64,000 nt of DNA from Gammaproteobacteria bacterium (GTDB taxonomy: Bacteria; Pseudomonadota; Gammaproteobacteria; Eutrophobiales; Eutrophobiaceae), in the NCBI GenBank assembly GCA_965221695.1, contig OZ244905.1:2720001-2784000 (forward strand), written 5' to 3'. Below are positions 1 to 64,000 of the stretch, piece after piece. The notes beneath the pieces are model-generated. The model worked only from the letters and a program-made list of their open reading frames with translations. It ran no database searches and was not told the origin of the DNA. Positions within the stretch are counted from its first letter, which is position 1, and each line of letters starts with the position of its first letter. Both the position numbers and the translations under genes were made by a program.

Positions 1-3000
1 CTGTTCATGCTCGACGCTCGCCGGCGTCGCCTCCCATGGCCGTAGCCGGGGCGCTTGCTCTCCGGTGTGATCAGTGCCCGGAGCCCTGCGTAGCTGTCTG
101 AGGTGACGGCGCCGCCAGCGGCCAGTTCAGCCAGCGCCGTTTCCACCTGGGTGCGCAGTAAACCGGTCTGTTGCGCCAGGTCCATGAAAAATGATGCGCC
201 CTGGCGCCGCAGGGTGTCCAGGGTTTTTGCTGCTGCGGACGATAACTTCCTGCCCTGGATCGCATCCGGCAGCAGAAGTTTCTGCCACAGGTCAAGGCGT
301 TCACGGTCCAGCAGGGTGATGGGCGTGTTCCTCAGCAATACCGCTTTGCCCGCAGACATTTCATCCGCTGCAGCCCTGTGCCTGGCAGAACGCAGGCGCG
401 ACCAGACGATGCGGCCACTACTGCACAAGCGGTCCAGGGCCGCGCTGGAGTAGTCGTTCAGGCGGGCAGGCAGGATATCCTTTTCCCACGCAGCCGCGGC
501 AATGGCGTAACCCTCCAGTTTTTCCAGCGCCGCCAGCAGCGCGGCGTCACCCTCGGGTCGTATTTCACCCATACCGTGCCACGCAAACAGGAAACGCATA
601 TAGCCGGCGGCTGTTACCGGTTTGATTTCCTGCCGTAACGATTGAATGGTATAGCGGTGCATCCTGGCGAGCAGGCCGCGCTCGCACCACTCTGTCTCCA
701 CGGCGTCAGGGCTGTACCGGCCCTGCATCGCATAGCCCTCGTTCTGCAATGCCAGCAGGGACGCGTTAACCTCGGTGGCGCTTGCGTCAAACAGTTCAGC
801 CAACTCGGCTTCGGTCACGGGTCCGCAGCATTCGAGCCGGGCGCGCACAAGTTCGATCAGCGCGGACTCTCTGGCAGGTCTTCCTGTACCAAGGGCTGCC
901 TCTGGCGGCATCTCGGATAACTGGATTTTTGCTTCCGCCGTGATGGCGGCAGAGGAGCGCCGGGATGGTGGGGAGGCAGCAGTATCGATAGAAGAAGCAG
1001 GCGCTGGGGGCAAGCCGGCAGCCGCAGTGGTTGGCCCGCCGGCATATACTGCCTGAGCCTGGGGAAGCCGTTCGGCGCAAACCCATAGGGTCTGTTTGCC
1101 GGCGCGCAGCACGGTTGCGCGTTTCTCCTCCATAAGCCGAGGCAACCAGGGGCGACCGTCTGCCAGCGCCGGGTTATCGCCGCTGCCTTCGCGTGCACTC
1201 ATCACGCCGGTAAGCATCAGCGCATCATGCAGTTCATCTGCGTCACGGAATGCCGGCCAGGCTTCACTGCGTACCTGGGCGATGGCTTCCGGACTCAAGC
1301 GGGCAAGGTTTGCGGCGTCGGCCGGGTCCAGGAAGCGCCTGGCAATGACCGCGTTGGTGCGGCGTTCTTCCGCCGGCGCATCATCCAGGAATGCATACGG
1401 CCGGGCGTTCAGGATTTCCTGTGCCAGCGGAGAGGGCCCGCCCAGGTCGCGGCAATGGAAGCGGATCCGGCCGTTCTCGTATGCCCGAAGAATTTCTTCC
1501 AGTCCGGCAATGTCCATCAGGTCGTTCAGGCAGTCGTTGACGGTCTGTTCTACCAGCGGATGCCGTGGTATTTCCCTTTCTCCGATGAGATTGTCCTGGC
1601 AGGCCAGTTGGTCGGGGAAGACCACCGCCATCAGGTCCTCGGCATCGCTGCGCTGGAACTGTGCGGGCACTTTCTGCCCGCCGCTGTTGCGCCTGACGGC
1701 CAGGGCCGTGGTGGCATTCCAGCGCCAGTGTGTGGGGAACATCGGCGTCGCCAGCAGCGCCTGGGTGACCGCGTCCCTGACGCTCGCGGAATTAAGGTAG
1801 CGGGTCACATCCTCCAGGGGAAAGCTGTGGATCGCGCCCAGGGATATGACAATGCTGTCGTCCAGGGCTGCGGCCTGCAACTCAAAATTGAACTGCCGGC
1901 AGAAGCGCTTGCGCAGGCCCAGGCCCCAGGCGCGGTTGATGCGGGAGCCGTAAGGGCTGTGCAGCACCAGGTGCTGGTCTCCTGCCTCGTCAAAAAAGCG
2001 CTCGAACACGACATCCTGCCGGGTCGGGACGCGTCCCAGGGCGGCGCGCGCGCCGGCCAGGTGATCGGTCAACTGGCGTGCAGCCGCCTCGTTCAGATTT
2101 AATTCGCCAACCAGCCAGTGATATGCGGTATCCCCGCCCTGCGCCAGTTTTTCATCCATGACGCTGCGCAGGCGTGAGACCGCACGACTCAGTTCATCGG
2201 ACCGGCCCGGCGCCTCGCCGAACCAGAACGGAATGTTCGGAGGCTGGCCTTGTGCGTCCGCAACCCGCACTTTGCTCTGTTCGACCTTGAGGATGCGATA
2301 CGAGGTATTGCCCAGTTGGAAGATGTCGCCAGGCAGGCTCTCGAATGCAAAATCTTCGTTCAATGTCCCGATAAAATGGCCCTCCGGTTCCAACACCACA
2401 TCGTAATCGAACTGGTCCGGTATCACCCCGCCGTTGGTAACGGCAGTCAGCCTCGCGCTCTTCCTGGGCCGGATGCGCTTGTTGACGCTGTCATGGTGGA
2501 TGTACCGGCTGCGCCGGCCGCGGCGCGTGGAAAACCCCTGCGCCAGCATGCCCAATACCTCCGTGAATTTCTGCCGCGTCAGTTCCCGGTACGGGTAAGC
2601 GTGCGTCACTTGCCGGAACAATTCATCTTCCTGCAACTCCGCGCAGGCAGCCTCCGCGACCAGGTGCTGCGCGAGCACATCCAGGTGGCCCTCAGGTATG
2701 GCGAGCCGGTCCAGCTCGTCACGCCGCGCCGCGTCCAGCAACGCCGCGCATTCCACCAGGTCATCCCGGCTCAGCGGGAACAGTCGTCCCTTTGGAGTCG
2801 CACCCAGGTGGTGGCCGGAACGTCCAACCCGTTGCAGGAACACGGCAATGGATCGGGGCGAGCCAAGCTGGCACACCAGGTCCACATCTCCGATGTCGAT
2901 GCCCAGTTCCAGCGATGCAGTCGCGACCAGCGCCTTGAGTTCTCCCCGTTTCAGCCGTTGTTCCGCATTCAGGCGATGTTCTTTTGCCAGGCTGCCGTGA

Positions 3001-3899
3001 TGGGCGGTCACATTTTCTTCACCTACCCGTTCCGCCAGCGCGCGCGCGGCCCGTTCGGCCAGGCGGCGGGTATTGACGAAGATCAGCGTGGTCCTGTGCT
3101 GCCCAATCAGGTCAGCCAGCCGAGCGTACAATTCCAGCCATACCTCGCCGGCCATCACGGCTTCCAAGGGTGAGTCGGTAAGCGCCAGCGCGATGTCCAT
3201 ACGCCTGGCATGGCCGCGATCCAGGATGTTGCACTGTTGCTCCCGGTTACCGATCAGGAACCGGGCAATCTCTTCTATCGGCCGTTGAGTCGCAGACAGG
3301 CCGATACGCGCGAACGGGCGTCCGGTGAGCGCCTCCAGCCGTTCCAGTGAAAGCGCCAGGTGCGCCCCCCGTTTGTTTGGCGCCAGGGCATGAATCTCGT
3401 CAATGATCACGTTGCGCACGGTTTGCAGCATATTTCTACCGGAACTGCTGGTGAGCAGGATATAAAGGGATTCCGGGGTGGTGACCAGGATATGGGGTGG
3501 CGTGCGCCGCATACGCTCGCGCGCTGCCTGCGTGGTATCACCGGTTCGCACCAGGGCGCGGATGTCCGCCGTCGCCAAGCCCTGTGCCTGCATCCTGTCG
3601 CGGATGCCTTGCAGCGGTCCCTGCAGGTTCTTCTGTATATCGTTGGACAAGGCCTTCAGAGGAGAGACATACAGGATATACGTCTCATCAGCAAGCCGGC
3701 CGGCCACAGCTTCCCGCACCAGGTCGTCAATGGCCGCGAGGAACGCGGCCAAGGTCTTGCCGCTACCGGTCGGGGCGGCAATCAGGGCATGTTTGCCCTG
3801 TTTTATCGCAGGCCAGGCGTCCTCCTGTACCGGCGTCGGTCCGGCAAATTCACTGTTAAACCAGGACGCGGTCACCGGGTGAAAAATATCGGTTGACAT
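1..3899 (-). CDS. lhr: Long-form Lhr-family DEAD/DEAH-box (SF2) helicase, 3' end runs off the window
   Basis: Absent from the ORF track because it is open at the left edge. Manual translation from the ATG at 3899 gives MSTDIFHPVTASWF...PTPVQEDAWPAI...LIAAPTGSGKTLAAFL (Walker A), YVSPLKALSNDI, TTPESLY, VIIDEIHA, SATQRP, HHGSL, ATASLELGIDIG and QRVGRSGH. Confidence 0.92.
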   Translation of the reverse strand, partial: MSTDIFHPVTASWFNSEFAGPTPVQEDAWPAIKQGKHALIAAPTGSGKTLAAFLAAIDDLVREAVAGRLADETYILYVSPLKALSNDIQKNLQGPLQGIRDRMQAQGLATADIRALVRTGDTTQAARERMRRTPPHILVTTPESLYILLTSSSGRNMLQTVRNVIIDEIHALAPNKRGAHLALSLERLEALTGRPFARIGLSATQRPIEEIARFLIGNREQQCNILDRGHARRMDIALALTDSPLEAVMAGEVWLELYARLADLIGQHRTTLIFVNTRRLAERAARALAERVGEENVTAHHGSLAKEHRLNAEQRLKRGELKALVATASLELGIDIGDVDLVCQLGSPRSIAVFLQRVGRSGHHLGATPKGRLFPLSRDDLVECAALLDAARRDELDRLAIPEGHLDVLAQHLVAEAACAELQEDELFRQVTHAYPYRELTRQKFTEVLGMLAQGFSTRRGRRSRYIHHDSVNKRIRPRKSARLTAVTNGGVIPDQFDYDVVLEPEGHFIGTLNEDFAFESLPGDIFQLGNTSYRILKVEQSKVRVADAQGQPPNIPFWFGEAPGRSDELSRAVSRLRSVMDEKLAQGGDTAYHWLVGELNLNEAAARQLTDHLAGARAALGRVPTRQDVVFERFFDEAGDQHLVLHSPYGSRINRAWGLGLRKRFCRQFNFELQAAALDDSIVISLGAIHSFPLEDVTRYLNSASVRDAVTQALLATPMFPTHWRWNATTALAVRRNSGGQKVPAQFQRSDAEDLMAVVFPDQLACQDNLIGEREIPRHPLVEQTVNDCLNDLMDIAGLEEILRAYENGRIRFHCRDLGGPSPLAQEILNARPYAFLDDAPAEERRTNAVIARRFLDPADAANLARLSPEAIAQVRSEAWPAFRDADELHDALMLTGVMSAREGSGDNPALADGRPWLPRLMEEKRATVLRAGKQTLWVCAERLPQAQAVYAGGPTTAAAGLPPAPASSIDTAASPPSRRSSAAITAEAKIQLSEMPPEAALGTGRPARESALIELVRARLECCGPVTEAELAELFDASATEVNASLLALQNEGYAMQGRYSPDAVETEWCERGLLARMHRYTIQSLRQEIKPVTAAGYMRFLFAWHGMGEIRPEGDAALLAALEKLEGYAIAAAAWEKDILPARLNDYSSAALDRLCSSGRIVWSRLRSARHRAAADEMSAGKAVLLRNTPITLLDRERLDLWQKLLLPDAIQGRKLSSAAAKTLDTLRRQGASFFMDLAQQTGLLRTQVETALAELAAGGAVTSDSYAGLRALITPESKRPGYGHGRRRRRASSMN

Positions 3900-3925
3900 A
3901 AGAGAACAGTTTATCCGAAACTTAA

Positions 3926-4076
3926 GGAACCTCTGATTAAGTCAGAGGTTCCTACGATACAAGGATGTATCGTCAATATCAATGACTGTAAGGCATTGAT
4001 ATTGTGAGGAAAACAAAAATCGCATTTTTGTTTTCCGTACTCTGACAAGTCCTGGATGGACTTGTTCAGAGTTTTC
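3926..4076. mobile_element. 151-bp five-hairpin MITE, copy 1
   Basis: Terminal inverted repeats GGAACCTCTGA...TCAGAGTTTTC, flanked by TTAA on both sides (3922-3925, 4077-4080); near-identical inverted copies at 42131 and 60532. Confidence 0.85.
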
Positions 4077-4228
4077 TTAAGTTCCAGGGGGACGGATTTC
4101 AAGCATGCCCTGTATGTTGTAAACAGTACGCCGTCCCTGTACATCAAACAGAAACTTAAAAAATTGCCCAAAGGCAGGCTTAAGCGCAAACATAAGGGCT
4201 TGCCGTTGGCAGCGTGAGGATACCTTGA

Positions 4229-4627
4229 ATGAGCGAAGAGCTGCTGACACATAAAGGCGGCTGCCATTGCGGCGCGGTGAAGTTCGAGGTGGATGCCCCC
4301 GCTGCGATCACCGTGATGGACTGTAACTGCTCCATCTGCCGGATGAGCGGCTACTTGCACCTGCAGGTCCCGAGGTCGCGCTTCCGGCTGCTGCGAGGCA
4401 AGGATGCGCTGTCGACCTACACTTTCAATACCGGTGTCGCGCAACACTATTTCTGCGGCGCTTGCGGCGTCAAGTCATTCTACGTGCCGCGCTCATTCCC
4501 CGAGGGCTACAGCGTCAACCTCAACTGCCTCGACCGGTCACAGGTAATAAACGTTACGGTGGAAAAGTTTGACGGTGACAACTGGGAAGCGGCATATAAC
4601 AGAAAAAAACACACGCCGGTTGATTAA
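4229..4627 (+). CDS. GFA/CENP-V family Zn-binding protein
   Basis: GGCHCGAV, CNCSIC and HYFCGACG motifs, 132 aa. Confidence 0.9.
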   Translation: MSEELLTHKGGCHCGAVKFEVDAPAAITVMDCNCSICRMSGYLHLQVPRSRFRLLRGKDALSTYTFNTGVAQHYFCGACGVKSFYVPRSFPEGYSVNLNCLDRSQVINVTVEKFDGDNWEAAYNRKKHTPVD

Positions 4628-4657
4628 GAGAACCTCTGAGATTAAGTCAGAGGTTCC
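4628..4657. repeat. Mini (single-hairpin) derivative of the MITE between convergent genes
   Basis: GAACCTCTGA-GATTAAG-TCAGAGGTTC matches the MITE terminal hairpin. Confidence 0.75.
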
Positions 4658-5249
4658 TGAGCTTCTCCAGGTCGGCGGGCACATCAAGGTCAAATTCGGC
4701 TTCGGCAAGAGGGAGTGTGCTGACCCGGTCGGCGTTGTTTTTCAGCATTAATTTTGCCCCAGTATCGCCTTTCAGCGCCAGCAATTGCGGGTAAAACTCT
4801 GCGGGAATGATGGCCGGTGTGCCGATGACGCCGGCGTAGCGGGCGGCTGCTATATCGGACGGGCTGGCAAGCCAAAGGTTGAGCAGGCTGTTCAGGTGCT
4901 GCTGAGTAACCAGCGCCTGGTCGCACAAGGTAATCATCACGGCCGGACAGTCCGGCTCAAGACTGCGCACTCCTGCTTGAACAGAGGATGCCAGCCCCTG
5001 GCGCCAATCCTTGTTGAGCGCTATGTTGACTCCCAGGTCGTCGACAGCTTGTGCGACGGCCTCCGAGTTGGCGCCGACGACCACATTGATCCGGCCGGGC
5101 GCGAACAGCGCCAGGAGCTTGTTCACGGCAAGCCGCACCAGGCTGGAACCCTTTATTTCAACCAGTTGTTTACACTGGCCGTACCTGCTTGAACCTCCCG
5201 CCGCCAGAACTACCGCGGCCGCATTTTGCTCCAGGTTTGACGTCTTCAC
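4647..5249 (-). CDS. MocA-like nucleotidyltransferase (molybdenum cofactor cytidylyltransferase family)
   Basis: VVLAAGGSSRYGQCKQL, GLASSVQAG, LCDQ, GDTGAK and DLDVPAD motifs. Confidence 0.85.
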   Translation of the reverse strand: MKTSNLEQNAAAVVLAAGGSSRYGQCKQLVEIKGSSLVRLAVNKLLALFAPGRINVVVGANSEAVAQAVDDLGVNIALNKDWRQGLASSVQAGVRSLEPDCPAVMITLCDQALVTQQHLNSLLNLWLASPSDIAAARYAGVIGTPAIIPAEFYPQLLALKGDTGAKLMLKNNADRVSTLPLAEAEFDLDVPADLEKLRNL

Positions 5250-5444
5250 GGTTTCAGCCTCTACTGGACTCGCTTAAGGTTAATTTGCAAGCGCTGTGCC
5301 GGAAAGTTATTGGTGTTAAGCTTACATTGCGCTCCCAGGCTAATGCCGCGCTATGCAGGCCGGAAGCCGACCTCAGCCGTCAGAGCCAGTGCGGGGAGGC
5401 TCAGCGGTGGTAGGCGTCAGTATAGCACAGGCCAAGGTATTGCC

Positions 5445-5544
5445 CCGTACCACTCCCGCAACAGCGGGAGTCCAGTCAAATAAGTGTCGCCCGCAGGGCG
5501 ACTCATCTGTTTACTGGATTCCCGTTTTCACGGGAATGGTACGG
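5445..5544. repeat. 100-bp nested palindromic element with dRS3-like ATTCCC-N8-GGGAAT cores
   Basis: CCGTACCACTCCCGCAACAGCGGGAGTCCAGT...ACTGGATTCCCGTTTTCACGGGAATGGTACGG with a central GTCGCCC-GCA-GGGCGAC hairpin. Confidence 0.75.
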
Positions 5545-5726
5545 AGCGCACGTCAGTTAGTAAAACGTACACAAAAAACCAATCGACACCGAAGCCCTTG
5601 ATTTAGTACACTGTACCATGTTGGTAGACGGGAGTAATCGGAAGATTGCTCCCGTTTTATATGTGTATTGCTATAGCCTGAATTTTCTATCAGTTGATGC
5701 GAAGTTCGGGTGAATGGAGGAATTTG

Positions 5727-6857
5727 TTGGGTCATACGGCTTTACTTGCGCTGGCGGATGGCAGTCTCTTCTACGGCGATTCCATCGGCGTTGACGGTGC
5801 GGCCGTGGGGGAAGTGGTGTTCAATACCTCAATGACGGGCTACCAGGAGATTCTGACGGACCCATCCTACTGCCGCCAAATCATTACGTTTACCCAACCG
5901 CAGATCGGCAATGTGGGCGTCAATTCGGAAGATATGGAGTCCGCCCGGGTATACGCGTCCGGCATGATCATCAAGCAGGCGCCCTATCTGCCGAGCAACT
6001 GGCGCAACGAGCAATCCCTCACCGACTACCTGGTTGCCAACGAAGTCGTCGCTATTGCGAATATCGATACCCGGCGCCTGACCCGGCTGTTGCGGGACCA
6101 GGGCGCACAAAGCGGTTGCATTGTAGCCGGCGAGCGGCCGGAGGCCGAGCGCGCGCTGGCGCTGGCCCGGGACTTCCCCGGACTCAAAGGCATGGACCTC
6201 GCCCGTGAAGTCACGACTGCGCAAAACTACCGCTGGCAAGAGGGTGTCTGGTCGTTGGGAGAAGGCCACCGGCGACCGGAGACGGCGCGCAAGAAAAAGG
6301 TTGTCGCCTATGATTTCGGTGTGAAAAAGAACATCTTGCGCATTCTCTGCGACCTGGGCTGTGAACTGGACGTGGCGCCGGCGACCACGAGCGCGCAACA
6401 GACGTTGTCCAGTGCGCCTGACGGCGTATTTTTATCCAACGGTCCCGGCGACCCCGAGCCTTGTGATTATGCGATAAACGCGATCAGGGAGATTGTGGAC
6501 GCGGGAATCCCCACCTTCGGTATTTGCCTGGGACACCAGTTGCTGGGGTTGGCCTGCGGCGCGGAAACGGTGAAAATGAAGTTCGGCCATCATGGCGGTA
6601 ACCACCCGGTGCAGGAACTGGCGACCGGCAGGGTGATGATCACCAGCCAGAACCACGGTTTTACCGTTGCGGAAGATTCCATCCCGGACACTTTGACGGT
6701 CACGCACCGGTCATTGTTCGACGATACGGTACAGGGCATCCATCACCGGGAACTCCCGGCGTTCGGTTTCCAGGGCCACCCTGAAGCCAGCCCCGGTCCC
6801 CATGACCTCAAGCCGTTGTTCGACCACTTCATGGACCTGATGGAAGCAAACAAATGA
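5727..6857 (+). CDS. carA: Carbamoyl-phosphate synthase small subunit
   Basis: [39 protein letters not shown]; TTG start chosen after the GGAGG RBS at 5716-5720. Confidence 0.97.
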
Positions 6858-6888
6858 AATCGCTGTGTCCTCTGTGGCTGACAGATAC

Positions 6889-10098
<3,210 letters not shown>

Positions 10099-10105
10099 CA
10101 ACAAA

Positions 10106-10582
10106 ATGAACAGAATGCCAATGACAGCTATAGGCGCCGAGCGTTTACGCCGCCAGTTGCACACATTGAAAACGGTAGAGCGCCCCGGAATCATCCAGTC
10201 CCTGGCGGAGGCCAGGGCGCATGGAGACCTTAGCGAAAATGCCGAATATCATGCCGCGCGCGAACGTCAGAGTTTTATTGAAGGTCGCATCGCGACCATA
10301 GAAGAGGCGCTAGCCGTCGCGGAAATCATTGACGTGACGAAAATCGACGCGGACGGTAAAATCGTTTTCGGCGCAACGGCAGAATTACTTAATCTTGATA
10401 CAGAACAAGAAGCCCGTTACCAGATTGTGGGGGAGATGGAAGCGGATATTGACCAGGGACTGCTGTCCGTAAATGCCCCGATAGCCCGGGCCATGATTGG
10501 CAAGGAAGAGGGTGATATCATTCAGGTCGATGCGCCTGGAGGTGTGGTCGAATACGAGATCCTGTCGGTTGCGTATATTTGA
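10106..10582 (+). CDS. greA: Transcription elongation factor GreA
   Basis: [19 protein letters not shown] motif; conserved position after carB. Confidence 0.97.
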
Positions 10583-10634
10583 CGTCACAGGGACGGTATG
10601 CGGCGCGCTTCCCGCGCGCTAATAATGTCGAGAT

Positions 10635-11249
10635 ATGTCTAAAAGTTCCAAACGCTGGCTGCAGGAACATAACCGGGATAGGTACGTTAACCTGGCCCGG
10701 AGCCGGCGACTGCGTTCTCGCGCGGTGTTCAAACTTGAGGAGTTGGACCGGCGTCACAGACTGTTCCGCCCGGGACAGACGGTGCTTGACCTGGGCGCGG
10801 CGCCGGGTAGCTGGTCAGCCTACGTGGCTGAAAAGGTTAGGCCCGACGGCAAAGTCATCGCGGTCGACTTGCTGGCGATGCGGCCTATTGCCGATGTGAT
10901 CTTCCTGCAAGCTGACCTGAGCAATGCAGCCAACCTGCAGAATTGTATCGCCCGGCTGAGCGAATACCGCGTTGACCTTGTAATTTCTGATATGGCCCCC
11001 AATTTATCAGGCATAGCTGCCGCGGATCAGGCCAACAGTCTGAAACTGGCGGAAACCGCTCTCCGAATAGCCTGTTCGGCGCTGCGCGGTAACGGGCATT
11101 TTCTGGTCAAGCTGTTTCAAGGAGCTGACAGCGACGCATTCAGAAAGCAATTGACGGAGAAATTTGCTAAAGTATCAGTGAGCAAGCCGAAGGCGTCGAG
11201 GACGAACTCCAGTGAGGTATACATCCTGGCAAAAGGTTATGAGGTTTAA
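10635..11249 (+). CDS. rlmE: 23S rRNA Um2552 2'-O-methyltransferase (FtsJ/RrmJ)
   Basis: SKSSKRWLQEH, RSRAVFKL, DLGAAPGSWS, SDMAPN, KPKASR..SSEVY. Confidence 0.96.
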   Translation: MSKSSKRWLQEHNRDRYVNLARSRRLRSRAVFKLEELDRRHRLFRPGQTVLDLGAAPGSWSAYVAEKVRPDGKVIAVDLLAMRPIADVIFLQADLSNAANLQNCIARLSEYRVDLVISDMAPNLSGIAAADQANSLKLAETALRIACSALRGNGHFLVKLFQGADSDAFRKQLTEKFAKVSVSKPKASRTNSSEVYILAKGYEV

Positions 11250-11367
11250 GAAAGCTTTGAACAAGTCCATCGTTGATCTGTCAGGTGATGCAAACAATGT
11301 AAGTGATAGGATGTATGCTGGCAGGCGCTCGTCCGTTTGTTGAGATAAAGCTCAGGCATAAGGCGTT

Positions 11368-13293
11368 ATGATAAAAAGTATATTATTGTGGGTAGTCATC
11401 GCCCTGGTCATGATGATGGTATTTCAGAATTTTGGGGCCCGGCCCATCGATACCACCATTCCCTATTCGCAGTTTATTCTGGATGTAAAAACAGGCAAAG
11501 TGCTCTCCGTCATTATCGAGGGCAACACCATCTCCGGCAACCTGGCGGATGGGTCCCGGTTCAACACGTACAGTCCGGAAACCAGCAATGATGCCCTGAT
11601 TGGCACCCTGCTGGATAATAACGTGGAGGTGCTGGGCGCCGAGCCCAATAAGAATTCGTTTTGGGCGCACGCTTTTATCTCCTGGTTTCCTATCTTACTG
11701 TTACTGGGCATTTGGATTTACTTCATGCGCCAGATGCAGGGTGGCGGCGGCCGCGGCGCGCTATCGTTTGGCAAGAGCCGGGCGCGACTGTTGAATGAAG
11801 ACCAGGTGAAGATTACATTTAACGATGTTGCCGGCGTTGAGGAGGCGAAAGAAGAAGTCGTCGAGCTGGTTGAATTCCTGCGCGATCCGGGCAAGTTCCA
11901 GAAACTGGGAGGTAAGATTCCACGGGGCGTATTGATGGTAGGCTCACCGGGCACAGGCAAGACCCTACTGGCGAAAGCGATAGCCGGTGAGGCGCAGGTT
12001 CCGTTTTTTACCATTTCCGGTTCGGATTTCGTGGAAATGTTCGTCGGCGTAGGCGCCTCGAGGGTGCGCGACATGTTTGAACAGGCGAAAAAACACGCGC
12101 CCTGTATCATCTTCATTGATGAAATCGATGCGGTAGGACGCCACCGCGGCGCTGGTCTTGGCGGCGGTCATGATGAACGTGAACAGACACTCAACCAGCT
12201 TCTGGTTGAAATGGATGGGTTTGAAGGCAACGAAGGCATTATCGTCATAGCCGCGACCAACCGGCCCGATGTGCTGGATCCGGCTTTGCTGCGCCCTGGG
12301 CGGTTTGACCGGCAAGTGGTCGTCCCATTGCCGGATATCCGGGGGCGTGAACAGATTCTCAAGGTGCATTTGCGCAAGGTCGCATTAGCCGATGATGTTG
12401 ATCCCTCTATCATCGCGCGCGGCACGCCCGGGTTTTCCGGAGCGGACCTGGCCAACCTGATTAACGAAGCGGCGCTGTTCGCGGCGCGGGCCAACAAGGA
12501 ACAGGTTGACATGGAGGAGTTTGAACGGGCTAAGGATAAGGTGATGATGGGCGCCGAGCGGCGTTCCATGGTGATGACTGATGAGGAAAAGAAACTCACT
12601 GCCTACCACGAAGCTGGTCATGCCATTGTCGGACGGCTTGTTCCCAATCATGATCCAGTCTACAAGGTTACTATTATTCCGCGCGGACGCGCCCTGGGTG
12701 TCACCATGTTCCTGCCGGAACAGGACAGGTTGAGCTATTCCCGAGAGTTTTTGCAGAGCCAAATCTGTTCCCTGTTCGGCGGCCGTATCGCCGAGAGCCT
12801 GATTTTCGGAGAAGATGCCGTCACAACAGGGGCGAGCAACGATATAGAGCGCGCCACGCTGCTGGCAAGAAACATGGTAACCAAATGGGGGCTGTCCGAA
12901 AAAATGGGACCGCTCGCCTACCAGGAGGATGAAGGAGAAGTCTTCCTGGGACATTCCGTGACCAAGCACTCAACTGTTTCCGCTGCCACACAGAATGATA
13001 TTGACGCAGAGGTAAGGCGCATCATTGATTTGAACTATCAGCGCGCAAAAGAGTTGCTTGAAGCAAACATGGAGAAGCTGCACATGATGGCGGAGGCCCT
13101 GGTCAAGTATGAAACCATCGATACCGGTCAGATTGACAGCATCATGGAAGGCAAGGAGCCCGGACCGCCGGCTGATTGGCGCAATAATCATAAGACGCGT
13201 GGCACACAGTCCGGACCTGATGAAACACAGCAGAAAACCGATGATGAGCCAGTTGAAGGCCCTGCCATGGACGGGCCGGCCCGTCCAGCCTGA
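11368..13293 (+). CDS. ftsH: ATP-dependent zinc metalloprotease FtsH
   Basis: Two N-terminal TM segments, [40 protein letters not shown]. Confidence 0.98.
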
Positions 13294-13362
13294 AGTATAA
13301 CCTCTCAGCCACGGAACAGGTTGTCCCGGGTTTTCTTGCCGCCAGCAACAATTCTCTATCGT

Positions 13363-14700
13363 ATGCAGGTTAATTCACGCAAATACTTCGGCACCGACGG
13401 CATTCGCGGCAAGGTGGGCGAGGAACCCGTCACGCCCGATTTTGTCATGAAATTGGGCTGGGCTATTGGCAAGGCGCTGCATAAAAACAACGCAGGGCCC
13501 ATTCTTATCGGCAAAGATACTCGGGTGTCCGGTTATATGTTTGAATCGGCGCTGGAAGCGGGACTGTCTGCCGCAGGCGTTGATATTCGCCTGCTTGGCC
13601 CAACGCCGACGCCGGCCGTAGCCTACCTGACAAAAAATACCCGCGCCGAGGCAGGTATAGTGATCAGCGCTTCCCACAACCCCTATTTTGACAATGGCAT
13701 CAAGATCTTTTCCAGAAACGGCAGGAAACTGCCGGATGCTGTCGAATTATTGATAGAAGAGCATCTGGCGAGTTCCATTGAGGTTGTGGAACCGAACAAG
13801 CTGGGCAAGGCGCGCCGGATTACGGACGCGGCGCGCAGGTATATAGAGTACTGCAAAAGCAGGATCGACTGTGACCTGAACGGTATTCGTATGGTGGTCG
13901 ATTGCGCTAACGGCGCAGCCTACAGGATTGCGCCCAAGGTGTTTGAGGAATTGGGCGCCACGGTCAATGCGATAGGTGTGGAACCGGATGGCTTAAATAT
14001 AAACAACGGCTGCGGCGCCACCAAACCGGCAGTTTTGCAACAGACCGTGCTGGAATGCCAGGCGGATGTCGGCATCTCGCTGGATGGTGATGGCGACCGC
14101 TTGATTATGGTCGATCATAAGGGCCAACTGGTGGATGGCGACGAGTTGCTCTACATCATTGCAAATCACCAACGAAAGACGCTCAATGGGGGCGTTGTGG
14201 GCACGCAGATGAGCAACCTGGGACTGGAGCAAGCGCTGAGGGATATGGGATTTGAGTTTTACCGGTCGCAGGTGGGAGACCGATATGTCGCGGAAATGCT
14301 GGATGAAAAAAATCTGACGCTGGGAGGTGAACAATCGGGCCATATCGTAAACAGGAATTTTTCGGATACGGGTGATGGCATCATTTCCGCGCTACAAGTA
14401 TTGAAAGCTATGTTGGACACCGGAGAGAATTTGTGTGCCTTAAAAAGTGGCATGAAAAAATTTCCACAGGCGTTATTGAATATAGTCCTGCGCAAACCTG
14501 TGCGGCTTCAGGATTATCCGGAGATCGACGGCATGGTGAGAGAAGTTGAAAAACAGCTCGATGACCTGGGACGGGTGTTGTTGCGCTGTTCGGGTACCGA
14601 GCCTGTGTTGCGGGTAATGGTGGAAGGCCGGGATGCCGGTAAAGTGCACAAGCTGACGCGCAAACTGGCCGGGGACATTGATGAGTTGATCAGTGGTTAA
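13363..14700 (+). CDS. glmM: Phosphoglucosamine mutase
   Basis: KYFGTDGIRG, ISASHNP, DGDGDR, GGEQSGH, RCSGTEP. Confidence 0.96.
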   Translation: MQVNSRKYFGTDGIRGKVGEEPVTPDFVMKLGWAIGKALHKNNAGPILIGKDTRVSGYMFESALEAGLSAAGVDIRLLGPTPTPAVAYLTKNTRAEAGIVISASHNPYFDNGIKIFSRNGRKLPDAVELLIEEHLASSIEVVEPNKLGKARRITDAARRYIEYCKSRIDCDLNGIRMVVDCANGAAYRIAPKVFEELGATVNAIGVEPDGLNINNGCGATKPAVLQQTVLECQADVGISLDGDGDRLIMVDHKGQLVDGDELLYIIANHQRKTLNGGVVGTQMSNLGLEQALRDMGFEFYRSQVGDRYVAEMLDEKNLTLGGEQSGHIVNRNFSDTGDGIISALQVLKAMLDTGENLCALKSGMKKFPQALLNIVLRKPVRLQDYPEIDGMVREVEKQLDDLGRVLLRCSGTEPVLRVMVEGRDAGKVHKLTRKLAGDIDELISG

Positions 14701-16294
14701 AGAGAACCGGCAGAAACGCATACTGGTAGCCGACAGGATTTCGCCTGAAGGCAAGGAATTCCTTGACGGCCAGGAGAATTTCATCACAGATCATATCACC
14801 GGACTTGATGAGGCCGGGTTATGTGAGAAAATCGGCGCGTACCATGCGGTAATCGTGCGCAGCGCCACGACGATATCGGCGCCAGTCCTGGACGCGGCCG
14901 GCAGGCTTGAAGTAATCGGCAGGGCCGGCATTGGTGTCGATAATATTGACGTCAACCATGCCACGGGCAAAGGCGTTGTGGTGCTCAACACCCCGGACGC
15001 GAACGTAACGACAACGGCGGAACTGACGTTGGCGCATCTTTTTTCCCTGAGTCGAAACCTGCCCCAGGCCGACTCTTCAGTGAAAGCAGGAGAATGGAAG
15101 CGCGCCCGCTTCATGGGTGTGGAACTGAGCGGCAAGACCCTGGGCATCATCGGCTACGGGCATATCGGCAGGATTGTGGCAGCCAAGGCGCTGGCCCTGG
15201 AAATGCTGGTAATCGCCCATGATCCGTTTGTTACCGAAGAAAAGTTTCTCGCCGACGGCGTTACCGGCGTCGGTCTCGATGAACTGCTCAGCGAGGCGGA
15301 TTTTGTCAGCGTGCATTGCCCGTTGAATGACAAGACCCGTAACATCATCAATGCCGACCGGCTCAAGACAATGAAACGCGGCGCGCGGCTGATCAACTGC
15401 GCCCGCGGCGGGCTCGTCGACGAAACCGCGTTATATGAAGCGCTCAAGAGCGGGCAATTGTCCGGCGCGGCGCTGGATGTATTTTCCCGCGAGCCTCCGG
15501 ATGGTTCTCCCCTGTTGGAACTCGATAACGTATTGCTGACGCCGCACCTTGGCGCATCGACCCGGGAAGCACAGGCTGCGGCCGGCATCGAGATAGCACA
15601 GCAGGTCAGCATTTACCTGAAGACCGGTGAACCCATTAACGCGATCAACCTGCCGGCGGTATCATCGGAGGAACTGGTGAAGCTGCAGCCGTACATGGCG
15701 CTGGCGAGACGCCTGGGAAACCTGCTCGGTCTTATGATTCCGGACTCCATACACCGGCTGGAAGTGTCCCTGTTTGGCGAAGCCGCAGAGCGGGACATGA
15801 GCAGCATCGCCACGGAGGGGTTGGTGGGGTTATTGGGTGTCCATATGTCAACCGAGGTAAACCGGGTGAACGCAAAACATATCGCCGAGCAACAGGGTTT
15901 GAGCCTGGTGGAGGCCCGTGGTGGCGAACATCCGGATTACCATTCAGCGGTCAGCCTTTCGGTGCATAACGGTGAAGGCGAAACGCGGGTTGTCGGGACA
16001 CTGTTCCAAAGAAGATACCCGCGCCTGATCAGGATCAACGATTACGAGATAGAAGCCGTGCTGGAAGGACACCTGCTGGTTACCAGGCATAATGATCAAC
16101 CCGGCGTGATCGCCGCCATCAGCAACCTGCTGGCAGGTGAAAAGATCAACATTTCGCGTATGCAACTGGGGATCGTATCCGGCAGCGACAAAGCGGTCGC
16201 GGTGATTGGCGTGTCGACCCCGCTGAACAATGAACTGATGAAGGAACTGGCTCAAATCGAGGCGATAAACAAGGTGATACAGGTCAGCCTGTAA
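14693..16294 (+). CDS. serA: D-3-phosphoglycerate dehydrogenase, long form with intervening and ACT domains
   Basis: GRAGIGVDNID, GIIGYGHIG, INCARGG, TPHLGAST.EAQ and C-terminal HNDQPGVI ACT; 533 aa. Confidence 0.93.
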   Translation: MVKENRQKRILVADRISPEGKEFLDGQENFITDHITGLDEAGLCEKIGAYHAVIVRSATTISAPVLDAAGRLEVIGRAGIGVDNIDVNHATGKGVVVLNTPDANVTTTAELTLAHLFSLSRNLPQADSSVKAGEWKRARFMGVELSGKTLGIIGYGHIGRIVAAKALALEMLVIAHDPFVTEEKFLADGVTGVGLDELLSEADFVSVHCPLNDKTRNIINADRLKTMKRGARLINCARGGLVDETALYEALKSGQLSGAALDVFSREPPDGSPLLELDNVLLTPHLGASTREAQAAAGIEIAQQVSIYLKTGEPINAINLPAVSSEELVKLQPYMALARRLGNLLGLMIPDSIHRLEVSLFGEAAERDMSSIATEGLVGLLGVHMSTEVNRVNAKHIAEQQGLSLVEARGGEHPDYHSAVSLSVHNGEGETRVVGTLFQRRYPRLIRINDYEIEAVLEGHLLVTRHNDQPGVIAAISNLLAGEKINISRMQLGIVSGSDKAVAVIGVSTPLNNELMKELAQIEAINKVIQVSL

Positions 16295-16304
16295 ATTCCC
16301 AATA

Positions 16305-17549
16305 ATGTTAATCAAGGCTTTCAGAGGTTATCGCCCCGACAGGGACAGGGTTGCCAGGGTTGCATCAAGACCGTATGACGTGATCACAACGGAAGAAGCC
16401 AGGGAGGAAGCAGCCGGCAACCCGTATTCCTTCCTGAACATCGTCAAACCGGAGATCGGTTATCCCGCCGGCACAGAACCCGGTGACCCGGAAATGTACC
16501 GTGCCGCGGCGGCAAACTTCCAAGCCTTGGTCGATAGCGGGACATTTGTCCGGGATGAACAGGAATGCCTGTATATCTATGAACTAAGTGTGAACCGGCG
16601 TCCGAGGACGGGCATTGTCGCCGCCGCCGCTGTGGACGATTACCTGGACGGCCGTATCAGGAAACACGAATTGACCCGGTTTGACAAGGAGGCGGACCGG
16701 GCGAACCATATTCGTACAACAATGCTCAACGTGGAGCCGGTGATGTTTGCCTATCGCGATGACCGGCGAATGGGCGATCTTGTAGATTCAATCAAATCGG
16801 GGCAACCGGAGTACGACTTCGTTGACGAGGACTCGGTGCAGCACAGGTTCTGGATCGTCAATGAGCCTGGGACCGTTGCTGCGATTATCCGCGCATTTGC
16901 CGGCATCCCCGCAACTTACGTGGCTGACGGTCACCACCGCACCGCTGCTGCCGCGATCGTCAGCCAGCAACTGGACAGTGAAGGCCAAAAGAGCAATGCG
17001 GATCAGGGACATCATTTCTTTCTGGCTGTACATTTTCCCGACAGCGAACTGGAAATTCTCGATTACAACCGGCTGGTCACCGACCTCAACGCTCTTGAAC
17101 AAGATGAATTCCTGCGCGAGTTGGGGCTGGCGTTCGTAGTTGAGAGGACTGGAGGGCGGCCCGTAAGACCGAAGCAACCCGGCGTCATGGGCATGTACCT
17201 CGCAGGCAGTTGGTACCGCCTGAGCGCGCGGCCCGGTACGTATAATCCCGATGATGTGATGTCGGCGCTGGGCGTCAGCATCCTGTCCGACCTGATCCTG
17301 GCGCCCATACTGGGCATTCACGACCAGAGGACCGACCCGCGCATAATCTATGTCGGTGGCGTGAGCGGCACAGAGAAGCTCCAGGAGAGGGTGGACAGCG
17401 GCGAAATGGCTGTTGCCTTCACTCTGCACCCGGTATCGATACAGGAACTGATGGCCATCGCTGACTCCGGCAGGATTATGCCACCCAAGGCCACCTGGTT
17501 TGAACCGAAACTGCGCAGCGGCCTTGTAGTCTACAGTCTTAAGGACTAA
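16305..17549 (+). CDS. DUF1015 family protein (ParB/Srx-like DGHHR motif)
   Basis: PYDVI, IRKHELT, YVADGHHR and MPPKATWFEPKLRSGL; this family commonly neighbours serA. Confidence 0.85.
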   Translation: MLIKAFRGYRPDRDRVARVASRPYDVITTEEAREEAAGNPYSFLNIVKPEIGYPAGTEPGDPEMYRAAAANFQALVDSGTFVRDEQECLYIYELSVNRRPRTGIVAAAAVDDYLDGRIRKHELTRFDKEADRANHIRTTMLNVEPVMFAYRDDRRMGDLVDSIKSGQPEYDFVDEDSVQHRFWIVNEPGTVAAIIRAFAGIPATYVADGHHRTAAAAIVSQQLDSEGQKSNADQGHHFFLAVHFPDSELEILDYNRLVTDLNALEQDEFLRELGLAFVVERTGGRPVRPKQPGVMGMYLAGSWYRLSARPGTYNPDDVMSALGVSILSDLILAPILGIHDQRTDPRIIYVGGVSGTEKLQERVDSGEMAVAFTLHPVSIQELMAIADSGRIMPPKATWFEPKLRSGLVVYSLKD

Positions 17550-17643
17550 TTCCGCAGCTTTGCCAACCGTTCTATGCGGTTGCCCTGCGCAGCGATGCAG
17601 GGATAATGTGCTGTACCGCATAATCAGCTACAATAACCAGCCC

Positions 17644-17730
17644 GGAGAGGTGCCAGAGTGGTTGAATGGGGCAGACTCGAAATCTGTTGTACGCGTCAGC
17701 GTACCGTGGGTTCGAATCCCACCCTCTCCG
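17644..17730 (+). tRNA. tRNA-Ser (anticodon CGA), CCA not encoded
   Basis: Acceptor stem GGAGAGG/CCTCTCC, anticodon arm GCAGA-CTCGAAA-TCTGT, long variable arm, T-loop GGTTCGAATCC. Confidence 0.95.
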
Positions 17731-18087
17731 TAACATTCATGCCACAGGCGCATCTGGCGCCTGTGGCATGAATGTTGATGCAATGGGGTTCGAACCCACG
17801 GTAATTAAATACGGGTTCGACAAATTCGCTGGGAGCGAATTTGAACAGCGTAGCTGGCCCCGGAGGGGCAAACTACATGGATGTAGTTTGTAATCCCACC
17901 CTCTCCGTAACATTCATGGCACAGGCGCTTCTGTCGCCTGTGCCATGAATGTTGATGCAATGGGGTTCGAACCCACGGTAATTAAATACGGGTTCGACAA
18001 ATTCGCTGGGAGCGAATTTGAACAGCGTAGCTGGCCCCGGAGGGGCAAACTACATGGATGTAGTTTGTAATCCCACCCTCTCCGCCA
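17715..18087 (+). repeat. Two 177-bp tandem tRNA-linked repeats, each closed by a copy of the tRNA 3' end (rtT-like)
   Basis: AATCCCACCCTCTCCG recurs at 17715, 17892 and 18069 (period 177); the units are near-identical. Confidence 0.92.
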
Positions 18088-18088
18088 T

Positions 18089-19279
18089 CTAATAGTCCGG
18101 TAAAGTCCGGAGTCTTCCAAGCGCTTCAATGAAATGTGCTAGTGACAGGATGGTTGTGTCCTGGCTGCCGGGGAATGTATCTTCGCCAGTGTAAACAACA
18201 AATTTCTGTTTTACCTTTAAGTCTTCACAGGCCATGTGAAAGCCTTTTTTCAAGGTTGGAGTTCGGCTTGCTTTGATCTCAACGGCCCAGTATTCATCAA
18301 GACCAAACTCAATTACCAAATCAATTTCTGCCCCAGCAGATGTGCGATAGAAAAACGGATGAGCGCTTGAAGGTAAGGCGTTAATAATGGTCTCAATGAC
18401 AAACCCCTCCCAGCTTTTTCCGAATATAGGATGCCCCAACAAAGCTTCATAATTCGGAATTTGCAGCAAGGCATGCACAAGACCGCTATCGCGTACATAG
18501 GTACGTGGTGATTTCACCAGCCGTTTTTTGACGTTCCCATGCCAAGGCTCTAGCCTGCGAACCAATAACAAATCAACCATGAGGTCCAGATATCGACTAA
18601 CGGTGACACTCTCTACGCCAAGAGAGCTTGCGAGTTTTGACGCGTTCAGTAGTTCACCTTGTGTATGGGCAAGCATGGTCCAAAAGCGCATCAAGGTCGT
18701 TGCTGGAATTCTTGGTCCTAGCTGAGGGATGTCTCGTTCCAGATAGGTGCGAATAAAATTCTGCCGCCACTGGTGACTGGCCGCATCATCTTCAGCGGCA
18801 TAGCTGTCGGGAAACCCACCACGTATCCAGAGCTTTTGTAAGGGCTCTCCGGATGTTTCTTCAATTTCAAAAAGGTTTAAGCCAGTCAGTTCAGAGTAAT
18901 GAATGCGGCCAGCAAGGCTCTCAGAGCTTTGTTTTAGCAACTCATTGGTTGCCGATCCTAAAACAAGAAAGCGTCCGTTTCCGCGCCCCTCACGACGTCT
19001 GGCATCAATGATTCCGCGCAGTGACATAAACAAATCAGGGTAGCGTTGGACCTCATCGAGAATGACCAGCTTATCTGCATGTAGTTCTAGATAGTGGGCA
19101 GGGTCTTTGAGCTTTTGGAAATCCTCTGGGTTCTCGAGATCCAAATAAACAGATGGTTGCCCTTTGGCGATCTCATGGGCAAGCGTTGTCTTGCCAATCT
19201 GGCGCGGGCCAAGAATGGCAACAGCCGGATTTTGACTGAGACTTTTGATGATTTTCTGTGTAAGCTCTCTTTCATACAT
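18089..19279 (-). CDS. AAA+ ATPase of AAA_14/DUF4143 type with C-terminal nuclease-like motif
   Basis: GPRQIGKT, VILDEVQ, LGSA, ESLAGR, GGFP, KSPRTY..DSG and EIDLV...AVEIK; visibly more AT-rich than the flanks. Confidence 0.88.
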   Translation of the reverse strand: MYERELTQKIIKSLSQNPAVAILGPRQIGKTTLAHEIAKGQPSVYLDLENPEDFQKLKDPAHYLELHADKLVILDEVQRYPDLFMSLRGIIDARRREGRGNGRFLVLGSATNELLKQSSESLAGRIHYSELTGLNLFEIEETSGEPLQKLWIRGGFPDSYAAEDDAASHQWRQNFIRTYLERDIPQLGPRIPATTLMRFWTMLAHTQGELLNASKLASSLGVESVTVSRYLDLMVDLLLVRRLEPWHGNVKKRLVKSPRTYVRDSGLVHALLQIPNYEALLGHPIFGKSWEGFVIETIINALPSSAHPFFYRTSAGAEIDLVIEFGLDEYWAVEIKASRTPTLKKGFHMACEDLKVKQKFVVYTGEDTFPGSQDTTILSLAHFIEALGRLRTLPDY

Positions 19280-19659
19280 GCTAGCAATACTAACACAAAA
19301 TATTAAATATGCAAGGTAAATGTTTTTGTGGTGATCTGTTTCCAATGAAGGCAAAGCGGGATTAGAACCCGCGATACGGTACCGTGTTCACAACAAAAAC
19401 CGGCGCTTGGCGAGGAAGGTGTACAGGCGGGTGGTGAACAAGTCGCCGGTACGGCGAACTTTGCGAGGCACAAACCTCTTATCACCCAATGTAATTCGGT
19501 TTGTATAGTCCGCAACATCCGTAATTGGTTTTGAAAATCCTGTGTCTATGGACAACCCCCCCATACTTGATTAGCATAAGTCATAAGGAGGACCTATCGT
19601 GAACGTTGATTTCGTGACAAAGCGCCAGTCTGACAATCTCATGCAAATGCCGACCATCC

Positions 19660-20067
19660 ATGTCCAGGATTCGTTGTTATAGTATCGGTCGAGACCCCTC
19701 CGCATCCATCGTACTGCGTCATGAGACGGTGTCGCGCAGGCATGCAGAGTTGATTCCCGTATCCGGCGGGCAGGTATACGTCACGGATTGCGCCAGCGCC
19801 TGCGGGACTTTCATCGATAAGGGCAGGCGCTGGGAGAGGCTTACCCAGGATTTCGTCGGCGCAGGCGGCAGGGTGCGTTTCGGCGAGGTTGAGGTCAGCG
19901 TGCAGAGTCTGCTGGCGGACATTGCCCGCTTGCCTGCCGGCGGTGGAACGGGTCCCGGCGGTTCGGCGGAGCCCGGCGGTACCCCAGGCGCCGATAAGAA
20001 GAAACATGTGGATGCCGGCCGCGGGGTCATGCGCGACCCGGAAACGGGCGAGCCGATTCCCATGTAA
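19660..20067 (+). CDS. Small FHA-domain protein
   Basis: SIGRD...VSRRHAEL...DCASACGTF FHA signature, then a Gly/Pro linker and an RDPETGEPI tail. Confidence 0.82.
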   Translation: MSRIRCYSIGRDPSASIVLRHETVSRRHAELIPVSGGQVYVTDCASACGTFIDKGRRWERLTQDFVGAGGRVRFGEVEVSVQSLLADIARLPAGGGTGPGGSAEPGGTPGADKKKHVDAGRGVMRDPETGEPIPM

Positions 20068-20082
20068 TCGGACAGACAGACC

Positions 20083-20856
20083 ATGAACCAGAGAATGAGG
20101 ATATTCATAGGGGCGCTGGGCGCGGGCGTGATCTTCATCGGCCTGCTCAGCCTGTTTTTCTCCGAAGGTTTCTTCGCCGACTTCCTGCTGGACCGGAATT
20201 CGAAGTTCATGCCCTACCCGGTCACGATACAGAATATCATGTGGCTGGTGTTCTTCATCGGGGCGGGAGAATTGCTGTCGCGCTACCTGCAGACGGACCG
20301 GGAAATCAGCCAGATCCGCCTGGGACTGTTGCCGGAGGACAGCACAACCCTATTGCGCAAGCAAGATCTGGGCGGCGTGTACCAGCGCGTCAAGGAAACC
20401 ATGCACCCGGCGCCGGGCGCTGCGGAGGATTCCTATTTCCTGCAACGCCTGCTGTCCCGTTGTATCCTGCAGTTCCAGGTCAGCGGCGCCATTGATAAGG
20501 CAAACAACATGTTCAACTCCAGCCTGGAGTTGTTCCAGCACGAGGTCGAGCTGAGGTACAATGCCATTCGCTATATCGTCTGGCTGATCCCGACCCTGGG
20601 GTTCATCGGCACCGTGGTCGGCATCGCGCTGGCGCTCAGCAACGCCGGCAGCGTCGACAACTTCCAGGACCCCACCTTGCTGAAACAGCTTACCCAGAGT
20701 CTCGGCGTAGCGTTCTTTACCACCTTGCTGGCCTTGCTGCAATCCGCGGCGCTGATGTTCGCGCTGCATGTCGTACAAGGACAGGAGGAAGCGTCGCTGA
20801 ACCGGATAGGGCAGTATTGCCTGGATAACCTGATTAACCGGTTGTACGAGACTTGA
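20083..20856 (+). CDS. MotA/TolQ/ExbB-family ion-channel (motor) subunit
   Basis: About 4 TM segments; IPTLGFIGTVVGI and LGVAFFTTLLAL match the ExbB/TolQ channel helices. Confidence 0.88.
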   Translation: MNQRMRIFIGALGAGVIFIGLLSLFFSEGFFADFLLDRNSKFMPYPVTIQNIMWLVFFIGAGELLSRYLQTDREISQIRLGLLPEDSTTLLRKQDLGGVYQRVKETMHPAPGAAEDSYFLQRLLSRCILQFQVSGAIDKANNMFNSSLELFQHEVELRYNAIRYIVWLIPTLGFIGTVVGIALALSNAGSVDNFQDPTLLKQLTQSLGVAFFTTLLALLQSAALMFALHVVQGQEEASLNRIGQYCLDNLINRLYET

Positions 20857-21098
20857 TGGGGGTCGCCTGCGCGAGACAAATCGGCAGGACAGCCGATTTG
20901 CGCAGCGACTGCTGCCCGCAGGGTTGTATCCAGGGAAGGATGCAATGAGTGACGGAAGGAGAGAGGAATGACGGGTGGGTTCAAGAATGACGGTTAAGGG
21001 GCGAAGGGAGGTGTCGGCAAGTGGGTGTCGGCAAGTTGAACGCAGGGTGGTTTTCTGTTAAATTTTCATCAACCGCAACACCAGAAGGGGAGGACATC

Positions 21099-21758
21099 AT
21101 GCCGGTAAAACGCGATGCGGACGGGAACATCATAAAGGAACAGACAAGAACTACCGGAGTGGGTGATCCGGTGTTGCCGACCTTGGGGCGCTCCACTGTC
21201 GGCGCCACGGTCGGCCCCGGCAGGTCTCCCGAGACCAACCCCGGCCAGTCATCGGGTTATGAGGCCCAGACGGTGCTGGCAGGTTCGCCCCGTGTCGCGG
21301 AAGGGGAAGCCAGGACCCGGATCTACCGGCCCGGCAGGACGGGGCGGCAACAGCCGGAGACACCGGCTCCAGGTACGGGCGCTGAGGACGCGACGTCCTC
21401 TGCCATGGACGACCCGCCCGTAGGCTGGCTGGTCGTCGTCAGTGGGCCGGGACAGGGGAACTACATGGCCGTCGGCAACGGTTCGAATTCAGTCGGACGC
21501 GATGAGCGCGAGCGAGTGCGCGTGGATTTCGGTGACGAGTTGATCTCCCGCAGCGACCATTCAACGATCACCTACGATCCCAGGGGTAAGAAGTTTTACC
21601 TGCAGCACGGCGCCGGAAAAAACCTCACTTACCTGGAAGGCAAACCTGTCCTGGCGCCGACCGAACTGCCCGGGTTTTCCCGGATCACGATTGGGAACAC
21701 CGAATTGCTGTTCATCCCGCTCTGTTGCGATCAGTTTGACTGGGACGACTACACGTAA
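21099..21758 (+). CDS. FHA-domain protein with disordered Thr-rich N-terminus
   Basis: PVGWLVVVSGPGQG...NSVGRD...ISRSDH...KNLTYL; GGAGG RBS before ATG 21099. Confidence 0.85.
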   Translation: MPVKRDADGNIIKEQTRTTGVGDPVLPTLGRSTVGATVGPGRSPETNPGQSSGYEAQTVLAGSPRVAEGEARTRIYRPGRTGRQQPETPAPGTGAEDATSSAMDDPPVGWLVVVSGPGQGNYMAVGNGSNSVGRDERERVRVDFGDELISRSDHSTITYDPRGKKFYLQHGAGKNLTYLEGKPVLAPTELPGFSRITIGNTELLFIPLCCDQFDWDDYT

Positions 21759-21767
21759 CAGGTCGTT

Positions 21768-22751
21768 ATGAATGCCCTCAAGCAGTGGGTGTCGGGAGAG
21801 CAGATCCAGGGAGACCGAAATTACCAGGAAGACTATTTCTCGCTCAGCCTGCTTTCCCAGGGCCGGGAACCTCCGGATGAAGACTGCCTGCTGCTCGTGC
21901 TGGCCGACGGCATGGGCGGACATGCCGGCGGCGCCGTTGCCAGCGAGACGGTAGTCAAGGCATTCCAGGAGGGCTTCAACCGCGATGCAACCGGGATCGC
22001 AGAGCGTTTCAGCGCCGGCATCGACACCGCCAACAACGCCGTCAGGGAAAAACAACAGGCCGATCCGGAACTGTCCGAGATGGGTTGCACCCTGGTGGCC
22101 GCGCTGGTGGTCGGGTCGACCCTTTACTGGACCAGCGTCGGCGATTCCATACTGTGGCTGTGCCGGCAGGGACATTTGCAGAGATTGAATGCGGACCATT
22201 CCATGAAACCGCTGTTGCTGGACCTGGTCGAATTGGGCAGGATGACCGAAGAAGAGGCGCTGAGCGATTACCGGATCAACCAGCTACGCTCGGCCATTTT
22301 CGGCGAGGAGGTTCAGCTGATTGACATGAACGCGGACGGTTTCCAACTGGAGAGTGGTGATCTCGTTTTACTGGCCAGCGACGGCCTGGAAACCCTGTCC
22401 GGGCAAAGCATGACAGATGTCATCGAGGCCCGCGCGGACGATGCCGATGAGATAGTGAACGCCCTGCTTGACGCAGTTGCCATGGCGGGGGTGCGCGGGC
22501 AGGACAATACTACGGCGCTGGCGTACCGGGTCGGCCAGGGGCATGATTCACTGCACGGCGTACTGGCGGGCATCAGCACAGATGACAAGGATGCCGTATT
22601 CGAGCAGCAAGTGAAACCCTCCCGAACCTGCGAGTTGCGCCCGGCACAGGAACAGGAAGCGCCGGCAAAGCGGCCCGGCATCTTCGCCCGAGCCATACAT
22701 GCCTTCTCCGGTAGACCGGCGCGTCAAGACACTCGTGACGGGAAGCAATGA
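21768..22751 (+). CDS. PP2C/PPM-family Ser/Thr protein phosphatase
   Basis: RNYQED, VLADGMGGHAGG, VGDS, DHS, LASDGL and GQDNTT motifs. Confidence 0.93.
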   Translation: MNALKQWVSGEQIQGDRNYQEDYFSLSLLSQGREPPDEDCLLLVLADGMGGHAGGAVASETVVKAFQEGFNRDATGIAERFSAGIDTANNAVREKQQADPELSEMGCTLVAALVVGSTLYWTSVGDSILWLCRQGHLQRLNADHSMKPLLLDLVELGRMTEEEALSDYRINQLRSAIFGEEVQLIDMNADGFQLESGDLVLLASDGLETLSGQSMTDVIEARADDADEIVNALLDAVAMAGVRGQDNTTALAYRVGQGHDSLHGVLAGISTDDKDAVFEQQVKPSRTCELRPAQEQEAPAKRPGIFARAIHAFSGRPARQDTRDGKQ

Positions 22752-24487
22752 CAGCAATACGAGCATTGATGTTGTGTGCGCTTCTGGTGTACCTGCCGGC
22801 AGGCAACAGCCAGACGACCGGTGATGACGCAGAAGCGCCGGCTGTTTCCTCTGCCACTGCACCCGCTGTGCCTGCTGATACGCCCGTGACAACGGAGGAC
22901 CCAGCGCAAATAGCCGCCCCCTCAGCGGATACAGCCACGGCGATTGCCGCGGTTGTGCAGGTTCCCGAACCCGTAGATTTCAGTGCGGTGCGGCCCCACC
23001 TGGTGGTCATAAGAGAAGGGATGGACGCCGCCGCACGTCGCACGCCGGGATTCAGCATCAGCGACCAGGGCCATATCCTGACTTATTCCGGAGAATTACG
23101 CGCCCGGGAGTACTACCTTGTCTCGGTTGCAGGCGGTCAGGTCTTTACTGCTGCGCTGCTTGATGAAGATGAAGACACCGGCCTCATGCTACTGAGGATC
23201 GCAGGAGAAGGGCACGGCCTCACCGCCCTGAAGTTTGCCAGAACGACGCTGGAAGCCGCGGTGCCGCTCTATGCAGTACGGTTCGACCCGGTGCGGGCGG
23301 AGCCGTTCGTGCCCGTTCCCGGCACGGTCACGCGGTTGCCTGCAACGGATGAGGAGACACCGGCAATCGTGCATAATGCCCTGTTCAATACGGCGGCCGC
23401 CGGGACGCCCTTGTTCAACCGTTGTTACCAGGCGGTCGGTGTCAGCGTGCTGCAAAGGAAGGGCTTCCCGCCGAGAACTCTCGATCCCCAACAACAGGGT
23501 AGCGCCATCTCCCTGGCGGCCTACTCGTTGAGCGTGATCCTGGCGTCGGCCAACCTGACCCTGCCCATCGCTGAGGCGGAGTGCCAGAGTGCGGAGGAGG
23601 AGGCGCGACTGCGGCTGGAACAACTTCAGCAGGAAAAAGAGGCGGAGCGGGCAAATGCCGAAGCCCTGGCCCTTGCCGCCGCGGAGGAAGCGCTGCGCAG
23701 GGAGGCGGTAATGAACCTGGAGCGGGAAGCAGCGCAACAGCAGCTTGAACAGGCGCGCCAAGAGAAAGAAGCGGCCCTGCAGGCGGAGCGGGCAAGTGCC
23801 GAAGCCGATAAGCGCCGTTTGGAAGAAGAAGCGCAGCAACAACTTGAACAGGCGCAGCAGGAGAAGGAACAGGCCCTGCAGGCACAACAGCAGGAGAATG
23901 AACAGGCTCTGCAGGTGGAGCGGCAGGAGACCGAACAGGCCCGGCGGGAAGCCCGGCAGGCGACGCATACGGGGAAACAGATCCTGCTGTTATCGCTAGC
24001 GGTCGTCTTCGTCCTGGCGCTGGTCTTCTTCCTGGTCCTGCGCGCCAGGCGTAAACACCTGCAACGCGTGGAACAGGAAAAACAGCAGTTCGCCCAGGAC
24101 CTGGACAGGGCAGAGGCAGACCTGTCAGACGCCTCCGAGAGGGAGCAGCTACGCGCCGGCGCCCCCGACGTGTTTATCGAGGGTGTCACGCCGCAGAACG
24201 AGCGCATCGCCCTGAAAATACCCGGCGCCTCACTGGTCAAACCCTCAGGTGTCACGGTAGGCAGGAGTCCCTCCGAATCCGAGTTCGTCATCAATCACGA
24301 ACAGGTCTCCCGCCGCCATTTCCGCCTCATGCTGGTGTCTGGGCAGGTGATGATCGAAGATATGGGCTCGACCAATGGGACCGTCGTGAACGGCGTGCCC
24401 CTCAGTCCCGGCGCCCGGCAGACGCTGGGCGACGGCAGCCGCATGCAGGTCGGGCGCGTGACGATGACGGTGCGGATAGGTCTCTGA
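22748..24487 (+). CDS. Membrane protein: signal peptide, degenerate trypsin-like domain, coiled coil, TM, C-terminal FHA
   Basis: GFSISDQGHILT and HNALFNTAAAGTPLFNRC..AVGV resemble trypsin/HtrA motifs; E/Q/A coiled coil; hydrophobic ILLLSLAVVFVLALVFFLVL; VGRS..VSRRH..DMGSTNGT. Confidence 0.82.
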   Translation: MTAIRALMLCALLVYLPAGNSQTTGDDAEAPAVSSATAPAVPADTPVTTEDPAQIAAPSADTATAIAAVVQVPEPVDFSAVRPHLVVIREGMDAAARRTPGFSISDQGHILTYSGELRAREYYLVSVAGGQVFTAALLDEDEDTGLMLLRIAGEGHGLTALKFARTTLEAAVPLYAVRFDPVRAEPFVPVPGTVTRLPATDEETPAIVHNALFNTAAAGTPLFNRCYQAVGVSVLQRKGFPPRTLDPQQQGSAISLAAYSLSVILASANLTLPIAEAECQSAEEEARLRLEQLQQEKEAERANAEALALAAAEEALRREAVMNLEREAAQQQLEQARQEKEAALQAERASAEADKRRLEEEAQQQLEQAQQEKEQALQAQQQENEQALQVERQETEQARREARQATHTGKQILLLSLAVVFVLALVFFLVLRARRKHLQRVEQEKQQFAQDLDRAEADLSDASEREQLRAGAPDVFIEGVTPQNERIALKIPGASLVKPSGVTVGRSPSESEFVINHEQVSRRHFRLMLVSGQVMIEDMGSTNGTVVNGVPLSPGARQTLGDGSRMQVGRVTMTVRIGL

Positions 24488-25201
24488 ATGAACCGTTCAT
24501 TGTGGTGCGGTTTGATATTTCTCAGCCTCTGGGGTCTGAGTTACCAGGGTGGCGCGGATATTGATGACCAGGAAGAACATTTCAGGGAGGAGCAGGGGGC
24601 GCAACAGGATCAGGAAGCCGCGCGACGGGAACGCAAGCGTGCCCGACAGGCAGAACAGGAGGCGCTCCGGCAACAGGAAGCGGCGCGCCAGCGCGTGGTT
24701 CAGCAAAATCTGTTCGTAACCTTGCTGGCTCTGTTGACCCTGCTGGCCTTGATACTGGCCTTGAGAAAACCCCGGCAGGCCATTGTTTGGGCCGCCGGCC
24801 ACGCAATCGAACCACTCAGTCGGCGCTTCAAACCGGCAGGGCGCTTGCCCGCGCCGGGCGCAGCCCGCGCCGGGACGGCAAACGTCGTACTTACGGGCTT
24901 TGACAGCCGGGGCAAACCGGTGAATATCCCGTTGCCGGAGGAGGAACTGGATCGGAAACGGGGCGGTTTCACCCTGGGGCGCCATCACCTGCTGGTCGAT
25001 ACGGCGCTGGACGATGACCGGATATCGAAGCGCCATGCCCGGTTCACCCGCAACGGTCACGGCTATTTTATCGAAGACCTCAATTCGAGAAACGGCACTG
25101 TGATCAACGGTGAGCAACCCTGCGCGCCGTTCAAACCCATGCGAATCAGGCCCGGCGACACGGTGCGGCTAGGCGGCATGGAGTTGCTCGTATCGGCCTG
25201 A
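24488..25201 (+). CDS. Membrane-anchored FHA protein (short coiled coil, TM, FHA)
   Basis: N-terminal hydrophobic segment, charged helix, TM LFVTLLALLTLLALILAL, LGRH..ISKRH..DLNSRNGT. Confidence 0.85.
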   Translation: MNRSLWCGLIFLSLWGLSYQGGADIDDQEEHFREEQGAQQDQEAARRERKRARQAEQEALRQQEAARQRVVQQNLFVTLLALLTLLALILALRKPRQAIVWAAGHAIEPLSRRFKPAGRLPAPGAARAGTANVVLTGFDSRGKPVNIPLPEEELDRKRGGFTLGRHHLLVDTALDDDRISKRHARFTRNGHGYFIEDLNSRNGTVINGEQPCAPFKPMRIRPGDTVRLGGMELLVSA

Positions 25202-25214
25202 TTCGGAAGCGCCC

Positions 25215-26018
25215 GTGAGGCTACGCAGCAAGGAGATCAATGTCTTCAACATGTCCGCGCTGGACCTGTTCGCCTCCGCGCTGGGTGCGTTTATCCTTAT
25301 TTCCGTGGTCTTGTTTCCCTATTTTCCCAACACCGGCGATTCCCAGGAACGGGTGGACGAGGTCAAGGCGCAACTGGCTGAGGCCAATGCGCGATTGGAG
25401 GAAACCAGCGCCGAACTGGAGCAGGTCCGCGCCCGGTTGAACCCCGCCCTGGAACAAGAACTGCAGGTCGCACGAGAACAACTCGGCGCGTGCCAGGCCC
25501 GACTCCGGGAGGCAGAGGCCGCGCTAAACGCCTGCCAGGTTGAACAGCGAGAAGTTGCATCATTGGATTCCGCGCTGGGCGCCTGCGAGAACCGCAACCG
25601 GCAGATGCAACAGGAACTGCAATCCTGCGAGAATGAATTGCGCAAGAAATTCGTGCTGGTCGTGATCAGCTGGGGCACGCCGGACGATATCGACCTGCAC
25701 GTGATCGATCCGCAAGGCCGGGAGTTCTTCTACGGGCGCAAACACATCCCCGGTTCCCTGGCAAAACTGGAAGAGGACAACACCAGAGGTCCCGGCAATG
25801 AGATCTGGCTGCACCCGGCCGCGGAGCCGGGCGCCTACGAGGTTTACTACAAATATTACGATGGATCAACCGGCAACGTGCAGGTGCGCGGCGCGGCGCT
25901 GACGCCCCGCGGCAGGACGGAGTTGCCGGACATCACTCTGCGGTACGTGGGTGAGAAGCCCCTGGTGGCAACCATTTTCGTCAATGAGGATGGCAACGCT
26001 GAGGTGAGGGCATGGTAA
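25215..26018 (+). CDS. ExbD/TolR/MotB-like single-pass protein with coiled coil and YfaP/DUF2135-like C-terminal domain
   Basis: FNMSALDLFASALGAFILISVVL has an Asp in the TM helix; Cys-punctuated coiled coil; ISWGTPDDIDLHVIDPQG...DNTRGPGNEI. Confidence 0.7.
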   Translation: MRLRSKEINVFNMSALDLFASALGAFILISVVLFPYFPNTGDSQERVDEVKAQLAEANARLEETSAELEQVRARLNPALEQELQVAREQLGACQARLREAEAALNACQVEQREVASLDSALGACENRNRQMQQELQSCENELRKKFVLVVISWGTPDDIDLHVIDPQGREFFYGRKHIPGSLAKLEEDNTRGPGNEIWLHPAAEPGAYEVYYKYYDGSTGNVQVRGAALTPRGRTELPDITLRYVGEKPLVATIFVNEDGNAEVRAW

Positions 26019-26149
26019 CGCGGCGGGAGGGGAATTTTCCGCATTGACACGATTTCCCAGGCCCCCTTAGAATACGGTTTAACCGGTGACACAATTTAAT
26101 TCTGTCACCGGATTTACGGGGCAAACATAACAAACAAAGACGGCCTTCC

Positions 26150-28756
26150 ATGAACTCCGACCACCTGCATGCCCTACCGCCCGGCACGCGCCTTGAAGAA
26201 TTTCGGCTGGAGGCGCAGGTGGGCGCCGGCGGGTTCAGCATCACCTATCGGGCCTATGACGAATTACTGGACAAGGTGGTGGCCGTCAAGGAATACCTGC
26301 CGCGGGATTTCGCCACCCGCACCGCCGGCAATACAGTGGCGCCCATATCCGATGCGGACGCCCGGGATTACCAGTGGGGCCTGACCCGGTTCCTGGACGA
26401 GGCCCGCACGCTGGCCAGGTTCGACCATCCGCATCTCAACAAGGTGCGTCGTTTCTTCGAGGCCAACGGCACGGCCTACATGGCGCTGGAGCATATCCAT
26501 GGCGAGACCCTGGCTACCCGGTTAAGCCGCGAGCGGCGCTTGCCGGAAACGGACCTGCTGCGCCTGCTGGAGGAAGTGTTATCGGGACTTGCTGTGATTC
26601 ACGAGGCTGGCTACGTGCACCGGGACATCAAACCGGGCAACCTGATGCTGCGCGAGGAAGACGACAGCATAGTGCTGCTGGACTTCGGCGCCGCGCGCCA
26701 GGCAGTGGGCCAGAGTTCCAAGTCAATCACCAGCATCCTGACACCGGGCTATGCCCCGATAGAGCAGTACGAAAGCAAAGCGGACGCCGTCGGACCGTGG
26801 AGTGATATCTATGCATTGGGGATGGTGGCGTACAAGTGCATCAGCGGCGCGGGTGACGGGGAGTTGCCCGATGCCGTGACCCGGGCCCGCTCCCAACGCA
26901 AAGGGGGTAAGGACCTGGCGATGGCGGCGGAGGTGGGCCAGAGCAGGTACAGTGCGAAGCTGCTGGCGGCGATAGACTGGGCCATCGAGGTGGATGAGGA
27001 GTCCCGGCCGCAGGGGGTGGGTGAGTGGAGTGAGGCGCTGGTGGGGAGCGGGAGCAAGCAACGAGCCGCCAAACCGGCGCCTAATACAACGGCACGGTCT
27101 GCAAAGGCTCCGGCCACCGAGCGCCAGGGTATGAATTGGTACAGCATGGCCCTGACCGCGGTGATAGTGGTGTTACTGGGAGCGAGCGCCTGGCAGGGCT
27201 GGCGGCTGTATCAGGGGATGCCCGGGCTTGGCGTAGACGGCGCCGCCACGGCAGTTGAGTCGCAGGCAAACGCACAGGGCAAAGCAGAGTTAGCAGCAGA
27301 ACCCTATGCACAAACACCAACGGTAACGCCAGAACAAGGCTCCGGGCCTGACGCGCCCACACTGGCCGCGCCGGTTGAGGAAGACGAAGTCGCCCGGCTG
27401 CTGGCTGCAGCCGAAGCCGACTTGGAGGCAAGACGCCTGACCAGTCCGCAGGGGAACAACGCCTGGGAGAAGTACCGGCGGGTATTGGGTTTATCCTCCG
27501 CGCACCCCGAGGCCATAGCGGGGATGGAGCGGGTGATCGGGAGTTACATGGACCTGTTCGGCGCTGTTCTGGAGCAGGAGGATTTTGACCAGGCGGAGGG
27601 GTATCTCTCACGCATCCGCGACCTGCACCCGGATTCGCCACTCTTGTTGACGGGGAAAGAACGTTTGGAACAAGCCCGGCAGGCTCATGTCGAGCGGTTG
27701 GCGGAAGAAGAGCGCCTGCGCCAGGCCGAGGAAGCGGCGCGCCAGGCGGAACAGGAGCGCCAGCGAATAGCACAGGAAATCGAGAGACACTGGCAGTCCT
27801 TTGAGACGGCAATGCAGCAAGACAAATTGGACCGGGCGGAAGACAGTCTCAACCTCGTGCGGGAGTTGGACTCGGACGCGCCGGGGTTAGCGGATGCGGA
27901 ACGACGCCTGTCACAGGCGCGGGAAGCATCCCGGCAGAAGGCGCTGCAGTATGCCGGTGAGATGGTCTCCATCCCTGCCGGCAGTTTCCGCATGGGGGAC
28001 CTGACAGGCGCTGACGCTGAGAAACCGGTCCACAGTGTGCGAGTCGCGGCCTTCAGCATGGGCAAGTATGAGGTAACGGTGGGCCAGTTCCAGCGGTTTG
28101 TGGAGGCGACGGGGTACCTCACGGATGCGGAGCGTTATACGGACGGCAAAGCAGGTTGTTCTGTCTATACAACAAAAAGATGGAAGTACACCGAGGGCAA
28201 GAGTTGGCGCAATCCGGGGTTTTCAGTCGGAGACAAGCACCCGGTGGTGTGCGTGAACTGGAATGATGTGCAGGCGTTCGTGAAGTGGCTGAACGGCAAT
28301 ACCGATGGGGATTTCCGCTTGCCGACCGAGGCGGAGTGGGAGTATGCGGTGCGCGCCGGGAGCAGTACGAAGTATCATTTCGGCAATGATGAGTCACAAC
28401 TGTGCCGGTTTGCCAGCCATGCGGACAGCGGGACGGATATTGATTGGAAAAACAAGTCCTGCTCGGACGGTGTGGGCGAACGCACCGCCGAAGTGGGCCG
28501 TTACCAGCCGAACAGTTTCGGGCTGTATGACATGCACGGCAATGTCTGGGAGTGGGTGACAGATTGCTGGAATGAGAGTTATGTGGGCGCCCCGACAGAC
28601 GGTAGCGCCTGGACGAATGGGGACTGCAGCCGGCGCGTCATTCGGGGCGGGGCCTGGGACAGCTCACCGTGGAACCTGCGTTCCGCGCACCGTTACGGGA
28701 GCTCCCGTTCGAATCACAGCTCTTATCTGGGCTTTCGCTTGGCCCGGGACAACTGA
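26150..28756 (+). CDS. Membrane Hanks-type Ser/Thr kinase with helical repeats and C-terminal FGE-sulfatase (SUMF1-fold) domain
   Basis: GAGGFS, VAVKE, HRDIKPGN, DFG, GYAPIEQ, SDIYALG; TM near aa 330-350; FRMG, KYEVT, RLPTEAEWEYA, GLYDMHGNVWEW, RGGAW, GFRLAR. Confidence 0.93.
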   Translation: MNSDHLHALPPGTRLEEFRLEAQVGAGGFSITYRAYDELLDKVVAVKEYLPRDFATRTAGNTVAPISDADARDYQWGLTRFLDEARTLARFDHPHLNKVRRFFEANGTAYMALEHIHGETLATRLSRERRLPETDLLRLLEEVLSGLAVIHEAGYVHRDIKPGNLMLREEDDSIVLLDFGAARQAVGQSSKSITSILTPGYAPIEQYESKADAVGPWSDIYALGMVAYKCISGAGDGELPDAVTRARSQRKGGKDLAMAAEVGQSRYSAKLLAAIDWAIEVDEESRPQGVGEWSEALVGSGSKQRAAKPAPNTTARSAKAPATERQGMNWYSMALTAVIVVLLGASAWQGWRLYQGMPGLGVDGAATAVESQANAQGKAELAAEPYAQTPTVTPEQGSGPDAPTLAAPVEEDEVARLLAAAEADLEARRLTSPQGNNAWEKYRRVLGLSSAHPEAIAGMERVIGSYMDLFGAVLEQEDFDQAEGYLSRIRDLHPDSPLLLTGKERLEQARQAHVERLAEEERLRQAEEAARQAEQERQRIAQEIERHWQSFETAMQQDKLDRAEDSLNLVRELDSDAPGLADAERRLSQAREASRQKALQYAGEMVSIPAGSFRMGDLTGADAEKPVHSVRVAAFSMGKYEVTVGQFQRFVEATGYLTDAERYTDGKAGCSVYTTKRWKYTEGKSWRNPGFSVGDKHPVVCVNWNDVQAFVKWLNGNTDGDFRLPTEAEWEYAVRAGSSTKYHFGNDESQLCRFASHADSGTDIDWKNKSCSDGVGERTAEVGRYQPNSFGLYDMHGNVWEWVTDCWNESYVGAPTDGSAWTNGDCSRRVIRGGAWDSSPWNLRSAHRYGSSRSNHSSYLGFRLARDN

Positions 28757-28846
28757 AACGAAGGCATTATAAAGACTCTATACACAGGACTATCCGGCTG
28801 GATTCCCTTTTCCCCTTCTATCTCATCGGCAATCGCCTGGCGAACT

Positions 28847-30472
28847 TCACCGCATCGATTTTTGCAGTACCGAGAAGTTTCTTACCCAAGGCTCTAGTTT
28901 GCGTATTTCATCGGGCAAATCATCTATAGCTCTTTCGGCAAGCTCATAGTCATGGTACAGACCATAAAACACGCGATAGTAAGTTATCTGCTCGATCTCG
29001 ATCCTGATATAGGCAATCTGCTGTGTCAGGTTATTCTGTTTGAGGAAATTTAGCACACGTTCTTCACTGGAAAAGCTGGCCAGTTGCAAAGTGTAGTGAT
29101 ACGGAGATTGTGCGGCGACCCAGTCTTCCCGCCTGATAGCGGTCTCACCGGCGTCAGAGGCATCCTCGCCAGCCAACTCATCTTCATCGGAAATGACCTC
29201 GCTGGTGGTCGCAACCAGATCGGAAATGGCCTCTGGTACAGCCGCAATGTATTCCGCTGTCGCTGGTACAGGGCTGGTGTCCGCGGTCTCTGCAACAGTC
29301 TCCGGCGTTTCCTCCTCCGCGGCGTTCAGCGCGATCTCGGCGGTGTCCTCATCCGTCTGAGCAGCTACGATGGTCGGCGTTTCTTCGACAGCAGGCGCTG
29401 TGTCTTCTGCTTCAGTTGCCTCAGCAGCAGTTTGAGCAAGGCTGGTCTCCGCGGTCTCTGCAACGATCTCCGGCGCTTCCTTCTCCGCATCGAACAGTGC
29501 GGTCTCGGCTGTGTCTTCGTCCGACTGAGCGGCTATGGTCGGCGCTTCCTCCTGCGTGACGCTCAGTGCGGTCTCGGCAGCGTCCTCATCCGGCTGAGCA
29601 GCTATAATCGGTGTTTCCTCGACGGCAGGTACCGTATCTTCTTCAGTTGCCTGCGCAAAGGGTTCTGTTGTTTCCTGCATTGCAGGCGCTTGCGATACGG
29701 TCGTGTCCTCTTCAATATCGACATAAGCAAGTCTTTGTAAGCTTTCTTCTGCCTGTTGCAGACCCCCGGCGGCCGCGCGTTGATACCATTTTTTCGCCTC
29801 CACCAGGTCCTTTTCTACCGCGTAACCATTTTCATAGTACACGCCCATGTTGAATTGCGCCTGTGGGACATCGGCGTCAGCGGCTTTTCTGAACCAGAGT
29901 AGCGCTACATCATAGTCCTGGTCGACGCTGTAACCGAAGGCGTACATGACAGCCAGGCTGTATTGCGCATTTCCGTTTCCCTGCTCTGCTGCTTGGCGGA
30001 AAAGCCGGGTGGCTGTTTCATAATCCCGGGTAATCTGCTCACTGCCGTTGAAGTACAAAAGGCCAAGGTTGAACAGCGCATCCGATTGCCCGGCCGCCGC
30101 GGCCAGCTTCCACCATTGCATGACTTTAGACGGGTCTTTTGTGACACCATCACCGTGCAAGTACTTGACGCCGAGCTCGAATTGGGCGTCGGGGTGCCCT
30201 TGATCCGCCGCAAGCAAGTACCATTTTACTGCTTCGGCAGAATCTGCGTTAACGCCATGGCCATAGTCATACATGAGGCCAAGCATTCTTTGCGCATCCG
30301 AGTTGCCGTCCTCAGCCAGTGGTTGCAGTATTTCGTAGGCTTTTTCGTAGTCTTTGGCCAGGTAGGCCTGTCTCGCCGTTTCAAAAGATTGCGCCAGCAC
30401 AGGGCCGGAAAATACCAACCCCAATAACAGGAAAGGAATTAACTTGGTCAGCATAAACCGTATCTTTGACAT
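28847..30472 (-). CDS. Secreted Sel1-repeat protein with acidic repeat linker and C-terminal SPOR (DamX-like) domain
   Basis: Signal peptide; about 5-6 AQxxLGxxYxxGxGVxxD repeats; A/E/T-rich repeats; YTLQLASF...YRVFYGLY..AERAI..LP..PWVR. Confidence 0.85.
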   Translation of the reverse strand: MSKIRFMLTKLIPFLLLGLVFSGPVLAQSFETARQAYLAKDYEKAYEILQPLAEDGNSDAQRMLGLMYDYGHGVNADSAEAVKWYLLAADQGHPDAQFELGVKYLHGDGVTKDPSKVMQWWKLAAAAGQSDALFNLGLLYFNGSEQITRDYETATRLFRQAAEQGNGNAQYSLAVMYAFGYSVDQDYDVALLWFRKAADADVPQAQFNMGVYYENGYAVEKDLVEAKKWYQRAAAGGLQQAEESLQRLAYVDIEEDTTVSQAPAMQETTEPFAQATEEDTVPAVEETPIIAAQPDEDAAETALSVTQEEAPTIAAQSDEDTAETALFDAEKEAPEIVAETAETSLAQTAAEATEAEDTAPAVEETPTIVAAQTDEDTAEIALNAAEEETPETVAETADTSPVPATAEYIAAVPEAISDLVATTSEVISDEDELAGEDASDAGETAIRREDWVAAQSPYHYTLQLASFSSEERVLNFLKQNNLTQQIAYIRIEIEQITYYRVFYGLYHDYELAERAIDDLPDEIRKLEPWVRNFSVLQKSMR

Positions 30473-30644
30473 TGTTTATCTCACAGTCATTCTACCTGCT
30501 TCACCATTATGGCAAGGATTTTATAACACGCTACAACAGGTGAATACGTTGCATAGCATATCATTTCTTAGAATAAATGACACTCTCGTCAGGACTGAAA
30601 AATATTCAATCCGTTGAATACCTGACAGCCTCCAAACTCAAATA

Positions 30645-30696
30645 CTGGGAGCGCGGGCGTTCCGCCCGCAGGCAGGCGAGACGCCCGCGCTCCCAG
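30645..30696. repeat. REP-like GC-rich palindrome, possible terminator of the enolase gene
   Basis: Perfect 16-bp arms CTGGGAGCGCGGGCGT / ACGCCCGCGCTCCCAG directly downstream of the stop at 30698. Confidence 0.7.
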
Positions 30697-30697
30697 G

Positions 30698-31903
30698 CTA
30701 GGCCTTGGAAACCCGCACGCTGGCATCGTCCCGTTTGTGCAGGTCCGGCAGCAGGTCAATACCGATCCCCGGGTCCGGGTCCAGCGTGACCATGCCGTTT
30801 TCCACGACCGGCAGTTTGGTCGTCACGTCCTTGTACCAGCCGGTGTACAAGGCCCGGACCGATTCCTGGAATATCGCGTTAACCGCGTTAAGCGACAGGT
30901 GTACGGATGCCGCCCATACCACGGGGCCGGTGCAGTCGTGCGGCGCCACCGGAAGTCCGTAAACCTCGGCCAGGCTGGCAATGTGTTTGGCTTCGGTTAT
31001 GCCGCCGACCCAGCCGATATCCGGCATCGCAAAATCGGTGGCGCGCTGCTCAAACAGGTCCCGATAACCCCAGCGCGTTGCCACCGTCTCACTCGCACAA
31101 ACAGGGATGGATGCGCGCGCGCGAAACTCGGCCAGGTTTTCCAGGCTGTCCGACTTCACGGGGTCTTCAATGAAATAAGGCTGGTACGGTTCCAGCGCAT
31201 GGGAAATAGCGATTGCGGTGGTCAGGTTCCAGAGCGAGTGGCACTCGACCATGATGTCCATCCGGTCGCCCGCGGCGGCGCGGATTTTCTCAAATGGCTC
31301 CAACGCCGCGTCAAGTTCCGCGGCGCTTATTCTGTTGCCCAGGTTGCGTTCTGCGGCGAAGTCGAAAGGCCAGATTTTCATCGCGCTAATGCCTTCCTCC
31401 AGCAGGCTGAGCGCCAGTTCGTCAGCGCGGTTCAGGAACGCGTCCAGGTCTTCATAGGGTCCGTGTTCCGTGCCTATGCCCCAGTTCGATGTCTTCTGCC
31501 CTTCGGTGGAACGGATGTAGGTATAACCGGCGCAGGTATTGTAAACCCGGATGGCATCCCGCGACCTGCCGCCCAGCAAGTCATACAGCGGCTGTCCTGT
31601 AAGCCGGCCCCAGAGGTCCCATAGCGCCATGTCAATCGCGGACAGCGCCCGCATCTCTGCGCCCGTGCTTCTGAAGCCCAGGTAGCCCCGCAGTTGCTTC
31701 CAGTGCAAGTCCCGTTGCAACGGGTTTTTCCCCAGCAGGTATGGCGCAATGGTTTCGTGGATATGCGCCTCGACGGACTCGGCGCCCAGAAAAGTCTCGC
31801 CCAGGCCGTAGACGCCCTGGTCCGAATGTACCTTGACCCAGACCAGGTTGCCGTAGGAACTGAGGCGCAGGGTTTCTATGCGGGTAATTGTGATGTTGTT
31901 CAT
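30698..31903 (-). CDS. Mandelate racemase/muconate lactonizing (enolase superfamily) enzyme, DgoD-like
   Basis: GLGET, SAIDMALWDL, LYDLLGG, VECH, EDP, SET, PHD, PGIGI. Confidence 0.88.
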   Translation of the reverse strand: MNNITITRIETLRLSSYGNLVWVKVHSDQGVYGLGETFLGAESVEAHIHETIAPYLLGKNPLQRDLHWKQLRGYLGFRSTGAEMRALSAIDMALWDLWGRLTGQPLYDLLGGRSRDAIRVYNTCAGYTYIRSTEGQKTSNWGIGTEHGPYEDLDAFLNRADELALSLLEEGISAMKIWPFDFAAERNLGNRISAAELDAALEPFEKIRAAAGDRMDIMVECHSLWNLTTAIAISHALEPYQPYFIEDPVKSDSLENLAEFRARASIPVCASETVATRWGYRDLFEQRATDFAMPDIGWVGGITEAKHIASLAEVYGLPVAPHDCTGPVVWAASVHLSLNAVNAIFQESVRALYTGWYKDVTTKLPVVENGMVTLDPDPGIGIDLLPDLHKRDDASVRVSKA

Positions 31904-31946
31904 AGCGTCGGGTTTCCTTTAATTCAGGTAGGGACGGTTTTACGCG

Positions 31947-31983
31947 CTCTGACAAGTCCAGGATGGACGTGTTCAGAGTTTCC
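31947..31983. repeat. One-ended MITE fragment (hairpin 5 plus terminal repeat)
   Basis: CTCTGACAAGTCCAGGATGGACGTGTTCAGAGTTTCC matches the MITE end. Confidence 0.7.
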
Positions 31984-32059
31984 CAAAATCATAAAATGTT
32001 GACATAGATTACAAAAACACGGCATTATCTGCTTACTATTTTATGGGGGTGTTATAAAA

Positions 32060-34333
32060 ATGAAAAATTTCTTTCATTGTACATTGCTGTTGCTATTCTT
32101 CAGTTCCAGTATCTCCTCTGCCGCCGTCCTTGAAGAAATCATCGTCACCGCCACCAAGCGTGAGGAAAGTTTACAGGATGTGCCGGTATCCGTATCGGTT
32201 ATGGACGGCGTGGCGCTGGACAACGCTTCGATAAACAGTCTTGATGAACTGACATTGCGCATGCCATCGGTGATGATGACCGAAGCTCAGGCGGCAACCA
32301 ATATTTTTATCCGCGGCGTCGGTTCGGGGCAGAACTACGGTTTTGAACAGTCCGTCGGCATGTTCATAGACGGCGCCTATTTCAGTCGCAGCCGCGCCTT
32401 TCGCAACCCCTTCTTTGATGTGCAACGTGTGGAAGTCCTTAAGGGCCCGCAGACCGTGCTGTTCGGCAAGAATGTCGTTGCCGGCGCGTTCAATATTGAA
32501 ACCCGGCGTCCGACCGAGGAATGGGAAAACAGTATCAGCGCCTACTGGGATCCGGAGTATGACGGCAAGGAGTTCACTGCAGTCGTATCCGGTCCGCTCA
32601 GCGACAACGTGGGTATTCGTCTCGCCGGCAAATACTACGATGTCGATGGCTATATCGAAAATTCGCTCCCCGGTGTGCCCGACCCGTACCAACGCGAGCA
32701 TTATCTCATCCGCGGCACCATCCAGTGGGATATCACTCCTGATTTCAGCGCTACCCTGAAAGGGGAATTCGGCGCCTATGACGTGACCGGCGGTTACCAT
32801 ACCCAGCCGCAGTTCCTGTCGGCCAATCACCTGGCGCTGACGCAGGCCAATGACCCGCAGGCGGAAGCTGCATTCGATTACCGGGTCTCCATCCCGGCGC
32901 CCCCGGGCGATCCGTTTTTTGACGGTCTGTTCAATGATACCAACATGGAAAATGTGACCCTGACCCTGGACTGGAACGCCGGCGGTCACCAGGTTAAGTC
33001 CATCACCAGCTATGTCGCCTTCGATTTTGAGGCATTGACCAATAATGATCACACCAACCTCAGGATAGTTGCCGGACCGCAACGGCAGGATTCGGAGACC
33101 ATCTCTCAGGAGCTCCGCATCACCTCGCCGCAGGACCAGTTCATCGAATATATTATTGGGGCCTATTATGCCGATGATAAATATCGAACCCGTCTGCAAG
33201 CGTCTCTTGACCTGGGTCAGTCCGCATTGGCCGCGGTATTTCCCATCGTGCGCCTCGGCAGGAACCAGCAGACCCGGCAGGATGGCGAGACCTGGGCGGT
33301 ATTCGGCGAGGCCACGATGAATTTCACGGACCGGGTGCGCTTGATCCTGGGCGCCCGTTATACGGAGGACCGCAAAACGGCTGACAAACGGCTCTGGTAT
33401 TCCGATGTGTCTACATTGGACAATGCCGTGCCGGATCCGGCCATCGCTGCAATCTATAACGGCGTTATCGGTGTGGAACATGACCTCCGGGGCGTGAAAC
33501 GCAAGACCGATGACGTCCCATTTGCCGTGACCGGTGAATTTGATGCAAGTGATGACCTGATGGTCTATGTAACCTATAGAGAAGGGTTCAAGGCCGGCGG
33601 GTTTGATGAGGACTTTAATTCCGGCGTGTTCTCGGAATATGAATTTGAAGACGAGCAGGTGGAGTCGTTTGCATACGGCGCCAAGATGACACTGGCGGAC
33701 GGCAGGGCGTATATCAATGCCGAATATTTCCACTCGGAATACAGCAACCTACAGGTCTCAACCTTCTCCGTCGCCAGTTTCCTGGTAGGCAATGCAGCCT
33801 CGGCCACCACCCAGGGGCTGGATGTAGACGCACGTTGGCTGGTCACGGATCAATTCAGTGTAGGCGGCGCGTTTGTCTGGTTGGACGCCGAATACGATAA
33901 CTACGAATCCGGCCCCTGCTTGCTTGACGCTGCCGGCAACGAAATCGCGGACTTTTGTGACCTGTCGGGTCGCCCGCTGCAATACGCGCCTGATATCGAA
34001 TTCAATATCTACGCGGATCTGGTCGTGCCTGTCTACCAGGGCTGGGAACTTGGGCTGACCGGCGATCTCACCTATTCGGATGACTTCTACCTGGCAGGCG
34101 ATCTCGATCCGGACTATGTGCAGGAAGACTATGCCAAGCTCAATGCCACCCTGAGCCTGGCCTCACCCGACGGCAGGTACCGCTTTTCTGTCATCGGCAA
34201 GAATCTGACCGACAAGCAGACTTCGCACCAGCAGAATGATATTCCGCTGGCAGGTTTGTATGGCGGCAAGGCCGGTTCGGCATTCTCCGACCCGCCGCGC
34301 GTCGTCGCACTGCAGGCAGAGGTTAAATTCTGA
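32060..34333 (+). CDS. TonB-dependent receptor
   Basis: LEEIIVTATKREE TonB box, RVEVLKGPQ.VLFG plug motif, C-terminal Phe. Confidence 0.93.
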   Translation: MKNFFHCTLLLLFFSSSISSAAVLEEIIVTATKREESLQDVPVSVSVMDGVALDNASINSLDELTLRMPSVMMTEAQAATNIFIRGVGSGQNYGFEQSVGMFIDGAYFSRSRAFRNPFFDVQRVEVLKGPQTVLFGKNVVAGAFNIETRRPTEEWENSISAYWDPEYDGKEFTAVVSGPLSDNVGIRLAGKYYDVDGYIENSLPGVPDPYQREHYLIRGTIQWDITPDFSATLKGEFGAYDVTGGYHTQPQFLSANHLALTQANDPQAEAAFDYRVSIPAPPGDPFFDGLFNDTNMENVTLTLDWNAGGHQVKSITSYVAFDFEALTNNDHTNLRIVAGPQRQDSETISQELRITSPQDQFIEYIIGAYYADDKYRTRLQASLDLGQSALAAVFPIVRLGRNQQTRQDGETWAVFGEATMNFTDRVRLILGARYTEDRKTADKRLWYSDVSTLDNAVPDPAIAAIYNGVIGVEHDLRGVKRKTDDVPFAVTGEFDASDDLMVYVTYREGFKAGGFDEDFNSGVFSEYEFEDEQVESFAYGAKMTLADGRAYINAEYFHSEYSNLQVSTFSVASFLVGNAASATTQGLDVDARWLVTDQFSVGGAFVWLDAEYDNYESGPCLLDAAGNEIADFCDLSGRPLQYAPDIEFNIYADLVVPVYQGWELGLTGDLTYSDDFYLAGDLDPDYVQEDYAKLNATLSLASPDGRYRFSVIGKNLTDKQTSHQQNDIPLAGLYGGKAGSAFSDPPRVVALQAEVKF

Positions 34334-34391
34334 CTTGCATAATCGGTAACTGCCCGGCGAAAGAGCGGCTGGTACGGTTCCTCTTTTGGTG

Positions 34392-36167
34392 ATGCGAACC
34401 GGTTGCAAAGCGGGAACGCCTTTTTACAGCACGCTGTTGGTCGTGGCGATGCTGTCAGTTATTGTGCCCGGGGCGCCTGCGCGTGATACCAGCCTGTACT
34501 GGGGTGACACCCATTTACACACGAACAACTCACCCGACGCATCGCTGAACGGCAACATTCGCATTGGTCCGGAAGAGGCGTTCCGTTTCGCCCGCGGCGA
34601 AGCCGTCGAAGGCCACAGCGGCGCACCGGCAAAACTGGAAAGGCCGCTGGACTTTCTGGTGGTAAGTGACCATGCTGAATATCTCGGCTTGCTGCCGAGA
34701 ATACGCGATGGCGATACGCTGGTATTGAAAAATGCTGTGACCCGGCGCTGGCGCGACATGATAGACAGCGGTGATGGGGAACAGACCTGGAAAGCGATGT
34801 TTGAAGTCCTGGAGGACATTGAGACGAACAACCCGAGTTTCGATGATACGGATATAAGGCATTCCACCTGGGGGCGCTTTATCGAACTTGCCGACAGATA
34901 TAACGAACCGGGCAGGTTTACCGCATTCATCGGTTTTGAGTGGACCTCGATGCCGGACGGGAACAACCTGCACAGGGTGGTCATTTTCCGGGACGGCGCC
35001 GCAAAGGCAGGAACGGTATTGCCGTTCTCGGCGTTTGACGGCGATGACCCGGAACAACTCTGGGCGTTCCTGGAGAATTACGAGACGGACACGGGGGGCA
35101 GGGCGCTTGCCATTCCCCACAACGGTAATATGAGCAACGGTCGCATGTTCCCGGAAACAGACTTCGAGGGTAGACCGATCGACGGGGATTACGCTCGCGC
35201 CAGGTCCCGCTGGGAACCCCTGTATGAAGTCACCCAGATCAAGGGTGACGCGGAGACACATCCGCAATTATCTCCCCGGGACCTTTTTGCCGATTTCGAG
35301 AACTGGGACAGGGGCAACATCACTGCAACAGCGCTGAAACAGACCGGGATGCTCAAGGCCGAATATGCGCGCGCGGCGCTGCAGACGGGCCTGGGACTCG
35401 AACGGCAGGTCGGCGCCAATCCGTACCGTTTCGGACTGATCGGCAGTTCGGATGCGCATACCGGATTTGCCGCCGTGGCTGAGCGGAACTTCTGGGGCAA
35501 GTTTTCCGTGTACGAGCCTGGTTTGCACCGCCTGACACACCACTCGGTTGTGAAGGGCAGGCAGGGGAAGACATACGATATCTGGGCTTACGAGATGGTT
35601 GCCTCGGGTTATGCCGCGGTCTGGGCAACGGAAAATACCCGCGCCGCGCTGTTCGATGCCATGCAACGCAGAGAAGTTTACGCCACCACCGGCTCGCGTA
35701 TCAGGCTACAGTATTTTGCGGGCTGGGATTTCCTGCCCGAGGATGCAAACGGCGACGATTTTGCCGCCAATGGTTATCGAAACGGCGTGCCCATGGGCGG
35801 CACACTGAGCGCCGCCCCGGCAAACTCCGGGCCGGCGTTCATCATCAATGCGCTCAAGGACCCGGCCGGCGTTTCGCTTGAACGGGTCCAGGTCATCAAG
35901 GGATGGGTCGATGAAAATGGAGACACTCATGAAATCATCCATGATGCAGCCGTTGCGGAAAACGGCGCAGTCGGTTTCCACACCTATTGGCAAGACCCGG
36001 ATTTTGATCCCCGGCAGCATGCCTTTTATTACCTGAGGGTCCTTGAGATACCCAAACCCCGCTGGACGACACTGGAGGCTCGGCGGCTGAATACGGCTCT
36101 GCCGGAACAGGTACCTGCGCAGATACAGGACAGGGCATACAGCAGTCCCGTCTGGTACAGTCCGTGA
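34392..36167 (+). CDS. DUF3604 (PHP-like metal-binding) secreted protein
   Basis: YWGDTHLHT, VSDHAE, FEWTS, NLHRVV, IPHNGN, GSSDAH, YATTG and C-terminal RAYSSPVWY. Confidence 0.85.
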   Translation: MRTGCKAGTPFYSTLLVVAMLSVIVPGAPARDTSLYWGDTHLHTNNSPDASLNGNIRIGPEEAFRFARGEAVEGHSGAPAKLERPLDFLVVSDHAEYLGLLPRIRDGDTLVLKNAVTRRWRDMIDSGDGEQTWKAMFEVLEDIETNNPSFDDTDIRHSTWGRFIELADRYNEPGRFTAFIGFEWTSMPDGNNLHRVVIFRDGAAKAGTVLPFSAFDGDDPEQLWAFLENYETDTGGRALAIPHNGNMSNGRMFPETDFEGRPIDGDYARARSRWEPLYEVTQIKGDAETHPQLSPRDLFADFENWDRGNITATALKQTGMLKAEYARAALQTGLGLERQVGANPYRFGLIGSSDAHTGFAAVAERNFWGKFSVYEPGLHRLTHHSVVKGRQGKTYDIWAYEMVASGYAAVWATENTRAALFDAMQRREVYATTGSRIRLQYFAGWDFLPEDANGDDFAANGYRNGVPMGGTLSAAPANSGPAFIINALKDPAGVSLERVQVIKGWVDENGDTHEIIHDAAVAENGAVGFHTYWQDPDFDPRQHAFYYLRVLEIPKPRWTTLEARRLNTALPEQVPAQIQDRAYSSPVWYSP

Positions 36168-38380
36168 TGCCGAAGAATGCCGATAAATTCAGGCATTGTC
36201 CCGGTCTCCTCCTGTGTTTGTGCATAGCCCTGACGGCCTGTGCCGAACCGGATGTTCCCGCGGATGGCGTGCTGACCGCGACCAACGGGGAAGCGGAGTT
36301 TGGTCAGATCGATGACGAGCGCATACTGAACCATGCGGATGACCCCGACAACTGGCTGGCCCATGGGCGTGATTACAGTGAGAAGCGGTTTTCACCTCTC
36401 AGTGAGATAAACAAGTCCAATGTATCCGGACTGGGTCTGGCGTGGGCGCTCGATATGGGCACGAACCGGGCGCAGGAGGCAACGCCCATCGTCGTGGACG
36501 ATACACTTTTTCTCACCAGCGCCTGGAGCCGCGTGTTCGCCATTGATGCCCGCACGGGTTCAATACGCTGGAAATACGATCCGCAAGTGCCCGGCGCCTG
36601 GTCGCGGCGCGCCTGTTGCGACGTGGTCAACCGCGGCGTTGCCGTATACCGCGGGCGCGTCTATGTGGGCAGTCTTGACGGTCGCCTGATAGCTTTGGAC
36701 GCGGCGACCGGCGCAGAGGTTTGGCAAGTGGACACGCTCATCGATCGGGACCGGTTTTACACCATCACCGGCGCGCCTCGGGCCGCCCGCGGCAAAGTTT
36801 ACATTGGCAATGGCGGCGCAGAGTTCGGCGTGAGGGGATATGTGTCGGCCTACGATGCGGATACGGGCAAACTTGCGTGGCGTTTTTATACCGTTCCCGG
36901 CGATCCTTCGCAACCCTACGAACATCCCGAACTGGAACTGGCCGTTGCCACCTGGAGTGGTAATGAATGGTGGAAATACGGAGGCGGCGGGACAGTATGG
37001 AATTCGATCGTGTACGACGCCGAATTCAATCATCTTTATATCGGCGTCGGTAACGGTTCCCCCTGGGCGCGCGCGATACGCTCACCGGGCGGCGGCGACA
37101 ACCTGTTTCTGTCCTCAATCGTAGCCCTGGATGCCGACAGCGGCAGGATGAAATGGTATTACCAGACCACACCGGCGGATAACTGGGACTATACCGCGGT
37201 GCAGGACATGGCCCTGGCGGAGCTGGAAGTCGGCGGGGAACTGCGCAAGGTATTGTTGCAGGCGCCGAAGAACGGGTTTTTCTACGTGCTTGATCGCAGT
37301 GACGGTGAATTGCTGCGCGCGCACCCATACAGCGCAGTGAACTGGGCAACCCATGTCGACCTGGAAACCGGGCGGCCCGTGGAAAACCCTGATCTGGATT
37401 ATCTCGAACAGGAAAAATGGGTGCTGCCGGGTTCCGCAGGCGCCCATGGCTGGCAGGCCATGTCCGTCGATGAAATGAGCGGCCTGGTGTATATCCCCAC
37501 CCAGGAAAGTCCTCTTATCTTTGCCATGGCCGATGAATGGAAACAGAGCGGGCGCTTCGAGAGAAACCCCGGCAGATGGAATATCGGCCTTGAGGTCGGG
37601 CGCCTGGCGCAGTTGTTTGTTGATAATGTTGCGACCCAACCGGCGCCGGCAGGCGCGCTGAAGGCATTCGACCCCATCAGTGGAGAGACCCGCTGGGAGG
37701 TGCGCAATCCCTATTACTGGAACGGCGGGGTACTGGCCACACAGGGCGGCCTGGTATTCCAGGGGGATGCCAACGGTGTCTTGTCTGCCTACGACAAGGA
37801 AAACGGCGACAGCTTATGGCAGTTCAATACCTGGACATCCATACTTGCGCCGCCGGTCACCTACAGCATCGACGGCACGCAATATGTTGCGTTGCTGACC
37901 GGTGGCGGCGGCGCCGACCTGTTCGGCGGCGAAGCGGACACGGCTACGAGCAAATACGGGAACAGGGGACAACTGCTGGCATTTCGCCTCGGTGGAGATG
38001 CGCTGCTGCCCGAACCCGAGCCGTTGGACAAGCGCATACCGGAACAGCCCGCGGTAACGGTGGACAGCATGGTGATTGCGCAGGGAGAACTGCTGTATAA
38101 CAACTTCTGCGCCACGTGCCATGGCCTGTTGGCGCGCTCGGGTGGGTCTATCCCTGACCTGAGACTGATGTCCGACCAAAGCCATGCCCTGTTCCATGAT
38201 ATCGTCAGTGATGGGATCCTGTCCGCGAACGGCATGGCGGGATTCGGGGATATCCTGACTACGGCTGAAGTTGAAAAAATTCACCACTATGTGCGCGCGC
38301 GGGCCTCGGAAGACAGGGCCGTGGCAACAGGCGATAAGCAACAGGCGACACTGACCTGGCTGTCGCCGCCGGAAGAGTAA
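36164..38380 (+). CDS. PQQ-dependent quinohemoprotein (type II) alcohol dehydrogenase-like lipoprotein
   Basis: LTAC lipobox, CCDVVNRG vicinal cysteines, GNGGAE, WDYT, QAPKNGFFY, C-terminal CATCH heme motif. Confidence 0.92.
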   Translation: MMPKNADKFRHCPGLLLCLCIALTACAEPDVPADGVLTATNGEAEFGQIDDERILNHADDPDNWLAHGRDYSEKRFSPLSEINKSNVSGLGLAWALDMGTNRAQEATPIVVDDTLFLTSAWSRVFAIDARTGSIRWKYDPQVPGAWSRRACCDVVNRGVAVYRGRVYVGSLDGRLIALDAATGAEVWQVDTLIDRDRFYTITGAPRAARGKVYIGNGGAEFGVRGYVSAYDADTGKLAWRFYTVPGDPSQPYEHPELELAVATWSGNEWWKYGGGGTVWNSIVYDAEFNHLYIGVGNGSPWARAIRSPGGGDNLFLSSIVALDADSGRMKWYYQTTPADNWDYTAVQDMALAELEVGGELRKVLLQAPKNGFFYVLDRSDGELLRAHPYSAVNWATHVDLETGRPVENPDLDYLEQEKWVLPGSAGAHGWQAMSVDEMSGLVYIPTQESPLIFAMADEWKQSGRFERNPGRWNIGLEVGRLAQLFVDNVATQPAPAGALKAFDPISGETRWEVRNPYYWNGGVLATQGGLVFQGDANGVLSAYDKENGDSLWQFNTWTSILAPPVTYSIDGTQYVALLTGGGGADLFGGEADTATSKYGNRGQLLAFRLGGDALLPEPEPLDKRIPEQPAVTVDSMVIAQGELLYNNFCATCHGLLARSGGSIPDLRLMSDQSHALFHDIVSDGILSANGMAGFGDILTTAEVEKIHHYVRARASEDRAVATGDKQQATLTWLSPPEE

Positions 38381-38384
38381 TACC

Positions 38385-39509
38385 ATGCAGATAACAGATG
38401 TGCGCCTGCGCCGTTTACGGGTCATCGAGGAAGTGGGGACGGTGCAACTGGCCTGGAGTCCGGGCGATCAGATGCTGATCCAAAAAGGGGGCGGCGGTTT
38501 TGTTGAAGTTCTGACTGATGAAGGTATTGCCGGAATTGGTCCGGAGGTGGATGACCGCTTCATCCCGGTGTTGAAGAAGATACTCATCGGCAGGGACCCC
38601 ATGGAAGTGGAAAAGCTCAGCGCGATGCTGGAGTATTACCTTCAGGCAGGGACCCATTACCAACATGTGGCCGGAGTGGATATCGCGCTGTGGGATATCG
38701 TGGGCAAGGCCAGGGGCTTGCCCCTGTATAAACTATGGGGCGGAAGTAAGGATCGTATTGTGCCCTATGCCGCAATGATCATGTTGTCCACGCCTGAGGA
38801 AAGGGCGGATATGGCGCGCCGGCTCAGGGATCAGGGCTGGCAGGCAATAAAGCTGCGTCTGCACCATGAGACCATGGCGGAAGATATCCGCACGGTGGCC
38901 AAGGTCAGGGACGCAGTGGGCAGCGATATGCGCATCATGGTGGATGCCAACCAGGCACAATCCAAGGGTGACTGGCAACCGGGGGTGAGATGGGACTACC
39001 GGCGCGCGTACGACACCGCGCTGGAATTGCAACAGCTTGACTGCGTATGGCTGGAGGAGCCCAGGCCGCGCTATGCATTCGAGGAGCTGGCCAGGCTGAA
39101 TGATTCGGTGGAGATAGACCTGGCAGGCGGTGAAAATGCCGCTGTCCTTTACGAGTTTCAACAGATGTGCGAACTGGGCGCCTACAGCATATTGCAACCG
39201 GAATGCCTGGTATTGACCGGGATCACCGAAACCCTGAAGGTGGGGGAGATTGCAAAAAAATACGGCAAACAGGTTGCCCCCCATAACGGCTACGTGAAAC
39301 TCGGGTTGATCGCCCATATGCACATGGTGGCAAGCTGGCCGCACGCACCGTACCTGGAGCTGATCCACGACCCACCCGTCGGCGATTACCGCAATTTTTT
39401 TGCGTTGATGGATAATCCACCCCTGGTTGATGAACACGGGTGCATGACCGTACCGTCAGCGCCCGGCCTCGGCGTGGATATAGCCCCGGACCTGATCATC
39501 CCTGACTGA
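38385..39509 (+). CDS. Enolase-superfamily (MR/MLE) enzyme
   Basis: GVDIALWDI, KLR, VDANQ, LEEP, GGEN, PHN, PGLGV. Confidence 0.88.
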   Translation: MQITDVRLRRLRVIEEVGTVQLAWSPGDQMLIQKGGGGFVEVLTDEGIAGIGPEVDDRFIPVLKKILIGRDPMEVEKLSAMLEYYLQAGTHYQHVAGVDIALWDIVGKARGLPLYKLWGGSKDRIVPYAAMIMLSTPEERADMARRLRDQGWQAIKLRLHHETMAEDIRTVAKVRDAVGSDMRIMVDANQAQSKGDWQPGVRWDYRRAYDTALELQQLDCVWLEEPRPRYAFEELARLNDSVEIDLAGGENAAVLYEFQQMCELGAYSILQPECLVLTGITETLKVGEIAKKYGKQVAPHNGYVKLGLIAHMHMVASWPHAPYLELIHDPPVGDYRNFFALMDNPPLVDEHGCMTVPSAPGLGVDIAPDLIIPD

Positions 39510-39549
39510 GCAACCCCTGTCCTGATCGCCGGTCGTGATCCCAAACAAG

Positions 39550-39578
39550 GGGACCTCTGATTAAGTCTCAGAGTTTCC
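39550..39578. repeat. Mini-MITE with CAAG duplication
   Basis: caag-GGGACCTCTGATTAAGTCTCAGAGTTTCC-caag. Confidence 0.72.
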
Positions 39579-39660
39579 CAAGATATCTATTCAGGGACCC
39601 TGTTCAACAATTTGTGTTACTCTGCGGTGAAATAAAAGCGAATAACATCGGGAGAACCCT

Positions 39661-40770
39661 ATGCACGTACATGCACTGGCGGCCGTTGCGCGGTCGCCCG
39701 AGGCGCCGTTTGATTTTCGCGAAATGGAACTGCTGCCACCGCGCAGTAACGAAGTACAGGTCAGGATTGCGGCGACCGGTATCTGCCATACGGATATTGC
39801 AGTCAAAGAACAGGCATTTCCATTGCCCTTGCCCATGGTGCTGGGCCATGAAGGCGCCGGGGTTGTCGAGGCGGTAGGTGAAGAAGTCACCCATCTACAG
39901 GTCGGGGACCATGTCGTGTTATGTGGCGATTCCTGTGGTAGGTGCGGTAATTGCCACCAGGGGTTGCCGTTTTACTGCCGCGAATTCCCGGAGCGCAACC
40001 TGAGTGGCCTGCGCACTGACGGCAGCACCAGCCTGGTGTGCGATGGAGAGCCGATGCGGGGACGGTTTGTCGCCCAGTCGTCATTTTCCACCCGGGTGAT
40101 CGGCGCCGCAAGAGGCGCAATAAAAGTCCCCGGCGATTTACCCCTTGAATTGTTGGGGCCGCTGGGCTGTGGACTTGCCACCGGCGTGGGCACGGTGATG
40201 AATGCGCTGCGTCCGAGCGCCGGTTCAAGTATCGCGATTTTCGGCGCCGGAACCGTAGGGCTTGCCGCGGTGATGGGCGCGCGCCTTTCGGGTTGTACCT
40301 GCATAATCGTTACCGACATCCGGCCCGCGCGGCTTGAAATGGCGCGCGAACTGGGCGCGACCCATGTGCTTGATGCCGGTACGGAGGATGTGGTTGACGC
40401 GATCCATTCCATTACCGGCGGCGGCGCCAATTATGCGGTCGAATGCACGGGTGTACCCGAAGTCGTTATCCAGTCGGTCAACTGCCTTGCCCCGCCCGGC
40501 TGGTGTGCGCAGGTTGGGGTGACGCCTGCCGCCGCCACCGTGCCCCTGGAAATGGACCAGGTGATTTTCGGGCGCGGCCTGCGCGGTGTGGTGATGGGCG
40601 AAGCGAATGTGCAGGTCTTTGTACCGTTCCTGGCCGACCTGTTCAGGCAGGGGCGGCTCCCCTATGACCGCTTCGTCAAGTTCTATGACTTTGCCGATAT
40701 CGACCGGGCAGTACATGACAGCGCCGTCACCGGCGAGGTGATCAAGCCGATCCTGCGCATGCCGGAATAG
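39661..40770 (+). CDS. Zn-dependent NAD(P) aryl-alcohol dehydrogenase-like enzyme
   Basis: GICHTD, GHEGAG, CGRCGNC..C, PLGCG, FGAGTVG, VIKPIL. Confidence 0.88.
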   Translation: MHVHALAAVARSPEAPFDFREMELLPPRSNEVQVRIAATGICHTDIAVKEQAFPLPLPMVLGHEGAGVVEAVGEEVTHLQVGDHVVLCGDSCGRCGNCHQGLPFYCREFPERNLSGLRTDGSTSLVCDGEPMRGRFVAQSSFSTRVIGAARGAIKVPGDLPLELLGPLGCGLATGVGTVMNALRPSAGSSIAIFGAGTVGLAAVMGARLSGCTCIIVTDIRPARLEMARELGATHVLDAGTEDVVDAIHSITGGGANYAVECTGVPEVVIQSVNCLAPPGWCAQVGVTPAAATVPLEMDQVIFGRGLRGVVMGEANVQVFVPFLADLFRQGRLPYDRFVKFYDFADIDRAVHDSAVTGEVIKPILRMPE

Positions 40771-40816
40771 GTTAGTCCCTTTTCCTTTTAATTCTGATTA
40801 TGTTCAGAGCAAAGCC

Positions 40817-42130
40817 GTGGCGTCAAGACAAGGCTCAGTCCGCAGTCCGGTGAATAGTCTGAATCCCTCCCTGCGGGAATACTGGCCCCGGCGTTACACG
40901 CTGACCGGCCTGGCGGTTATCGCGATGTTCATCTGCTACATGGACCGGGTGAACATTTCCATTGCCATCATACCGATGGCTGACGACATGGGTTGGCAGC
41001 CGGAACAACAGGGCATGGTATTGTCGTCTTTTTTTCTCGGTTACCTGTTAACCCAGGTCCTCGGTGGCCGCCTGGCGGATCGCCATGGCGGCAAGCTTGT
41101 GCTGGGAGTTGCGGTACTGGTCTGGTCGTTGTTCACGTTTGTCACACCCGTAGCTGCAATGGCCGGTTTCGGCGCACTGCTCCTGGCGCGTATCGGTATG
41201 GGCGCAGGCGAAGGCGTGGCGTTGCCGGCCGTTTACAGTCTCTACGGTCGCTGGTTGCCGCGTCATGAGTTTTCCCGCGCCATTGGCGCTACCTTTTCTG
41301 CGATGACCCTGGGGATTGTTTTCGGCATGGCAGCCACGCCCTGGATCATCGTCAATTTCGGTTGGCACTGGGCATTTTATTCATTCGGTCTCGCCGGTTT
41401 TGCCTGGTTCATCTTCTGGCACAAAAGCGCTGCGTCGCATCCTGACCTGCATTCGGGTATCAGCGAGCAAGAGCGCGCGCTGATACGCAGGGATGCGGCG
41501 CCGGTCACGGCAACACAGGCGCCGCCCTGGGGCCAGTTGTTAACCACACCGGCCGTCTGGGCTATCATCGTGGCCCATTTCTGTTCCAACTGGGGTGTGT
41601 ACGTGCTGCTGGCGTGGATGCCCACCTATATCAACAAGGGGTTGCAGGTTGATTTCAATGCGGTGGGCTTGTATGCAATGATCCCCTACATCGCCGCCTT
41701 CCTGTTCTTTAACATAGCCGGCGCGCTCGCAGACAGACTGGCCATGCGTGGTTGGGAGACAATAAAAATCCGCAAGTTGATGCAAGTCATCGGTTTTGGC
41801 GGACCGGCGCTGATCCTGATGTTCGTCGGTAATGTCGATAATGCAGAAGCCGCGATTGCATTGATGACACTGGCCAATATTTTTATAGCCTTCAATGCGG
41901 GCGCTTTCATCGTCAACCACCTGGACATAGCCCCGAAATACGCCGGCGTTTTGATGGGCCTGTCGAACACGGCAGGCACAATACCGGGTATCATAGGCGT
42001 TTATGTCAGCGGAATGATACTGGGGCTGACTGGTTCGTGGACGCTGGTGTTTCAGCTCGCAGCGCTGGTATACCTGCTGGGGCTGGTATTCTACCTGGCG
42101 TTCGCATCGGGCAAACGCCTGTTTGATTAG
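40817..42130 (+). CDS. MFS transporter, anion:cation symporter (ACS) family
   Basis: ICYMDRVNISIAI, SSFFLGY, GGRLADRHG, WMPTY, NHLDIAPKYAG. Confidence 0.9.
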   Translation: MASRQGSVRSPVNSLNPSLREYWPRRYTLTGLAVIAMFICYMDRVNISIAIIPMADDMGWQPEQQGMVLSSFFLGYLLTQVLGGRLADRHGGKLVLGVAVLVWSLFTFVTPVAAMAGFGALLLARIGMGAGEGVALPAVYSLYGRWLPRHEFSRAIGATFSAMTLGIVFGMAATPWIIVNFGWHWAFYSFGLAGFAWFIFWHKSAASHPDLHSGISEQERALIRRDAAPVTATQAPPWGQLLTTPAVWAIIVAHFCSNWGVYVLLAWMPTYINKGLQVDFNAVGLYAMIPYIAAFLFFNIAGALADRLAMRGWETIKIRKLMQVIGFGGPALILMFVGNVDNAEAAIALMTLANIFIAFNAGAFIVNHLDIAPKYAGVLMGLSNTAGTIPGIIGVYVSGMILGLTGSWTLVFQLAALVYLLGLVFYLAFASGKRLFD

Positions 42131-42281
42131 GGAAACTCTGAACAAGTCCATCCTGGACTTGTCAGAGTACGGAAAACAAAAATGCGATTTTTGTTTTCCT
42201 CACAATATCAATGCCTTACAGACATTGATATTGACGATACATCCTTGTATCGTAGGAACCTCTGACTTAATCAGAGGTTCC
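42131..42281. mobile_element. 151-bp five-hairpin MITE, copy 2 (inverted relative to copy 1)
   Basis: Flanked by TTAG on both sides; the left TAG is the MFS stop codon. Confidence 0.87.
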
Positions 42282-42300
42282 TTAGTTTTGGAGACAACTT

Positions 42301-43161
42301 ATGCAATGGCAAATAGGCAAGGTAAAAATAACCCGTGTGGTTGAGTTGGTCGTCAGCGGAGACAACGAATTTGTGTTGCCGGACGCGCAAAACGAAAAGT
42401 GCCTGGCATACGACTGGATGCAGCCGCACTTCATGGATGAAAAAGGGTTTCTTCTTTTCAGCGTGCATGGTCTGATTGTCGATACCGGCGCCCACAAGGT
42501 CATGGTCGACACCTGTATCGGCAATGACAAGCAGTTGGCGGTTCCCACCTGGAATAATATGCAGACGAACTTTCTGGAAGACATGAAGGCCGCCGGGTAT
42601 GCGCGGGAGGATATCGATACGGTGCTGTGCACGCATCTTCACGTCGACCATGTGGGTTGGAATACCATGCTGGTGGACGGTAAATGGACGCCAACCTTCA
42701 ACAACGCCCGCTACCTGGTGGCGAAATCAGAGTGGGAGCACTGGGATGCCCATGAGGAGGAGATTGAGATAGGCCCGGTCATGCAGCAGTCCGTCCGGCC
42801 TGTAGTAGAGGCGGGGTTGATGGAACTGGTTGATCAGGATTACAGGGTCTGTCCCGAAATTAGACTGATACCGACACCCGGCCATACTCCGGGTCATGTG
42901 AGCGTGCTGATCTCGTCCGAAGACAACCAGGCGCTGATTACCGGCGATTTTATCCACCACCCGGTACAGATGACACGGCCTGATTGGTGCAGTTCGGCAG
43001 ATTCCGACTCCGCGCAAGGCCTGCTCACCAGGAAGGAGATCCTGGAACGGTATGCCGCCACCGAGGTCCTGATTATCGGCAGCCATTTCCCCACACCGAC
43101 CGCCGGTTATATCAAGCCCATGAGTAACGGTGATAATTACTGGCTGGACGTGAATGATTGA
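42301..43161 (+). CDS. MBL-fold metallo-hydrolase (lactonase-like)
   Basis: THLHVDHVG, TPGHTPGH, TGD and SHF motifs. Confidence 0.9.
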   Translation: MQWQIGKVKITRVVELVVSGDNEFVLPDAQNEKCLAYDWMQPHFMDEKGFLLFSVHGLIVDTGAHKVMVDTCIGNDKQLAVPTWNNMQTNFLEDMKAAGYAREDIDTVLCTHLHVDHVGWNTMLVDGKWTPTFNNARYLVAKSEWEHWDAHEEEIEIGPVMQQSVRPVVEAGLMELVDQDYRVCPEIRLIPTPGHTPGHVSVLISSEDNQALITGDFIHHPVQMTRPDWCSSADSDSAQGLLTRKEILERYAATEVLIIGSHFPTPTAGYIKPMSNGDNYWLDVND

Positions 43162-43173
43162 CCGGAGTTTCTT

Positions 43174-44352
43174 ATGACCCGTATCAAGTCGGTGGCCCTG
43201 ACGGAATTTGAGTTTGGCGTGGACAACATAGGGCTGGAGACCGCGGCTGCCGGTGTCGGCAACATGGCCTATGTCAAGGGCAACCGGTTCAAGGCCAGGC
43301 GCTGGGCCGTAAGCATCAGCGCCGACGAAGGCGCAACAGGTGAATATGTGACCAACTGGGTGGGAACGCCGTCATCGTTCGGCCAGGCATCCATGCTGGC
43401 GCCGTTGCTCGTCGGGCGTGACCCCGAACACAGGGAACAGATCTACAACGACCTGAAATGGGAAATACGGGCCTATGACCACATGGGGCACGGCCCATTG
43501 GATATTGCCTTGTGGGACCTGGCAGGCAAGCTCCACGGCGTATCCATCAAGAGCATGCTTGGCGGCTACCGTGACAGGTTGCCGGTCTACGCGAGCACCT
43601 ACGGGGGCCAGGAAAGCCCGGGCGGGTTGCACACGCCGGCGGATTTTGCCGACTATGCCGAACACTGCCTCGCTGCCGGTTTCCACGGCTTCAAGATCCA
43701 CGGCTGGCGCAACAGCATACTGGCGCGTGAGATGGAAAACCTGCGCGGCGTGCGGGACAGGGTGGGAGATGATTACCCGGTGATGATTGATCCGGCCTGC
43801 ATGCTGGAAACCTGGATGGATGCCCTGGAACTGGGCAGGGTAGCCGACGAGGTCGGTTGCCTCTGGTATGAAGACCCCTACAAGGACGCGTCGGTCTCCG
43901 CGTTCGCGCACAGCCGCCTGCGGGAAAAACTGAAAACGCCGTTACTGGTCAGCGAGCATGTGCGCGGCCTGGAACAGAAAGCGTCCTTTCTGGTCAACGG
44001 CGGGTGCGACATGATCCATGCAGACCCGGAATACGATATGGGCATCACGGGCGTAATGAAAATAGCCCATTTCTGCGAAGCCATGGGACTGGATGTGCAG
44101 ATTCATGCTGTCGGCCCCGCCCATCGCCTGTGCATGTCGGCGATGCGCAACACCCTGATGTATGAAATGGCGCTGGTCGGCCCGGACATGCCCAACATCG
44201 TAGCGCCGGTATATACCTGTGGCTACTCGGATCGGGCGGAGGACCTGCCCGCCGACGGATTTCTGCCCGTTCCCGACGGCCCCGGCCTGGGCGTCAGCTA
44301 TGACTGGGACTATATAAATGCCCACCAGACCAGGCGCCTGGTGTTTGAGTAA
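43174..44352 (+). CDS. Enolase-superfamily (MR/MLE) enzyme
   Basis: LDIALWDL, FKIHGW, IDP, YEDP, SEH, PGLGV. Confidence 0.85.
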   Translation: MTRIKSVALTEFEFGVDNIGLETAAAGVGNMAYVKGNRFKARRWAVSISADEGATGEYVTNWVGTPSSFGQASMLAPLLVGRDPEHREQIYNDLKWEIRAYDHMGHGPLDIALWDLAGKLHGVSIKSMLGGYRDRLPVYASTYGGQESPGGLHTPADFADYAEHCLAAGFHGFKIHGWRNSILAREMENLRGVRDRVGDDYPVMIDPACMLETWMDALELGRVADEVGCLWYEDPYKDASVSAFAHSRLREKLKTPLLVSEHVRGLEQKASFLVNGGCDMIHADPEYDMGITGVMKIAHFCEAMGLDVQIHAVGPAHRLCMSAMRNTLMYEMALVGPDMPNIVAPVYTCGYSDRAEDLPADGFLPVPDGPGLGVSYDWDYINAHQTRRLVFE

Positions 44353-44450
44353 CGGAGGTCAGCAGGCAAAGACCCAGGGCAGGCCGGCAGCAATCCGGAA
44401 ACAGCGAACCGCCGGTTGAACCTCAGAAGCCCCCTGGTCCGGTCTCGCTT

Positions 44451-46790
44451 TTACCAGTTATAACCGACTTCAACGCCATAGGTGCGCGGCGGTCCTTGCA
44501 TCTGATGGGCAAATCCCAGGGCCGAAATAATATCCTGGCCGGAGGACATGTACTTTGCGTTAGTGAGATTCATGACCCACACCGCTGCGTCCCAGTTGCC
44601 GTTATCCTGTTGGAAACTAAGACGCCCGTTCAGTAGGAAGTAGCCGTCTTCTTCCAGGATCAGGCGGTTGTTGGGTTCCAGGAAATGCTCGTCGACATAC
44701 TTGAAGTCAGCCTGGAGGTAAGGACGAACTCCTCCCATCATGGGCAACTCGTAACGCGCTCTCCCATTGAAGGACCAGTCGGGCGCGTTGGTAATTTCAT
44801 TACCCTTGATGGTTGAGGCTGGTCCGCCTGCCAACGAAGACAGGACCACATCGGTCTTGACGATCTCGTTATCCAGCCAGCTTAAGCCGACATCAATATA
44901 GAGCCGGTCAGTCATCAGCCATTGCAGAGAACCCTCGGCCCCGAAGATTTCCACATCGCCGGCGTTCTGTAGGCGGGCGCTCACCTCGGTACCGCGCACG
45001 AAGGTAGCCTGGTACCCTTCAAAGTCATAGAAGAATCCGCTGCCGTTGAACTGCATGCGTCCGTCCAGCAAGGTCCACTTGAAGCCGCCCTCGTAGGCTC
45101 GCAGGGATTCGACGCCGAACGGCTGCAACGACGGCTGGGAAAAAATTACCGCGCCGGAATACCCACCACTGCGGAAACCTTCGCTGACTGATATATACCA
45201 CATCATATCGTCGGTCGGGCTGTATTTGAGTGCGACACGGAAGTCCACGTTTTCCTCTTCCTGTTTGTTGTCGAAATCCAAGGGGCCGCCAGGCATAAAC
45301 CCGTCGCAAGTGCCGCCTGCTGTAATAGGCAAGGCTGACAATGGACAAGGTGTGAAACCGGGAGTTGTCAGGGAAGTAAAAGCGTCATCAAGGTCGGTAT
45401 ACGTGCCGATAAATGAGCCGCCTGTCCATTCGCGCTCTTCATAGGTAAAACGCAAACCTGCCTCGGCCTCGATCTGGTCGGTAAGTGGGACGGTGATATC
45501 GCCGAAGACGGCCCAGGATTCCGTATCCTGGTCGGCTCCGTTGCTGGTCGGAATCGCGACGGCGCTAAGGTCAATCGTCTGGAACCAAGCGATGTCGCTC
45601 TGAAAATAAAAACCGCCTATGATCCACGCAAATCCCCAGGAATCATCCGACGTGATACGCACTTCCTGGCTGAAGCTGTCTACCTCGCTATCGATGGTGT
45701 CGTTATTACCGATCTTGAACCGTGAGGCGTCGAGGTCCTGCGATTGCTCCTTTTCGAATTGCTCGTAACCGCTGATCGCGGTGACGCTGAAACGCGGCAA
45801 ACGCCAGTTGATATGCGCCACCACGTTATGATTTTCCATTTCGACCATGGGCTCGGCGTCGGCCTCGGTATCGAAGCGGTTGTCGTCCGGGTCAAAATGT
45901 CCCAGCAATCCCACGCACTGCCCCTCAGCGCGTTTTCCCGCCAGCACGGGGGCGCAGACTCCACCCCCGGCAGGGTCAAGCGCATGGGAAGGTTCGAGCA
46001 GCGGCTCCTCTGACTCGTGGTAACCGTAGTTGAAGATCACACGGGCATCGAAATCCTCTGTCGGCAGCCAATGGAGCTGGCCGCGCACAGCAAAGCGGTC
46101 GTCGTCACCCATTGTATTTTCTGTCAGGCGGTTGTAAGAGTAACCTGAACCTGAATCGCTGAGCTGTCCGGCAACCGATACCCGACCCAGCAGGGTTTCA
46201 GAGAGCGGGCCGCTTACCGCGCCCTCGACTGTGGCGGTGTTGTAGCGCTGGTAACCGGCGCGCAAATAGCCTTCCGCTTCAGCCGTGGGCAGGGCCGAGA
46301 TAATGTTGACCGCGCCGCCAGTGCTGTTGCGGCCGTAGAGTGTTCCCTGCGGACCCTTGAGCACTTCAACCCGCTCTACATCCATCAGGGCGAAGTTCAG
46401 GGTATCCGGTGTCGGCTTGTAGACCTCGTCCACATAGACGCCGACCGATGAATCAACCGTGCCGGTGAAATCGTTAATCCCCACGCCACGCAGGTAAAAA
46501 CTCACGGTTCGCAGTCCGTTCGGACCCAGCTTGGTGAGCAGTCCCGGTGTCTGCATGGCCAGGTCCCTCGGTTCCTTGATGCGAAGCGAGTAAAGGTCTT
46601 CGCCTGAAAACACCGTGACCGGATTGGCGACATTCTGGAGCGTCTCCTCACGCTTCTGGGCAGTTACCACGATTTCTTCCAACACCTGGCCCGGCGCAGT
46701 GACACAGAATATAAACAAACCGAAGGCAACGCACAGGTTACGGCAGAAATGGGAAATTCGTAACCGTTGGAAAGTTGTTTGCGATGGCAT
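44451..46790 (-). CDS. TonB-dependent receptor
   Basis: LEEIVVTAQKREE, RVEVLKGPQGTLYGRN, C-terminal PRTYGVEVGYNW. Confidence 0.93.
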   Translation of the reverse strand: MPSQTTFQRLRISHFCRNLCVAFGLFIFCVTAPGQVLEEIVVTAQKREETLQNVANPVTVFSGEDLYSLRIKEPRDLAMQTPGLLTKLGPNGLRTVSFYLRGVGINDFTGTVDSSVGVYVDEVYKPTPDTLNFALMDVERVEVLKGPQGTLYGRNSTGGAVNIISALPTAEAEGYLRAGYQRYNTATVEGAVSGPLSETLLGRVSVAGQLSDSGSGYSYNRLTENTMGDDDRFAVRGQLHWLPTEDFDARVIFNYGYHESEEPLLEPSHALDPAGGGVCAPVLAGKRAEGQCVGLLGHFDPDDNRFDTEADAEPMVEMENHNVVAHINWRLPRFSVTAISGYEQFEKEQSQDLDASRFKIGNNDTIDSEVDSFSQEVRITSDDSWGFAWIIGGFYFQSDIAWFQTIDLSAVAIPTSNGADQDTESWAVFGDITVPLTDQIEAEAGLRFTYEEREWTGGSFIGTYTDLDDAFTSLTTPGFTPCPLSALPITAGGTCDGFMPGGPLDFDNKQEEENVDFRVALKYSPTDDMMWYISVSEGFRSGGYSGAVIFSQPSLQPFGVESLRAYEGGFKWTLLDGRMQFNGSGFFYDFEGYQATFVRGTEVSARLQNAGDVEIFGAEGSLQWLMTDRLYIDVGLSWLDNEIVKTDVVLSSLAGGPASTIKGNEITNAPDWSFNGRARYELPMMGGVRPYLQADFKYVDEHFLEPNNRLILEEDGYFLLNGRLSFQQDNGNWDAAVWVMNLTNAKYMSSGQDIISALGFAHQMQGPPRTYGVEVGYNW

Positions 46791-46892
46791 CTGACAAGCC
46801 CCCCTGACAGGTGTTGTATTTATAAAACAACCGGGAACAATTTCTTGGAACAGACTATCCTCATATTAGCTGAAACTGAATTGGAATTCAAT

Positions 46893-47951
46893 TTACGAAC
46901 CCGCAACCTCGCGCAACCAGTTAAATTTGTCCGGCGCCCGACCTTCCTGAATATCAAGCAGTTCCTCTCGCAATCTTTTGGCGACAGGACCGCAAGCCTC
47001 AGGCAATTCAAAGGTAGCGCCGTCTTTTTCAGCTATCACACTGATAGGCGCAACGATTGCCGCGGTGCCACAGGCAAAGGCCTCGGTGCACCGTTCAGCG
47101 CGGATTTGCCGCAGCAACGTATCAATAGCCAGCCTTTCCTCCCGAACCGGAAGGCCATGATCTTTTGCCAGGGCAATCACCGAATCCCGGGTAACACCGG
47201 GGAGAATCGTGCCGCACAGTTCGGGGGTATGCAGTTCCCCGTCGATCACCGCGAAAAAATTCATTGCCGACAGTTCTTCAATGTATCTTTGCTCACGCGC
47301 GTCAAGCCAAAGTGTTTGGTGAAAACCGCTATCCATTGCTGTCGATGTTGCATAAAGGGATGCGCCATAATTACCACTGGCCTTGATATTTCCGACGCCG
47401 CCTGTTGACGCGCGAGTCCCTTCTCGCTCCACCACGACACGCAGACTGCCCGTGACCAGGGCATCCGAGGGACTTCCGATGACAAAAAATGAAAAGCGGT
47501 CGGATGTGAAAAAACCCAGTGAAGGATGAGTCGCGAACATCAACGGACGCAGGTAGAGCGATTGGCCTGATAATCCCGGAACGAGCGGGCCGGCATAGGC
47601 GGAAACCGCGGACACGCCTTCAATAAAAAATGATTCTGGCAGTTCAGGCATGAGCATACGCGTCGCCGAGCGGTTAAGCCGGGCGGCATTCATTTCCGGC
47701 CTGAATAATTTTATCTGCTTATGTTCTCCCCGATAGGCTTTCAGTCCCTCAAAGACGACCTGTGCGAAATGGAATATCCTGGCAGCGGGATCGATGGTTA
47801 TCTCAGCATAAGGAAGCAATTCGCCTTCGCCCCATTCGCCGTCTGTATAATCAACGCGGTACATGATCGGCGCGAGAGTCTGCCCGAAGCATAATTCCTC
47901 CGGCAACTCGAAGCGTTCAACGGCGGACATCACATTCGGATGGACTTTCAT
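46893..47951 (-). CDS. ilvE: Branched-chain amino acid aminotransferase (class IV PLP)
   Basis: FEGLKAY, LFRP, LYLRP, KASGNY, ILPGVTR, EAFACGTAA. Confidence 0.85.
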   Translation of the reverse strand: MKVHPNVMSAVERFELPEELCFGQTLAPIMYRVDYTDGEWGEGELLPYAEITIDPAARIFHFAQVVFEGLKAYRGEHKQIKLFRPEMNAARLNRSATRMLMPELPESFFIEGVSAVSAYAGPLVPGLSGQSLYLRPLMFATHPSLGFFTSDRFSFFVIGSPSDALVTGSLRVVVEREGTRASTGGVGNIKASGNYGASLYATSTAMDSGFHQTLWLDAREQRYIEELSAMNFFAVIDGELHTPELCGTILPGVTRDSVIALAKDHGLPVREERLAIDTLLRQIRAERCTEAFACGTAAIVAPISVIAEKDGATFELPEACGPVAKRLREELLDIQEGRAPDKFNWLREVAGS

Positions 47952-47997
47952 GGGGATTTTTGACGGGGCCAGTAATGGTAAGATACAGTTGCCTGTT

Positions 47998-49227
47998 TCA
48001 TTCGGGCAGACCGTTTTCAATAATATCAGAAACCAGTTCGCCCAGCACCTCAATCCCCAGGGCTATATCTTCCTGATGGGTGTCCTCGGCAACAACATGG
48101 CTGTGGCCGCCGACGCTGGGCACAAAAATCATGGCGGTAGGCGTTTTTTTTGCAAACAACATACAATCATGGCCGCCGCCGCTGGGCATGCGCATGCATG
48201 GGGCGTCGCAACGCATTGCAGCCGCTTCCAGGCGTTCAACGAGGTTTGAATCCATGGTTTCCGAAGCAATTTGGACGCCAGGGACCCATTTATGACCGAC
48301 TCTGTGTTTTGCTCCCACTTCAGCCGCTAGCCTGGGGATAGCCTGGTTGATACGGCTGAGTATTTCCGCTGAGCCGTCCCGATATTCGATTAACGCCTCC
48401 GCCTCCCGGGCGGTTACATTATACGCTCCCGGTTCCAGGCGCAAATTGCCGATATTCCAAACCGTAGAAGCGCTGCCGTGTTGGCGGCAAAAATCCGCAA
48501 ACAGCGTGGCAAATTCATAGGCCGCGGCCGCGGCATCCTTGCGCATCGTCATCGGTACGGTGCCTGCATGCCCCGCCTCGCCGAAGAAAAATACTTGAGA
48601 CCGGCCAACGCCGACAATTTCGGTGACAATGCCGATGATCTTGCCATGACTTTCCAGCATCGGGCCTTGTTCGATGTGCGCTTCGATGCAAGCGACATCC
48701 CGGAGCGAATCAAATCCGGCGATCGCGCGACCTGCATAGCCGGCCTCGCGTAACGCGTCTTTCAGCGCAGTACCGTCATCGGCAACGGCTTCTAGCGCTT
48801 GCTCCGGCGATTTCAGTCCGGTGTAAACGGAACTGCCGAGCAATCCGCTGAAACGGCCCTCTTCGTCGCTGAAAGATGTGGCTTTTACGCCGATATCGGC
48901 GCTGCCGCCTGCTTCCTGCAATGCTCTGGCTATCTCCAGCCCAAAGATGACACCCAAGGCGCCATCCAGCCATCCACCCTTGGGAACGGTATCTGAATGA
49001 GAGCCGATAATAATATAGCGTTTGCAGCCCGGCGTTTTTCCTATTACGTTGCCGATACCGTCAATCTCGGCATCCAACCCGGCTGTCTGCATACGCGCCA
49101 GTAACCAGGCGCGCGCGGCAATATCTTCCGGAGTGAACCCGCGCCGGTTTACGCCTGATTCAAATTTGCCGAATTCAGCCAACCGCTGTAAATCTTCAAT
49201 CACCCTGTTTGTATCAACCGCCAACAT
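47998..49227 (-). CDS. M20 Zn amidohydrolase (allantoate amidohydrolase / N-carbamoylase family)
   Basis: GSHSDTV, GGWLDG, DEEG, EAHIEQGP, GHAGT, SGGGHD, GHSH. Confidence 0.88.
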   Translation of the reverse strand: MLAVDTNRVIEDLQRLAEFGKFESGVNRRGFTPEDIAARAWLLARMQTAGLDAEIDGIGNVIGKTPGCKRYIIIGSHSDTVPKGGWLDGALGVIFGLEIARALQEAGGSADIGVKATSFSDEEGRFSGLLGSSVYTGLKSPEQALEAVADDGTALKDALREAGYAGRAIAGFDSLRDVACIEAHIEQGPMLESHGKIIGIVTEIVGVGRSQVFFFGEAGHAGTVPMTMRKDAAAAAYEFATLFADFCRQHGSASTVWNIGNLRLEPGAYNVTAREAEALIEYRDGSAEILSRINQAIPRLAAEVGAKHRVGHKWVPGVQIASETMDSNLVERLEAAAMRCDAPCMRMPSGGGHDCMLFAKKTPTAMIFVPSVGGHSHVVAEDTHQEDIALGIEVLGELVSDIIENGLPE

Positions 49228-49230
49228 TTA

Positions 49231-50592
49231 TCAGGCGCTTCCTTGTTCGATGTCGGATCGATTTGACAAAGCATTGAACAGACGATCAAAAACGATATAG
49301 CCGACTATTCCAAGTGGTAATCCCACCAGCCAGGAAATCTGCAGCCACCAGACCATGGTGACGGTGGAAGCTCCCAGTGTGCTGATGATAGCGGCCGGGT
49401 TCAACCCGACAATGTGCCAATACCTGCTCTCCGGGGTCTCGTCGTACAGATCTTTCACCGATAACGGATCTTTTTCCAACCAGCGCTGGGCGAGCATGCA
49501 ACCCAGCAGCGGTCCGAAAAAGGCAGTGTAGTAATTAATGAAAGAAACAAAATGCGCGCCGCTTTCAAGCAGAACCCAGGGAAAGGAGAGACTCGCAAGA
49601 ATACCCGTTAGAATAACTCCCTTTTGCCAACTGAATCCGAACAACTCTTCGAAAATGAATGCCGGGGGTAAGATATTTATGGTTAAATTTGTGCTGAATT
49701 GTGCGACCAGGATGAAAACCAACATCAGTATCATGACAACCGGGCCTGGCGACAATTGCATCAATGCTTGGATGGGGTCCCATTGACCGGTTGTCACCGC
49801 GGACACGAAGCCAAGAAACATCATCAATCCCAACGGGGGGATGATTCCGAATAAATGCCCCAGCCACATGCTGCGTTGTTTGTTTTCGAGATAACGGGTC
49901 AAGTCGCTGGCGCTGACCATGACCGCGACAAGAATGCCCACGGTGGCGTTCACCCCGGTCCAGAATGACCAGCCCCAGTCGCCGCTGATGCGCCAGGTCT
50001 CGCTGATTTCAAACTGCTCGCTTTTCAATGTAGAAAACAGCATCTGCACAATGATTATCACCAGCGCGATGGATGCCCCTACAGTAAACCATTTCATCAT
50101 GCGAATACCGCGTGCAGCAAACCAGGTTTGAACGATAAGAAAAGCAATAAAATAAATGAGTTGGATGCCGTCGGCGGTGAATCCGACCAGGGTTCGGATA
50201 ATGCCGTCCATGGCCAGCGCCGCAATCCAGGTGCCGAAGCCATACCAGACAATGGCCGGCAGCAGGCGAATCAGCTCGGGGAGCCGCGCCCCGCGAATAC
50301 CGAAAGACGCTCGCGCCTGGATACAAAACGGAATCCCGTACTGTAATCCGGCCTGACCGTTGAGACTCATGAACACGGTCATGATCAGCGCAGATACCAG
50401 TATGACGGCGGCGCCTTGGACCAGGGAAAGATTTCCTTGGGGCGGCAGCAACGCCTGACCCAGCACGAAGCCCTGGATAACAATGAGCGACGCCCAAAGC
50501 ATCAATGTGTAGGACAGCAGGTTGAATACCCTGTCACCGAGACCGATCGGTTTCAGGCTTTCGATTCTTGAATTGCCAGCGTTATTATTCAT
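49231..50592 (-). CDS. NCS1 nucleobase:cation symporter (allantoin/hydantoin permease-like)
   Basis: GLQYGIPF, RASFGIRG, WYGFGTW, SDLTRY, STNLTIN, about 12 TM; adjacent to puuE. Confidence 0.87.
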   Translation of the reverse strand: MNNNAGNSRIESLKPIGLGDRVFNLLSYTLMLWASLIVIQGFVLGQALLPPQGNLSLVQGAAVILVSALIMTVFMSLNGQAGLQYGIPFCIQARASFGIRGARLPELIRLLPAIVWYGFGTWIAALAMDGIIRTLVGFTADGIQLIYFIAFLIVQTWFAARGIRMMKWFTVGASIALVIIIVQMLFSTLKSEQFEISETWRISGDWGWSFWTGVNATVGILVAVMVSASDLTRYLENKQRSMWLGHLFGIIPPLGLMMFLGFVSAVTTGQWDPIQALMQLSPGPVVMILMLVFILVAQFSTNLTINILPPAFIFEELFGFSWQKGVILTGILASLSFPWVLLESGAHFVSFINYYTAFFGPLLGCMLAQRWLEKDPLSVKDLYDETPESRYWHIVGLNPAAIISTLGASTVTMVWWLQISWLVGLPLGIVGYIVFDRLFNALSNRSDIEQGSA

Positions 50593-50655
50593 TGTTGACT
50601 GGTATGCCGGTCCGGCAGCCATGAGTTGTGACTGGCATGAATAATGGAGTCAGGG

Positions 50656-51582
50656 TTAATTTCTGTAAGGATGCGCCGCAATCCAGTGCTTGGCAATATC
50701 AAGCCGGCGGGTGATCCATACATCATCATGCTTCAAGACATAATCGAGAAAGCGTTCAAGGCCGGGAATGCGGGCGGGATGGCCAATGACCCGAAGGTGC
50801 AGGCCAACCGACATCATTCCGGGCTGTGTTTCACCTTCCCGGTACATGACATCGAAACAGTCCTGAAGATAATCGCTGAATTCCCGCGCGGTGGAAAAAG
50901 AACCCAGGGCAAACTTGGCGTCATTATTACTTAGAGTGTAAGGGACAACCAGATGCGGGCGTTCGTTAACCTCAACCCAGTAAGGCAAATCGTCATTATA
51001 CGCATCCGAGTCATAGAGGAAGTTACCCTCTTCGACAATCAGTTGCCTGGTATTGACGCTGGGACCGTAGCGGCAATACCAGCCGTAGGGTCTGTCGCCA
51101 ACCGTGTTTTGCAACGATCTTATGGCCCGGAGGATATGCTCACGCTCTGTATCAATGTCAAGATCGTAATGATTTTCCCAGCGCCAGCCATGACAACAGA
51201 CATCGTAGTTTGCCTGTTTTATCGCTTCAGCAGCAGGAGCATGGCGCTCCAACGCCAGGGCGCAACCAAACACGGTTAACGGAAGGTCGCGTTCCTGAAA
51301 CAAGCGCAATACACGCCAGAACCCAACCCGGGAACCGTACTCGTACATGGATTCCGCGGCCAGGTCGCGACCTTTCAACCCGGGATCGTAACCGCCGACT
51401 TCTGTCAAGGCGTTATCGGAACGAGCATCATTGTCCAGGATTGAATACTCAGATCCTTCTTCATAATTCAAGACAAAATTCAGCGCAAGGCGCGCGCCGC
51501 CAGGCCAGGCCGGATCGGGCCGGTTCGAGCCATAACCAATCAGGTCTCTTTTCGCTGAATAAGCCACTATACATTCATCCAT
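50656..51582 (-). CDS. puuE: Allantoinase PuuE (polysaccharide-deacetylase fold)
   Basis: RDLIGYG, WPGGAR, LNYEEG, YEYGSRVGFWR, HGWRW, GWYCR, DDLPYW. Confidence 0.85.
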   Translation of the reverse strand: MDECIVAYSAKRDLIGYGSNRPDPAWPGGARLALNFVLNYEEGSEYSILDNDARSDNALTEVGGYDPGLKGRDLAAESMYEYGSRVGFWRVLRLFQERDLPLTVFGCALALERHAPAAEAIKQANYDVCCHGWRWENHYDLDIDTEREHILRAIRSLQNTVGDRPYGWYCRYGPSVNTRQLIVEEGNFLYDSDAYNDDLPYWVEVNERPHLVVPYTLSNNDAKFALGSFSTAREFSDYLQDCFDVMYREGETQPGMMSVGLHLRVIGHPARIPGLERFLDYVLKHDDVWITRRLDIAKHWIAAHPYRN

Positions 51583-51587
51583 CTATG

Positions 51588-52091
51588 TTACGTTTCCGTG
51601 TCAACGGGCAGCGCAACGTCAAACGGCGCATTGATATCAAGAAACTCTTCATCCCCGCTGGTGCCGTCGCACCACATTAAAACTGCCAGCACCGCTGTTT
51701 CATCAAGCACTGTCATGCCGTGGTGCCAGACGCCGCAGCGGTAGGTAATTCCCTGGTCAGCATGAGCCAAAAAGGCCCTGACCCGGGCCAGGTCCGGCCC
51801 CCCGTCATCACTATCCGGCGCGACAATGACAAAATACCTGGATGCCTGCAATGGCAAAAACGTCTGGCTCGAAAATGGGTGGCGTTCCATCACGGTCGCG
51901 CGCAGGGGTAGCTTATCGACCGGTTTTATCGTTGCCAGGGATAGGTCGACACGCGCGCCTGTGCGGGCGTTTTCAAGCAGATCATTGAAGAAATGTCGGG
52001 CGCCTTCAGGCGGCCTCTGAATGACTTCTCCAAATTCGGAAAAATTGTCCTTATTCAAAGGCTCGGTAATGATTTTCGGTATCCGGGTCAC
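51588..52091 (-). CDS. allA: Ureidoglycolate lyase
   Basis: FSEFGEVI, MERHPFSSQTFLP, QGITY..GVWHH. Confidence 0.85.
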   Translation of the reverse strand: MTRIPKIITEPLNKDNFSEFGEVIQRPPEGARHFFNDLLENARTGARVDLSLATIKPVDKLPLRATVMERHPFSSQTFLPLQASRYFVIVAPDSDDGGPDLARVRAFLAHADQGITYRCGVWHHGMTVLDETAVLAVLMWCDGTSGDEEFLDINAPFDVALPVDTET

Positions 52092-53887
52092 TGGTCCGAG
52101 TCTCTGAGACAGGCAGTTCGCTCAACATCCAATGCATGCGCGGTCGTTATCGCAACGCCGTATTGCTCCCGCGCTTCATTACGGGAAATATAACCATCCA
52201 GATAATCGTCCAGCACGCGTTTCGGGTCCCGTTCATAAGGATTGCCATAACCGCCGCCCGCGCCGCCTACGGCGATGAATCGATCCCCTGCCAGCGCCGG
52301 CCGGGTTTGTAGCATTGATGGCAGGTTTATCTCGTCCTTGTTTTTGCGTTTCAGGACCAATGCCGATGATACGCCATTGCTGCCGCCTTCAAACCCCCAG
52401 CCTTGATGGGAATGGCCGTCACCTTCCGCGCTGACCGAGCCGTCCGTCAGAAATTCCACTTCCTTGATCATGCCAAGCCCGCCGCGCCACTTGCCTGCGG
52501 GGCAGGCATTGTCCCGTAATTCATAGCGGTTGACCCGCAGCGGCACATGGGTTTCGATATCTTCGATGGGATTATTGCGGGTGTTGGCATAGAGGGTGTC
52601 CACAGTATCCATGCCGTCCTTGCCAAAGCGCCCGCCATAACTGCCCTCAAATATTTCAATATGTACCCAACGCTGTTCGCCGCGCAGGCCGGAAAAACCC
52701 AGAGCCTTGAGATTGGCGATGCCGGCGCTGACCTGTTCTGGCAGAACAGGCGCCAGCGCTCGCATCAGCGTGTCCGCGAGAACATTACCTGGAGAGACAC
52801 GCGCCATGGTCGGCACGGGAAAAATCGGGTTTGCCAGCGACCCTTCCGGGGCGGTGATATGGATCGGTCGATATAACCCGGCATTTTGCGGAATATCACC
52901 ATGCGCTTCCGTATCGAGCAGGATAGAGCGCAGGGTTAACCAGATGGACACATCAACCGTTCCTGTGAACGGCATATTTATCGCATGACCCTCGACCTGG
53001 TCGGCCGTACCGCTCAGGTCAACCGTCAACTCGGAGCCCGCAATGGTGGCAGTCACTTTTATCGGCAGTGATTTCAATTCGGGATCGGGATGATCCAGGT
53101 AACCATCGACCACACCTGTTGCGGTGTAGCTCCCGTCAGGAATTTTCTCTATTTGCGCGCGCATCAATCGCTCGGAATAATCGAACAGGTCTTCCACCGC
53201 ATCATTTAAGACCTCCAGCCCGAATCGATCAATAAGCGCGACAAACCGTTCGGCTCCGACACGGCAGGCAGCAATCTGGGCCTCCATGTCGCCCACAATC
53301 AAATCGGGGACACGGACGTTATCGCGTATCAGTTGCCATACGGCGCCATTGCTGACGCCCTCCTGTTCCACCTTGATGGCTTTGAACTGCAATCCTTCCG
53401 CGTAGGCGTCAGCGCAGTTGGAAACGCCAACGCTGCCCGGTTCGCATGAGCCGATGTCCAGGTGATGTGCCGTGGTCATCGCGAAGCCGATATGTTTCCC
53501 GGCATAGAACACGGGCACGCAAAAGCCGATATCCGGACTGTGTGAAGCCCCGTTATAGGCATCGTTGTGAATGATCACATCACCGGCGCGCAACGTCTCG
53601 CCGCGCGCATCCAATTGTTTCATTATTCCTTGGACATATCCCGGAATAGGACCGGACTGCAACGGCGTGCTCTTCTTGCACTCACAAAGTTGCCGGCCTT
53701 GCGCGTCACACAATGCGGCACCGAAGTCTTCGGATTCACGGATGATGCTGGAATACGACATGCGCATAAGCTTGTATCCCATTTCAATTGCGATATTTTC
53801 CAGCGCGCCGTAGATAATACTGGCGGTTACCGGGTCTACCCGTGTGGCGCTTGGTTCCGGTCTGTTTTGCGGGTCGGCCATGTTCAT
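52088..53887 (-). CDS. Hydantoinase B / oxoprolinase beta-type subunit
   Basis: YSSIIRESEDF, HNDAYNGASHSPD, HHLDIG, GAGGGYGNP.ER. Confidence 0.9.
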   Translation of the reverse strand: MNMADPQNRPEPSATRVDPVTASIIYGALENIAIEMGYKLMRMSYSSIIRESEDFGAALCDAQGRQLCECKKSTPLQSGPIPGYVQGIMKQLDARGETLRAGDVIIHNDAYNGASHSPDIGFCVPVFYAGKHIGFAMTTAHHLDIGSCEPGSVGVSNCADAYAEGLQFKAIKVEQEGVSNGAVWQLIRDNVRVPDLIVGDMEAQIAACRVGAERFVALIDRFGLEVLNDAVEDLFDYSERLMRAQIEKIPDGSYTATGVVDGYLDHPDPELKSLPIKVTATIAGSELTVDLSGTADQVEGHAINMPFTGTVDVSIWLTLRSILLDTEAHGDIPQNAGLYRPIHITAPEGSLANPIFPVPTMARVSPGNVLADTLMRALAPVLPEQVSAGIANLKALGFSGLRGEQRWVHIEIFEGSYGGRFGKDGMDTVDTLYANTRNNPIEDIETHVPLRVNRYELRDNACPAGKWRGGLGMIKEVEFLTDGSVSAEGDGHSHQGWGFEGGSNGVSSALVLKRKNKDEINLPSMLQTRPALAGDRFIAVGGAGGGYGNPYERDPKRVLDDYLDGYISRNEAREQYGVAITTAHALDVERTACLRDSDQ

Positions 53888-53986
53888 TTTGTAATTCCGA
53901 CGGTGTGGGTGACCTGTTTTTCAGGTTGGGGATATCGTAGCGTATTCAGGGCACAAGTTGAAGTTGAATCCGCCTTGTCGGATTAA

Positions 53987-54013
53987 GGAAACTCTGATTA
54001 AGTCAGAGCTTCT
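53987..54013. repeat. Mini-MITE with TTAA duplication in the divergent hydantoinase promoter region
   Basis: ttaa-GGAAACTCTGATTAAGTCAGAGCTTCT-ttaa. Confidence 0.72.
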
Positions 54014-54119
54014 TTAAATTACTACTGGGATGACCTGATATAATACTTTAAAGACAAAATGATTGACTAACCCTCACGCTGTTTATCATGACACATTTTT
54101 ATCGGGACAACATGCAGGC

Positions 54120-56204
54120 ATGAAAGTCATTGGCGTGGATGTCGGCGGCACATTTACCGATATTGTTCTGACCGACTCGACCACTTCTGACATGGCAATC
54201 CACAAGATTGCCAGTTCCCCGGATGACCCGTCGATAGCCGTGATCCGGGGCATTGCTGAAATATGCGAACATAACAGCGTCGCCCACGCAGATATCGCGC
54301 ATGTGTTCCACGGCACAACTGTGGCTACCAATGCGGTATTGCAGTATCAGGGCGCGCCGGCCGGTATGATAACAACAGCCGGTTTCCGGGATATTATTCA
54401 TATCGGCCGTCACCAGCGACCACAGCATTATTCAATCATGCAGGACATCCCCTGGCAGGTAAGACCGTTAATCAGGCGGCGGTTTCGCAAAACTGTCAGC
54501 GAACGACTGGCGCCACCCAATGGCGAGACGCTCGTGCCGTTGAATGAAGACGAGGTGAGGCAGGCCGCGCGGGAATTAAAACAGGCGGGTATCAGCTCAG
54601 TCGCAATTTGTTTTCTGTTCTCCTATCTCAACCCAGCGCATGAACAGCGCGCCAAATCCATTGTAAAAGAACTGTGTCCGGACGCATTTGTTACCACTTC
54701 CAGCGAGGTTTCGCCCCAGTTTCGGGAATTCGAGCGTTTTACAACGGCTGCCATGAATGCCTTTATCGGGCCGTTGGTGCGCGAGTATGTAGACAACCTT
54801 GAACAGGCATTGCGAGCGCATAATATCGGGGCAGAGTTGCACATCATGTGCTCCAATGGGGGCGTAGCAACTGCGCAAACGATCGCGCGCTTGCCCGTCA
54901 ATACCATGATGTCCGGGCTCGCCGCAGGCGTTCTGGGTGGAGCCTGGGTGGGCGAGTTGGCTAAGCAGCAAAATGTTATTACGTTTGATATTGGCGGCAC
55001 CAGCGCAGATATCGGGGTTGTCACGAATGGCGCATTTACCGAGGCTTCTGCGCGCGACACATTCATTGGAGGCTATCCGATCATGGTTCCCATGGTTGAT
55101 GTCCACACCATAGGCGCGGGCGGCGGCTCTATTGCTCACCTTGATGACGGTGGCGGTTTTAAGGTTGGCCCGCAAAGCGCCGGTGCAATACCTGGCCCTG
55201 CCGCTTACGGCAAAGGGGGAATCGAGGCGACTGTCACTGACGCAAACCTGGTATTGGGCAGGCTGGATAAAGACAATTTTCTGGGCGGAGCGATGGAGTT
55301 GGATGCCGGGGCGGCCCGGAAAGTCGTGCAGCGTCTCGCGGATCGCTTGGGGATACCGCTATTGGATGCTGCGGAAGGAATCATTGCCCTGCTTAATGCC
55401 AATATGGCAAATGCGATTCGCGCTCGCACCGTACAAAAAGGCATTGATCCGCGTGATTATGCGCTGGTAGCCTCCGGTGGGGCCGGTCCCTTGCACGGCG
55501 CAGAGGTTGCCCGCATTCTGGAAATTCCGGAAGTCATCGTTCCGCCCTGTCCGGGGATAAACTCAGCCATGGGTTTGTTAACCACGGACTTGAAATATGA
55601 CCTCATTCAAACAGCATTTCTGCTGTCCACAGCCATTGATTTTCAGCGTCTGAACAATGGTTTTTCAGACATGGAGGCGCAACTTCGCAAGCAGTTTGAA
55701 GCCGATGACATTGACCCGAGTGAAACACGTTTCCTGCGTTATACCGATATGCATTATGTCGGTCAGGGATACGAGTTACGTGTGCCTGTGCCCGGCGGCG
55801 AGGTCAATGAGGATACTATCCAGGAAACACTGGCGGCATTTCATGCTTTGCACCGGAGTGAGTACGGCCACAGCTTTCCGGATAGCCCGGTAGAGTTCGT
55901 CAATATAAGATTGACAGGGATCGGTCCCATGCCGAAGATTGGAACGCCAACGGTGGCTGCCGGTGGGTCGCTGGATAAAGCCGTGGTCAAGCGTGACCTG
56001 ACTGTGTTTCGGCGCGCAGAACAACTGGACGAGTATGAAACCGTTTTCTACCGGCGCGGGAGGCTGCCGTTAAATACCAGGATTCCAGGTCCCGCGGTTA
56101 TTCTGCAAACCGATTCAACTACGGTTGTGCCGCCGGATAGTTCCGTAACAGCAATCGCTTCTGGAGTCCTGACAATACATATCGGGGAAAATCAACAGCG
56201 TTGA
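54120..56204 (+). CDS. Hydantoinase A / oxoprolinase ATP-binding subunit
   Basis: GVDVGGTFTD, HGTTVATNA, DIGGTSAD, IGAGGGS, GPQSAGA.PGP, GGAGPLH. Confidence 0.92.
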   Translation: MKVIGVDVGGTFTDIVLTDSTTSDMAIHKIASSPDDPSIAVIRGIAEICEHNSVAHADIAHVFHGTTVATNAVLQYQGAPAGMITTAGFRDIIHIGRHQRPQHYSIMQDIPWQVRPLIRRRFRKTVSERLAPPNGETLVPLNEDEVRQAARELKQAGISSVAICFLFSYLNPAHEQRAKSIVKELCPDAFVTTSSEVSPQFREFERFTTAAMNAFIGPLVREYVDNLEQALRAHNIGAELHIMCSNGGVATAQTIARLPVNTMMSGLAAGVLGGAWVGELAKQQNVITFDIGGTSADIGVVTNGAFTEASARDTFIGGYPIMVPMVDVHTIGAGGGSIAHLDDGGGFKVGPQSAGAIPGPAAYGKGGIEATVTDANLVLGRLDKDNFLGGAMELDAGAARKVVQRLADRLGIPLLDAAEGIIALLNANMANAIRARTVQKGIDPRDYALVASGGAGPLHGAEVARILEIPEVIVPPCPGINSAMGLLTTDLKYDLIQTAFLLSTAIDFQRLNNGFSDMEAQLRKQFEADDIDPSETRFLRYTDMHYVGQGYELRVPVPGGEVNEDTIQETLAAFHALHRSEYGHSFPDSPVEFVNIRLTGIGPMPKIGTPTVAAGGSLDKAVVKRDLTVFRRAEQLDEYETVFYRRGRLPLNTRIPGPAVILQTDSTTVVPPDSSVTAIASGVLTIHIGENQQR

Positions 56205-56315
56205 CCACTACTGCCGCATGCATGTTCGCTTGGCATAGCAGGCATGTGGACCGGATGAGATCCCACTGACGCAAACTTCTGCGCGGTCATCGCGCCATTC
56301 TGTGAAATAGCCGGG

Positions 56316-57752
56316 TTAAGCAATTCTGACGTACTCAAAGTCGCCGGGTTTACCGTTGATGCCGGCCCGCGGCGGCGCAATCCAGTGAGCATATCCGCCT
56401 GGTTCGGTAACCTGCTGCATGAGTGAGAGCAGGAAGGCGAGGTCGTCCTCGTTCGGCAGCCATTGCTCCTGGCATTGTTCCCATTGCGTCTGGCTGATCA
56501 CTTCGCCGCCAGGCGTTGTGTAAATATCGCTGAACTCGCCCACCACGCGATGGAAGGCCCGGCTGGGCAGGCTCAAGCGGTAGTCATAGCCGTGCCTGGC
56601 AATGGCCTTGTTCCAGGTAGCCAGGACCTGTTCACAATCGGCGATGAAATCATCGCACAAGCGGGCATTTACCGCGTTGATAGCCGGCTCGTCTACGCGG
56701 ACCAGCCGCCCGTTCACATGCTTCAGAGTCGGATACACGCTGTGATGGAGCAGATGGTCATCATCAATGGTGGTTTCCCTGAAACGCCCTTTCAGACTGG
56801 CGTTGAACGCATTGGATGCGTTGGTGGAAATCTCCGCGCCGAACAGGTCCAGGGTGACGGAGTAGTGAAAATTGATTTTCTTCTGTATTGTCGGCAGATC
56901 GATAACGCCCAGGTTTCTGACCATTGCCATATCGGTTGGGTCGTCGATATGATGTTTGCGCATGATCTCACAAGTGCGTCTTAGCGCGCGTTCCACACCG
57001 GTCCGACCCACGAACATATGATGGCCTTCTTCGGTCAGCATGAAGCGGGTGGTGCGGGCCAGGGGGTCGAAGCCGGAATGGGCCAGCGCTTCCAGTTGCA
57101 TCTTGCCGTCGCGATCGGTAAAGGTGGTAAACATGAAAAAGGACAGCCAGTCCGGTGTTGCTTCGTTGAATGCCCCCAGGATACGGGGCTTGTCCTGGTT
57201 GCCGGAACGGCGCATCAGCAACTCATGCGCCTCCTCGCGACCATCGCGACCGAAATATTTATGCAGCAGGTACACCATCGCCCAGAGGTGCCTTCCTTCC
57301 TCAACATTGACCTGAAATACATTGCGCATGTCATAGAGGGACGGCGCGGTATGCCCCAGGTAGCGCTGCTGTTCCACCGAAGCCGGCTCCGTATCGCCTT
57401 GGATAACCACCAGGCGCCGCAACATTGCGCGATATTCTCCTGGGACTTCCTGCCATGCCGGCTCACCCTTGTGTTGGCCAAAGGCAATGCTGCGATTTTC
57501 TTCTTGCGGCGCCAGCAATATGCCCCAGCGGTATTCCGGCATTTTTACGTAACCAAACCGGGCCCAGCCCTCAGGCTCCACACCAACTGCGGTGCGCAGG
57601 TAGACTTCCAGATCCTGGAAACCATCCGGCCCCATGGTCTTCCACCAGTCGATAAAACCCGGATGCCACTTCTCCAAGGCCCGTTGCAGGCGCCGGTCAG
57701 TGGCGAGGCCCACATTGTTGGGTATCAGGTTGTCGTAATCTACAGTATTCAT
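56316..57752 (-). CDS. boxB: Benzoyl-CoA 2,3-epoxidase subunit B (di-iron)
   Basis: IPNNV, VYLRTA, QGDTEPASVEQQ, VNVEEGRHLWAM, DRDG, TEEGHH, WIAPP..GING. Confidence 0.95.
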   Translation of the reverse strand: MNTVDYDNLIPNNVGLATDRRLQRALEKWHPGFIDWWKTMGPDGFQDLEVYLRTAVGVEPEGWARFGYVKMPEYRWGILLAPQEENRSIAFGQHKGEPAWQEVPGEYRAMLRRLVVIQGDTEPASVEQQRYLGHTAPSLYDMRNVFQVNVEEGRHLWAMVYLLHKYFGRDGREEAHELLMRRSGNQDKPRILGAFNEATPDWLSFFMFTTFTDRDGKMQLEALAHSGFDPLARTTRFMLTEEGHHMFVGRTGVERALRRTCEIMRKHHIDDPTDMAMVRNLGVIDLPTIQKKINFHYSVTLDLFGAEISTNASNAFNASLKGRFRETTIDDDHLLHHSVYPTLKHVNGRLVRVDEPAINAVNARLCDDFIADCEQVLATWNKAIARHGYDYRLSLPSRAFHRVVGEFSDIYTTPGGEVISQTQWEQCQEQWLPNEDDLAFLLSLMQQVTEPGGYAHWIAPPRAGINGKPGDFEYVRIA

Positions 57753-57767
57753 GGCGCTAACCCGTGG

Positions 57768-59474
57768 TCAGGCGCGCCGGTTATCGTACTCGGGACGCGC
57801 GCCCGTGCCATAACGTCGAAGCGCCCCTGTGTCACCCGCCGCGTTCGGACGTTGGAAAATCCAGTTTTGCCAGGCGCTGAGGCGACCGAATATCTTGGTC
57901 TCCATGGTTTCCGGTCCGGCAAAGCGTAGGTTGGCTTCCATCCCGCTCAGGGCATCGGGAGAGAAACTGGCCCGTTCTTCCAACAGCAATCTGATCTCGT
58001 CCTCCCAATCCAGGTCATCGGGAGTAAACGTAACCAGTCCCAGACGCGCCGCCTCGGCAGCTTCAAGGTCTGTGCCAGCGTGGTCATTGGCGTCGGCGAC
58101 CCGTTCCGGCTCGCCCAGGAAACGGGTTTCGAGACGCGTCAATCCATTAGCCATCGGCAGCAACCCGAAGTTGCTTTCTGTCAACATGATAGTGGCTGCC
58201 GGTGTGTCGTGATTATCAAACTGCCCGTCCAGCATGTAGCTGCGGTCCGCCGCAAACAGGACTTCCGCCAGGATACCGTGGAAGCAGCTTCCAGGCTCAA
58301 CCAGCACAAAAATGCTACGTGATGTAACCTCAAGCCGTTTCAGCGTGCGTTTCCAGTACAGGATTATCTCTCGTGCCAGCCAGTTGTCCCGGCCCCGCCG
58401 CAGGAATTCGTCATGGCTCGTTACGAGGGCGCCGCAACCGCTACTCTTGATAATGATCGCGCCGATATCCGGCTCGTTGAAGCGCAGGTGCAACAAAGCG
58501 TCATCCAGATCACGGGCCAGGGCCAGGGGCCAGAATTGCGCGCCCAGGTCAAGCGCCTCCGCCATGGTATCCGGGGCTGCGGCGTCGGGGCCTTTGATGG
58601 CAAGCGTAACGTTGCGGTTTTTCCGGTCGAATTGAAGCTCAAGCCAGTCATATTCGATACTGTGCGCGCCCGTCTTACGGGTCAGCGGAGTCAGTCGCAC
58701 TCCTCTTGCCTTGTCGGGGCGGTCGGACAGTTTGCACATTTCCCGTGCCCGTTCGTCTACCCGCTGCGCAAACCGGGAAGCGGATACGGTTTCATCCACC
58801 AGTCGCCAGTCCACTGCGCGCTGCCCCCTCACGCCTTCTTCTACGGTGCAAAATACGTCCGCCAGGTCGCGGCGGACTTTTCTCTTGTCGACGACCCGGG
58901 TCAGCCCGCCGGTGCCCGGCAGCACGGCCAATAGCGGCGTTTCCGGCAGCGACACCGCGGCATTGCCGTCATCGATCAGGATCAGGTAGTCCATGGCCAG
59001 CGCCAACTCATAGCCACCGCCGGCCGCGCTGCCGTTCAGCGCGCACAGGTAACGCTGGCCGGAGAATTCCCCGGCTTCCTCGATGGCGTTTCGGGTCTCG
59101 TTGGTGAACTTGCAGAAATTCACCTTATGGCCATGGGAAGCCCGCGCCAGCATACGGATATTAGCGCCGGCGCAGAACATGCCGGGTTTGCCGGAGCTGA
59201 CCACTACGGTCTTTATTTCCGGGCGCTCAAAACGCAGTCGCTGTACGGCATCGTACAGTTCCATATCAACGCCGATATCGTAGGAATTCAGTTTGAGTTC
59301 ATAGCCGGAGAACTTGGCGCCGCTTTCATCCACATCCATCTCCAACCTGGCAATCGGCCCGGAAGTTGCCAGCTTCCAATGACGATAGCGCGCCGGCTCA
59401 GTCCGGAAATCCAACGGCGCGCTGCCGGAAGATACTCCAGGTGTTCCAATATCGGTCTGCTCGGTATCGGTCAT
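57768..59474 (-). CDS. boxC: 2,3-epoxybenzoyl-CoA dihydrolase
   Basis: YELKLNSYDIGVD.EL.DAVQRLRF, FCAGANI, KVNFCKFTNETR, ETMETKIFGRLSAWQNWIFQRPNA. Confidence 0.95.
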   Translation of the reverse strand: MTDTEQTDIGTPGVSSGSAPLDFRTEPARYRHWKLATSGPIARLEMDVDESGAKFSGYELKLNSYDIGVDMELYDAVQRLRFERPEIKTVVVSSGKPGMFCAGANIRMLARASHGHKVNFCKFTNETRNAIEEAGEFSGQRYLCALNGSAAGGGYELALAMDYLILIDDGNAAVSLPETPLLAVLPGTGGLTRVVDKRKVRRDLADVFCTVEEGVRGQRAVDWRLVDETVSASRFAQRVDERAREMCKLSDRPDKARGVRLTPLTRKTGAHSIEYDWLELQFDRKNRNVTLAIKGPDAAAPDTMAEALDLGAQFWPLALARDLDDALLHLRFNEPDIGAIIIKSSGCGALVTSHDEFLRRGRDNWLAREIILYWKRTLKRLEVTSRSIFVLVEPGSCFHGILAEVLFAADRSYMLDGQFDNHDTPAATIMLTESNFGLLPMANGLTRLETRFLGEPERVADANDHAGTDLEAAEAARLGLVTFTPDDLDWEDEIRLLLEERASFSPDALSGMEANLRFAGPETMETKIFGRLSAWQNWIFQRPNAAGDTGALRRYGTGARPEYDNRRA

Positions 59475-59724
59475 GGTTACCGCCGCAGGCAGCCGGCAGC
59501 AAACCTTATGGCGATGGCATTCATTACGGTTCACGCCCTCCGCTATTGAAGTTGATATACAGGTTATGTTCAGTATAACTGATATGCAAGCAGGCTTTTG
59601 CAAACATTATATGATTGACAAATCATCGTATTAATATTGAAAACTAAAATTCTGAATTTCAATTTTCAACGATAATACGATCGTATTTCCAGGTTGACAT
59701 CATCTGGAGTAAAATGGCGCAGAA

Positions 59725-60531
59725 ATGCAAGTCCAAGATAAAATGTTGCTGAAAGATAAGGTTGTATTTATTACCGGCGGCGCAAGAGGTATCGGTTACG
59801 GCATTGCTCATGCTGCCCTGGAAGCGGGGGCGCAGGTGGTTATCGGTGACCTGCATGAACATGCGGTGTTTGCCGCGCGGGAATCCCTGCTCGCGGAATT
59901 GCCCATCTCCGATAACGCGGCGCTGGCAACGACGCTTGACGTCGCGAATGAACTTTCAGTTCAAGAGGCCCTGGCCGCGGCTTGTTCGCATTTTGGCTAT
60001 TTGAACGGACTCGTCAACAATGCCGGAACCATTCGTCTTGGAGCGGATCTCGAAGCCAGTGTGGACGACTGGCAGGCCCAACTGGCGGTTAACGTCATTG
60101 GCACACACCTGTGCAGCCAAACGTTCACAAAATTACTCATCGGCAGGAAACAGCCAGGGGCTATCGTCAATATCGCCTCCAACTGCGGAAAAGTGGGTTA
60201 CCCGAACATGGCAGGGTACAACGCCAGCAAGGCCGCGGTAATCAATCTTACCCGTTCGCTGTCAAACGAGCTCAGCGCTCATAATATTAATGTCAATGCG
60301 ATCTGCCCCGGCGGAGTCTACACACCCATGCTGATGGAAGTCGCTGAAGTGGTCGGCCAGCGTATTGGCGAGAACCCGGCAGAACTGATAAAAACCATGG
60401 CGCCGGCGCAGTTGGGACGCCATATTGAACCCCTGGAAATCGGACGCGTTGCCGCATTCCTGTTATCCGACCACGCCAACATCATCCGCGGGCAGGCTAT
60501 CAATACCGATGGCGGGGAGACGCCGTATTAG
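59725..60531 (+). CDS. Short-chain dehydrogenase/reductase (SDR)
   Basis: TGGARGIG, NNAG, YNASK, NAICPG. Confidence 0.92.
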   Translation: MQVQDKMLLKDKVVFITGGARGIGYGIAHAALEAGAQVVIGDLHEHAVFAARESLLAELPISDNAALATTLDVANELSVQEALAAACSHFGYLNGLVNNAGTIRLGADLEASVDDWQAQLAVNVIGTHLCSQTFTKLLIGRKQPGAIVNIASNCGKVGYPNMAGYNASKAAVINLTRSLSNELSAHNINVNAICPGGVYTPMLMEVAEVVGQRIGENPAELIKTMAPAQLGRHIEPLEIGRVAAFLLSDHANIIRGQAINTDGGETPY

Positions 60532-60682
60532 GGAAACTCTGAACAAGTCCATCCTGGACTTGTCAGAGCACGGAAAACAAAAATGCGATTTTAGTTTTCC
60601 TCACAATATCAATGCCTTATAGTCATTGATTTTGACGATACATCCTTGTATCGTAGCAACCTCTGACTAAATCAGAGGTTCC
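60532..60682. mobile_element. 151-bp five-hairpin MITE, copy 3
   Basis: Flanked by TTAG and CTAG; the left TAG is the SDR stop codon. Confidence 0.87.
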
Positions 60683-60690
60683 CTAGCACC

Positions 60691-62214
60691 ATGCGGATAC
60701 ACCGTATCCAGGCCAGATTTTTTCCAATCATTATTTCCGTCCTCCTTCTGATAGTGGTTAACTGCACGGATTCACCGTATGGGGAACCGGCAAATAATGA
60801 AGAATCCTCAAGACCGAATTTCATCGTGGTGTTGACCGACGACCAGGGTTATAACGATATCGGTGTCTATGGCTCGAAGGACATCAGGACCCCGGTCCTG
60901 GATCGGATGGCGCAGGAAGGCATCAGGTTCACCAGCTTTTACGCCCAGCCGGTCTGCGGACCGTCCCGGGCGGCGTTGCTCACCGGCGCTTATCCGGTGA
61001 GGGTGGCTGAGCCTGAGAACAGGAAAAACCCGAATACTATCCTGCACTCGCGCGAAGTAACCATTGCCGAAACTCTGAAGGCTGCCGGCTACGCGACCGC
61101 GATTATCGGCAAGTGGCACATGGCCGGAGATGGTGACGAACCCTGGGATTTTGCTCCGCCACCACAACCGCCGGGACGGGTGGGCGGCAAGGGACCGTTC
61201 AAGGCTGAATTGATGCCGAATGCCCAGGGCTTCGATTACTTCTACGGCACGCCCATGTACCACGGTTACACCCGTGATGTTGACCTGGCGCGCTTTATCC
61301 CCGAGATGATGCGTAACGGAGAGGTCATCGAAAGTCCTGCGGATGTGGACCTGCTGACCAGGAAATATACGGAAGAAACGATTGAATATATCCGGGATAA
61401 CCGTGACAAACCGTTTTTTATCTATCTTGCTCATCACATGCCCCATTTGCCCATGGGCGCATCGGCCGGGTTCAAGGGCAGGTCCGTACGCGGGCCCTAC
61501 GGGGACGCCGTGGAGGAACTGGACTGGAGCATGGGTGAAATTTTCAGAGAACTGGACCGATTGCAACTGGATGACAGGACACTGGTGATTTATCTCTCTG
61601 ACAACGGCCCGGAGGTCGGCCATAGCGAACAATACACCGGCAGCGCTGCGCCTCTCAGAGGCAAAAAATACTCTAACTGGGAGGGCGGCGTACGGGTGCC
61701 CGCCATCATGCGCTGGCCCGGGAAGATCCCGGAAGCGGCCGTCAGTAACGAATTGGTGACGATAATGGACATATACCCGACCCTGGCGGAGCTGGCCGGA
61801 ACCCGACTGCCGGCGGGTATCGAATTCGACGGCGCCGACATCAGTCCGATACTGTTCGATCATCCAAGAGCGAAAAGTCCGCACACGAGTTACTTCTATT
61901 ATTCCCTTACACAGTTACAGGCAGTACGCACCGGCCGCTGGAAACTCGTCCTGCCCCGGCAGGCAAACACACGATACATCTCCTGGCTCGGCCGTTATAC
62001 GGATACGGTTGAAGAGCCGCTGTTATTCGACCTGCAGGAAGACATAGCAGAGCAGGTTGACTTGTCCGAACAACATCCGCATATCGTCAGGAAGCTGCTG
62101 CAAGAAGCGCACAGGGCCAGGCTGGAGTTGGGCGATTACAACAGCATTGGTACGGGCGCGCGGTTTTTTGACGAAGGTGAAAGAAGACCGGCTACATTTT
62201 TCCCGGCGGAGTAA
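60691..62214 (+). CDS. Sulfatase (Cys-type, arylsulfatase A-like), probably exported
   Basis: [21 protein letters not shown] (CxPxR), [19 protein letters not shown]. Confidence 0.93.
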
Positions 62215-62523
62215 TCGGTTAAAGTTCACCAAGCCGCTTCACCAGCAAGTCGACGGCGTAGCCGGAGGACCAGGCGTCGCAGGGTCCGGTGTCTGGCAGA
62301 TATCTACCTGTAGCGCAAAAGTTTCAATTGCATCCGCTGCCCCGACTGCTGTAGACGAATTTTTCGGTAAGTCGCCGGCAAGCAGCGTGCCGGTCAGGCA
62401 GACCAGGATAATCAAGATTGTTGTCAGATGATTATTCAAGATGATCAGAGTATAGCAATGCTCGGCTCTACAGTTAAGTCTACGGTGAGAGACATAATAT
62501 GTTTTGCTGTCTGAACTCTGTTG

Positions 62524-62543
62524 GTATATACTTCCGTATATAC
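62524..62543. promoter_or_regulatory. Probable VapBC autorepression operator (two GTATATAC palindromes)
   Basis: GTATATAC-TTCC-GTATATAC about 25 bp upstream of vapB. Confidence 0.65.
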
Positions 62544-62567
62544 TTTTAGTATTCGGCTAGAGGTTTG

Positions 62568-62810
62568 ATGCAACAACAGACAACAAAAGTATTCAAAAGC
62601 GGCAATAGCCAGGCGGTGAGGTTACCGCGTGATTTTCGGGTAGATTGCGAAGAGGTGCTGATTAGAAAACAAGGTAGAAACATCATTATTTCGCCACTGC
62701 CGATATCATGGGAAGGTTTTATGGAAGATATTCCACCGTTATCGAGTGACTTTTCCGTTGAGGGCGCTGAGTTGCCGAATGATTTGCCTCGCGCGGCGTT
62801 AAAGGACTGA
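62568..62810 (+). CDS. vapB: VapB antitoxin (AbrB/MazE fold)
   Basis: TKVFKSGNSQAVRLPRDFR. Confidence 0.92.
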   Translation: MQQQTTKVFKSGNSQAVRLPRDFRVDCEEVLIRKQGRNIIISPLPISWEGFMEDIPPLSSDFSVEGAELPNDLPRAALKD

Positions 62811-62812
62811 AG

Positions 62813-63229
62813 GTGGTCAGGTACCTGTTGGATACGGATACGTCCATCGCCATCATGGATGATTCTCCTGTTCATGTGCGGCAGCAATTGAAAAAAAACC
62901 GTGTTGATGAGGTAGGCATCTCGACCATCACCCTGTATGAATTGCAGTACGGCGTGAGTAAATCACGAAAACGCCGCCGCAACAGCGCGACCTTGAATAG
63001 TTTTCTTGCGTATATCCAGGTACTGGAGTGGACTCGGGAATGTGCTTATTCGGCGGGGAACCTGCGCGCTGAGCTGGAAAAGCGCGGCAACCTCATTGGC
63101 CCCTATGATTTACTGATCGCAGCGCACGCCACCACCTTGGGAGCAACACTTGTCACGCATAACGTTAAGGAATTCATACAGGTGGATAATTTAAGAATAC
63201 AGGACTGGGTGGGGACGGAAACAGCATAA
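62813..63229 (+). CDS. vapC: VapC PIN-domain toxin
   Basis: YLLDTD, ELQYG, IGPYDLLIAAHA, LVTHNVKEF. Confidence 0.93.
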   Translation: MVRYLLDTDTSIAIMDDSPVHVRQQLKKNRVDEVGISTITLYELQYGVSKSRKRRRNSATLNSFLAYIQVLEWTRECAYSAGNLRAELEKRGNLIGPYDLLIAAHATTLGATLVTHNVKEFIQVDNLRIQDWVGTETA

Positions 63230-63276
63230 CCTGCGTTAAGTGTGTGCTTGTCTGTGGCTAAGCGGCGGCGTGAACG

Positions 63277-63426
63277 GGGATCAAGACAGTGATAGAGTTG
63301 AAGTGGGAGTGCCATCTTCCGGGAAGAAGGTGAAGACCGACACATAATACTATATCAGTTCCCTGCCCATGGATGTTGAGCGGGTGCCGCAGATGATGCG
63401 ACGGTGTTGGGAGGTCGAGAAAGGGG
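63277..63426 (+). pseudogene. Decayed ISAs1-family transposase fragment
   Basis: GIKTVI..., then after a frameshift/stop YYISSLPMDVERVPQMMRRCWEVEKG, resembling the ISAs1 RYYISSL...R.HW.IEN motif. Confidence 0.5.
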
Positions 63427-63557
63427 TTGCCCTGATAGTGTATTGATGTAAGCAATATATGCTTGACAAATGATGCTATACTAATTTTCCCCAGTAGGAA
63501 AGAGATTAGTATCAGAGATTAGTATCAATCATGCAGAGAGGAACAGTGGCAGAGTCA

Positions 63558-63740
63558 ATGAAAATAAGTCCTCAGAGAGAAAAAGATATTCTTGGCGCCT
63601 TGAAAAAGGCTGGCGAACAAATGACTCCAGAGCAGAAACGCCAACAAAGAATATCCTTTGTTATGGGAACCTTGGATAGTGAGAGCACCATCACGCGTGA
63701 TTTTGTGGAAGCTGTATTGGAGAAAACTCACGGGACGTAG
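63558..63740 (+). CDS. Small protein upstream of Fic, candidate antitoxin
   Basis: 60-aa helical ORF whose stop is 5 bp before the Fic start; contains QRISFVMGTLDSES. Confidence 0.6.
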   Translation: MKISPQREKDILGALKKAGEQMTPEQKRQQRISFVMGTLDSESTITRDFVEAVLEKTHGT

Positions 63741-63745
63741 AGTGC

Positions 63746-64000
63746 ATGATACTTTATGAATTAACGGGACAAAACGAAAGTGATCCAATATATGAAGCCC
63801 TTGAGGTTTCGAACGGTGGTCGTCATTACAGTTTTCTGGAATCAATAGTCTCTGCGTCTATTGAAATTGGTCGACCCTTTCTCTCACAAACAATAATAAA
63901 AGCAATAAACTATCATGCCATAGTCTGTCTTCATATTAATGCAGGCGAATATCGCCCTTGTGAAGTAGAAGTTGGAGATTACACGCCACCACCACATTAT
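63746..64000 (+). CDS. Fic-family protein, N-terminal part (runs off the window)
   Basis: Manual translation MILYELTGQNESD...IIKAINYHAI...AGEYRPCEVEVGDYTPPPHY matches the Fic flap region; the catalytic HPFxxGNGR motif would lie beyond the edge. Confidence 0.65.
   Translation, partial: MILYELTGQNESDPIYEALEVSNGGRHYSFLESIVSASIEIGRPFLSQTIIKAINYHAIVCLHINAGEYRPCEVEVGDYTPPPHY

Follow-up and report, generated by a model that had tools for sequence, protein, structure and literature searches.

What might a bacterium do with a Tol/Exb-type ion motor whose genes are interspersed with those for a Ser/Thr kinase, a phosphatase and several phosphothreonine readers? The question is raised by a locus in the window analysed here, a stretch of 64,000 nucleotides from the genome of a gammaproteobacterium (contig OZ244905.1, positions 2,720,001 to 2,784,000). 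Between positions 19660 and 28756 of the window, eight genes (p1 to p8) lie on the forward strand, overlapping or separated by short spacers. All eight open reading frames, and their common orientation, were confirmed as the initial annotation had given them:

19660..20067, +, p1: small soluble FHA protein, 135 aa (Pfam FHA, E 3e-13)
20083..20856, +, p2: TolQ/ExbB/MotA-family channel (A subunit), 257 aa (Pfam MotA_ExbB, PF01618)
21099..21758, +, p3: soluble adaptor with a C-terminal FHA domain (longest ORF from GTG 21021; Pfam FHA, E 4e-6)
21768..22751, +, p4: PP2C-type Ser/Thr phosphatase, the eraser (PP2C_2, E 3e-13)
22748..24487, +, p5: pseudo-trypsin, transmembrane (TM) helix and C-terminal FHA domain (Trypsin_2, 28.4 bits; FHA, E 2e-16)
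24488..25201, +, p6: TM helix and cytoplasmic C-terminal FHA domain (Pfam FHA, E 3e-17)
25215..26018, +, p7: B subunit with Asp-bearing helix, coiled coil and TerD-fold head (alignments, structure model)
26150..28756, +, p8: Hanks-type Ser/Thr kinase, the writer, with TM helix and FGE domain (Pkinase, E 2e-31; FGE-sulfatase, E 1e-67)

The cluster is more than a chance assembly: conserved homologues exist for every one of its genes, and the same set is found again in other phyla. It is a real, horizontally spread unit that combines a Tol/Exb-type motor with a kinase, a phosphatase and four phosphothreonine readers. TonB/TolA, T6SS, flagellar and pilus families, already reported as missing from the cluster, were matched by none of the eight genes in Pfam or NCBIfam.

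The motor pair

The p2 protein is a member of the TolQ/ExbB/MotA family that has kept its pore threonines. It matches PF01618 with 41.7 bits (Pfam cut-off, 22.9), T171, T177, T213 and T214 are invariant in 20/20 aligned sequences, and identity across phyla is at least 50%. For its predicted structure (pLDDT 85.3), all Foldseek matches listed, at ranks 1 to 49, are TolQ, ExbB, MotA, ZorA (8vvn_D) or PomA chains, with weak E-values (3e-3 at best); the best superposition is on 8vlw_B (TM-score 0.65/0.74, rmsd 4.0). Profile searches with p2 and p7 found no solved structure related by sequence.

The initial annotation had described p7 as an ExbD/MotB-like protein with a YfaP-like domain. The first likeness holds for the N-terminal helix only, which is nearly unchanged across phyla and bears an Asp17 invariant in 23/23 (alignment A3) and 109/109 (A8) sequences; Pfam gave no ExbD, TolR or MotB match for p7, nor any domain above cut-off (coiled-coil noise only). 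A coiled coil follows at about residues 44-143, with C138 invariant and C93 present in at least 90% of sequences (A3). The head (residues 143-267) has the fold of TerD rather than a clearly YfaP-like one (VIA-align Z 10.8 to 2qz7_B and 9.3 to 2kxt), in a model with pLDDT 73 overall and 84-94 across most of the head. A faint DUF2135/YfaP likeness persists, with E 0.026 (below the cut-off) in one homologue and an Atlas score of 0.89. In the family defined by the p7 helix, Pfam assigns a vWA head to 58 of the 109 representatives that are full-length.

Writer, eraser and readers

The phosphatase p4 and the kinase p8 are apparently active, as judged by intact motifs in their translations: DGMGGH, VGDS, SDG and DNTT in p4, which we take to be the PP2C metal-site motifs, and VAVK, HRDIKPGN and DFG in p8, presumably those of the kinase. 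In NCBIfam, p4 matches the Stp1/IreP type (E 7e-41, below the equivalog cut-off). The kinase domain of p8 is followed by a TM helix, a helical periplasmic region and an FGE-sulfatase domain of C-type-lectin fold. The outer domains of kinases in related clusters vary (FGE, PG-binding, beta-helix, RDD, TerB-DnaJ, PDZ-PAN), with PG_binding_1 on some of them and TerB on one kinase of the cluster in genome G003.

Both soluble FHA proteins carry a conserved threonine outside the FHA domain. In p1, a variable linker leads to a conserved C-terminal motif of the PETGE type, in which T129, G130 and E131 are invariant in 7/7 sequences (A6). In p3, a disordered N-terminal half contains T99, invariant in 7/7 (A5; numbering of the longer ORF from 21021), and precedes a divergent C-terminal FHA domain that keeps the pThr-binding residues; G159, R160, S176, R177, H180 and N201 are likewise invariant in 7/7 (A5). 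The p3 frame and FHA domain stand as first annotated at 21021-21758. The start most likely moves from GTG 21021 to ATG 21099, which has a GGGGAGG ribosome-binding site 6-7 nt upstream and corresponds to M27 of the longer ORF, the residue at which all seven aligned homologues begin.

The remaining two readers are bitopic. The topology of p5, judged by eye from the translation, would comprise a signal peptide, a periplasmic pseudo-trypsin, a coiled coil, a TM helix and a cytoplasmic FHA domain; its Trypsin_2 match is weak (cut-off, 27.6 bits), and the His, Asp and Ser positions of active trypsin paralogues are all substituted (A9). The p6 protein has a signal peptide, a short coil, a TM helix and a cytoplasmic FHA domain, and aligns with trypsin-TM-FHA genes while itself having no protease domain (A4). 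This short form is common only to the window genome and G008; in G001 and G009 the open frame extends to 412 and 454 aa, respectively. The p6 gene is a paralogue of active trypsin-TM-FHA genes that has recently lost its protease domain. Deletion has thus removed the set's sole active protease in the window and in G008, and the window copy may be partly decayed.

Recurrence and mobility of the cluster

Co-conservation of motor and phospho genes, which the initial annotation had named as its own test, was found at every taxonomic level covered. Across phyla, 80 loci were returned and 8 were examined, chosen for taxonomic spread and not as a random sample. Motor and phospho genes occur together in 6/8, and the Asp-helix gene shares the locus with the channel gene in 6/8; the channel gene has FHA genes next to it in six loci, a PP2C gene in five and a kinase gene in five. 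The p3 gene is directly 3' of the channel gene in 6/8 loci and in 6 genomes of the genus, and a p1-type gene is directly upstream of the channel gene in 5/8 (elsewhere in the cluster in locus L043). Loci L078 and L079 have phospho genes with no B subunit detected. A fixed succession of small FHA, channel, p3 adaptor and PP2C genes is shared by Gammaproteobacteria, Alphaproteobacteria and one record labelled Binatia, with partly rearranged forms in Latescibacterota and Acidobacteriota. Travelling with the motor pair are genes for the small FHA protein, the p3 adaptor and PP2C, for between one and four membrane kinases, and for bitopic proteins that have a trypsin-like or vWA domain in the periplasm and an FHA domain in the cytoplasm. 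On a Rhizobium leguminosarum plasmid, motor and phospho genes are found together, with the Asp-helix gene directly 3' of the channel gene.

Within the class, the channel gene is present in 8/401 genomes (G000 included), and 5 of the 7 further channel-bearing genomes, evenly sampled, were examined. All five have an FHA gene on the same strand less than 5 kb from the channel gene, and four have a PP2C gene within less than 7 kb, the fifth locus ending at a contig end. At genus level, the orthologues of p2 and p3 are adjacent and occur in an identical set of 10/23 genomes, nine of which also have the p7 helix, found in addition in one other genome (G017); two divergent versions of the cluster exist inside this one genus.

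Such a distribution bears out the proposed accessory nature of the locus, as does a different genomic location of the cluster in G009. Both features lend the cluster a mobile or conflict-type flavour, as do the identity of p2 across phyla, the varied outer domains of the kinases, the neighbours given below and the confirmed tRNA gene with its repeats:

17643..17731, +, tRNA-Ser, anticodon CGA (ARAGORN)

The last 25 nt of this tRNA gene occur in three copies within 17706..18084 (+), one genuine and two degenerate (84% identical) at 17883 and 18060, and delimit two tandem units of 177 nt, which are 95% alike. The copies look like att-type scars, and the tRNA gene, which lies where the variable region begins or ends, may be an integration site. 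A PDC-S01-type ATPase gene (PADLOC) adjoins the cluster, and related loci elsewhere have IS, group II intron and AbiEii-like neighbours. The G003 version contains a defence-type SIR2 gene, which may be an unrelated insertion because an IS lies nearby.

Proposed mechanism, alternatives and known systems

We give about even odds (roughly 0.5) to the cluster being a horizontally mobile envelope module whose core, a 5:2 ion motor of the Tol/Exb type, is switched by Ser/Thr phosphorylation. The proton-driven unit would consist of five p2 and two p7 chains, and a disulfide-stapled p7 stalk would carry a metal-binding head across the periplasm. The FGE-fold domain would let the p8 kinase respond to a cue from the envelope, and the kinase would phosphorylate the conserved threonine in the C-terminal motif of p1 and T99 of p3, in analogy to switches of the GarA/OdhI or Fha1 type. 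Contacts between FHA domains and phosphothreonine would then connect the motor, at its cytoplasmic face, with p1, p3, p5 and p6 and turn it on or off, and p4 would reset the switch. In the version of the initial annotation, phosphorylation would assemble or gate the motor once a periplasmic ligand is sensed, which stays an inference here. As to purpose, we tentatively place envelope surveillance (stress, or defence against phages or competitors) above both housekeeping and a structural or adhesive force transducer, at a little under an even chance against just under one in three for the transducer. A defence role would rest on context, because the cluster of the window has no recognisable cytoplasmic effector and matches no system in PADLOC.

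The motor could instead serve a structural purpose: it would pull or turn its TerD-like or vWA head on a partner in the outer membrane or the cell wall, so that the cell tethers, adheres or moves over surfaces, with phosphorylation merely tuning the motor to growth or wall state. In the Agl-Glt system of Myxococcus gliding, a TolQR-like motor works with membrane proteins bearing cytoplasmic FHA domains, such as GltG, which resembles the arrangement described here. The GltG matches in the cluster are weak and at domain level (E 1e-5 to 7e-3, against an NCBIfam cut-off of 650 bits), other Glt genes are absent, and a kinase and PP2C are present here. The vWA heads of p7 relatives and the PG_binding_1 kinases fit this alternative, as does the force transduction proposed in the main text of PMC12204202 for TolQ-like motors with an Asp-helix-vWA B subunit. 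It nevertheless appears unlikely given the patchy, mobile distribution, the two divergent versions within one genus, the mobile and defence-type neighbours, and a cluster that has no conserved outer-membrane partner gene. Rather less probable is a reversed flow, in which the TolQ-like/Asp-helix unit senses envelope disturbance and signals to the FHA/kinase network, or in which phosphorylation opens a depolarising ion leak (abortive infection). Zorya offers the precedent: its ZorAB is a MotAB-family 5:2 unit, proposed to sense envelope disturbance. The defence-like context, the lack of any other obvious effector, the ZorA fold match and weak model matches (PADLOC ZorA, E 7.5e-6, and NCBIfam ZorA_4, E 9e-4, for p2; a single PADLOC ZorB1 match, E 3.8e-4, for p7 residues 6-70) point this way. 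However, all these model matches are far under family cut-offs, p2 has only 257 aa, compared with 413-683 positions in the models, and lacks ZorA's defining long cytoplasmic tail, and no ZorC-, ZorD- or ZorE-like gene or peptidoglycan-binding ZorB domain is present; the direction of signalling is not distinguishable in sequence data.

Two further alternatives fare worse. In threonine phosphorylation of the T6SS, the membrane-bound Hanks kinase PpkA, which has a periplasmic domain, the PP2C PppA and the FHA reader Fha1 control an envelope machine by the same logic of writer, eraser and readers, and p6 matches TagH weakly (TIGR03354, E 1.5e-9, 38 bits against an NCBIfam cut-off of 120). That the cluster is an accessory pathway of this kind is scarcely credible: the cluster does not map onto a T6SS locus, the sheath component VipB/TssC was not found in the window's single-contig genome (96.85% complete), and no T6SS family was found in the cluster, the scanned neighbour genes or the scanned related loci. 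The machine controlled here would be a Tol/Exb-type channel pair, and the FHA proteins number four to five, including two bitopic ones whose periplasmic domains are protease-like. It is also very improbable that the motor and phospho genes are unlinked chance neighbours in a variable region. Loci L026 and L049, with a motor pair and no phospho gene among the ORFs scanned, are consistent with this, but the fixed gene order across phyla and the identical presence and absence of p2 and p3 in the genus show co-conservation, so it is largely refuted.

The proposed phosphorylation-switched motor has published counterparts. The TerY-P triad, a mobile unit, joins a vWA protein, a PP2C and a Ser/Thr kinase (a passage of PMC10542128, citing Anantharaman et al. 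2012). The TerD-fold head, the vWA heads of relatives and the TerB domain of the G003 kinase recall this triad and the Ter stress/defence genes, but here a motor subunit bears such domains as its periplasmic head, in place of soluble TerY or TerD proteins, and TerY-P as described there has no channel gene. The TerY-P model was absent from the PADLOC matches of p4 (no families) and from the best 25 of 35 of p8.

The motor half resembles motors described in 2025, in which a TolQ-like gene is accompanied by a gene for an Asp-bearing transpore helix with a fused vWA head in the periplasm (PMC12204202, main text). Our locus shares with those motors a TolQ-family gene without a separate tolR or exbD gene, an N-terminal helix with a proton-binding Asp and a fused periplasmic head, the conserved threonine ring of the channel and, in most p7 relatives, the vWA head. 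It differs in having one B gene in place of a heterologous pair, a TerD-fold head in place of vWA, and the added kinase, PP2C and four FHA proteins. In that main text, 'kinase' does not occur and 'FHA' matches only 'FhaC', and a literature search found no paper tying such motors to kinase, PP2C and FHA proteins. The initial claim of an undescribed system therefore stands for the coupling of motor and phosphorylation and falls for the motor itself. The window genome also has a separate locus of the published type, with a channel gene and two different helix-coil genes, one of them with a Pfam vWA match; p2 is about 33% identical to the channel of this paired locus, over the C-terminal 140-150 residues only.

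Composition of the gene cluster

Eight ORFs, all on the plus strand and either overlapping or separated by short spacers, occupy positions 19660-28756 of the window. ORF calls, family scans and translations bear out, with small corrections, the eight-gene cluster of the initial annotation, which had read it as an ion motor placed inside a Ser/Thr phospho-signalling circuit.

Genes of the cluster
p1, 19660-20067, +: small FHA protein (family scans, translation)
p2, 20083-20856, +: MotA_ExbB family PF01618, 41.7 bits against a cut-off of 22.9
p3, 21021-21758, +: FHA at the C-terminus
p4, 21768-22751, +: PP2C
p5, 22748-24487, +: signal peptide, weak Trypsin_2, coil, TM, FHA
p6, 24488-25201, +: signal peptide, coil, TM, FHA
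p7, 25215-26018, +: protein without a Pfam family
p8, 26150-28756, +: Pkinase, TM, FGE-sulfatase

The true start of p3 is most likely the ATG at 21099, because all seven aligned homologues begin at that Met and a GGGGAGG site precedes it. The spacer between p2 and p3 (20857-21098) is unusually long at about 240 nt, compared with 4-16 nt in relatives and about 620 nt in the Parabeggiatoa locus L078, and it contains an imperfect inverted repeat at about 20868-20910.

The motifs VAVK, HRDIKPGN and DFG, which we take to be those of the kinase, are intact in the translation of p8, as are the presumed metal-site motifs of PP2C in p4. Alignments revealed an invariant Thr within a conserved C-terminal motif of p1 and another within the disordered half of p3, whose FHA domain retains the pThr-binding residues. 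Both Thr residues are candidate phospho-acceptor or FHA-ligand sites, for which GarA/OdhI and Fha1 provide models.

In relatives of the cluster, a conserved pair of bitopic proteins is found, comprising a pseudo-protease of the p5 type and an active-looking protease. None of the 5 aligned pseudo-protease sequences keeps the Asp or the Ser, and the His is replaced in four of the five, the exception being the copy of genus genome G003; in the partner, His, Asp and Ser are all retained (4/4 aligned). By alignment, p6 of the window is the counterpart of the active-looking protease and lacks the entire protease domain. This short form is common only to the window and genome G008 (98% identical, 237-aa frame), the open frame of p6 being 412 aa in G001 and 454 aa in G009, and the loss of the domain is recent.

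Channel and anchor proteins of the putative motor

The PF01618 domain scores above the curated cut-off in p2 and in every relative scanned. An AlphaFold model of p2 was built from 20 homologues (pLDDT 85.3), and the Foldseek matches listed for it, rank 1 to 49, are all A subunits of 5:2 motors (TolQ, ExbB, MotA, ZorA or PomA); their E-values are weak (3e-3 to 5.5e-2). The best superposition of the model is on TolQ 8vlw_B (TM 0.65/0.74, rmsd 4.0), and a p2 profile returned no match at E 0.1 against the sequences of solved structures. In A subunits, conserved Thr residues of the last two membrane helices face the Asp of the B subunit. The corresponding helices of p2 carry T171, T177, T213 and T214, each invariant in 20/20 aligned sequences, and these residues would be located in the pore. 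By its domain, its fold and its Thr residues, p2 is thus a member of the MotA/TolQ/ExbB channel family, one of eight MotA_ExbB-family genes in the window's genome. A complex prediction of p2 with residues 1-60 of p7 at 1:1 scored 0.01 against a mark of 0.32, the controls not having been folded, and weighs neither for nor against such a complex.

The N-terminal helix of p7 is nearly unchanged across phyla, and its Asp17 is invariant in 23/23 close homologues and in 109/109 representatives with a length of 200 aa or more. With a profile of residues 1-47, 1117 representative clusters were retrieved at E <= 0.001, of which 510 reach E <= 1e-10; among the best 150 representatives the helix sits at the N-terminus, apart from a few with short leaders. 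Behind the helix comes a helical stalk whose length varies and in which cysteines are conserved (C138 in all sequences, C93 in at least 90%), as would fit a disulfide-linked dimeric coil in the periplasm. Searches of Pfam and NCBIfam found in p7 no ExbD/TolR periplasmic domain, no MotB plug and no OmpA-like peptidoglycan-binding domain. The earlier description of p7 as ExbD/MotB-like is therefore retained for the helix with its invariant Asp and given up for the rest: p7 works like a B subunit, yet stands outside the ExbD, TolR and MotB families, since their periplasmic domains are absent.

The C-terminal 125 residues of p7 are modelled as a TerD-type beta sandwich. This likeness emerged in a wide VIA search, where the head matched 2qz7_B (Z 10.8, rmsd 3.2, 121 aligned) and 2kxt (Z 9.3, rmsd 3.2, 120 aligned), the next-ranked match of this domain having Z 6.6. 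Foldseek with the p7 model gave no match at E <= 0.001, the head being matched to TerD at E 2.7e-3 (prob 1.00), and the p7 profile found only coiled-coil noise among the sequences of solved structures. The isolated head of the window's p7 had no Pfam match at E 10, TerD and DUF2135 (PF09906) included. The head had been called YfaP-like, and of this a faint likeness to DUF2135 remains (E 0.026 in a single homologue, 15 bits against a cut-off of 22; nearest Atlas clusters DUF2135 at 0.89, below the 0.9 level), but the fold is that of TerD. Invariant acidic, Asn and Gly residues of the head (D158, D160, E186, D188, N189, G192, G194 and E196) may correspond to the Ca sites of TerD. For a census of heads, the 41 representatives shorter than 200 aa were removed from the best 150 with the p7 helix; a Pfam vWA head is present in 58 of the remaining 109, so the TerD-type head of the window is the rarer alternative on the same anchor.

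Co-conservation and genomic setting

The p2 family search retrieved 2323 proteins at E <= 0.001, which likely include weaker TolQ/ExbB relatives, and at least 578 p2-related genome loci. The family carries at least six phylum-level labels; the best 80 loci (identity 49-92%) are labelled Gammaproteobacteria, Alphaproteobacteria, Latescibacterota, Gemmatimonadota, Acidobacteriota and Binatia. The cross-phylum identity of p2 suggests repeated horizontal transfer. Among relatives in the loci L009-L088, identity is 49-60% in records that bear at least five phylum labels and are, with few exceptions, metagenome-assembled genomes; one p2-bearing record is named Candidatus Spongiihabitans thiooxidans.

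Gene order in eight p2 loci and in a plasmid locus
L087, Corallincola platygyrae: kinase, FHA, channel, p3-type FHA, PP2C, pseudo-trypsin-FHA, trypsin-FHA, Asp-helix-vWA, trypsin
L043, Vicinamibacterales: channel, p3, PP2C, two trypsin-FHA, Asp-helix-vWA, FHA, kinase
L011, Binatia: FHA, channel, p3, PP2C, two trypsin-FHA, truncated p7, kinases, FGE
L013, Latescibacterota: trypsin, trypsin-FHA, p7-type, FHA, channel, p3, kinase-FGE, FGE; no PP2C seen
L079, Alphaproteobacteria: vWA-TM-FHA, FHA, channel, p3, PP2C; no B subunit seen
L078, Parabeggiatoa: order of L079, with kinases; no B subunit seen
L049, Ca. Spongiihabitans: channel directly followed by a p7-type gene; no phospho genes among the ORFs scanned
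L026, Longimicrobiales: channel convergent with an Asp-helix-vWA gene; no phospho genes among the ORFs scanned
L099, Rhizobium leguminosarum plasmid: PP2C, FHA, channel, Asp-helix-TerD-like gene, FHA protein; PDZ-bearing kinases

In the first eight loci listed, a non-random sample picked by hand from the best 80 for taxonomic spread, FHA genes accompany the channel in 6/8, PP2C in 5/8, a kinase in 5/8 and a B subunit in 6/8. Two of these loci contain genes that may be broken: the p7-type gene of L011 (15541-16038) ends at 165 aa, within the head domain, and in L079 (11368-12860) two ORFs that match PP2C overlap in different frames.

Further loci were inspected in five of seven class genomes, in one genus variant and on one plasmid. 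In an evenly drawn sample of the class, p2 orthologues (E <= 1e-40) are present in 8 of 401 genomes, the window's own counted. Among the seven others, a same-strand FHA gene lies within 5 kb of the channel in 5/5 examined, and PP2C within 7 kb in four, the fifth being interrupted by a contig end. Among the 23 genus genomes, p2 (E < 1e-80) and p3 (E < 1e-40) share an identical set of 10, in which they lie side by side; the p7 helix was found in nine of these ten and in G017, and it was not found in G006 (88% complete, 760 contigs). The conjugative plasmid of Rhizobium leguminosarum encodes a channel 45% identical to p2. That motor and phospho genes are merely chance neighbours is rejected because they co-occur in most of the loci, the class genomes, the genus and the plasmid; the lack of co-conservation that would have refuted the initial reading was not observed. 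On the plasmid, a 1610-aa ORF without a Pfam family (L099, 13027-17859) lies between the B subunit and an FHA protein.

The genus variant is a sister version of about 23 kb in G003 (L097/L098, G003:C1:706000-742000). It has four kinases with differing extra domains (RDD, PG-binding, TerB with DnaJ, and FGE) and an IS transposase, and a SIR2 gene matching defence SIR2 models at E 2e-15 lies immediately upstream of its FHA-channel pair.

Features flanking the cluster in the window
17643-17731: tRNA-Ser(CGA); behind it, two degenerate copies of the tRNA 3' end within tandem units of 177 nt
18089-19354, -: AAA_14/DUF4143 ATPase gene (PADLOC candidate PDC-S01, E 3e-95)
28847-30472, -: Sel1-repeat/SPOR protein with internal 108-nt repeats (29269-29613)
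32060-34333, +: TonB-dependent receptor, a downstream neighbour of the cluster

The G+C content is 0.60-0.63 in the cluster and about 0.50-0.56 in the flanks on both sides. In the window the cluster is flanked by a DUF1015 gene; in G009, about 1.9 Mb separate the cluster from the orthologue of this gene. This other location, the restriction to 8/401 class and 10/23 genus genomes and the tRNA 3'-end copies agree with the accessory nature first suspected. No integrase was seen near the tRNA-Ser repeats or the ATPase gene (17706-19354), and a search of the phage collection for p2 relatives at E 1e-10 found none. In G019, about 5 kb lie between the DUF1015 gene and a Sel1-like gene, against 11.3 kb in the window; we do not claim an island boundary from this because the Sel1 match of G019, at just 41% identity, could be a paralogue. 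Neither the Sel1/SPOR gene nor the TonB-dependent receptor gene stands beside the cluster in any other locus inspected. Three copies of the tRNA-Ser 3' end are present in all, between 17706 and 18084.

Relation to known systems and possible significance

Three described types of system were weighed as alternative identities of the cluster. A T6SS threonine-phosphorylation pathway would bring together kinase, phosphatase and FHA genes with a T6SS core; VipB/TssC (PF05943) has no match in the window's genome and the cluster has no T6SS family match in Pfam or NCBIfam, which upholds the view that this is no T6SS accessory locus. Zorya was rejected as well. Weak partial matches to ZorA and ZorB were obtained, but p2 has only 257 aa, whereas ZorA carries a long cytoplasmic tail, ZorB a PG-binding domain, and the partners are ZorC/D or ZorE, none of which was matched among the nine proteins scanned with PADLOC. 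Apart from these matches, PADLOC found in the cluster only generic kinase and SMC-like coil matches and no system-level match. TerY-P consists of vWA, PP2C and kinase (PMC10542128), the vWA being a soluble TerY-type protein; the window likewise has PP2C and a kinase, whereas the vWA is replaced by the TerD-fold head on p7, and no TerY-P model is among the PADLOC matches listed (for p8, the best 25 of 35).

The closest published relatives are the vWA-headed motors of PMC12204202. That study, whose family was seeded from an Idiomarina protein, reports TolQ-like genes co-occurring with helix-vWA genes that bear a conserved Asp, mostly in heterologous pairs, and proposes that the helix-vWA partners rotate inside the pentamer and transduce force. 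Like those motors, the cluster couples a TolQ-like gene to a helix-head partner and has no tolR/exbD; unlike them, it has a single B gene, as do its relatives where one was found. A second motor locus in the window's genome, outside the window, looks like the paired type described there.

Second motor locus (L096, G000:C1:2585000-2600000)
6299-7096: MotA_ExbB gene, another of the eight in this genome
448-aa protein without a family
8461-9546: Asp-helix-coil gene with a Pfam vWA match
9543-10547: different Asp-helix-coil gene without a Pfam vWA match

Almost every genome of the genus contains a p2-like match of the L096 type, with about 33% identity. In the main text of PMC12204202 the word "kinase" is absent and "FHA" occurs only within "FhaC", and the accessible part of PMC12505986 classifies non-flagellar homologues without a kinase/PP2C/FHA association. 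A literature search, with subscription journals and supplements outside its scope, found no description of a TolQ/ExbB/MotA-type gene coupled with FHA, PP2C and kinase together, and the p2 and p7 families have no functional names in the databases searched. Of the claim of an undescribed system, the phospho-coupling of the motor and the TerD-type head appear to be new, but the motor half has a published cousin in PMC12204202.

The interpretation of the cluster passes the tests that are open to sequence data; its mechanism and output we infer. Tentatively, with a probability of roughly 0.3, the cluster may be the first 5:2 ion motor engaged under the control of a writer, an eraser and readers of eukaryote-like Ser/Thr phosphorylation. 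It would be an immune or stress organ of the envelope, widespread and passed on by horizontal exchange, in which several sensor kinases with exchangeable outer domains converge, by way of FHA adaptors, on a single Tol-like motor; the Ter-type head of this motor, TerD or vWA, would probe the periplasm. For the 5:2 motors known so far (Mot, Ton, Tol, Agl, GldLM and Zorya), the switch is generally considered to be plugging, partner binding or peptidoglycan docking. If this reading holds, control by kinase, phosphatase and FHA would be a new control principle for such motors, bacterial Hanks kinases would gain a defined mechanical target, and the long enigmatic Ter/TerY-P stress genes would be tied mechanistically to proton-motive force. 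The TerD-fold and vWA heads, with the TerB-bearing kinase of the sister cluster in G003, give a concrete entry point to the still unexplained stress genes of the Ter type. Cultured carriers are available in Corallincola platygyrae JCM 18796 (L087) and Rhizobium leguminosarum BT01, on its plasmid pRlBT01d (L099).
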